Assembly: GCA_033442325.1 (NCBI GenBank)
Contig: JAWQFM010000007.1
Span: 82,038 to 146,037 of the forward strand
DNA from: Salpingoeca rosetta
Taxonomy: Eukaryota > Protista > Choanoflagellata
Reading direction: 5' to 3'
Length of the DNA: 64,000 nt
A program made the translations under genes and the position numbers. The stretch's first letter is position 1, and every line of letters starts with the position of its first letter. Positions 1 through 64,000 of the stretch are shown piece after piece. The notes beneath the pieces are model-generated. The model worked only from the letters and a program-made list of their open reading frames with translations, was not told where the DNA came from and searched no databases.

Positions 1-403
1 GTGCGAGTGTGCGTATGAATGTGTATGTGTGTGTGTGTGCGAGTGTGCGTATGAATGTGTATGTGTGTGTGTGTGTATGTGTGTGTGTGTGTGCGAGCGT
101 GTATGTGTGTGTGTGTGTGTGCGAGCGTGTATGTGTGTGTGTGTGTGCATGTGGTGAGCAGCGGCTGGCTATGGGCTTGATCAAAGGTTGTCACAGACAC
201 AGACACAGACACACACCTACAAACACACACCTACACCCACACCCACACACCCACACACCCACACACACACCCACACCCACACACCCACACACCCACACAC
301 ACAGACCCCCCGACACACACACACACACACAGACACACACATTCATGCATATTCACTCCTCCCCGTCCCTTCTGCGACCCTCTCCTCCCAAAAGGGTGCT
401 CAC

Positions 404-553
404 GTGGAAGCGGCACATGAGGTCCTTGTCAACTTGCATCATCGCCCCGGCATTGTCGAACTCGCCTGCGCACAAGGGAGGGGAGGAAGCGGGGGTTAGA
501 TTGGAGAACAAGCGAGGTCTACGGCACAGTCATACAAAGACCATCAAGTTACC

Positions 554-585
<32 letters not shown>

Positions 586-874
586 TACACGCATTGAAAT
601 ACTCACCGCAGTAGTTTGGAGCGCTGAAGACTGTGACAAGCTGGCGGTTTGCAAAGAACTCGTAACCGTCCTCCACAACCTGTCGAGGGTGGTCGTGGCG
701 TGTGGGTGAGCTTGCAGCTTTGCACGCGTCACAACGGCTGGGAAGAGGGGCGAAAAAATACATAACAACGAACAAGGGCACAGCATCGAAACACACAAAC
801 ACACACAAACACACACGGACACACACACAGACACACACACACACACACACACAACACACACAGACACACACACA

Positions 875-913
<39 letters not shown>

Positions 914-1416
914 CAACCACCACCACCACCACCATGCCGCACCTGGTGTGCGCGGCAGATGAGATCGAGGTCGTGCTGGTGGAGGAAGCGCTCGACAATC
1001 GGCGCACCAAACGTGAACGAGACGCCGCGGTCGTTCTCGCCCCAGTGCTCCACCTCCTTCTCCGGATCGCTCCACATGAGGTCGCACAGCAGGCCCGTGT
1101 CGGGGACGTCTGTTGGGCGCTGGATGCTGGTGATCTGGTCCATGGTCTGCAGGTCGGGGGAGAGGCCGCCGTGGCAGCAGAAGATCTTCTCGCCCACGAT
1201 GGCGGCGACAGGCAGGCAGTTGAAGCAGTCCGTAAACGTCTTCCACAACTTGATGCTGTACCGCCGCTTGCCTGTGGTGGTGGGGGTAGCACGCGATGAG
1301 CACGTGTGTGTGTGGGGAAGGGAAAGGCAGGAAAGGGAAGGCTCACCAACAGACGCAGACGCAGACAGAGAAGCAAACGCAGACACAGACGCAGACACAG
1401 ACACGGATACACATGC

Positions 1417-1460
<44 letters not shown>

Positions 1461-2714
1461 ACACAGGCAGACAGACAGACACACACACATGCCGGCTAAC
1501 AAACGGACATTCGTCGTAGAAGCCGTAGATGCGGTTGATGGATGCGCACTCGTGGTTCCCGCGGAGGAGGAAGATGCGGTCCGGGTACATGATCTTGTAC
1601 GCCAGCAGCAGGCACACTGTCTCCAGCGACTGGCAGCAGCAGCAGCGTAAGTGCACAGAGGAGGACGTGAGGTGATGGAAGGAGGCAGAGACGAACGGAC
1701 ACGTGCAAACAGCCAGATGCATGGTTGTGGTGCCAACCAAGCGGCGGGCAAAGCAAGCACATTGACAAACAGCGGACAGCTAGCAACAAGCTGGGCTCCA
1801 CACAACGCGTGCACACACGAACACACACACACACATACACGAACACACACACACACATACACGAACACACACACATACACATACACTTACACGAACACAC
1901 ACACACACACGTACACACATACACGAACACACAGGCACGCACTTGTTTGCCGCGGTCGACGTAGTCGCCGAGGAAGAGGTAGGGCTGGGCAGGCGGGAAG
2001 CCGCCAAACTCAAACAGGCGCAGCAGGTCATAGTACTGGCCGTGCACATCACCTGATACAGCGCCGAAGCGCCGAAGCGACAAAACCAAACGACCACAAC
2101 AATGAGACCACCCATCATCAGTGTCGGGAACACAGCCCAGCCTGGAGTCACACTACACCCCTCCCCCAAACGAATGCAAGCGCGCGATGGCCCGGACCCA
2201 CAGCCAGCCGTGTGCTCACCGCATATTTGGACGGGCGCGTCGACCTTGAGGAGAATGGGCTCGTTCATAAACGCCTCCCGTGCACCAATGCACAGGGCAC
2301 GAATCTCAGCCTCGTCCAAGGTGACTGTCTTTCCGGGACGGCATCCCCTCACTGTTTGTCGGTGTTGTTGTTTGTCGTGAGTGTCGTTGTTGTCGCGAGT
2401 GTCGTCGTTTCAACGGCAAAACGCGGCGCAAAAACGTGAGCACGCCAACAACAAGCACAACAACAACAGCAGGGATAACAACAACTTAAACAACAACTTA
2501 AACAACAACAACAACAACTTCAACAACAACTTAAACAACAACAACAACAACTTAAACAACTTCAACAACAACAACAACAACAACAACAACTTAAACAACA
2601 ACAACAACAACAACAGTAACGCAGCCAGATACAAAGCAAACAGCACGTAGAGCACTGCGCACCTTCGAGGAGCCTGTTCACAATGTCCTGCACATCGACG
2701 TCCAGATCAGCCAT
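404..2714 (-). CDS. PPP1C: Serine/threonine protein phosphatase PP1 catalytic subunit (at least 7 exons; last exon not resolved, possibly left of the window)
   Basis: GT-AG exons 2714-2663, 2351-2220, 2052-1943, 1629-1509, 1271-943, 679-607 and 465-404 splice in frame. They give [25 protein letters not shown], then GDVHGQ, GDYVDRG, RGNHE, HGGLSP, RAHQ and SAPNYC, which are PPP-family and PP1-specific motifs. Confidence 0.95.
2447..2614. repeat. Degenerate (AAC)n microsatellite with AACTTA/AACTTC interruptions in PP1 intron 1
   Basis: Directly visible tandem AAC run. Confidence 0.9.
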
Positions 2715-3056
2715 GATGCCAAGCGCCAACAGCAACAAAGCAACACACAAAGATGTAACAGCCGCGCTCCGCGATTGACGAATCAAAAGTGCGCACAGGG
2801 GGGACGCTGAAGCAGCGAGTGTTGCTCCTTCTACTCTGCAGACAAGACACGAAGGCTGACTGAGATGGGTGTTTGGCAGTCGTGTGTTTGGTTGTGTTTG
2901 GGAGGGCGGCGACGACAACACAGCAGCAGCGCCAACCAAGGAAAAATAAAAAAATCTGCACTGCGGTTGTAGAGAATTAATTGAAGATACACATATTATT
3001 CCGCAGATCACGGAACAGGAGGAATCCGCGACCACACGAGACTGAGAGGAAGCATC

Positions 3057-6000
3057 ATGGGGGACGCTGACGAGCGGTACAATGCGTGGTTTCCACGCAC
3101 ACCACCGCGGGAGTGTGGGCTGAGGGTGGTGTGTTTCCACGGAGCAGGGTGCTCGGACACTGTCTACACGATCAGCAGGGTTGCTGGTAAAATGGCGCAT
3201 AACCCGCTCCTCGCGTGGCAACAGGACGAAGGTTTGTTCGTTGTTCAGTGTGAATGTGAATGTATGTATGTGTGTGTGAATGTGTGTGTGTGTGTGACTG
3301 TGTGAGAGAGAGAGAGAGAGAGAGTGTGTGTGTGTGTGACTGTGTGTGTGTGTGTGATTGCGATTGCCGCTTGACCCCAGCTGAGGAGATGCGCGTGCGT
3401 GTGCATGTGTGCGCACGCAAGAGCAAGTGTCACAGTCCGCCTTCACGCTCATCAATCCTTGTGCGTTGTTCTGTTGTCTTCTTCTGCTGGCTTGGGTAGA
3501 GAACGATGTGCAGGTGCTTGGGGTGCAGTTGCCCGGACGTGATCAGCGGCACAGCGTCCCGCCGTTCACCAGCATCAACGACATTGTCGATGCCTTTGTT
3601 GCAGACTGTGGCCATTTGTTCAACACCCCATACGTATGATCAACTTGATGCGTGACGTGTGATGTGACGCGGTTTAGGACGTGGTCCGTGGACTGGCCAT
3701 CACTGGCGTGTTGTGGTGGTGTTCCGTATGGTGTCACTTGGATGTTGCGCTGTAGCGATGCACACATGCACCAAAGTTTGCACTCAAAAAATACACACTC
3801 ACATGCACGCGCACACGCACGCAAACACACTCATACAAACGCACACACGCACGCAAACACACGTATACAAACGCACACACGCACGCAAACACACCCATAC
3901 AAACGCACACATGCACGCAAACACGCACACAAACGCATGCGCAAACACGCACACGCGATCAGGTCCTGGTTGGCCATTCCGTTGGCAGCTGGATCGCGCA
4001 CGGCGTGGCCAAGAAGTTGATGGCGCAAGGATACGAGCCCCCTCTCCAGCTCTTCGTTTCCGCGTTTCCGCCGCCCACCATCCCAGCAGCCAAGCGCCCT
4101 TGGAACTCATCAAGGCGCGTCCGCATTGCTGGTTGCTTTGCACATGCGTCTCCATGTTTATCCCCACAAGCACGCCGCGCCACACGATTCTTGGACGTCC
4201 TCTCTCATTGTAATAATGTAACTCTGCATCCTTTCGCTCTACAGGGTAATGTCGGATTCAGAGCTGCAGGCGGAAGCGCGCGCGTGGGGCGTCAACCCGG
4301 TTGTGTTCCAGCAGCACGTCTGGTCCACGTATGCGCCCCTCTTCCGTGCAGACTTTCGCCTCTTTGACGAACAACGCCCCATGGTGTGTGTGTGTATGTG
4401 TGTGTATGTGTGTGTGCGGGTGAGAGAGAGTGTGTGTGGTTGTGTGTGTGTATGTATGTGGTTGTGTGCGCGTGCGTGCTTGCTGGTGGCTGTGTGCGTG
4501 TCTGTCGTTTGTGGACGCATTCATGCAAGCAATTGTGCCAGGAGTGTACCAATTCCTTCCTTCGACACACCACGGGCTTAACCCCCACCCCCCGTTTCAT
4601 TCATCCCATTTCCCTGCCTGCAGTCGTCGGCGGACGCGTGGCTTGGAAGCGTCCCCATCCACGTCACAGGCGCCTCGCACGACACCCGCATCATGCCCCA
4701 TTTGCTGAGTGAGTCCGAGCATTGCAGCGTTGCCGCGTTGCCGTCTATTCCTCGTGTTCGTTGATGTACGTCATCGTTGCACTGCATATGCAACATACCT
4801 GCCCGACTTCCTGTGTTCTCTCCTTCAATCGCGTCTCACACACCACCGACCCCACACGCCATTCTTGTGTTGCGTGTGGTGCTGCAGACGGGTGGCGGAA
4901 GCTGTCGTCGCACTGCAGCGTCGATACCGTCGATGGCGGACATCTCTTCGTCTTTGATGCACCGGCACGCGCCAGCGTAAGGGCATGGACGGGGGGAATG
5001 CATTTTCGGGAAAGGAGAGTTATGCGACACACACACACACACACACATACATACAGTATCTATCTCACTCTCACACACACACATGTACAATATCTACCTC
5101 ACACTCGCACACACACACATACACACACACACATACATACATACAATATCTACCTCACACTCACACTCACACACGTTTATTCACACACACACATGCGCAC
5201 ACATGCACACACATGCACACACACACACTCACCCCGCGCCTCATTCCCCTCCGTCTTTGCTCTCGCCAACTCCGGCGGTGCAGTGGTTTGATATGATCAT
5301 CAAGGGTGTCGATGCGTTGACAATATCGCGCCTGACGCCGCAGGTGCTCCTGCATGACGTCATCAGCTCCATCGTCAACCACGGCACCGCCCCCTCCATC
5401 GACCGCCTCGCACGCGCCCACAGCGAGACTGCAGAGACCATCACCACCGCGCTGTGCTCGCTGCCCGGCGTCGTCGTGCACCCGCTCCTGGCAAGCGTGG
5501 TCGAGGTGCAGCCCTTCTCGCTCGTGCCGTCGTCTGTCTGTATCCGCAGCCACATCTCCGACGCAACGTGGTGGGCGCCGACGCTGTTTGCTGCGCTCGG
5601 TGCTGCTGGCACGGCGCTGGCCGAACAGCCGCTGCTGTCCATCACGTGCTCTGTTGGCGGCGCTGAGCAGCAGGCGAGCATTGTCGTGCGCCACGGCCAG
5701 CTGTGCGGCGTCGACCAGGTCGACAGCGATGATGGTGGTGATGGTGGTGGTGTTGGCGATGGTGACGGCGAGGAGAGCGGCATTGGCAGCAGGAGCAGCC
5801 GGCTCGATGCTCATGGTGACGCCGTGCAAAGCAGTGACGTGTCTGACCTGGAGGCCGAGATACAGCGGGCGCTGCGGCTGCACGACCAGACCACCACCGC
5901 CTCCGTCGCCCTTCCCTCATCCTCGTCAGCACCACTGGCATTGTCATCGTCATCGTCATCGTCGTCGTTTGGTGCGCGAAGGAACAGCAGCGCCGTGACC

Positions 6001-6474
6001 GGCCAACATCACATCGACGAGCGAGGTGCTGTGCACGGTGCCCGCCGCCGCCACAGCGAGCAGCACGCACCAGCTGCCTTCACGTCATCATCGTCAGCAT
6101 TATCGTCGTCGTCATACCCAAGCAGCGCGCGTGGTAGCGGTGGGCGCGGGTGCATTGAGCTGAGCGCGGCCCAACTCGACCGCTGCTATGTGTACTTCCT
6201 CGTCGACCCCGTGCCCGTTATCGATGAGCAGGGACGCGAGCAGGAGATGAGGGCGCACACGCCGATGGCGCAGGAGTCAGCTGTACACCATGTGGATGTT
6301 GGATATGGCACGACGCTGCTGCTGTCCAACAAGGTTGCGCATGCGTGGCGTGAGCAGCACCACATGCCGTCAGGGCGCATTCTGCCGCTCGTGTCCGCCT
6401 TTGAGCTCGCCAAGCGCTGCTTTGCTTTCGCGGCTGTGCACGACCCGCAGACAGTAGGCAGCAGCGGGTGGTGA
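3057..6474 (+). CDS. Type II thioesterase (GrsT/OLAH-like alpha/beta hydrolase) fused to a C-terminal MerB (alkylmercury lyase)-like domain; 7 exons
   Basis: Exons 3057-3231, 3500-3633, 3963-4114 (GC donor), 4245-4383, 4624-4708, 4888-4976 and 5284-6474 join in frame. Thioesterase II motifs: VVCFHGAG, QLPGR, GHSVG, LFVSA, FRADF, GGHLF. The last exon has G-x-AP, GVVVHP, PFSLVP, WW-x5-ALG, YF, AW and G-x-ILPL-x3-FELAK, resembling MerB-family proteins. Confidence 0.8.
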
Positions 6475-7197
6475 TGAGGACGGTGGATGGGGGTTAGCGA
6501 TCATGGTGGTGACGCTGACGGTTGTGGAGGTGGCGATGAAGATGCTGGTTGTGAAAGTGGTTGTGAAAGTGGTTGTGAAAATGGTGGCGGTGCGAGCTTG
6601 AGGTCTTGCACACTGCGTCGTTTCGTGGTGTTGTGAGGTGTAGCAAGATAGGTTTCATTCTATTGTGTCGTGTTTCGACTGTGGCTGCACGCTTGTATTG
6701 CTTGTTTGACCTATTGGTTGAATTTGGCGACACTGCATGTACGACACCATATGTTGTACTGTATTGTATTTGTTGAAAGGGTATTTACTACCTCTGCTTC
6801 GCTCGTGTGCGTCCAAACAACCGTTTTGTTTTGGTCTCATGACCGGGCTGTGTATGATGTGTTGTTGTGTGCAATTGACACCTCTCTTCTCCCTGTGATG
6901 GCACGTTGGCAGTGCCATTATTGACATGTGTAAACGCCGCTGTAATCCCAGAGCACTATGAAGTTGGTACACAGAATCCAATAACAAGCGAGTGACACGG
7001 CGTAGAAGGAGGAAGCGAACAAACGAAACAACCTTTGGGAGAGGGGACGAGCCAGGAATACCAACAAACAACTCGAAACAGGCAAGCAGCAAAGTAGGTT
7101 CACGTCGACAGCTGGACGGGCGGACGGACAAGCAGACAGCGAGCGAGAGAAAGGCACAGACAGACAGACAGACACATACACACACACACACACACAG

Positions 7198-7258
<61 letters not shown>

Positions 7259-7274
7259 GAGCACTTCATTCATA

Positions 7275-9532
<2,258 letters not shown>

Positions 9533-11333
9533 AGCGGTTATTGATGCGGTGCAAAGTGGGGAGAGAACAGAAGAACTAGCCAGGGAGCAGAGATGTGGAG
9601 TGGGGGTTCCTGTCGGCAAACCAAGATGTGGTAAAGCGAAGTCGGATAGTGTGCTCTTTGCTGGGTGATGATAGCCGTCGTCTTTCTGGCACTTGCAGGG
9701 AGTCGGTTGGACGGACGGTATGAAGACGGGTCAACAACTGGTGACGCGGTGTGCGGGAAATGCAAGATGAGAAATGCAGGATGGAAGGATGGAGGGTGTT
9801 GTGAGCCAACGGTCGCACACTGCGCAGCCAAGGCGTTGCAGGAGAGGGCGAAAGGCACAGCCGAAGGAAGATGCAGCCAGAGGCACGCGAAATAGTGCGC
9901 GCGCACCCGCGTGCGTGCGTGCTTGTGCGATGCAGTGCGGCAGTGCGCATGCGAGTGTTCATGTGCTTGCGTGCGAGTGTTCGCGTGTTTGTCTGTGTGT
10001 GCGAGTGTGCGAGGGCGTGCACATGCTTGCTTCTGCGCTACTGCACAGCACACCACGCGTGCGCACGCCTTTGCGCACGTCTAAACGCGGGCGTGGCTGG
10101 CCATCACCATCACCACTGTCGAGATGCCACTGTGTCTGAGCTGGAACAGCCTCACCCATACATGCATGTGGGGCGACCACGTGAAAACCATCCAGCACCC
10201 GCGAGTCTCGGAACAGCAGCAGCAACATCAATCAGGTCTGTCATCGCGGGCGAACGCCTGGAAGTGTGCAAGCAACCGTGGTCGGGTGGGGCGCAGCGGG
10301 CAAAGGAAAGGGCTGTCACAGCTGTGCGCAGTGGGTTCACATGTTGTGTGACATGGTGTAAACGCAAGAATAAGTGTTCTTGATAATCTTCAATCAGCAT
10401 GCGACCGTGCAGCAACACACAACCTACTCAGCTCGTGCTCCAATCAATTGCAACGCACCGCCATCATCACTGCGGCCATCCATCTTGGTCGTCATTGTCA
10501 TCATTGTCATCATTCAGCAGCCGCGAAATTCAAAACGCACCGTTACTTTTGCAAGCGAAGCAGGCGGTTGATTGATGTATTTGACACAACTTACAATGCA
10601 TCGTGCCGCCCTCTCTCACTCGCTCGCCCGTTCGAGGGTTGGTGAGCAGCTGCAACAACGAGCAAGAGCTGGGCCATCTATGAATAGATGACGATAGACA
10701 ATGGCATCTGCAGGCAGGCAGGAAGCGAGTCGAAGGTGCGTGAGCGAGTGTTTGCATGCGCTCATGATTGCGATTGCGTGAGTGTTGTTTCCGCACTGCA
10801 GCCACCCATGCAAGCAGAGCACTGCCGCAGCACCTGCGCCCTGCAAAGCCAACAAACAACCTTCTCAAGCGTTTGTCATGTTCATGGATCAATCATCATA
10901 GACATTCACTCATAGCACCCATCCCTATCTGGCGAGCTAGGTTCACTGCAACCCACCCACCCTTTAGGTTTCTCACCATCTCCATTGTTTCTATTGATTA
11001 TGCCTCTCCCATCCCAACTACACGGCCAGGCCGAACGCACCCTGTTCGTGATTGGACGGCAAACACCCATACCCATGCCACACCATCAGCATCAGAACAC
11101 CAAAGTACCAGAGCACGAGCGCATCAGAGCATCAGTACCGCGCGCGATGAACTCAGGATGTGAGCGAGCAAGTGGCGGCGGCTTCGCCAATGTGTCCATT
11201 TTTATCGTCATCTAGCGACCGCATCGACCACACACAATACAGCGCGTGGACGTTGCTTTGTGTGAGCCCCTGACACCATCATATCCCGATATCTGCATCA
11301 CACGTGAGCCGAGACAAGAAGACAAGACCCGAC

Positions 11334-12425
11334 ATGACCTGCCAGGTGCTGCTTCTGTTTGGCATTGGCCTTGCCCTGACGCGGCTGCCTGCGGCTTTCG
11401 CCCAGTGTGAAGACCACGTGAGTCCGCGACTGTGTGCTGCAGACCCGGAATGCGAGGTGTCTGGCACGTGCTCTGCTGTGAGGCAGCTGTGCGCGGCGCC
11501 ACTCGCCGTCCCTTGCAGCGCCCGTCCAGGCTGTATCATCAACGACGACGGACAGTGCGTGAATGAATTTGAATGCTCCACCCATGATGTAAGTACACAA
11601 GCTGGTTCTGTGCGCGAGTATGCGCTTGGGGGAAGGGACTGCGAATGCCATGAAAATGTACATCATCGCCTGCTCTGTTTGCGTTGAACACGAACGCGCA
11701 CGCGCACGCATTGTATTGCTTTTGTATTGGTTCTCTCTCCCTTCCTACATACATACACACACGCACACGCGCGCCCTCACTCACACGTCTGCCTGTCTTC
11801 ACCCGCGTCGCTGTGTATGCGTGAGCAGGACCAGCTGTCGTGCCGGCGAACGCCGCTGTGTCTGTGGTTTTTCACGTGCGTGCCGCGCGAGGGTGGAGAT
11901 ACCACAAGCACCACCGAGGCAGAGCCGACAACAGCAGAGCCGACAACAGCAGCGACGACAACGACGACCTCGGAGACGACAGCGTCCACCACCACGACAT
12001 TGGCTGAGAGCTCAACGATGCACTCTTCCACGCACGAAGCAACAACCACCAGCACCACGGCTACGGAAACCACGACTGAAGGCGACGAGAGCGGGTCTGG
12101 AGAGGCGACACTTGAACCAACTATTCCCTCCTCATCCTCATCAACACCATCCACCGGTAACACGACGAACACCACCACTGCCGGCAACAGCAGCAGCACA
12201 ACGGCGTTCATCAACCTTGGCACGCTCTTCCCAGCCGCTGCTGGTGCTGAGGGGAGTGCCACCGTGAACACGGCCTCGGAGGCTGCTTCTGGCCACGCCG
12301 CCATGAGCGGAAACGTGGTGGTGGCCGTTGCCATTGGACTCGCTGCGCTTGTCATTGCTGGCCTCCTCACCTACTTCCTCCGGCGCTCATCGCAGCCGGA
12401 GGCACAGGCCGGCGAGGACGTGTGA
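11334..12425 (+). CDS. Single-pass surface glycoprotein B, paralog of A: signal peptide, one Cys-rich module, Thr-rich stalk with EGDESGSGE, TM helix, tail ending AGEDV
   Basis: Exons 11334-11588 (donor gtaagt) and 11829-12425. Cys spacing matches A and the intron sits at the same position. CRRTPLC-x-W and CVPRE are shared with A. Confidence 0.85.
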
Positions 12426-12604
12426 GAGACGTGGTTGTGTGTGTGTGTGTCTGTGTGTCTGTGCGTGCGCGTGCGTGTGTGTGTCTGTGTGCATATGTGA
12501 GTATGTGAACGTGAACGTGCATGTGTCTGTGTTTGGTTGGTTGGTCGTCACCATAAACAAGCATCAACTCTGCAAAAGTAACGGAAACCAACAAGCGAAG
12601 CAAG

Positions 12605-14202
12605 ATGACAACAATGATTCAGGCTGTGGCGGCGGGCTCTGTGCGGATGGTGCGAGAGCAGATGGAACAAGGGGCAGACATCAACTCGGCCGGATCCGAA
12701 GGGCTGATGCCCCTCTGCGTCGCAGCCTTCTGGGGCCACCTTCCACTCGTCGAGGTGTGTGTGTGTGTGATGTGATGTGATGTGATGTGATGTGATGTGT
12801 GTGTGTTTGTGTGTGTGTGTGTGTCTGTGTGTGTCTGTGTGTGTCTGTGTGTGTCTGTGTGTGTCTGTGTGTGTCTGTGTGTGTCTGTGTGTGTCTGTGT
12901 GTGTCTGTGTGCGTCTGTCGTTGTGTGTGTGTGTGTGTGTGCGTCTGTGTGTCTCCCCCTCTGTCTCTGTCTCTGTCTCTCCCTCTCCCTCTCCCTCTCC
13001 CTCTGTCTCTGCCTCTGTCTCTGTCTCTCTCCCTCCCCTCTCTATGCAGGCACGTGCGTACACACGCATCCATGCGTGTGCTGCCTCGTGTGCTGCTGTT
13101 GTCTCATTGCCGCCGCCACCCAACTGCCACATGTTCCTCTCGTCAGATGATGCTGGAGAACGGTGCAGATGTGAACGTGCAGAACCCAAGCAACAAGTGG
13201 ACGCCGCTCCACGCTGCTGCGATTCAAGGCACGCGCCAGCATCACGTCCAGCCCCTCGCTTCGCTTTTTGCCATGAAAGCTTCTGTTCACACGCCACGTC
13301 TTCACCTCTCACTTCACGCTCTGTCTTGCGCTTCTCCAGGTCACGGTAAGGTGGTGTTTGCCTTGATGGATCACAACCCAGACACCACGCTGGTGGACGC
13401 CAACGGCTGCACTGCCGGTCCGTAAGCGATGGTGGCGCGTGCGAGTGAGTGAGTGAGTGAGTGAGTGTGTGTGCGTGTGTGCGTGTGTGAGTGAGTGAAT
13501 AAGCGAGAGCATGGGTGCGTGCGTACATGTGTGCCCATGCGTATGGTATCGGAAGTGCGTGGTGTGCCAATGTCTGTGTGCAAGTGCTGTGAATCTGCCT
13601 GACACTGGAACAAGCCGCCTATCTCACATCGCCGACATGCGCTGCCATTCTCCCTTACGCCTCTGCCTTGAGTGCAGCGGACTATGCATCGGCGCTTGAT
13701 AACGTGTGGCCACACTTTGCTGCGGCGGGACACACACGCACGCCCAAGCCAGAGCTCATCAAGAAGGGCATCATCTTCAAAGTGCCAAAGAAGGTGCGAA
13801 AGCACTTGTGTGCATGCGTGCGTGCGTATATGCGTGTGTGTGCATGCACTTTTGTGCGTACGTACGTATGTGTATGTGTGTGTGCTAGCGTGCACAAACG
13901 TTGCTCATTGCCTTGTGTTGGCTCAAGCTGTGTCATCACCATTGTTGTGGAACGTGACAGACGCACGACCACGTCATGGCTGCGTCCCACCTCAACCGAC
14001 CTGGTTCTGCATATGCGGTCCGCCAGCGTCCTCTTTACGGTCAGTCATGAAACCATACGCACACATGGTTGGTGTGTGTATGTGTGTGTGTGTGCGTGCG
14101 TGTGTGTGTATGTGTGTGTACGTGCTTGCGTGTATGTGTATGTGTGTGTGTCTGTCTGTCTTTGCTCTGTCTGTCTGTCCGTCACACACACACACTATCT
14201 CA

Positions 14203-14241
<39 letters not shown>

Positions 14242-14426
14242 GCACACACACACATTATCTCGCCCTCCACACTGCCCTGCGTCTCCACATGTACATGTGC
14301 TTGCGCTTCGTTGTGCTATGTGCCCCTGCAGGGCGGGACACGTCCCACGGCGATGTGCTGGCAGAGGAGGACGAGGGCGATGGCGGCCAGCACCGCAGCA
14401 GCGTACCAGAGATTCTCCGCTCCTGA
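12605..14426 (+). CDS. Ankyrin-repeat protein (about 3 repeats); 6 exons
   Basis: Exons 12605-12754, 13147-13228 (GC donor), 13340-13417, 13678-13793, 13961-14039 and 14332-14426 are in frame. Motifs [27 protein letters not shown]. Confidence 0.85.
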
Positions 14427-14429
14427 TGC

Positions 14430-14476
<47 letters not shown>

Positions 14477-14487
14477 ATACACATACA

Positions 14488-14539
<52 letters not shown>

Positions 14540-14948
14540 AACGCACACGCGCGCACGCACGCACACACTCACACATACACACACGCGCACGTACGCACGC
14601 ACACGCACGCACACACACACGCACATGTGCTGGTTGCAGCTTGTAGATGAATTGAGAGTGCCAAGGTTATGTTACGTTTGCGTGGTGACATTCCATTACA
14701 TGACTTCTTTGTCGTCCTCTATTTAGGCGAAGGGATAAGGAAAGAATGGAACACTAACACATGCACTAACAACGCAAGCAGCGCGCAACACGGCAGCAGC
14801 GGACAAACACAAGCCTGTGTAGCCGGCATGTATGTACAAAGGCATAGCAGTCAAACCCAAAGGCACAGCGACAACAACAACAACAACATGAACAGCAAAC
14901 ATCAGCAACAAACATCATCAACAAACACCGAACAACCAACAACAAAGG

Positions 14949-15276
14949 TTATGCCTCGAGTGCGGGGATCATCTGCTTCTTCCTGCTGAGAACACCGTGC
15001 AGCACAACGTGCAGCTCCCCATCCTCCGTCTCGCTCACCGACGCCTTGATCCCGGCCTTGCTAAACGCGTCAGACACGCGCGCAGCCTCCACTTGGTCGT
15101 CCGTGACAAGGACAGCGCGACCGGCAGTAATGTCCACCACAAAGAAGAGCACGCGGTCGAGACTTTCGCGCGCTTTCACAGTGTGGGCGGCTTCAAGGAT
15201 GTCTTTGCTCCGCGCCAGCACGCTGGGGCCGTGTGTCGTCTCAACCACACTCACTCGTGTACGCCTGGTGTGTGCG

Positions 15277-15351
<75 letters not shown>

Positions 15352-16116
15352 TAAGTGAGTGTGTTTGGGGGTGGTCGCAGTGGATAAGAGAGGACAAGGC
15401 AAGCACACACAGTCAACACAAACGTGCCCAGACGACTCCACTCTCCCGCCCGTCAAGAACACATCAAAGGGGTTGCTACGTACTCTCCGTGCAGGGTGTA
15501 TGTCTTCGAGTCGAGGAGAACGAGCTGTTCGCCAGAGAGGTGCGACACGCGGCTCTTGGCCTCCAGCATCGCTGGTCCGAGCTCGGCAGCAGACACGCCT
15601 GGCGGTGTTGGCGGAGGCCGGGGGGTGAGGGAAAGGGGGCGTTTGTTGGGGTTTGAAGGGCGTGGGGAAAGAAGCCAAACGAGGGAAGAGGAACGCAAGC
15701 AGGCGGGTAGGTAGGTAGGTATGTGAAGACGCAGACAGACACAGACGCACACCCTCAGACACAGACGCAGACACACAATACAAACATACATACGCAGACA
15801 CAGACACACACACACACACACACACCGACACACCTGCGATTGCCTCGAGCTCCTTGGCGGCCTGCTCGTCGGCGTCGGTGGTGGTGACGCTGCGGAAGTG
15901 GAGAGAGTCCGAGAGAATGCACGCCAGCATGAGCTGGGCAACCTCCGGCGTGATGGTGTAACCCTGGGCAAGCGGTGGCAGGTGACGGGGTGTGGTGATG
16001 TGGTGGAAAGCAGTGGTGATGCAGTGTATGAGGGAAGAGGCCGTGTGGAACAAAAAGAAAGGCTGCGACAATGTCTGCAGTGTGCAAAGGTTGCATCCAC
16101 ACACGCACACAGACAA

Positions 16117-16193
<77 letters not shown>

Positions 16194-16613
16194 GACAAAC
16201 ACACACACACACACGCACAAACACACACACTCACACACACACACAGACAAACACACACACAGACACACACAAACGCACGCACACACACATCGTCTCACCT
16301 TGGCCTTGAATCGGTGGAAGAGAACACTGCCTGTGCTGCAGAGCGGGCGCACATCCATCTCAAGCGGCGCCATGGTGGTCAGGCCGGCGAGCTTATGGTG
16401 GTCGATGATGGACGTCACATTCGCTTTGGCAATGTCACTTGGGAGCTCCTGGTGACCGCGTGAGCGGTCATGGGTGTGGGGAAGTGATGTGTGTGTGTGT
16501 GTGTGTAAGTGATGTGTGTGTGTGTGTGTGCGTGTGTGTATGTGTGAATGAGTGGGTGAGTGAATGAGTGGGTGAGTGAATGAGTGGGCGAGGAAGTCAG
16601 CACACATGAACAA

Positions 16614-16654
<41 letters not shown>

Positions 16655-17355
16655 ACCCACACACACACAGACAGACACACACACATACATACACACACAC
16701 ACACGGACACACGCACGAGCACACGAGGGAGCAAGACGTACAGCTGGGTTGTTGGTGTCGACGATGGCCACAGAGTCGCATGGGCGGGCACGTAGGTCCG
16801 GCAGTAGCGGCGGCACGTCCACCTTGAACTGTCGTCAAAACGACGAAGGCAAGAGGAACCATGAGTGTCAACAAGAGCAGTTGCCACGACAAGGTGCCAC
16901 GATAAGGTGCCACGATGGGGTTACGTGTGGACAACCTCAGCAAGTCGGGGTGCGAGTGAGCAACAAGGGCAAGCACGTCGTCACACTCACCCGTTGCAGC
17001 ACGTATTCCGTCTCTGGGTTGAGGTCACCGAGCCGATATGCCGTGGCCTTGGAGCCATCGTGCTCCAGCTCAATGGCACGCACAATGGCTGCGCACACAG
17101 CATCCGTATCAGGGATCTACAAGACACGTAGCATGGAGTGTGACAATGCAGTGTGCGAGTATCAAGGACGTCAACAACAAAGTGAGGTGGTGCGGGCGCA
17201 CATCTGCGTAGGGAGGCATATGAACACATACACGATGGGAACGACCCCCACGAAGCTGACAGACACGATGGGTACACGTACAGACACACACACACACAGA
17301 CACACAGACACACACACACACACACACACAGACACACAGACACACAGACACACAG

Positions 17356-17386
<31 letters not shown>

Positions 17387-17664
17387 TAGACACACACACA
17401 CACACACAGACACACACACACACAGACACACACACAGACACACACACACTCACTCACACACACAAAACCAACCTTATGGCCAAAGACGCAGACGGTAGCC
17501 GCCTGTGATGAGTTGAAGCGCATCCCACCACCCATCATGGTAGCAGCAGCAGCAGCAGCAGCAGCAGGACAGCTGGTGCTGGTCCCTGCTCTCGCCAAAG
17601 CGCTCGTGATCGCAACAACAGGCAACCCGAGTCGCACAAACCTCATCATCATCATCATCACCAT
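14949..17664 (-). CDS. ppaC: Family II (DHH/DHHA2) manganese-dependent inorganic pyrophosphatase, PpaC-like, with an N-terminal targeting-like extension; 7 exons
   Basis: Spliced product contains VFGHKIPDTDA, LGDLNPETEYVL, VDTN, IIDHHK, ILSDSLHFRSVTTT, LDSK and GVLSRKKQMIP, all characteristic of PpaC. The exact start within the ATG run at 17644-17664 is uncertain. Confidence 0.9.
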
Positions 17665-17931
17665 CGTGTGTGTGTGTTGTTGTCCTTCTTGTGCAGACGA
17701 AAATGGCGCGACTGCTGTTTCGTTTGTGTTGTGTTGTTGTTTGGATGTTGCACATGCACGTGTGTGTGGGTGTGATTGTGATCTGATCGACCTGTTTCCC
17801 CTCGCGCTTCTTGTGCGCGCGCATGTGTGTGTGTTCACCCAGCTCAGCCTACGCATGTTTAGCATCATCTTCAGCACCAGATAGGTAGGACAACACGAAA
17901 AGCTAACAACATGCCAGGGAGAGACGGGCAT

Positions 17932-18031
<100 letters not shown>

Positions 18032-18036
18032 CGCAC

Positions 18037-26464
<8,428 letters not shown>

Positions 26465-26730
26465 GGTGACTCACGCAGAAGGGGGGGGGGAAGAGAGGGG
26501 AGACGGGGGAGACGGGGGAGACGAAGAAACAGGCAACAAGCAGGCCAACGGTGTCCGCCTGGACCACAACAAGCCAGTCGGTCGGAGCAGACGATGCCAA
26601 AAGCACACAGAAGATGGAACACGTTGCTGTCTGCTGTCTGCTGTTGTTTGCGCAGCTCTGTTTGCGCAGCACGTGTGTTGTGGATTTCGTGGTGTCGCGG
26701 ACGGTGATTTCGGCGACTGATCAACATTGT

Positions 26731-26745
26731 GGAAAGTTCTAGAAA
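26731..26745. promoter_or_regulatory. Candidate heat-shock element (nGAAnnTTCnnGAAn) in the BMS1/bZIP divergent intergenic region
   Basis: gGAAagTTCtaGAAa is a perfect three-unit HSF consensus. Function is untested. Confidence 0.4.
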
Positions 26746-27588
26746 GCTTTGCGCCAAATTTCGTGGCAGCTTTCGCGCAATTGCAACACGACCAACCAAA
26801 CACCATTCTGCCGGTCGCTGTTGCGTGCGTGTTTTCGAGCGAGCAGCACCCTTCCTCCCCTTGACCTACTTGCTTCTTGCTTGCTTGCAGCAGCGGGATA
26901 CCACATTCTCGCATTTGCTCAGCGCCTGCATTTTTCAACAGTTCAAGGTGGGGGTTTGCCAATGTTTCTGATGGTGGTGGGAACGGGGAAGGTCGTGCCG
27001 TGCGGGTGTTGCGTGCGTGTGAGCCTGCGCGTCTGCCATGTGTGTGTGCGTTCTCCCCGCTTCTCTTCTTGTTCGCCCATGGTTTTTCTTGTATTGCTCG
27101 TGTGACTTCTGGAGTCAGTCAGACGGTTGTGTTTGCAAGTTGGCTCGGCACGAGCAGAAACCCATGAGTTCTCGAGCTTGCGAGAATTGTCCCTTTGGGT
27201 TTTGAAAACCCGCTCTTTTCTCGTGCATCTACGCTCGCACCCTCTTGAGAGCAGCACTTTGCAGCCATCAATCCATCCCCATTCACGCTGCTTTGCGTGG
27301 TCTCACATCACATCGAACAAAACAACCACCTTTGCTCTGCCGCATTGCTTTTTGTTTGGTTTCGTCGCATCCACTTCAGACACACAGGAGCACCGTTTGT
27401 TCCAACCCAAAGCCCCGAAGTCGTTGACTGTTCCGGACACAACAAGCAGTTACAGGCAGCGTGTATTCGAGTATTACCCGTTGTCTTGTCGCAGCACACT
27501 TGACGTGTTCACAAGCTCGTCGACGCGCAATCAGCCGCCCGGCACCCTTGCAGCACCCCCATTACATTTACAGCAACAACTGAAGGAG

Positions 27589-28311
27589 ATGGATCAGGAA
27601 AACATCCCGGACGGCTTCCCGCCAACCACGAGCGCGGTGCCGCAGCTCACCAACAGCCAGCTCCCGGCAGGCTTTGTCACGCCGGAGTTTGACATTGCGG
27701 CGCTCACGGTGGATGAGCTGCGGGAGGAGATGAGCCAGCGAGGCCTGCTCGGCACGGGGTCCAAGGCCGAGCTGTGCGACCGGCTGTCAAAGGCCATCTT
27801 GAACGGCGAGACGCCGCCACACCGGCTCACAGCCCCAATTGAGAAGAAGAAGCGGCCGCACACACGCAAGGAGCCGCGCAGGGAAGACTTTGCCACAGAG
27901 GAGGAGTTCCAATCCGTGTGGACCAGGTGGCGGCAGGCCAGGAACAACAACAACAAGTCGGTGAAGAAGTCGCGGGAGAACCAGCGGAAGCGGCGGCAGG
28001 AGCACGAGGAGCTGTGCCGGCGCCGCGAAGAGGAAAACGCAAAGATGGAGGACGAGCTGCAGCAGATCAAGAGCCAGATCCAGCTCCTTGTCAAGGCCGT
28101 GGCCCAGCCCGACGCCCTGTCGCAGGACCAGGTCACCAACCTGCAGCAGATTCTCATGCGCAAGCACGCCGAGTTCAACGCCGCCAAGCGCGCAAAGGAA
28201 GGTGACGGCGTTGATAGTATTGATGGTGCTGTGGATGGTGCTGTGGATGGTTTGGGTGATGCTACGGGTGATGGTGACGCCAGCGCCCGGGCCAGCGCCC
28301 AGCAGCCTTGA
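27589..28311 (+). CDS. Intronless SAP-domain plus C/EBP-like bZIP transcription factor
   Basis: SAP motif LTVDELREEMSQRGLLGTGSKAELCDRL. Basic region RQARNNNNKSVKKSR has N-x7-R with the C/EBP-type Val. It is followed by a zipper, MEDELQQIKSQIQLL. Confidence 0.85.
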   Translation: MDQENIPDGFPPTTSAVPQLTNSQLPAGFVTPEFDIAALTVDELREEMSQRGLLGTGSKAELCDRLSKAILNGETPPHRLTAPIEKKKRPHTRKEPRREDFATEEEFQSVWTRWRQARNNNNKSVKKSRENQRKRRQEHEELCRRREEENAKMEDELQQIKSQIQLLVKAVAQPDALSQDQVTNLQQILMRKHAEFNAAKRAKEGDGVDSIDGAVDGAVDGLGDATGDGDASARASAQQP

Positions 28312-28416
28312 AGAGCTGTTTGGCATGAACCGGTCGAGTTGGAATCGCGTGCACAGGGGAATCGAGTGCATGCGCTGTTGATGCCTGCGTGCCTGCGTGT
28401 GGGTTGTTAGTGCATG

Positions 28417-28448
28417 TGTTGTTGTTGTTGCTGCGCTTGTTGCTGCGC

Positions 28449-28498
<50 letters not shown>

Positions 28499-28523
28499 GC
28501 TGCTGCGCTTGTTGTTGCTGCGC

Positions 28524-28612
<89 letters not shown>
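28417..28612. repeat. (GTT)n microsatellite with GCTGCGCTT interruptions, downstream of the bZIP gene
   Basis: Directly visible. Confidence 0.9.
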
Positions 28613-28614
<2 letters not shown>

Positions 28615-29183
28615 GTGTGTGTGTGTGTGTGTGTTATTGTTTTTGCATTCGTGGACGTTTGTTTGTTCGTGGTCGAAGGCTCTTTTGCTCCTCCCATCTT
28701 TTCAGAGCCACCCCCATGGGGTCTACACTTTGTTTTGTTGTTGTTTGCAGTCAGTTAATTGATCACTTTCTTTTGCTTTTATTTTGCATCAACATTTTCA
28801 CTGTTGAGTAGTTGCGTTGCTTGTTTGTGTTTGTGTTGGTTGTCGCCGCCCGCTGCTGGTGCCGGAGACAGGGTGGCGCATCCCATAGACAACTTTAATC
28901 GAAGAAAGAACAAGCCCAGGTAATACAACACAGCACGAGGAGAGAAGGAAAGGAAGAAGGAGAAGGAAAAGACAAGTCGGGGCCGGCCCATCGGCCCAAG
29001 CGACCAACAACAGCTGTGAGGACTGCATGTGCGCTGGCGTGCATCTGTGCTGTGACACGCGCAATCGCAGTCAACCGGCCCCATCCCACAGCTAAGCAAG
29101 CACATACGACAGTGACCATGAGTGCGATGTTGCACGTACACGACACAAAACCACACCAAAGGGCACACGTGCCTAAGGTGGCA

Positions 29184-32101
<2,918 letters not shown>

Positions 32102-32375
32102 CGTTCCAAGTTTGTTATTGTGCGATGGGAGCTGTCTCACACCTCACGTCACGCTTCCCTCACAAACACCAAACAGCTCAGATGTCGTTCTTCGTCGCTG
32201 TTGTGTGTGTATTTGTGTGCTTGAAAGTTGGTTGAAGATATTCGCCAATCGCCCTCAACCGCACCGGCTTTCCAACGCGTGGGTGCATTTCCACAACTTC
32301 CATCCACCCAGCACCACCCCACCAGAACACAAGTAGCACGCTCAGATCACCACCACACAGACACACACAGACAAG

Positions 32376-32613
32376 ATGATCATCCCTGTGCGCTGCTTCT
32401 CCTGCGGCAAGGTGATTGGCAACAAGTACAAGCGCTTTCTCGGCTTTGTGGATGCAGAGTACGGCGAGAGGTCAGTTCTCAACAGGACGTATATGTATGC
32501 TGTGTGTGAGTGTTGTGTGTTGTGGGAAGTGTGTTTAGAGAGAGAGAGAGAGAGTGTGTGTGTGTGTGTGTGCGTATGTTTGTTTGTACTTTGTGTGTGT
32601 GTGTGTGTGTGCA

Positions 32614-32654
<41 letters not shown>

Positions 32655-32914
32655 ACGTGTCGTTGTCGTGCGTGCATGTGTGCTTGTTTGTCTGTGTGCA
32701 CTTTTGTCCACCATGTGCGTGTTTTTGTTCACCAGCACAATTCTTACCCCCTCGCCAACAAAACCAAACCTACTCTCCCTCAACGACAACACCATGCAGC
32801 AAAGCGTTGGATGAGGTTGGCCTGAAGCGGTATTGCTGCCGTCGTATGCTGCTGACACACGTGGATCTCATTGAGAAGCTCCTCGAGTACTCTGCCCTTG
32901 AGCAGCGCGACTGA
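32376..32914 (+). CDS. RPB10: RNA polymerase I/II/III shared subunit RPABC5 (RPB10); 2 exons
   Basis: Exons 32376-32470 and 32800-32914 give [15 protein letters not shown]...[19 protein letters not shown]. Confidence 0.97.
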
Positions 32915-33042
32915 ACCAGCCACGAACAAACCCTTCCCCCCTCCCCCAGTTGTTGGAGTCATCGTTTCCGCATGATGTCGGCGCGACTACCATTTGTCCT
33001 GCATCAGTCATGTGTCAGCTGCGCCCTCCTCCAACCCACTGA

Positions 33043-33100
<58 letters not shown>

Positions 33101-33675
33101 GACACATAATGTACATTCTCCTGCCCCATGCAATCTCTCCCAATCCGTACCTCACTCGCTCTTTTTCTGCAATTCTTCCTCACCCCGCTTGATACCCTCA
33201 GCGCGCGCGCTCCCATGTTGACTTCCCGTCCACCCGTGTAAACGCTTGCTTGCTTGATTCCCTTTTCTGTTGGCGTGTCACATTACATTTTGGCTTAAGA
33301 CAACATGAACCGAAACCCTCACGTCTACACATACACAGCGACAAAGGGAAATCAAACACACAAACACGTGCACACAGAAAAGTGTTGGGAGCGCGAAGAG
33401 CCAAGGCCCTCAACAACGCACAGACACACCACTCACACGACAACAAGGGCAACATGGCACAAACACACAAAGACGAGGACTCGACACAGCAAGCTAGCGG
33501 GATGATAGGTGCTGAGAACTGGAAGGGGGGGGGGGGGACAGGGAGTGGGATACCCAGGGGGCACAACCCGCACCACGCGACTACGCATTCACGTGAGACA
33601 ACAGCGAGTGGGCGGGTGGGCGCGTTCATGGATTGATGTGGGTGTGGGCGATGGCTGTGGCAGTTGCAGTCGCCT

Positions 33676-33805
33676 TTAGCGCACGGTGACAATGTCGTCA
33701 ATCTTCATGATGCTGCGGACCGTCTCGGCAGCAAACACAACGGCGCTCGTCGACACCAGCAGCGGCTGCACAACATTCTCCTCAAGAATGTCCGTGATCA
33801 TGCCC

Positions 33806-33901
<96 letters not shown>

Positions 33902-33949
33902 TGCGCACGGGAAGACAGTGTCAGGCAGACCATCAAGACAAGAGCCACT

Positions 33950-33985
<36 letters not shown>

Positions 33986-35091
33986 GCTGCGTGTGCGCGT
34001 GTACCTTGAGGATCTTTGTGCTGCCTGTGGAGACCTCCTCGACGCGATCCGCCGTTGCCATCACGTCGGGGGTCAGGTCGTCAATGTGCGCAATTGGCCG
34101 GCACCCGAGCGACTGCACGGCAGAGGCGGCGATGGTGTCATGACATTCGCAGAGAGGGTGAGGGAGAGGTGAGGCAGTGTTGGGTGAAATGAGGCTGTGG
34201 CGTGGAGCCATGGCGAGGATGAAGGCGCAAGCAAATGGCTCCAGTGAACTCAAAACCAAGGAAAAGGCAATGCGCACCGACGCACCCTGCAGATGAAGTC
34301 AACTTGGTCGCGCTCAATGTTCTTGACAACGTTGATCTTCATCTTGTTGAGGAAGTGCAGCGCCTGGTCGCTCACAGCTTCCCTGCGCACGTGCAAACAG
34401 TTTGGGGGGGGGGAGGAGGGGAGCAAGACGAGAAATTGGCGTCAAGTGTGTATGTGTGTGTGTGAGAGTGTGTGTGAGTGTTGTGAGTGTGTTCGGTGGG
34501 GGTCGGGAATGGTGCAAACAACGGCAAAGGTGACGAGGCAGCATCAGCAACAAAAACAACAAACGCAGACAAAACGATCAAGCAGTCGAGCCGCAGCACC
34601 TGAGGATGCTCTTCTGGACGAGGAGGACGTTGCAGCCAGACTTCTTGATCTTCTTGCACAGGTTCATAATGTAATTGCGCTCCTCCTTCAGCACGCGGTC
34701 CATCTGAGAATAGTCCGAAATCACAACCTGGTTGTCAAGCTGTCAAGTGCACAGGCAAAACGTCGCAGCAATGGGCAAACGTGAGCAAAGGCAGTGGCGG
34801 GAAACGCGTCGGCACACGCGACACGTGCGTTGTTTACATTGCACAGGCCTCACAGCAACAAGTGCAACAATTCGAAGCAGTGCGCTTCCACGAACGAACG
34901 AACAAATAAACAAACCCACATACAAACAAACACACAGAGTATACACACAGAGTGTACACACAAACAAACAAACAAACAAACAAACAAACAAACAAACAAA
35001 CAAACAGACAAACAAACGACGGAACGAACCCAGAACCCACCCACACACACACCCACACACACAACACACACAAGCATTCACACCCCTCTGC

Positions 35092-35128
<37 letters not shown>

Positions 35129-37079
35129 CTGCGTGTCCCGTGTGAATGCTCACGTCTGTCTTTGGGGCGGAGAGGCAGAACTGGACAAGGGCAATCTTTG
35201 CGTTGTCCTGCGAGTCGCGGTTGCTCATGAGGTGCGAAAAGTGCTTGTCAATCACAACGCCGTCAACAAGCTCTGTGTCCTCAATGGTGCCACTGCAATC
35301 AGCACACAAGACATGCGAGGAACAGAGTGAGCCACGCCAGAAACGTAGAGGAAGGAAGAGAAAGAGAGGCGTGCACACACACACACGCACACTCGCACAA
35401 AAGCACACACATACTCGCACACACACGCACGCGCACGCACACACACGCACACACACATGAGCGCAAGCATTCGCAGGCGCAATGCGTGTACATGAAACCA
35501 TGAGACTGCAACTCACTCGAGCTTCTGGATGAGCTTGATGTCGTTGAGGTCGACGGTGCAGGCCTCCTGGTCGGCAACCTTGAGCACGGCATCGACGACA
35601 ATGGGGGCAATCGTGTCGGCGTACAGCGACACGACCTTCGAGTTGAGCGATGTCTTTGCGCTCTTGATCAGCTCCTCGCGGTCAGACAGCTCAATCGGCG
35701 TCGACATCTGCCATCAACGACAAAAGCAAAGGGAAGAACATATGGCAAGAGGTTGCGTTGTCGTTTGGTGCGTGGGTGGGTGGGTGAGTGAGCGTATTTT
35801 GCAGCTGTTGAAATGGGGGGGGGAGGGTGCAGTAAGGGTGTGACCGCGCCGCTGTGCGACTGCGACTGTGCGACTGTGCGACGTGATGCATGCAACAACA
35901 CTTGTTGTCACCCGCAAGCGGAAGCAGCAAAGCACGCTTGCGCGGGCAACAGCCCTGGGCATGTGCGGGCCCTTGACGGTGTTCTCATGGTTGGTCTGCA
36001 AAACAACTTACGGCCTCGAGGATCTCTGCGCTCTTTGCGGCGGCCAGGCCAAAGGCGTTGGAGATCTCGCTGGGGTGAATGCCCTTGCTGAGAAGGCGCT
36101 CGCAGGCATTGAGCAGGCTACCGGCAATCACCACAACGGAGGTTGTGCCATCGCCAGCCTCCACATCCTGTGCCTTGGACAGCTGCACCAGCTGTAAAAG
36201 TGCGCGCACACACACACACACACACAATACAGGAGTGAGAAGTTTGCACACTGGATCGCACACAGACACAGACACACACACGCGCTTACGCACACAGACA
36301 CATACGCACAAGAAGAAGCGCTCACGCTCATACTCTGTTTTGTCAGCCTCTGGCGGGTGAATGATCACACAGGCCACTCACCATCTTTGCGGCAGGGTGA
36401 AGGACGTCGATGAGGTCGAGGATGGTGGCACCGTCGTTGGTGATGGTGACACTGCCATCGGCCTTCTGGATCTGCACATCCACAGATCGCATGATACGTC
36501 GCCACGCACGACAACACCAGCCACAATCCAAGCATGAGGTATTGAAGGTCAAGCGTTTCAGCAAACAACACGCCAGCGTCGCCTCCGCTCCCACGCACCG
36601 CTTCCAAGCACCAGCCTGAGAGCGCATTCAAGCGATCTCACCATCTTGTCCATGCCCTTGGGGCCAAGACTGGTGCGAACGGCATCGGCGACGGCTGTGT
36701 TTCGGAGACAAGGGTGCGCGTTGGGGAGTTGACAGATCAAATGAGCCTCAAACAAGGACGGCAGTGGACACACTGTTGACTGCTAGAACCTTCTTCTTCA
36801 CTCACCCATACAACAACTACAATGACAACAGAAACGATGCCGACGACGACTGCTGCTGCGCATACGTGGCCGGCATCATGTTTTCTCTCTTCCAACACCA
36901 TGGCACAACAGCATCGATGACATGCCCCAGCACCATGGCACAAACGCACCCTTTGCGGCGGCAATGTTGGACATGCGCACGGTGGCGGGCTTGGACTTGT
37001 CCTTGTAGACGCCGCCTTGGTTGCCGCCAGCGGCAGGGGCGGCGGGAGCGGCGGGGGCAGCGGCCTGAGGTTGGCTCAT
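33676..37079 (-). CDS. CCT4: T-complex protein 1 subunit delta (CCT4); as assembled, about 120 aa near the C-terminus are missing
   Basis: DKSKP...[78 protein letters not shown]. Confidence 0.92.
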
Positions 37080-37431
37080 CGTGGCGGGTGGTGGTGCTTG
37101 TGTTTGGTCGAGGGGTTGGTGGCAGTTGCGAGGTGAGGGTGGTGAGTTGTGGTTGTTCGGCCTCGTGTGGTGGTGGTGCTTGTGTGTGTGTGTGTTGTTG
37201 GCTGGTTGTGCGGCTGCAGTTTTCTTTTATTTTTGCCTTGGCGGATGATTTGTAAAGAAAAATATCAATGATTTGTGCTGATATCAGCGAAAATATGCCC
37301 GACAGCACAAAACAAATCATGACAAACAATACGCGCGGGAGGAGTGAGGCCTCGCGACAACGCGGCGTTCCAACGCCACCAACAAAACCAGCCAAAACCA
37401 CAACAGCGACAGCAAAGATGACAAGACGACG

Positions 37432-37466
<35 letters not shown>

Positions 37467-37743
37467 CAAACCTACAAACACCCCCACACCTGCCGCTGCA
37501 CCAACCAAACTGAGAGTCGAGCCAGCAGCAGCAGAAGCAGCAGAAGCAGCAGCATTTGAGTGGCAGGCGTGACAGAGGAGAGTGGGAGGTGGAGAACATC
37601 AGTTGTGGCTGTTCCATCAATACTTCAATACGTCGCTTGCTTGCTTGCTTGCTCATCCCCCTCCCCTTCCTTCCTTCCTTCCTTGAACCTGCACGAACGC
37701 GGAAAAACAAAACCTTCCACAGCAACCAGGCAGCTTCACACGA

Positions 37744-39248
37744 ATGAAGCGTGTTTGGGGCAGCATGGCGGTGCTTGGCGTGTTGCTGCTGGCGTTGCTG
37801 CTGGGCTCGGGTGGCAGAGTCGCCGTGGCACAAAGCAGCACCAGCAGCACCAGCAGCACCAGCACCACAACAGCCAGTGCAAGTGGAAGATCAAGTGCTG
37901 GTGTTGTTTTCTCATCAGCCACAACAATCGAGCCGCCGCCAGCAACCACCACGGCAGCAGCAGGCAGTGCCAATGGCACCAACACCACCGCCAACACTGC
38001 CTCATACAAGAACCCAAGCATAGTCTGTACGTTCTTGCAACGTTGTGTTGCTGTGAGTGTGGTGGCACAAAGTGCAAGTGCAAGGGGAGGGGGGCTTTGT
38101 TTGTACTTGGTACGAGGCGTGTCTGATCCTTTATGCATATTGCTCGCAACGGACGGGTGTGATCGTGCATAGTGCATGCGTGTAGCAACCCATCGCACAG
38201 CACCGTTTCCACACATGCCTGCACGCTGCGGCCCGTTACAATGCCACCCTCTCACTTGCTTACGCGATCGCATCCTCATCCTGCACATGTTGCACTGCCA
38301 ATAGATGCGGCGTGGTATGCCGAGGTGGCCCTGCTAATCTTGCTCCCGTGCATCATTGCAGTGCCAAGCCAAATCCACCACACGTCCCTCAAGGTCGAGC
38401 ATGCACGAGCACATGACAAAGCGCCATGCAGTGTTCTGCACAACGCCAGAACCTGTGATCCTGCAATGCCACACAGCACTTTGCCAATTTGCCACACACC
38501 ACACCACCCCCTCCCCCTCACTCCACGAAATCCACTGGTATCCTTGCCGCACCATTATTCCCTGCAGGTTGGCACCATTGCAGCGCACCTCGCAATGCAC
38601 ACCGTCCTCATTGCTGTACTGCTTCGCCAGCACCACGACAGCACACAGATCCCCTGCCAGGTTGGTTGATAATCACCAGTGTGCCTTTGTGTGTGTGTGT
38701 CTGTGCCTGTGTGTCTGTACCTGGTTTGTGTGTGTGTGTGTGTGAATGTGTGTTTGTGTGTGGATGTGTTTGTATGTGTGTGTGTGTGGATGTGTGTCTG
38801 TGATCGTTGTTGTGAGACGGATGTCGATTGGTGTTGCATTCGGGTGTGGTTCTGTACGTTGCATGCGTGCCGCAATGTTGAATTATGCATGCCTACGCTG
38901 TGAACAAACGCTGCGCTGTCAAATGTGTCAGCCACCAACAACATGTAACATCCGTTGCCTTGAACGTGCGTGTCCAACAGGTGTGCGGGTTGGTGGTGTT
39001 GGGGTCCGTGGCGCTGCTCATGTGCACGTGGGCAGCGCGCGCAATGCTCATTTACCAGCGCGTCATCATCACGCGACGCGAAAACGATATCTTCGCTGCT
39101 GTTGGTCGGTGGTGGTGCGGGACCCGTCTGGCACCCGCTGTTGTCGTTCCCGTTGCCCTCGCCATCGCAGCCTGGTTCCTCTTCCCAAAGTACGCGCGGG
39201 ACGCATGGGGCAGCAACACACACACACACACACACATTCTTGGTGGTG

Positions 39249-39286
<38 letters not shown>

Positions 39287-39288
39287 TG

Positions 39289-39350
<62 letters not shown>

Positions 39351-39649
39351 CTTGTGCGCCTGCATCGCAAGCAAGATTAGCACCATCACAACCGTGTCGC
39401 ACTCACCTCCTCTCCCCCATCCTGTCATCCTGGTTGCATGCAATTGCATCATCAGCAACTTCAAGGAGAGCGCGTGCATCCCAGCATGGCAGACGCCAAC
39501 AACATATATGCTTCTGACCACGACGGTTGTGGGCTGTGTTGTTGCTTCTGCACACTTACTCATTGCCCGCGCTTCCCCGGACATTTACTCTCCAGCTGAC
39601 AACATCGTTCAGGTGTGTGAGTTGGTGTGTGTGCGTCTGCGAGCGAGTG

Positions 39650-39687
<38 letters not shown>

Positions 39688-40088
39688 GTTTGCACGAATT
39701 GCGTGTTTGTTGTTCGTCAGTCGCCAGAAAGGAGAGTGCTTGTGGGTTTGCGCCTTGCGTGTGAATCTCAAAGGTACTGCCCCACTCATCATCTCGTTCA
39801 CACCGTTAGTCCTCACACGCCACCTGTCCTTCTCTCCACCTGCATTTTGCACTCCAGCGCGCCACGTCCCAGTTTGTGCTGCACGTGCTGGTGTGCTGCC
39901 TGGTGCTGGCGTGGGTGCACATCGTTCCCTCCAGCGACGCCCTTGTCAGCGTCTTCTCGGCAGCGCTCGTGCTCATGGTGGTGCGTTGCTAGTCGGTGTA
40001 CTATCAACGCATTCTTGAATATGACGCCAGCAACAGAACACAGTTCCTGAACACATGCACATGTAACACACACACACGCGCGCGCGCG

Positions 40089-40156
<68 letters not shown>

Positions 40157-43100
40157 TCGCATCAAACAACATGCAACGCACACGCACACGCACGGCGCCC
40201 ACTCATTCATCCACCCGTTCACGCACTCATCCACTCATTCACTCATCCTTCTCTCCCCGCCTGCCGCCTTGACACCGTGTAAAGCTGGTGGAGTACTTGG
40301 AGTTTCTGCTGCTGCACACATGGCGGCGACGCTGGCTGCTCGCTGGCTGCCAGGAAACCGACGACAAGGTATGCTGTGTGTACGTGCGTATGTGTGCGTG
40401 CGTGCGTGCGAAAATGCCTCCTCGTCCACCGAATCTTGAGGCTGCTTCGTATTCAGCCTCAGTCCACACATGCCATTCACACAAACACCTCTCGCTGTCA
40501 CATGATTACATCATCACATCGCATCGAATACACATTGTGTCTCTTTAATCACTGTGCTCACATGCCCAAAATGTGACCTGCACACGACAGGATGAGCTGA
40601 TCGAGTTGTCGTTTCCCGGCGACCCGCACTACGGCGCCGATGTGGACGAAATCAGGAGGCACAGAGGTACAGTGAGCAGCTGAGATCTGTATTGGTACTG
40701 TGGCCTCGTGTGTCCTTCCTTTGTCTGCACGCTCCCTTGCCTGCAGGCAACATCTCCTTCCGTGTGTGGGATGTGCGTTTGTTGAGCAACCACGGGACGT
40801 CAGGAAATGCGCTTGTGCGTTCCACGTCGCGCAGTGATACCACCCTACTCACAGCCATCACGGGCACACAACCTCGCACACAGATGCGTGCAACTTCGCC
40901 ACAGAGGCGGCGCGACGCCAAAACTCGTACATCCGTGAACTCCGCACCCAAAACAGCAACGCAAGGTGCGCTGTGGTCTCGCATGTGGTTTGTACCTTGC
41001 GTTTGTTGCTGTTGCATGTATTCGTGGTTGTTGTGTGCGTGTATTGATGATATGTGTGCACGTGTGTGCGTGTATTGATGATGTGTGTGCACGTGTGTGT
41101 GTGTGTGTGCATGCAACGTGCATCAGGTGAGACAAGACCTTAAATGTTGTAATACAAGGCATGGTTTGCTTGGTGGTACTGACGCTATCTTAAACACGCT
41201 GTGCCACATGTACACATTACACTTTCTGCACCACACTCCTCCATGACACAGTCTTGAGTGGGACAATGACCTTGGCGGTGTGCGTCCTGGCTCGGGCTAT
41301 TTCGACAACATCGACCATCTTGGCGGCGTGATTGCACAGCAGCCTCGCAGCAGGTGCACACCGCTGCTGTTGTTGACGTTTGAATGCTGTTGCCGCTGTT
41401 GTTGACGTTGGTGATGATGTCGGAAAAACGAGTGGGCCTACTACTTTTTTGTTGTTGATCGTGCTGATGGTTGTGGCTGGTTTGCATTGGTTGTCTTTGT
41501 TTCTGCCATCCACACATCACGCATTCCAATCATCACGACGACATACTCAACGATGGCCCATCACAACCACCGTGTTTGTTGCGACATCAGGACTGAAAGT
41601 GACAGCAGCGGACAATCGGGCCAGTTCGACTCGCTGGACGCGCTCTTGTTTCTCGACACGCCTGCACATCAGCAGCAGCAGCAGCAGCGGGACAGTGGTG
41701 CCCGCCACCAGGCAACGACGCACCAACAACACCAACAACAAATGTCGAGAGGGGGCAGCAACGGCACGCGCCCACCTCAAGCCCAAGATGTCGTTTTGTT
41801 GCACGACGACAATGACGACCATCAACATCAAGGCCGCGATGTGTACGCTGAAACTGACGATATTGCTGATGACGATGATGATGATGATGGCGCGAAGCTG
41901 CACCGTGGCACATCATCTTCGCAGCAGGAGCACACGATCCGGGTGATCAGTTCTCGAAGACGACGGAAGCAATCGATGGCCGCCAATTCTCGCGCGTACG
42001 CCTCCACACGCAGCACACGCGCACACCAGCAGCACGCCTCGATGCAACGGGGTGCTGCTGCTCGCCGGTCTAGCAGGAAGACGACGCTTCGCTCCAGGTG
42101 GGATGATGAGCCTGGGATTAAGATGGAGATGGCGAGGAGCAGTGTGACGGGTTGACAGAAGACGCTTTGTATTGCAGTCAGCGTCGTTGATCATACACGC
42201 ACACAAGCACACAGGCTGACACACGCGCACATACGAACATACACTTATTTCCCTCATTTACTCACGCTCTTACGCTCGCCAACTCACTCACTTGTTCACG
42301 CTAGGTCTGCCTCGCGATCACGCCACTTGAGGAGCACCGGAATGGCAAACGCCGATTTGGCGACACTTCGGTTTTGCCTGCAAGCAACGCAGGACGATCA
42401 CCGCATCAGTCCTTCGTCTGCACCTGGTCACTGTTTCCAGCGTCCTACCAGCACTTCCCCCGTCAACATGCGCCCACATGGTAGGAAGACGCCCATCACA
42501 TCATTATGATCACACAACATGGTGCACCTGTTTGCAGCCGATCACATGTTGTGCTTGCAAATGGATACGCTGCACTCATGAACACTTGCGTGTGCGTCTG
42601 TCTGTCTTGACGTTTTCGTGCGTGTGTGTGTGTGCGTGCGTGTGTGTGTGTACGTGTGTGTGTGTGCGTCTGTCTGTCCTGACGTTTTCGTGTGTGTGTG
42701 TGTGTGTGTGTACCTTTCACTTTTCCGTTCCAGCAAATTCCATTGCAACGCTGCGACGTGAGGATCTCGACAACATGCGGTAATTTACATCGCTGCTGTA
42801 TTTTCTGCTTTGCTTCGGTGGTCCTGGCTTGCTCATGCAGCTTGTTCCAAGACGTTCCGTACTTTCAAAAGCGCACTCCCATCGATGCGCTTGCGATGAG
42901 TCACATCGACCGCACATATTCACGCATGCAAATGCACACACAAACATGCACACCCACCCATTTTGTTTGCAGGTGTGCGCTGGCAGCATCAGATCCGCGA
43001 AAAGTCACGCTTCGCCCGTACATTTCGCTGCAGAGCAGCCTGCTCGCCCAGCAATGTGAGTCACGTTCAGCGGCGTGTGCATATGTTATTGTGAGCAGTG

Positions 43101-46100
43101 CATGGGAGCGATGGATGTGTGTGGTGTGTGATTGTTCGGACTTGCGTTGTTGCCTTGCTCTTTGCTGCTGTCGTCGCAACCAGAGTTGATGTGTTATGAA
43201 TGTAACCCCCCCCCCCTTTGCAACACCACCAACGCCCACGGTTTATTGCGTGTATCATGCAGCCTCAGCGAGCGTGAAATCAAACGCCAGCAACGAAGGG
43301 CCCGCATACGATCTCGTGTCGGATGCGTCTGAGTCGCGAACGCCAACACCGCACACTGGCACAGGAACCTGCGGAACACACGACGGGGCGGCACAGCGCA
43401 CGGAGCGGTGCAGGCAGCACAGTTGTGTTGAAGACGCGAGTCGTCGCGGCGACACCAGCGTTACCAGTGTTCACCAAGGACACACCGAAATGGTGATGGC
43501 CCAAGATGAACCTCAATCTACAGCCGACGGCCGATTCGCGCAACCCAGCCAAGAACGAGAGCAGCAGCAGCGACACCAACAGCAGCGACAACGACAACAA
43601 GAGCACGAAACAGAGGCGTCATCAGCTGGAAGCGCCGCATCAGACGAAGATCCATACGTCACCATCGGTAAGTTGTGGTTGATTCCCCCTTTTCTGTTGC
43701 CGGCAGTCTTGATCTCTCCCTGCGTGAGACACACAGTCATGTTAATAATCACGTACACTCACACACTTACACATTTACACACTTACACACTTAAACACAC
43801 ACACACACACACTTTCTTACACACGTGTATAGACCCTCGGTTCGCGCCCATTTGGCGAAACGTGCCCATCCCAAACACGCGGCCAGAGGTGCAGCAATCA
43901 CCAGGAGAAGTACCATTTACCACCGTGGCCAACAGCAGCAACACCAGCAGCAACAACAGCAACAACAGCACCGGCGGCGATGATGCAAAGGCTACCACAC
44001 CCAATGCAACAGACATTAGTGTTCAAGCAGCATCAACTCCAGCGAAAGGCCCCCTCACGCCAGCACAACTCGCCGACCTGCGGACCCGAAAGTACACGGG
44101 CATCAGCCAAACAGCACTTGTTGCGCTGCGCAGGCGCACGCGCACCGCAAATGCCACGATGAACGTCGCCCTGCGTCAGAACAGCGCACGCGGGTTGCCT
44201 GCAGGCACGGCATCAAAGGATACTCCCGCTCAACCCGCACATGGCAGCGAAGGCGATGCGAGCGTGATCAGTGTCAGCGACAGCAACCCAAACACAGACA
44301 GCAGCACCACGACCAGCAGTGCAGGCGCGAAAGACAAGGTGCAGCAGAAGGACCAGCAGCAGCAACACAGAAAGAAGAACAAGAAAACGAAGAAGAGGCG
44401 ACATGTGTGGTTGAGGCGGAAGCGACACCACAACCAGCCAGCACAGCGTCCCACGTCTCACCACGACGATGACTCGTCTGATGACGAGTGTGCAGCAAGG
44501 AATGGTGCGGGTAACGCCAGCACGGGTATTCGTGTGGATGCACGACACGACGGAGCCGATGTTCATGACGAAGCGACTTGGCTGCCCTACCGACAGCAGC
44601 GCTGGTCCATGTCAAACGCATCCGTGCTTGGGATGCCGGGGAGCGCGCGCATATCCCCGCAGCCGTCCGCAACCACTTGGCCTGCGCCCCCAGAGATTTG
44701 GGGTGATCACTTCCCGTCGGGTGTGAGGCACGATGCTTACAGCAGCCCAGGAGGCATGCATGCACATGTACTGGATAGCACGCCAACCGCAAGTACTCCC
44801 CACGAAGTTGCCGTGTCACTGCCAGGGTATGACGACGTGAGCCATGAAGAAGGTAAAATCATCAAGTACGACTCCTCCTCGCGCGGGAGTGAGAATTCGT
44901 CAGAAGCCGTGTTCCCACAGCTGCGTGGTGACAATGGGCGCGATGCTGCTACTGATGGTGATGATGGTGATGATGGTGATGATGGTGATGATGACGAGGG
45001 GGATGGCGATAGCAACAGCGGTACGCACGCGACTCTTCCATCGACGGACAGCGGGCACCCCAGTGACGCTGACACACGTGTAGCGGGCAACGACGTGGTG
45101 CCATATGTCAGCATGAACGTTCAGCGAGGTGCGTTGCACGGCCGTGAATATGCGGATGTGGGGATGTGGTACGGCCTTGTCTTGCCTGCTGTGTGTGCGT
45201 GCGTGTGTGTGTGTGTGTGCGTGCGTGTGTGCGTGCGTGTGTGTGTGCGTGCGTGTGTGAGTGTGTGTGCATGTGTGTATGTGTTGCTGATGGGTGTTGG
45301 TGTGCAGCGCGAGAATGACAACACCACTGCTCATTGTCACGCTTGCGTACGAATTCGTGTCTATTGCGTTCTGCAGGCCGTCCGTGCGCGCTGAGTCTTC
45401 GCAACAAGACATCGACGGAGCAGACGCCATTCAGGGAGGATCAGCTTGAGATCCAGGAAACCATTGGCCAGGTGAGACGGTGCTAAACGCTACCCGCCGC
45501 GCCATCTGCCGCTATTGCACACGCACACACTGTGATTGAAAAGACGAAGGCTTGTTCCGCAGCACACACACACACACGTGCACACCGCTTGCTTGTACTC
45601 ACACGTGCACACACCATGCATGCACGCACACACTGTACAGGGCGCGTGCGGTGTTGTTTGCCGTGCCATTCTCCGCTCTGACGAGCGAAGCCGGTGTGTT
45701 GCCGTCAAGCTGCTGCCAAACCCAAACGACACAGCAGGTACGAAGGCTTCCATGCATCAGTCTGTGGGTGTGGGTGTGGGTGTGGGTGTGGGTGCTATTC
45801 TTTGGCTGTCCATCACCTGACCGGGGCGTATTGCATTGGTTAGCTGTTGATGCGTCAATCACGATATCGTCTCGCGAACATGATTTGTTCGTTCGCACAG
45901 GCCGTGCGTTGTTGGATGCTGAGGAGAAGATGCTCAGAGGGCTGGATCATACCAATATCGTTCGGCTGATTGGCACTGTCAGCACAACACCCCCCATGCT
46001 CGTGTTCGAGTACATGCGACACGGCTCTCTCGACAAGGTATGTGCAACACACACGGCACTGGTGTATTGACGTTTATCACATTGCACGCTGTTGTTGATA

Positions 46101-46340
46101 TCGCCCGCATCACACGTTGTTTTGAAACAGCACCGCCCAAGCAAACTAGTTGCGTTGCATTCGTTCATCTCCGACACCACGCCGCCATCGCCAACAACAA
46201 TGTCATCTTGTCTGCTGTGTTACCTCAGGTGCTTCGGAAGCGCCCCCATCGGCCGATTGAAGTGATGCAGTGGGCCGTCAACACTGTTGCTGCAGCAGAA
46301 TATCTCCACCGAAACAGGATCATCCACCGCGATCTCGCTT

Positions 46341-46425
<85 letters not shown>

Positions 46426-47146
46426 CGTGTGACGTGTGAATGCGTGCTTTCCCGCGCTTGGGTGTGCGAAAATGCTTCACAACATCAACCTTCACAACAT
46501 CCACCTTCACACTCATCTTCCGTCTTTCACCCTCATCAACGCCTGTTCCGCGTCGTCCCGCGCATGTCACAGCCGGAACATCTTGCTGGATGGCAACATT
46601 GCAAAGGTACACACATGGACGCTACAAACCACAACACAGCACAACAATCAGCGCGACAATCCCACGCACGACGCTGTGCTTCAGTGCCCACCCTCACCAC
46701 GAAAGCCCTACTACATCTACCACCACGTTCGCCACGCTTACCCCCACTGCCATGCCATCATGGCTGTTTCATTGCTGTTGTGTCACCGCAGGTGGGCGAC
46801 TTTGGCTGCAGCATTCGCCTTCCACCCAATGAGGACGTTGTCACGGAGACAGAGGCAACCATTCCAGTCAGGTGTGAACACGCGTACCTCTGGTACTTGC
46901 TACTGATTTTGCTGCGGTGTTCTTGGTTTTGAGTGCCCACACATCACCGCCTCACTCCATTGCGTCGCTTCTCAGGTGGACCTGCCCTCAAGCCCTCAAC
47001 TATGGCCTCTACAGCACCAAGAGCGACATGTGCGTTTGAGTGACGAAGATGCGACAGTGCTGTGTCCCAACATGCGATCCTGCCATCTGTATATATGTGT
47101 GTGTGTGCGTGTGCGTGTGCGTGTGCGTGTGCGTGTGCGTGTGCGT

Positions 47147-47210
<64 letters not shown>

Positions 47211-47634
47211 GAGTGTGTTAGAGCGTGTCACTTCCTCCAAGACTCGCGCTTCCCTGTTGATCGCACGATCTTTGTACTCACACTCACGTTACGCGCTTGC
47301 GTACACAATTGCAGTTGGAGTCTTGGCATTGTTCTCTTTGAGCTTGTGTCTGGCGGTACCGTGCCATACAAGGTGTGTGTGTGTGTGTGCTTGGCGCGCG
47401 TGTGTTTGCACTGCGCGTTCTTCTGCATCAATGGTGATGCACTGCCACACAAAGAAGCAAAACGGATGTTTTGTTTGGCTGTGTCGCGCTCACTGTCTTG
47501 CTTTCGTGTTATGGTTGCTGATCACAAACATCAGGGATGGGGCAACATCGTTGTCGTGACACACGTTGGACAGGGTCACCGTCTCCCGCCACCAAAGGTG
47601 TGGGCGTTGTGTGTGCGTGCGTGCGTGCGTGCGC

Positions 47635-47698
<64 letters not shown>

Positions 47699-49392
47699 GT
47701 GCGTAAACATGTCACTGTGCGGACGCGTTGTAAATGCCTAAGTTCGCACGAACATGTGTCAACTTGTTCGTCACACTGTTGTGTAGGTTGCGACATCACA
47801 CAACAACATCCATTGCACCTCATCACACAACACACGCTGCTGCTCACGTGTTGAAATGCTGCCTCAAATGCCGATGCGATTGCCAGGGCTGCCCGCGCAA
47901 GATGTACGAGATCATGATGGACTGTTGGCACCCAAACCCTTCCGAACGGCCAACGGCAGCGGCGCTGAAGCTTCGACTCATGGAACTCGCCTTTGAGTAC
48001 GTTCAACACACCGCCCATCCATGCAGCGACCTGGTTTTTTTCATGTTCGACCCGATGCGTGACAATTGCAAGCTGGCGAAGCAAAGAAGTCGAAGAAGCA
48101 GAGATGAAGAAGGATGCATAACAAAGCGAAGATTTTTCAGTTGTCATCGCCGTTGTGCCTCGTCTCAATGCCACACTCACCACTGCAATACATCCATTTA
48201 CTCACGACAACGCATTCATTCTCATTCAACCCATCTTTGCAGCACAACTGCACTTCGTGACGTGTATGAGACAGAGGACTCGCCAATTCAGGACAAATAC
48301 AGGAGCAATGAGGTGCGCTGCTCTTGACTGCATGCGAGACACGAGACGATGCGATACGAGGAACGCTTTGCAATTTCTTCTGCAACGCATATGGCACAGC
48401 CTCTGAACAACAGCTACGAAGATGCTCACAACTCAGCGTGCTTGTTTTGACAATTTCGCTATTCGCTGCTTCTCGTTGCCTGCAGGCATTGGCGACGTCG
48501 TGGACACTGAAGGGGTGCCCAAGCCTCATCGATCCAGAGAAGGTACACGGGAAGAGCTTATAGGCTTATGGTTCCATGCGACACGCTTCAATAGAACACG
48601 ATCTTGTGTGGACTGAACATGTTTTGCATTTGTTCATCGATGCTTCTCCACAGCGCACGAGTCGAGTCGCAACCTCATATCATGATGCCATCACATCTCG
48701 CTTCTGTTTACAATCCAGATGGCGGCAATGCTGACAGATGATGGTGATGATGACGATGACGAACGCTTTTCAATCACGAGTGTTCACCAGCGAAACAGCA
48801 TCCAGACATCACGTTCCCGCTGCAAGACGCACAGCGGCGCCAAGCCCACATCACGTACGTTCTATTGGATGCAATTCAACCACACAACACAACATAACAC
48901 AACAGCCAGCCAGCAAGTAGGCACAATCATGAGGCGTAGCAGCTTGCACACGCACAGAAACACGCATACAAATGACAACACGCATATCCGCGCACACACT
49001 TGCTCATTGCACACACTGTGTGTCTTTTATGTCGACATGTACATGTGTGCAGGAGGAAACACGCTGAAGTCGCGCGGGCTGCCGCCACCGCCATCCCACG
49101 AAAACCAACCAACATACACGCAAATGGGAACACGGTAAGCTGGTGTGTGTGTGTGTGTGTGTCTGTGTGTCGGTGTGTTACATCGAGCAACTGAGGATGG
49201 CGTTTGACAATGGTTAAACAAGCTACACCCGCCCATCTCACTCCTGTCCCCTTGCAACTCTCAAATGCAAGCAGACGATCAACGGTTGCATATCCGCAAC
49301 ACGCTCACAAGACGATGAGGAGAAATGAGACGCTGGCCATACCAGAGGAAGACGAGGAGGTAGAGGAGGAGAGGGAGTCGGCGATGTATTGA
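37744..49392 (+). CDS. Predicted 7TM (GPCR-like) receptor fused through a long disordered linker to a C-terminal tyrosine kinase domain; about 31 exons, about 1700 aa
   Basis: Signal peptide and S/T-rich ectodomain in 37744-38026. Seven hydrophobic helices in exons 38305-38393, 38568-38660, 38981-39189, 39456-39612, 39858-39980 and 40285-40368. Phase-consistent GT-AG linker exons span 40591-45128. Kinase exons in 45377-47996 carry IGQGACG, VAVK, HRDLACRN, DFG, IPVRW, SDIWSLG and DCW. The tail ends ESAMY*. The kinase call is secure; the fusion is inferred from splicing. Confidence 0.72.
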
Positions 49393-49591
49393 ACCACAAA
49401 CCATGCGCTCTGGTCTGGGTCCGTGTGCACATTTGTATGGCGTGGTGGGTGCGCGCATACACCCACGCAGACCACTGTTGATTGTTGCTGATAGATCTCT
49501 TTTGAGTTATGTTGATTGTGTCCACTGTCACAGCGAGATGGGCGCTGCTTGTTACACGTTGTGCATACATTGTTTCTTTGCGTGCGTTCAA

Positions 49592-49647
<56 letters not shown>

Positions 49648-49878
49648 GACGGTTCTGGCCAACCTGTGGCATAAGTAAAGCTGAATCACATGCGCATCCG
49701 CAAATCGCTAAATGGTCAATTAAAGTGAACCAAGCCGGCGACCTCGGCATGGCAGCTAGTAGGTATTTCTAATTCTCGGGCGTTACGTATCAGGTACTTA
49801 TATACGAGAAGCCGACAGCTCGCCATACTGATGATGGTAGGTATCCTCCTCTCCATTGAATATTCTGTAACGGGTTAG

Positions 49879-49925
<47 letters not shown>

Positions 49926-50351
49926 TATGCGCGGATGCGATGTGGAGGGTGATGCATTTAATTACCGTGATGTGACTTAGAGCAAAGAGCAGGGCAGTAG
50001 TGACAAGCAGCCAGTACAAATGATGTGAATATAAACATAAGACAAGCATGCACACGTTTGAAGCACATGTAACAAACACACACACACACACACACACACA
50101 AATGGAATGCCTTGCATAATTGAATATGACCAACGACGACTAAATACGCAACACTGAAGCAAGCTGGTGGTCTAAAGTCGTGCAAGGGGGCGACATTAAG
50201 AGCAACCACAAGCACGTTGGAACAGCCCCGCATGGCTCCGCCAGTTCACTGCTGTAGTTGCAGTGACAGTCAGGTGTCAAACAGTTTTGGCCAGTCGCAG
50301 CAGTGCCACGATACGGTGGAGTACAACGATACCGCGTCAACGCCTCTGATG

Positions 50352-51140
50352 TTACAGCTCCTGCACAGGCAAGGAGCGCTGTTGGAGGTGACACATGGAC
50401 GTTGTGTGAGTGAGCGAAACCGTGAGTGAAAGAAAAAGAGATGCAGAGAGAGAAGCGTAATGAAGTCGAAAGGTAATGGGAACCCAGATTCACAAGCGCA
50501 CACATCACGAATCATGCACCACACTCAAGCACAGCAAACACACACACGCACACACACACACGCACACACACCCACACACTCACTCGTTGATAGCGCTCGG
50601 AGCGGGAGCGTGTGCGTCCATGCTCAGCCGATGTTGAGAGCTGCAAAGGCCCAAAGCGTGAACATGCGTGAACATGTATGTGCATGTGTGCAAGTGAGTG
50701 TGTGTGTGCAAAGGACACCACAGCAGGCAAACACGCATCTAGGCGCACCACATCAAGCATGCGCCAGCCCAACAAGTGCTTGTGTGCCAGCAGCACACAC
50801 CTGTGGGTGCAGTGCGGAGTACGGGGGTGGTGATCTGCGTCCCTGCACGTCATGGCTCGTTCGCGTGCGCCGCAGTGGGTTTGGCGCCGATGCGCGTGTG
50901 TACGGCGGTGGAGGTGGCAGACTTGACTCCAACACCATCGCAGGCTGTTGTGGATGATGCTGCTGGAACACCTGTGGGGATGTGGAACGATACAAGCTCT
51001 GCTCCTGTTGCACAGCAAAGGGTTGAAAGACACACAAGCGAGTGAGGACAGCAGCATGCTAATGTCCAACGTGTATGCCAAGCAGTACACGCGATGAACA
51101 CCAACGTCATGACGCATACACACACACACATGCACACACA

Positions 51141-51189
<49 letters not shown>

Positions 51190-54100
51190 GAACACAAACG
51201 TAAACACCAGCACAGCACGTTTGCCCTCTCACCATGAGCTGTGTGGCGAGTGGAGAGGATGTGCGTTCGCGCACGCCACGATCGGGGCGCGATGGCGGCG
51301 GCACAGCGCCAAACGCCGGCGAATTCTTCGTGTACAGGCCAGCGCCATGATGCAAGGGCGGCGTCCCTGATCGCGTGAGCACCACGCGCCGCGGGGACAC
51401 GCTGCTCGACACGTTGTGTGCGGAGAGGGGGTAGCTGCTGCGGTTGTCGTGGCAGTGCAGCTGCGTTGGCGGTGTTGATGGTCGCGCCATCACATCAACG
51501 CTTCGCCCCTTGATGCGCCTGCTCTCCCGCTGCTGAAGCTGCCCCGGTTGCTGGTGCGCAAACTGATCCGCATGGTGATGGTGATGTGCGTGGGTGTCAG
51601 CGGCGCTGTCGGCGGACATGTGACGGTACGCCATGCGGGGGTGATGTTGACGATGCTGCCCATGGGATGATGCTGGGTGTGATGGTGCGCCCACGTGCAC
51701 CCGCGTCACGGCCACGGGGTCAGGCAACATCTGCCGCTGCAACTGCAGCACACGCTGTCGCACAGCACCCTCTGCCCTCACAGGCGATTGTGACTGCTGC
51801 GACTGCTGTGACTGTAGGAGCAACAGGCGTGGCGAAGACGACTGTTGGCGCTCAACAGACCGCCATGACGCGCTGTGTCGCCGGTGCCGCCGCCGCCGTG
51901 GTTCCTCGCTGCTGCGTCTCCTTCGATCGCCGCCATCGTGGCCGTTGTAAACGTCGTCATCATCGTCATCATCGTCATCGGCATGCGTGCTGCCGTGTGG
52001 GCGGGGCTGCGAGGAGTGGCGTTTCTTCCTGCTCCTGCTGCTGCCGTTGCCCCTGCTGCGATTGGGCCGAGCTCGCGTCTGTAAAGATGGCGGCGTGCAG
52101 CCAGCCGTGCTCGCAATCATCGCGGTCATGCCAACATCATTGGCATCAGCAGCGGCGGCGAGCTCCGCTGACTGCTGCGACCTGCGCCGGAGCCTGTGCC
52201 GCCTCCCACCATCACCACTGCCATCGCCACCACTGCTGCTGTTGCTGTTGTTGTTGCTACCTGCAGTTTGCTGCGCAGCGCATGCCGTTCGGCTTGGTGA
52301 TGTGCGGAGAATCACGTCTGCGTCCACCTCGACACCGCGGGACCGACGGCGCCAGTCGTCTGCGCCCTTCCGCGCCGCCGCCACGTTCTTGATCGCCGTC
52401 TGCAGCGGCACGCGGTGGAACTTGGGCCGGCCCTCGTTCCCATCGCCCCCGCTGCTGCCCCCGCTCGCGTATCCGGTGCTGCCGCTGTCGGTGCCCGTTG
52501 CCGTCGCTGTCGTCGTGAGCGGGTGTGGTGCGTTGTGGCGCCCAGCCCCGTTGCTGCTCTTGTTCGGCACGTCCTCATCGCTCCACCGCTGAGTGTGCTG
52601 TGCCAGCGGTGATGGATCCAGCTGGAGCACGCGGCGAGGATCGCCACTGTTGCCGGTCACGCTCGCATACGAGCCCACGTCGTCGACACTCACGTACGAG
52701 CCGACATCCCGCGCGTCTTCGTCGTCGTCCACGATGGTGGCATATGCGCCCACGTCAATCGGAAGCACGCTGGCGTAGGACTGGCCACCTTCAACAACAG
52801 ACGCATAGCTGTTGATGTCGTCATCGTCATCATCGCCACCGCGCAGCAAGACGCGACGCCTGTCTGCCACGCCTCGAGCAACAACACGCGCACGCTCGAT
52901 GACCACGCCGTCGCCTTCGTCCTCAGCAGCGGTATCAGCCAGCACAGCAGTGCGTGTGTGTGCGATGGCGTCATCACGGCCACCATGAATGAGGCCTCGC
53001 CCAGGGTTTGCAGACGTGGCACGCGGCGACGACCCAAGCGACCAAGGGCTCTCGCCATCTGCGTCGGTGCCGCGCGACCCAGAGCTGCCATCGCCGTGGG
53101 ACGACAGGTTGCCACTGCGCACACCGCTGACGAGTGCACAGGCGAGTTCGTGGCGCGGGTGTAGCAGGCCTGGGGGTGCACCTGCCCGGCCGGGCCAACG
53201 CCGCAGCGCATTGGCACCAAGCTCGCGCGAAGGGTTGGAGACAACCGTTGCCGCGAGCCAGGGCTCGTGGTCGTACACGCTGGACACCCCGACAGACTGG
53301 GAGCGAGCAGGGTGATGCTCGCGAAGCGAGAGCGTGTGCAGAGGAGACGGCAGCGGCGGTGGCGAGGATGATGACCTTGTTGTTGTTGTTGTTGCTGTTG
53401 CTGTTGGTTTTGCAGCTGCTCCGTGCGACAATGACGCTTGCTGGTTGTCCTCCTCACTGTCATCACCACAGTGCTTGTCGTGACGACGGCGGTGGTGGCG
53501 AAGGCGGGGCAGCTGGGACGCGATGGCCTGGCATGCGGCCAGGGTGGGCAGGGAGTGTGATCGCCGCAACGCGTGATCCGGTGTGTCAAAGTCAAGCAGC
53601 GCCGCAGACGACGCAAACAGGTGGTGGTCGCGCGTCTGGTCGGCAGAGTCAGCATGCAGCAGCGCGCTTGCGTCGTTGAGGTGATGCTCTTGCTGTTGCA
53701 GCAGCTGCTGCGGGTGATTCCGCACATCCGTGTCAAACTGCAGCAAGCTTTCGCGCACATGCACTGCACCTGCGCCTGCGCCCGTATGTTGTCTGCCAGC
53801 ATGCACTGGGTCCTCGGCGTGCGAGAACCTGGCAATGTGGCGGTTGAGGTGCTGCAGTGCACGCACGCGACGATGGCCCTCGCTCTGCTGTGCACTCGAG
53901 TCCGCAGAGGAGCGGTTGTGCGACGCGTCGTGGCTCACATCCATATCCTCGGCATCGTCGTCATCGTCATCGTCAACATCATCGTCATCAACATCAACAT
54001 CAGAGTGCGGCAGTTGCATGACTTCGGCGCCGTTGTCGCTGTCGGCCTCCAGCTCTGCCCGAATCTCCAACTCGCGTGTCTGGCGCTCTGTTGGCGGGCC

Positions 54101-55824
54101 GGGGGGGGGGAGAGATGAAAGCATACAGAACAGGCATGAGTTTGAACGTGAGCTATAATTATGTTGACGTGGGGGTGTTGGCGTGATGGACGGGAGGGGG
54201 GTGATTGGTGTTTCCGCTGTGAAAATCGCTGCGAGGAGGCTCGCTGAGCGGCAAGCACGCAATCCACACCATTTGAAGGCGTGCACATGACGAGCGAAAG
54301 ATCAACACACAAACACACACACACACACACGCACACACCTGTCTCTGAGAGGGTTTGGTAGATTGGCTCCTGCTGCGCCTGAAGCTCCTCGAGGGTGTAA
54401 TAGATCTGGCTCTCCTCATCACTGTCCGCTTCGCGGTAGAATGTCGCCGGTCGCTCCCGTCGCCCCCGTGGCGCCGCCTCGCTCGGAACATCAAAGATGG
54501 ACCTGGCAGTGGTGGCGGTGGCGGTGGTGTGAGCATGTGCGAGGGCTTGTGCGCGTGTGTATGTGTGGCTGTGCATGCAGGAATGTGTGTACTACACGCA
54601 TATGTATGTGTGGGTTTCGGCTCTTCCTCTTGAGTGTGGCATTTGCGTGAACTTACGCGGTCATTGTCATGCTGCGGACCATGCGGATGAGCTCGTGGTA
54701 CGACACGGCGCGGTCGCCACACGGCCGCCGCAGATACCCGGCACCCTGCAGTCGCCGTGGCAGGGGTGGTGGTGGTGGTGGTGGTGGTGGTGGGAAGGAG
54801 GAGAGGGTGAAGAAGGAGAATGGGAATGAGTGAGAGCGGCTTTGGGTGAAAGCCAAACAGGGAATCAGGGCACCAATGTTGACAGCAGTCCACATGTGTG
54901 ACCGACAGCAAGCAACCACATCACAGCGGCTGTACCTTGAGCGGTGCGCGAGCGTGGTAGTGAACGATGCTGCGCAGTGACTTGTGGCGGGCGTTACCAC
55001 CGGCGTCGCCAGCAATGCGGTAGCGGTGGCGGCGGACGACGTGAATGTCGTAGTGGTACACACGGTTCTTGTGGTGCGCAGACAGCACATACCTGCAGCA
55101 ACGATGAAGTCGAGGAAGGAAGGGAAGGAAGGAACACGTGAGACAAGTGCACGGCAGACAGAGACCAGGCGAGTGAATGGGGCTGCATTCTTCCGTGTGC
55201 AATGAGGATTGTGTGTGTGTGTGTGTGCATGGCTGTACTGCAACATACACATAGACAAATACGCCCGCACACATGGTTGATGCGCACGCCTGCATACGAG
55301 TACAGTGACAGCTAGACGAGGCAACGAACCCCGGAAAGTCGCGTGAGACGCGGATGTGGAAAGCGCCCTCACAGCTGGAGAGGAGAATCTGCTCTGATCG
55401 CTCCGTCGACACGAGGCCGAGGAACCACGCGTACGGCCGCCCGGTCCTGGTGGTGGTGGTGGTGATTGGTGGTGATTGATGGTGATTGATGGTAATTGAT
55501 GGTGATTGATGGTGAGTGGTGAGCCTTTGAAGCAGACGAGGAAGCGCACGCAATGGCGTCACACTTACACGCACACACGTGCACACAATCAACGATGGAA
55601 GGTCAGCGCGAGCAAGCAGTCGAGTTACTGACTTTGAGAGGCCGACGCCGCGGACAAGCTCTGATGTCTTCCACCACTTGAGCACATCGTGGAAACGCGT
55701 GCACAAGTCAACACTAGCAGCACCCTCTGTCTCGGATCCAAGCAGCCTGAACACGACAGCAGCAAGATGGCATTGCATCAAGTGAGTTGCTGAACAATGC
55801 GAGAGAGAGAGAGAGAGAGAGAGA

Positions 55825-55856
<32 letters not shown>

Positions 55857-55865
55857 GTGTATGTG

Positions 55866-55898
<33 letters not shown>

Positions 55899-57850
55899 CG
55901 TGGTACACGTGCACACCCTGCGGGGATGGAAACTGACATTTCTGATGTCACATTGCAGAGGGGTGTGTCGTCGTATTCGAGGGCATTGAGGGCGTTTGCC
56001 TTTCGCTGGTTGTTGGCGTGCTTGTGGTGCTTTCGCCTCCTCTTGTGGTGATCGCGAGCGCGGTCGCCTTTGCTCGGCGAGTGCCCGTTGCTGGTCAGCC
56101 GCAGTTCATTGCGGCGCTTTTGCCTGCAAGCACAAAGGGTGGACATAAACCAGTCACACGTGAGTACGCGGGCAGCAGGAAGTGCAATGCCGCACAGAAA
56201 CAAGAGCAATAAACATACAAACAAACAAACAAACAAACAACATACAAACAAACAAACAAACAAACAAACAAACAAACAAACAAACAAACAAACAAACAAA
56301 CATACAAACAAACATACAAACAAAAAAACAAAGCGGGCGCTGCACCTCTTGTTCGAAGTGCAGGCGATGGAGACGACAAAACCGAGAACAACGAGGAGGA
56401 GAAATCCTCCAACCGCAATCAGGATGTACGCCAGATCAGACAGGCCTGAAAAAATCAACCGTAACGTGCACACATGCGGGATGAGAGATGGGTGATACAC
56501 ACACACGCACACACGCACACACGCACACACACACACACACACACTCACACACACACACACTCACACACACACACACACACTTTCTTCCACCTCTCCTGCT
56601 CCCTCCTGGTTCGTTGGTCTGACGCTATGACACGTTCTCCCACCCAACACCAACACCGCCACGCCACTTCCATTGCCGCCGTGTGTGGGATCTGACCTGG
56701 GACGCCCGAGTTGGAAGCTGGCGGAGCACCAGTCGTGGTGGTTGTCGGCGTGCTTGCAAGCACCGTCAGAGTGTACCCTGTGTCCTGCTCCAACTGCCGC
56801 AATGTGTCTTCGTCCATCACCAGCTAACACATGCAAGCGAGAGAGTGAGGAGAGACACAAAACGAGAAGCGGGTGAGCAAGAGTTGCGCGATGTGTTGTG
56901 TTGCACTGTAGGCTGCGCAACTGTAATTGATATGCAGCCGTGTGCATGTGTGTGCATGTTGCGCTCTCGCGGGGCAGGGCAGAATGGAAGGGAGACACTC
57001 GTCATGAACACCAACCACATCGGTCACCACACTCGTAATCACACAAAATGGCGTGGGGTTATACTCACGGCTTGCAAAAGGCCTGAGGCAAGACACAGGC
57101 GGGTCTCTGTTCTACACGCGGAGAAGGTGACAGACACGGCGTTGCCGCTGCCCACAAACTCAAAGTACACGCGCGCGTGCAGCAGGGCTTCCAGTTCCCG
57201 TCGAAGCACCCTGACGGTGGTGATTGGCGGTGGTGGGTGAGCACGAGACAGCATAGGGTCGTGGTTCATGCACGCATGTGCAACGGTAAGTACAAGGCAT
57301 CATGTTAAAAGCAAAGGTGTGCAAGCACGAACGTTGAGTTGAAGGGATTGGCGTCGTGTGTCTGGACAAATACGGTTGTGGTGCCGGCGGTGTGGATGCA
57401 CTCGCCACTGGTCAGCGTCGACCCAATGTCGCACACGCACTCGCCATTCAGCCCGCACGCATAGCACGTCGCCTGCGAGCACGGCAGGCACTGTGTACTG
57501 TCACCACGACCGTCTGCTGCTGCTGCTGCTGCTGTTGCTGCTGCTGGGTAGTGGGCGGCGCCGCACACGCGACAGGAGCGGGTCACATCGTCTGCAATGA
57601 GCGGTGACGGGCACGATGTCACGCACTGGCCGTCGTGCAGGTATGTGTATGTCGGGCAGAGCACGCACGCGCCGTCACGTGTGCAGTTGGCGCAGTTGTC
57701 GGTGCAGCGTGCATTGGAGCACACGCGATCCGATGTGGCCGTGGGCGCAGCAACTTGCTCGGAAGACGCACACGCAGGCGACACCTGTGTTATGTGTGTG
57801 CGTGTGTGTGTGTTATGTGTGTTATGTGTGTGTTTTGTGCGTGTGTTTTG

Positions 57851-57917
<67 letters not shown>

Positions 57918-58838
57918 TGCACGGAGAGAAAGATGGTCAGTTGAGTGCTTGTCATTGAAAACAGCCAGGTTGAACGGCAGCAGCAAGTGAACAGCACGAA
58001 CAAAGACACCACCGCCGCAACACACATTGCTCAACACACCTGCGCACACGTGTCCTTGCGAAGAAAAAACTCGGCGGGTTCGCTGTCATCGTCGACATGG
58101 CATGCGCTGCACACCATACGCGCGGTGCGGGCAACCTGAAACGCAACCACCGCGGGATCAAACATGTCCCACAGGGCTGGGGTGCCAGCAGAGGACACAA
58201 ACGGCGGGTGGGAGGGCGTGCTTGCAAGCACGTCGCCCGTGGTGGTGTGGGTGACCACCCACAGCTGCGTGTCCGGGTCAAACGCAAGCACAACAGTGTT
58301 GTCTGGGGAGATCCAGCGAAAGGCGGTGTGGTCGCCCAGCAGCGCTGATGACGGCATGTTGCTGTTGCTGTTGCTGTTGTCGTTGTTGTTCGCGATTGTG
58401 GTGGAATCGTTGACTCTGTTGTTGGGGTTTGTGGTTGAGGCTGGCCCGACCACGACGGGCGGGGCTGTTGTGGATGCGGCAATGGTGGTGTTTGGTGGCG
58501 AGAATGCCAGCTGGGCGGCGGAAATGATGTCGCTGTGGCGCACGTTCAGTGGGACGTTGGTGAAGTGAAACGTGTGGCAGTAGGCGCACTGCTCTTCGTT
58601 GCACGCGCGTGTATGTGGTGCTGTTGGTGTGCCATGAAACATAGGTGTGGTGGAGCAATAAGGAGCGATAGAGGGGGTGAGACCGGGGGGGGGGGGGGTT
58701 AATTGGTTGGTTGATGTTCGTTGATGTGTTGGTTGGTTGATGTGTTGGTTGATATGTTGGTTGATGTGTTGGTTCAAGAGTTGAGCAGCTGTGAGCACTC
58801 ATGCTGGCACTCATACATGGCAGTGCATGAACGATGCA

Positions 58839-58900
<62 letters not shown>

Positions 58901-59447
58901 CACATACCTGGTTTGGGAGTGCTGCATTGGCTCGTGGTGGAGGAAGATGCGCACACACAGGTGTAGTCAACGTGTTGGACACCTCCACCACATGCGACGG
59001 AGCAGCTGCTGGCAACAGGCTCCCAGTTGCACGCGCCATGCACCCCTGCGACCACGCAGTTGTGTGTTGTGTGTTGTGTGTTGTGTGTTGTGTGTTGTGT
59101 GTGTGTTTGTGTTTGTGTTGTGTGTGCAATTTGCATGAGGTGAGTGCGCATGCATGCCAGCACGATGAAGCACAGTCATACAGCAGAGCACACAGCACCT
59201 GCTGCTGTGACCTGCACGTTTTGGCAGTGCAAGCAAGCACAAGCATGTGCTGGTTCCACATTGCATTGATCATCAAATCAAGGCATGCTGTGATGAGACG
59301 TGATGTGCATGTGCATGTGTGTGTGTGTGCATGTGTGTGCATGTGTGTGTGTGCATGTGTGTGTGTGTGTGTGTGCATGTGTGTGTGTGTGTGTGTGCAC
59401 GCACCTGTGGCAAGAGCGAGTGCCAGCACCACGATGAACGCCTGCAT
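50352..59447 (-). CDS. Single-pass receptor: signal peptide, TSP1 repeat, furin-like Cys-rich region, TM helix, intracellular SH2 domain, and a ~1000-aa tail with Tyr and PPxY motifs; 17 exons
   Basis: All junctions are GT-AG and phase-consistent. MQAFIVVLALALATGVHG then ACNW...CSVACGGG; CANC...CVLC...YLHDGQCVTSCP; TM AYILIAVGGFLLLVVLGFVVSIAC (56346-56445); SH2 WFLGLVS...GAFHIRVS...GYVLS...HYDI...SLRSIVHYH (54936-55446); ends RSLPVQEL*. Confidence 0.82.
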
Positions 59448-60867
59448 GGTGGCCGTGGCCGTGGTGGTGGTGGTGGTCATGTGTCTGCTGTGCCTATGCG
59501 ACATGCCGCATAGTGCTGGGCGAGGTGATGTGGCCTGAAGACAAGTGATGCGTGGTGTTGCTGTGGCTGCGGCAGTTGCTGGCGTTGTGCGTGTGTCGGC
59601 GGCTGTGCTTGTGCTTGCTGCTTGTGCGGTGGCTGGGGCTTGCGCCATGTAACAGGCAGAAGTGTGGTTGCCGCAGCGCGTGACTCTTGCACCAGCGCTC
59701 GCGGGAGGTCTGTGGCGGCTTGTGGGCGCGGAGTGAACTCGCTCAGATCAGATCACGGAGAGCAAGTGGGGAGATGTTACTGCTGGGTGCTGGTGTGACG
59801 GCTGCTGTTTGTGTGTTTGTGTGTGGGCGGGGGGTGGCGATGGAGAGGTGCTCTCTGCAGCTGCTCATGTGTGTGCGTTTCACGTAGGCTGGAGAGTGTG
59901 CTGGGAGGGAGTGGGTGAGAAAGGAGGGTGGACGCCAAGAGCAATGCCGGGTTGCTGATTTTTGTTGAGTGCTGTGCTTGCAGACTTGCTTGCTGGACGG
60001 TTGGTTGGTGTGCCGACGGGCGTGTTGTGCCCGGGTGTTGGTGGGAGAAACACCGTGTTGTCACGCAGCCAGGCCTTGTTGTTGCTGCGTGTGAGCGGAT
60101 CGGTGACGACGAGGAGGGTGCACCACAAAGAAAGTCGCGCGCCACTGCTGGCTGGTGGTGCTGCAGTGGTGGGTGCTTGTGTGCTTGTGTGCTTGTGTGT
60201 GCTTGTGTGTGCTTGTGTGCTTGTGTGTGTTGAGTTGCTGCGCGCGCGTGTGGGTGCGTGAACAATGATGACATGTAAAGAGCCGTCTGGAAACAGGGGC
60301 AGTTGCTGTGGAAGTCACGGGGCAACCGCTCGACATGCAGCTCGACACGCCTGGCCAGCAGCACACCAACGGTGGAGAAACCAAAACAACGACCAATGTC
60401 GACACACGCGAACGAGGCGGAAAGCAAGCGGCGGGGCGGCAGGCGTGGAGGGGCGTGCTGTTGGCGCAACAACGGGCACCGTTGCTTTGAAGCGTGAGCA
60501 GCACGACAAAACGCCTCGTCACCGCCCAACCAACCCAAACCAAAACATCCACAACGCCACTGCACTTCGATCCTCCGTTGGTGGCGAACCCGCACGTTGT
60601 GTGTGTGTGCCTGTGCGCGTGTGCAGCCAGTCCTGCGTGCGTGGTGTGTTGTGTTGTGGTGTGGGCAACACAAGCTGCACCCACAACAACAACAACAACA
60701 CGCAATCAGTCGCAGCGTGCAGTGGCGAACTGGTGTTGTTCGCGGCGTCGTTGGCCGTGTCGTTGGTGGCGTGGCGAGGCATCAAATAATGCTGACTCAG
60801 CAATACAGGGAGACCGACAGAGAAAAAAACCGACGAGCAACTACAACGCAGAACAGCAGCAGAGACG

Positions 60868-63689
<2,822 letters not shown>

Positions 63690-63905
63690 AGTGAGTTTGC
63701 TTCTGCACAGATGTTGTGTTGGTGTTGTTGTGTGTGTATGTGTGTCTCCGTCTGTCTCTGTGTGTCTCTGTCTGTCTGTGTCTCTCTGTCTGTCTGTCTG
63801 CGTGTCTGTCTGCGTGTCTGTGTGCTGATCACTATTGCCTACTTGCATTTGCCCTGTCATACTTGTTCTGTCAGAACCAATTCAGCCACTCACTCATACC
63901 CATTC

Positions 63906-63907
<2 letters not shown>

Positions 63908-64000
<93 letters not shown>
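63908..64000. repeat. (CA)n microsatellite, representative of dozens of intronic (CA/GT)n tracts across the window
   Basis: Directly visible. Confidence 0.95.

Follow-up and report, generated by a model that had tools for sequence, protein, structure and literature searches.

A single gene of the choanoflagellate Salpingoeca rosetta, expressed as one spliced mRNA, very probably encodes a 1704-aa receptor of the GPCR-TK class, in which a seven-helix transmembrane (7TM) module is followed by a tyrosine kinase. The gene lies in the 64,000-nucleotide stretch of contig JAWQFM010000007.1 that was analysed here (the window; positions are counted from its first letter). It is already in the public S. 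rosetta annotation, where a product of 1704 residues with the identical start ATG is found at 119781-131429 of scaffold GL832997.1 in assembly GCA_000188695.1. A filasterean origin (Ministeria) was considered and rejected on the strength of a 100% match to an S. rosetta protein. By its predicted architecture the protein is a GPCR-TK, known in kind, and a 7TM-kinase fusion in S. rosetta is not a new discovery.

Gene model and evidence for one transcript

The gene is arranged head-to-head with a CCT chaperonin gene (Table 1), and all 30 of its introns are GT..AG introns of 104-320 nt, many of which contain (GT)n. Exons 1-7 (37744-38026, 38305-38393, 38568-38660, 38981-39189, 39456-39612, 39858-39977 and 40285-40368) join by in-frame GT..AG splicing into 345 aa, in which all of the motifs quoted by the sequence-only reading for this region (22 residues) are present. 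With the junctions seen in RNA reads, exons 8-25 are stop-free and bring the model to 1513 aa; the last six exons are predicted and complete the 1704-aa product. Exons 20-26 were placed by GT..AG sites, frame and the match in length to the annotated product, while exons 27-31 are a prediction from GT..AG sites and frame, where the acceptor at 49272 gives exactly 1704 aa, the annotated length. In the linker between the two modules the coding frame has no stop in 940 codons, as opposed to 14 and 47 stops in the other two frames, and its open path is thus not due to chance. The phase-consistent, stop-free path from the 7TM exons to the kinase that had been proposed from the sequence is borne out by the frame, the RNA junctions and the annotated length.

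Table 1. Positions in the window of the gene, its parts and its upstream neighbour
Feature	Position	Strand	Details	Basis
CCT chaperonin gene	first-exon ATG at 37079	-		ORF list, Cpn60_TCP1 match, annotated gene list
Intergenic region	37080..37743		~660 bp	
Whole gene	37744..49392	+	31 exons, CDS 5115 nt, 1704 aa	spliced model
Signal peptide	37744..37833	+	residues 1-30, ...RVAVA/QSS	both scales peak in hydrophobicity over residues 4-22
Extracellular Ser/Thr-rich mucin-like stalk	37834..38026	+		composition, sequons
Seven predicted TM helices	38305..40368	+	exons 2-7	hydropathy, loop charge, 31-mer shares
Cytoplasmic linker	40591..45128	+	exons 8-16, residues ~346-1285	RNA junctions, frame, Pfam
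Tyrosine-kinase domain	45377..47996	+	exons 17-26, residues ~1293-1550	Pfam, PDB matches, motifs
C-terminal tail (predicted)	48243..49392	+	exons 27-31	GT..AG sites, frame

Stranded raw reads were examined over 40200-46150, from the TM7 exon through the linker to the kinase exons. In all three parts the + strand is the sense strand, and the GT..AG junctions in the reads are exactly those of the model. The junctions 40666/40884, 40965/41252 and 45128/45377 were recovered from raw reads and contigs, those between kinase exons at 45471/45641 and 45737/45901 are present in reads, and junction-spanning reads and contigs join all exons from 8 to 19. The connection to the 5' part of the gene was approached with spliced contigs of RNA from two other data sets (X5, 3571 nt; X4, 2559 nt). 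The X5 contig tiles exons 10-16 exactly, and both contigs extend back from the linker by 1101-1103 nt, which by exon arithmetic puts their start in a Ser/Thr-codon repeat in exon 1, such that they would span all of the 7TM exons and the linker. The sole contig break falls at a GATGGT repeat (44941-45021), where the raw-read depth is 7-9. In RNA-type runs, the share of 31-mers found was 0.31-0.35 for 37744-40368, compared with 0.318 expected for exons only, and 0.50-0.52 for the second half of the gene, compared with an exon-only expectation of 0.492. That the 7TM exons and the linker are joined in one molecule is thus deduced from the lengths of the contigs, the k-mer shares and the annotation. 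Together with the RNA junctions and the 1704-aa product that is annotated with this start codon, these data support one gene and one transcript that encodes both the 7TM module and the tyrosine-kinase domain.

Exon-normalised RNA depth rises ~2-3 fold along the gene, from ~3-6 at the TM7 exon to ~8-12, and up to 24, at exon 16 and the kinase exons, which fits 3' bias and is compatible with a minor internal start as well. It is quite improbable that there are two products, where an internal promoter in the linker drives, next to the fusion or in its place, a soluble linker-plus-kinase protein and the 7TM mRNA is a minor read-through form. Such a promoter would account for the higher depth from ~43400 on compared with exons 7-14, and contig depth climbs likewise (X5 from 44.7 to 210; X4 from 65 to 100 to 153). 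However, the rise is gradual, as 3' bias predicts on an mRNA of more than 5 kb, the frame is open throughout, and reads and contigs join exons 8 to 19. Transcripts that end in the linker and a separate kinase start were also looked for, and nowhere in 40200-46150 is a pile-up reported, be it of molecule starts or of molecule ends.

It is extremely unlikely that the gene is a pseudogene or an artefact in which assembly or annotation linked neighbouring genes. While Logan contigs alone are no proof of a single transcript and the annotated product has an empty Pfam column, the 1704 codons are free of stops over 30 canonical introns, stranded expression is seen in several studies, and the catalytic residues are all kept. 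In protein searches, the 732-aa linker ORF had no match among proteins of 403-1281 aa, a range that lies below the 1704-aa product, and the 1059-aa ORF of the downstream neighbour had no match. Among the rows listed in the supplements of Fairclough 2013, there are none of the protein's peptides and no gene with a CDS length of 5115.

The seven-helix module, the linker and the kinase

The first seven exons had been read as a signal peptide, a mucin-like ectodomain and seven hydrophobic segments, and this is what in-frame splicing and two hydropathy scales return: Kyte-Doolittle and Hessa-type scales each give one signal peptide and exactly seven TM segments, with none past residue 346, where fewer than seven would have spoken against a 7TM receptor. 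The signal peptide cleavage site was placed by the A-x-A pattern, and the stalk that follows is rich in Ser/Thr (31 of 65 residues) and carries NGT and NTT as N-glycosylation sequons; by composition and reading, this stalk is all that is seen in the ectodomain. The helices lie at approximately residues 96-118 (TM1), 125-146 (TM2), 156-178 (TM3), 203-225 (TM4), 243-265 (TM5), 281-301 (TM6) and 307-329 (TM7). The inside loops carry ~9-10 Lys and Arg residues and the outside loops carry one, and this positive-inside topology places the kinase on the cytosolic side. Cys154 and Cys157 are at the top of TM3, Cys232 is in ECL2, and TM7 is followed by HTWRRRWLL, which is basic and amphipathic. A fusion of a microbial (type 1) rhodopsin to an enzyme was ruled out, as TM7 has no Lys.

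There is a possibility, which we consider doubtful, that the seven helices are a mere polytopic anchor or another non-GPCR 7TM domain, with neither G-protein coupling nor a ligand pocket, and that sensing occurs through the glycosylated stalk or clustering; the protein would then be a multi-pass variant of choanoflagellate receptor tyrosine kinases. Queried singly, exons 4, 5 and 6 have no match to a Pfam 7TM family, or to any Pfam family, at E<=1, and exon 4 (TM3-TM4) has no PDB match and no useful match in an ESM-Atlas look-up. Against 1.84 billion protein representatives, exon 4 returned only a spurious repeat protein and no true homologue, despite the annotated product. The class A DRY and NPxxY motifs are absent from the sequence by reading, and the 7TM domains of published GPCR-TKs likewise cluster with no known GPCR family (PMC12716839). 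In contrast, the N-out/C-in topology, seven helices and short loops are typical of GPCRs, the Cys at the top of TM3 is positioned to pair with the ECL2 Cys, and the basic amphipathic stretch lies past TM7; moreover, single-exon queries have little power.

The linker that leads from the GPCR-like module to the kinase was recognised in the sequence-only reading, although its length is corrected from ~950 to ~940 aa. It is of low complexity (Q-, D- and S/T-rich), with no Pfam domain in scans of single exons, a 20-residue polybasic patch at 44372-44431 and a DGD repeat at 44954-45010. Among its 14 Tyr are those of YVSM (a YxxM-type motif), YVTI, YDLV and YISL; the previously quoted GYFDN, AYDLV, DPYVTI and PYVSM sites, together with the kinase motifs HRDLACRN and IPVRW, are all found in exons 8-25, and YISL reads PYISL in context.

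The assignment of the C-terminal domain as a tyrosine kinase holds. Pfam PK_Tyr_Ser-Thr matches exons 19 and 20, with a score above that of Pkinase for exon 19, and when exons 19 and 26 were queried singly against PDB, all matches listed were tyrosine kinases (Eph, Trk, Abl, VEGFR2, MET). The kinase motifs were read over 47 residues in all, of which HRDLACRN in the catalytic loop and IPVRW in the P+1 loop (subdomain VIII) are of the tyrosine-kinase type. The catalytic set is complete, with the GQGACG Gly loop, the VAVK Lys, the EEKML alphaC Glu, the HRD Asp, the catalytic-loop Asn and the DFG Asp, such that the core is predicted to be catalytically competent; a pseudokinase was rejected, since every catalytic residue is kept. 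The 'APE' motif reads CPQ, with Glu replaced by Gln, and no Tyr is found in the activation loop, which suggests that regulation of this kinase differs from that of textbook tyrosine kinases. The predicted tail is ~150 aa long, with five Tyr and an acidic end (...EEERESAMY).

Relation to known receptor-kinase fusions

The GPCR-TK class has been described in choanoflagellates and sponges (n=11; Garcia De Las Bayonas & King, eLife 2025, PMC12716839), in a study that drew on the S. rosetta proteome holding the 1704-aa product. [quoted passage not shown] In addition, a few metazoans, sea urchins among them, are reported to have TK-clade kinases of the GPCR-type TM form (PMC10463195). The premise that animals keep GPCRs and receptor tyrosine kinases separate, and that a fusion might be new, is thus outdated (PMC12716839, PMC10463195). 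Like the published GPCR-TKs, the S. rosetta product has seven predicted N-terminal TM helices and a C-terminal kinase in the same polypeptide, for which single-exon queries return TK-type matches.

Other kinase fusions differ from it more clearly. The GPCR-TKL/K proteins of acanthoecid choanoflagellates and the GPCR-TKLs of oomycetes and amoebozoans also have a 7TM domain fused to a C-terminal protein kinase ('GPCR-bigram'; PMC12716839, PMC5784254). Their kinases are of TKL or other types, whereas that of S. rosetta is TK-type by HRDLACRN, IPVRW and best PDB matches; the GPCR-TKL/K family has been published only from acanthoecids (PMC12716839), whereas S. rosetta is a craspedid. The S. rosetta protein has no DEP domain. 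A linker also joins a 7TM domain to a C-terminal catalytic domain in the GPCR-PIPKs, which include Dictyostelium RpkA and Phytophthora GK4 and of which one copy is reported in S. rosetta. Their catalytic domain is a lipid kinase, as opposed to the protein kinase described here, and no LR(x)9GI linker motif of the GPCR-PIPK type was seen on reading the 1704-aa sequence.

With classical receptor tyrosine kinases, the choanoflagellate families included, the protein shares a signal peptide, an extracellular part, a cytoplasmic tyrosine kinase and Tyr-rich putative docking regions. It differs from them in passing the membrane seven times instead of once, in its tiny ectodomain (the 65-aa mucin-like stalk), in its ~940-aa juxtamembrane linker and in its activation loop without Tyr. 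The likeness to secretin/adhesion (class B) GPCRs is limited to short motifs, namely Cys residues in ECL2 and where TM3 begins at its top, a TM3/TM4 Trp and a stretch that resembles helix 8; exons 4-6 have no 7tm_2 match, and no GAIN or HRM domain is seen on reading the ectodomain.

Proposed mode of action and significance

In the mode of action that we propose, an orphan GPCR-like seven-helix module would stand where classical receptor tyrosine kinases have a single-pass anchor. After cleavage of the signal peptide, a short O-glycosylated stalk would face outward, and the seven helices would end with the C-terminus inside, where the long disordered, Tyr-bearing linker may tether the kinase, followed by the Tyr-bearing tail. 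On sensing a signal through the 7TM module or the stalk, the receptor could change its conformation or clustering, upon which the tethered kinase would phosphorylate Tyr residues of its own linker and tail or of a neighbouring receptor, and these phosphotyrosines may serve as docking sites for SH2/PTB proteins, of which S. rosetta has many. Ligand sensing may thus be coupled directly to phosphotyrosine output, as had been proposed from the sequence, while the length and disorder of the ~940-aa linker argue against tight allosteric coupling, and it is unlikely that the helices control the kinase directly.

Animals have two great receptor systems, GPCR signalling and tyrosine-kinase signalling, which are here covalently fused by nature in the closest animal relatives; the fusion shows that GPCR and tyrosine-kinase modules recombined freely before animals arose. 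No GPCR-TK has yet been functionally characterised, according to the authors who described the class (PMC12716839). An expressed gene with an intact catalytic core and a model checked against RNA at the exon level makes a 7TM role for a tyrosine kinase practical to test in a tractable host. Transfection and CRISPR editing are established in S. rosetta. The GPCR catalogue of 2025 may have missed the gene, as the 7TM exons queried match no GPCR profile, although it seems unlikely that it is both absent from that catalogue and the founder of a new orphan 7TM family through which phosphotyrosine signalling would run independently of G proteins. If this were so, it would be the first GPCR-TK from a choanoflagellate that is amenable to genetics.

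One expressed mRNA from the 7TM exons to the kinase

The receptor gene is transcribed as one expressed mRNA. Two raw stranded RNA runs from the same organism, together with contigs from RNA-type runs of two further studies (X4 and X5), were aligned to a 5951-nt interval of the gene, in which the raw reads are oriented almost exclusively as plus-strand RNA. Reads and contigs define the canonical junctions 40666/40884, 40965/41252, 45128/45377, 45471/45641 and 45737/45901. The shorter sides of the first two measure exactly 76 nt and 82 nt, which means that the contig concerned has further junctions bounding exons 8 and 9. The X5 contig (3571 nt) tiles exons 10-16 in pieces whose lengths equal the predicted GT..AG exon set, including two short ones (46 and 83 nt). 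This contig carries 1101-1103 nt upstream of exon 10, of which exons 2-9 account for 910 nt. Its start therefore lies within exon 1, about 193 nt short of the exon's end, at a AGCAGCACC repeat that is expected to interrupt k-mer assembly; the X4 contig (2559 nt), from an independent study, starts there too. The sole other contig break falls at a GATGGT repeat that raw reads span at a depth of 7-9.

For the 5' half, the share of 31-mers present in spliced-RNA-type runs was compared with the share expected from exons alone, and the two agree closely (see table). Exon-normalised RNA depth increases gradually from 5' to 3', about 2-3 fold, which is interpreted as 3' bias; initiation at a minor site inside the gene could conceivably contribute to the same increase, and no pile-up of molecule starts or ends was reported in the aligned interval. 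The link from the TM7 exon to the kinase exon in one transcript, as proposed from sequence, is thus borne out by junctions and contigs. Elsewhere in the interval, two regions show depth spikes (up to ~95) and many odd joints, which stem from CAG/CAA and GAT codon repeats drawing foreign-transcript reads, not from splicing.

Positions of features in the window, with 31-mer shares in RNA-type runs
Feature	Position	Strand	Detail
SAP-domain gene	27589-28308		single exon, 240 aa
CCT chaperonin gene	32000-37079	minus	
CCT first exon	36876-37079	minus	
Receptor gene	37744-49392	plus	31 exons, 30 GT..AG introns
Receptor exons 1-7, from ATG	37744-40368	plus	31-mer share 0.31-0.35; exon-only expectation 0.318
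Exon 4 query (TM3-TM4)	38981-39187	plus	
RNA alignment interval	40200-46150		
Second 31-mer interval	40285-45700		31-mer share 0.50-0.52; exon-only expectation 0.492
Depth spikes	41792-41990, 43782-43980		
Polybasic patch	44372-44431	plus	mid-linker
GATGGT repeat	44941-45021		
Downstream neighbour	50352-59447	minus	
Its single open exon	51107-54286	minus	1059 aa
Low-GC block	60000-62200		GC 0.41 vs ~0.55 elsewhere

Anatomy of the predicted receptor

Rebuilding the splice path from sequence joined exons 1-7, all with GT..AG introns, into an in-frame product of 345 aa, with a signal-peptide-like N-terminus, a Ser/Thr-rich stretch carrying two N-glycosylation sequons, seven hydrophobic segments and the motifs IPCQVCG, ESACIP and HTWRRRWLL quoted in the sequence-only reading. 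Kyte-Doolittle and Hessa-type free-energy scans each give a signal peptide and exactly seven membrane segments, and neither finds a membrane-like segment beyond residue 346. Because Lys and Arg are skewed to the inner side (~9-10 in the cytoplasmic loops and post-TM7 stretch vs 1 in the outer loops), the N-terminus is placed outside, and the kinase, like all else that follows TM7, inside.

Searches of the 7TM module used single exons as queries. At this scope, exons 4-6 matched no Pfam family at E<=1, and exon 4 had no PDB match, no meaningful ESM Atlas match and only a spurious repeat protein among 1.84 billion representatives. That library also returned no self match for exon 4 despite the annotated 1704-aa product, which may be absent there or withheld. 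Since these searches matched no family, the GPCR-like features comprise only the topology, one Cys in ECL2 and another topping TM3, and the basic amphipathic stretch after TM7; the suggested secretin/adhesion assignment stands as a lead rather than a finding.

With RNA-defined junctions, exons 1-25 encode 1513 aa with zero stops, and six further predicted exons lead to the stop at 49392 named by the sequence-only reading, for a total of 1704 aa. The linker, estimated earlier at about 950 aa, is indeed open and of low complexity, with a length of 940 codons (0 in-frame stops vs 14 and 47 in the two other frames). It contains 14 tyrosines, one of them in a YxxM-type YVSM, as well as an acidic DGD repeat and a 20-residue polybasic patch. 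The patch is a candidate binding site for acidic membrane lipids or calmodulin or, should the tail be cleaved off, a possible nuclear localisation signal. The tail adds 5 tyrosines, and a profile search found no Pfam domain in linker or tail.

The tyrosine-kinase catalytic core, as read from sequence, is intact. Exons 19 and 20 match Pfam PK_Tyr_Ser-Thr. All PDB matches listed for exon 19 (among them Eph, Trk and the Src-Abl ancestor) and for exon 26 (among them Abl, VEGFR2, MET and MER) are tyrosine kinases, while exon 20 by itself is too short to discriminate kinase type. GQGACG, VAVK, the alphaC Glu, HRDLACRN, DFG, IPVRW and SDIWSLG provide a full set of catalytic residues, with catalytic and P+1 loops of tyrosine-kinase type; there are two deviations, CPQ in place of APE and an activation loop without tyrosine. 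The finding is real, and its anatomy was accurately described.

Locus and public annotation

The Salpingoeca rosetta hypothetical protein PTSG_13169 matches a neighbouring ORF at 100% identity, which places the locus on scaffold GL832997.1 (assembly GCA_000188695.1; record coordinate = window + 82037). The annotated order there is BMS1-type, SAP, Zip transporter, RNA_pol_N, CCT chaperonin (minus strand) and receptor gene, the last starting exactly at window 37744 on the plus strand with a product of 1704 residues. As this independently built model has the identical length, public annotation already holds the fusion protein, and the two models very probably agree exon for exon. The annotated product has an empty precomputed Pfam column despite the clear kinase matches on exons.

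The SAP-domain gene, whose exact match gave the annotated neighbourhood, is an uncommon intronless gene here, and its product presumably resembles SARNP/Tho1. The CCT and receptor genes are arranged head-to-head, ~660 bp separating the start codons, and the first CCT exon presumably resembles the delta subunit (CCT4). At only 418 aa, the annotated CCT product is smaller than expected of such a subunit, and some of its exons may therefore be lacking from the public annotation. Downstream, the 1059-aa open exon had no match among database proteins of 582-1853 aa, and the neighbour's product is therefore probably longer than this range or unannotated. Long (GT)n runs, one with 97 copies, and GT-rich tandem repeats of 26-76 nt make up most of the low-GC block; many receptor-gene introns are also filled with (GT)n/(CA)n tracts.

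Relatives and proposed signalling

The architecture class, like the gene model, is already public. A survey covering 23 choanoflagellates, for which S. rosetta was represented by the Fairclough et al. 2013 proteome, described 11 'GPCR-TKs' with a 7TM and a C-terminal tyrosine kinase in craspedids and acanthoecids; their kinase domains group together and with those of sponge GPCR-TKs, and their 7TMs match no known family (Garcia De Las Bayonas and King, eLife 2025; PMC12716839). Older precedents are the GPCR-TKLs of oomycetes and amoebozoans and the GPCR-PIPKs (PMC5784254), and a cross-kingdom survey placed TK-clade GPCR-type TM kinases in a few metazoans as well (PMC10463195). S. rosetta has 93 tyrosine kinases (Fairclough et al.).

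The disordered cytoplasmic regions of the protein contain many tyrosines. It would act as a receptor kinase: on receiving a signal, the 7TM module may change conformation or cluster and so bring kinases together. These would then phosphorylate linker and tail tyrosines, to which SH2/PTB proteins would be recruited. A disordered tether of 940 aa argues for control by proximity or clustering, not rigid allostery. What the gene still offers is an expressed and well-supported example from a species that is genetically tractable.
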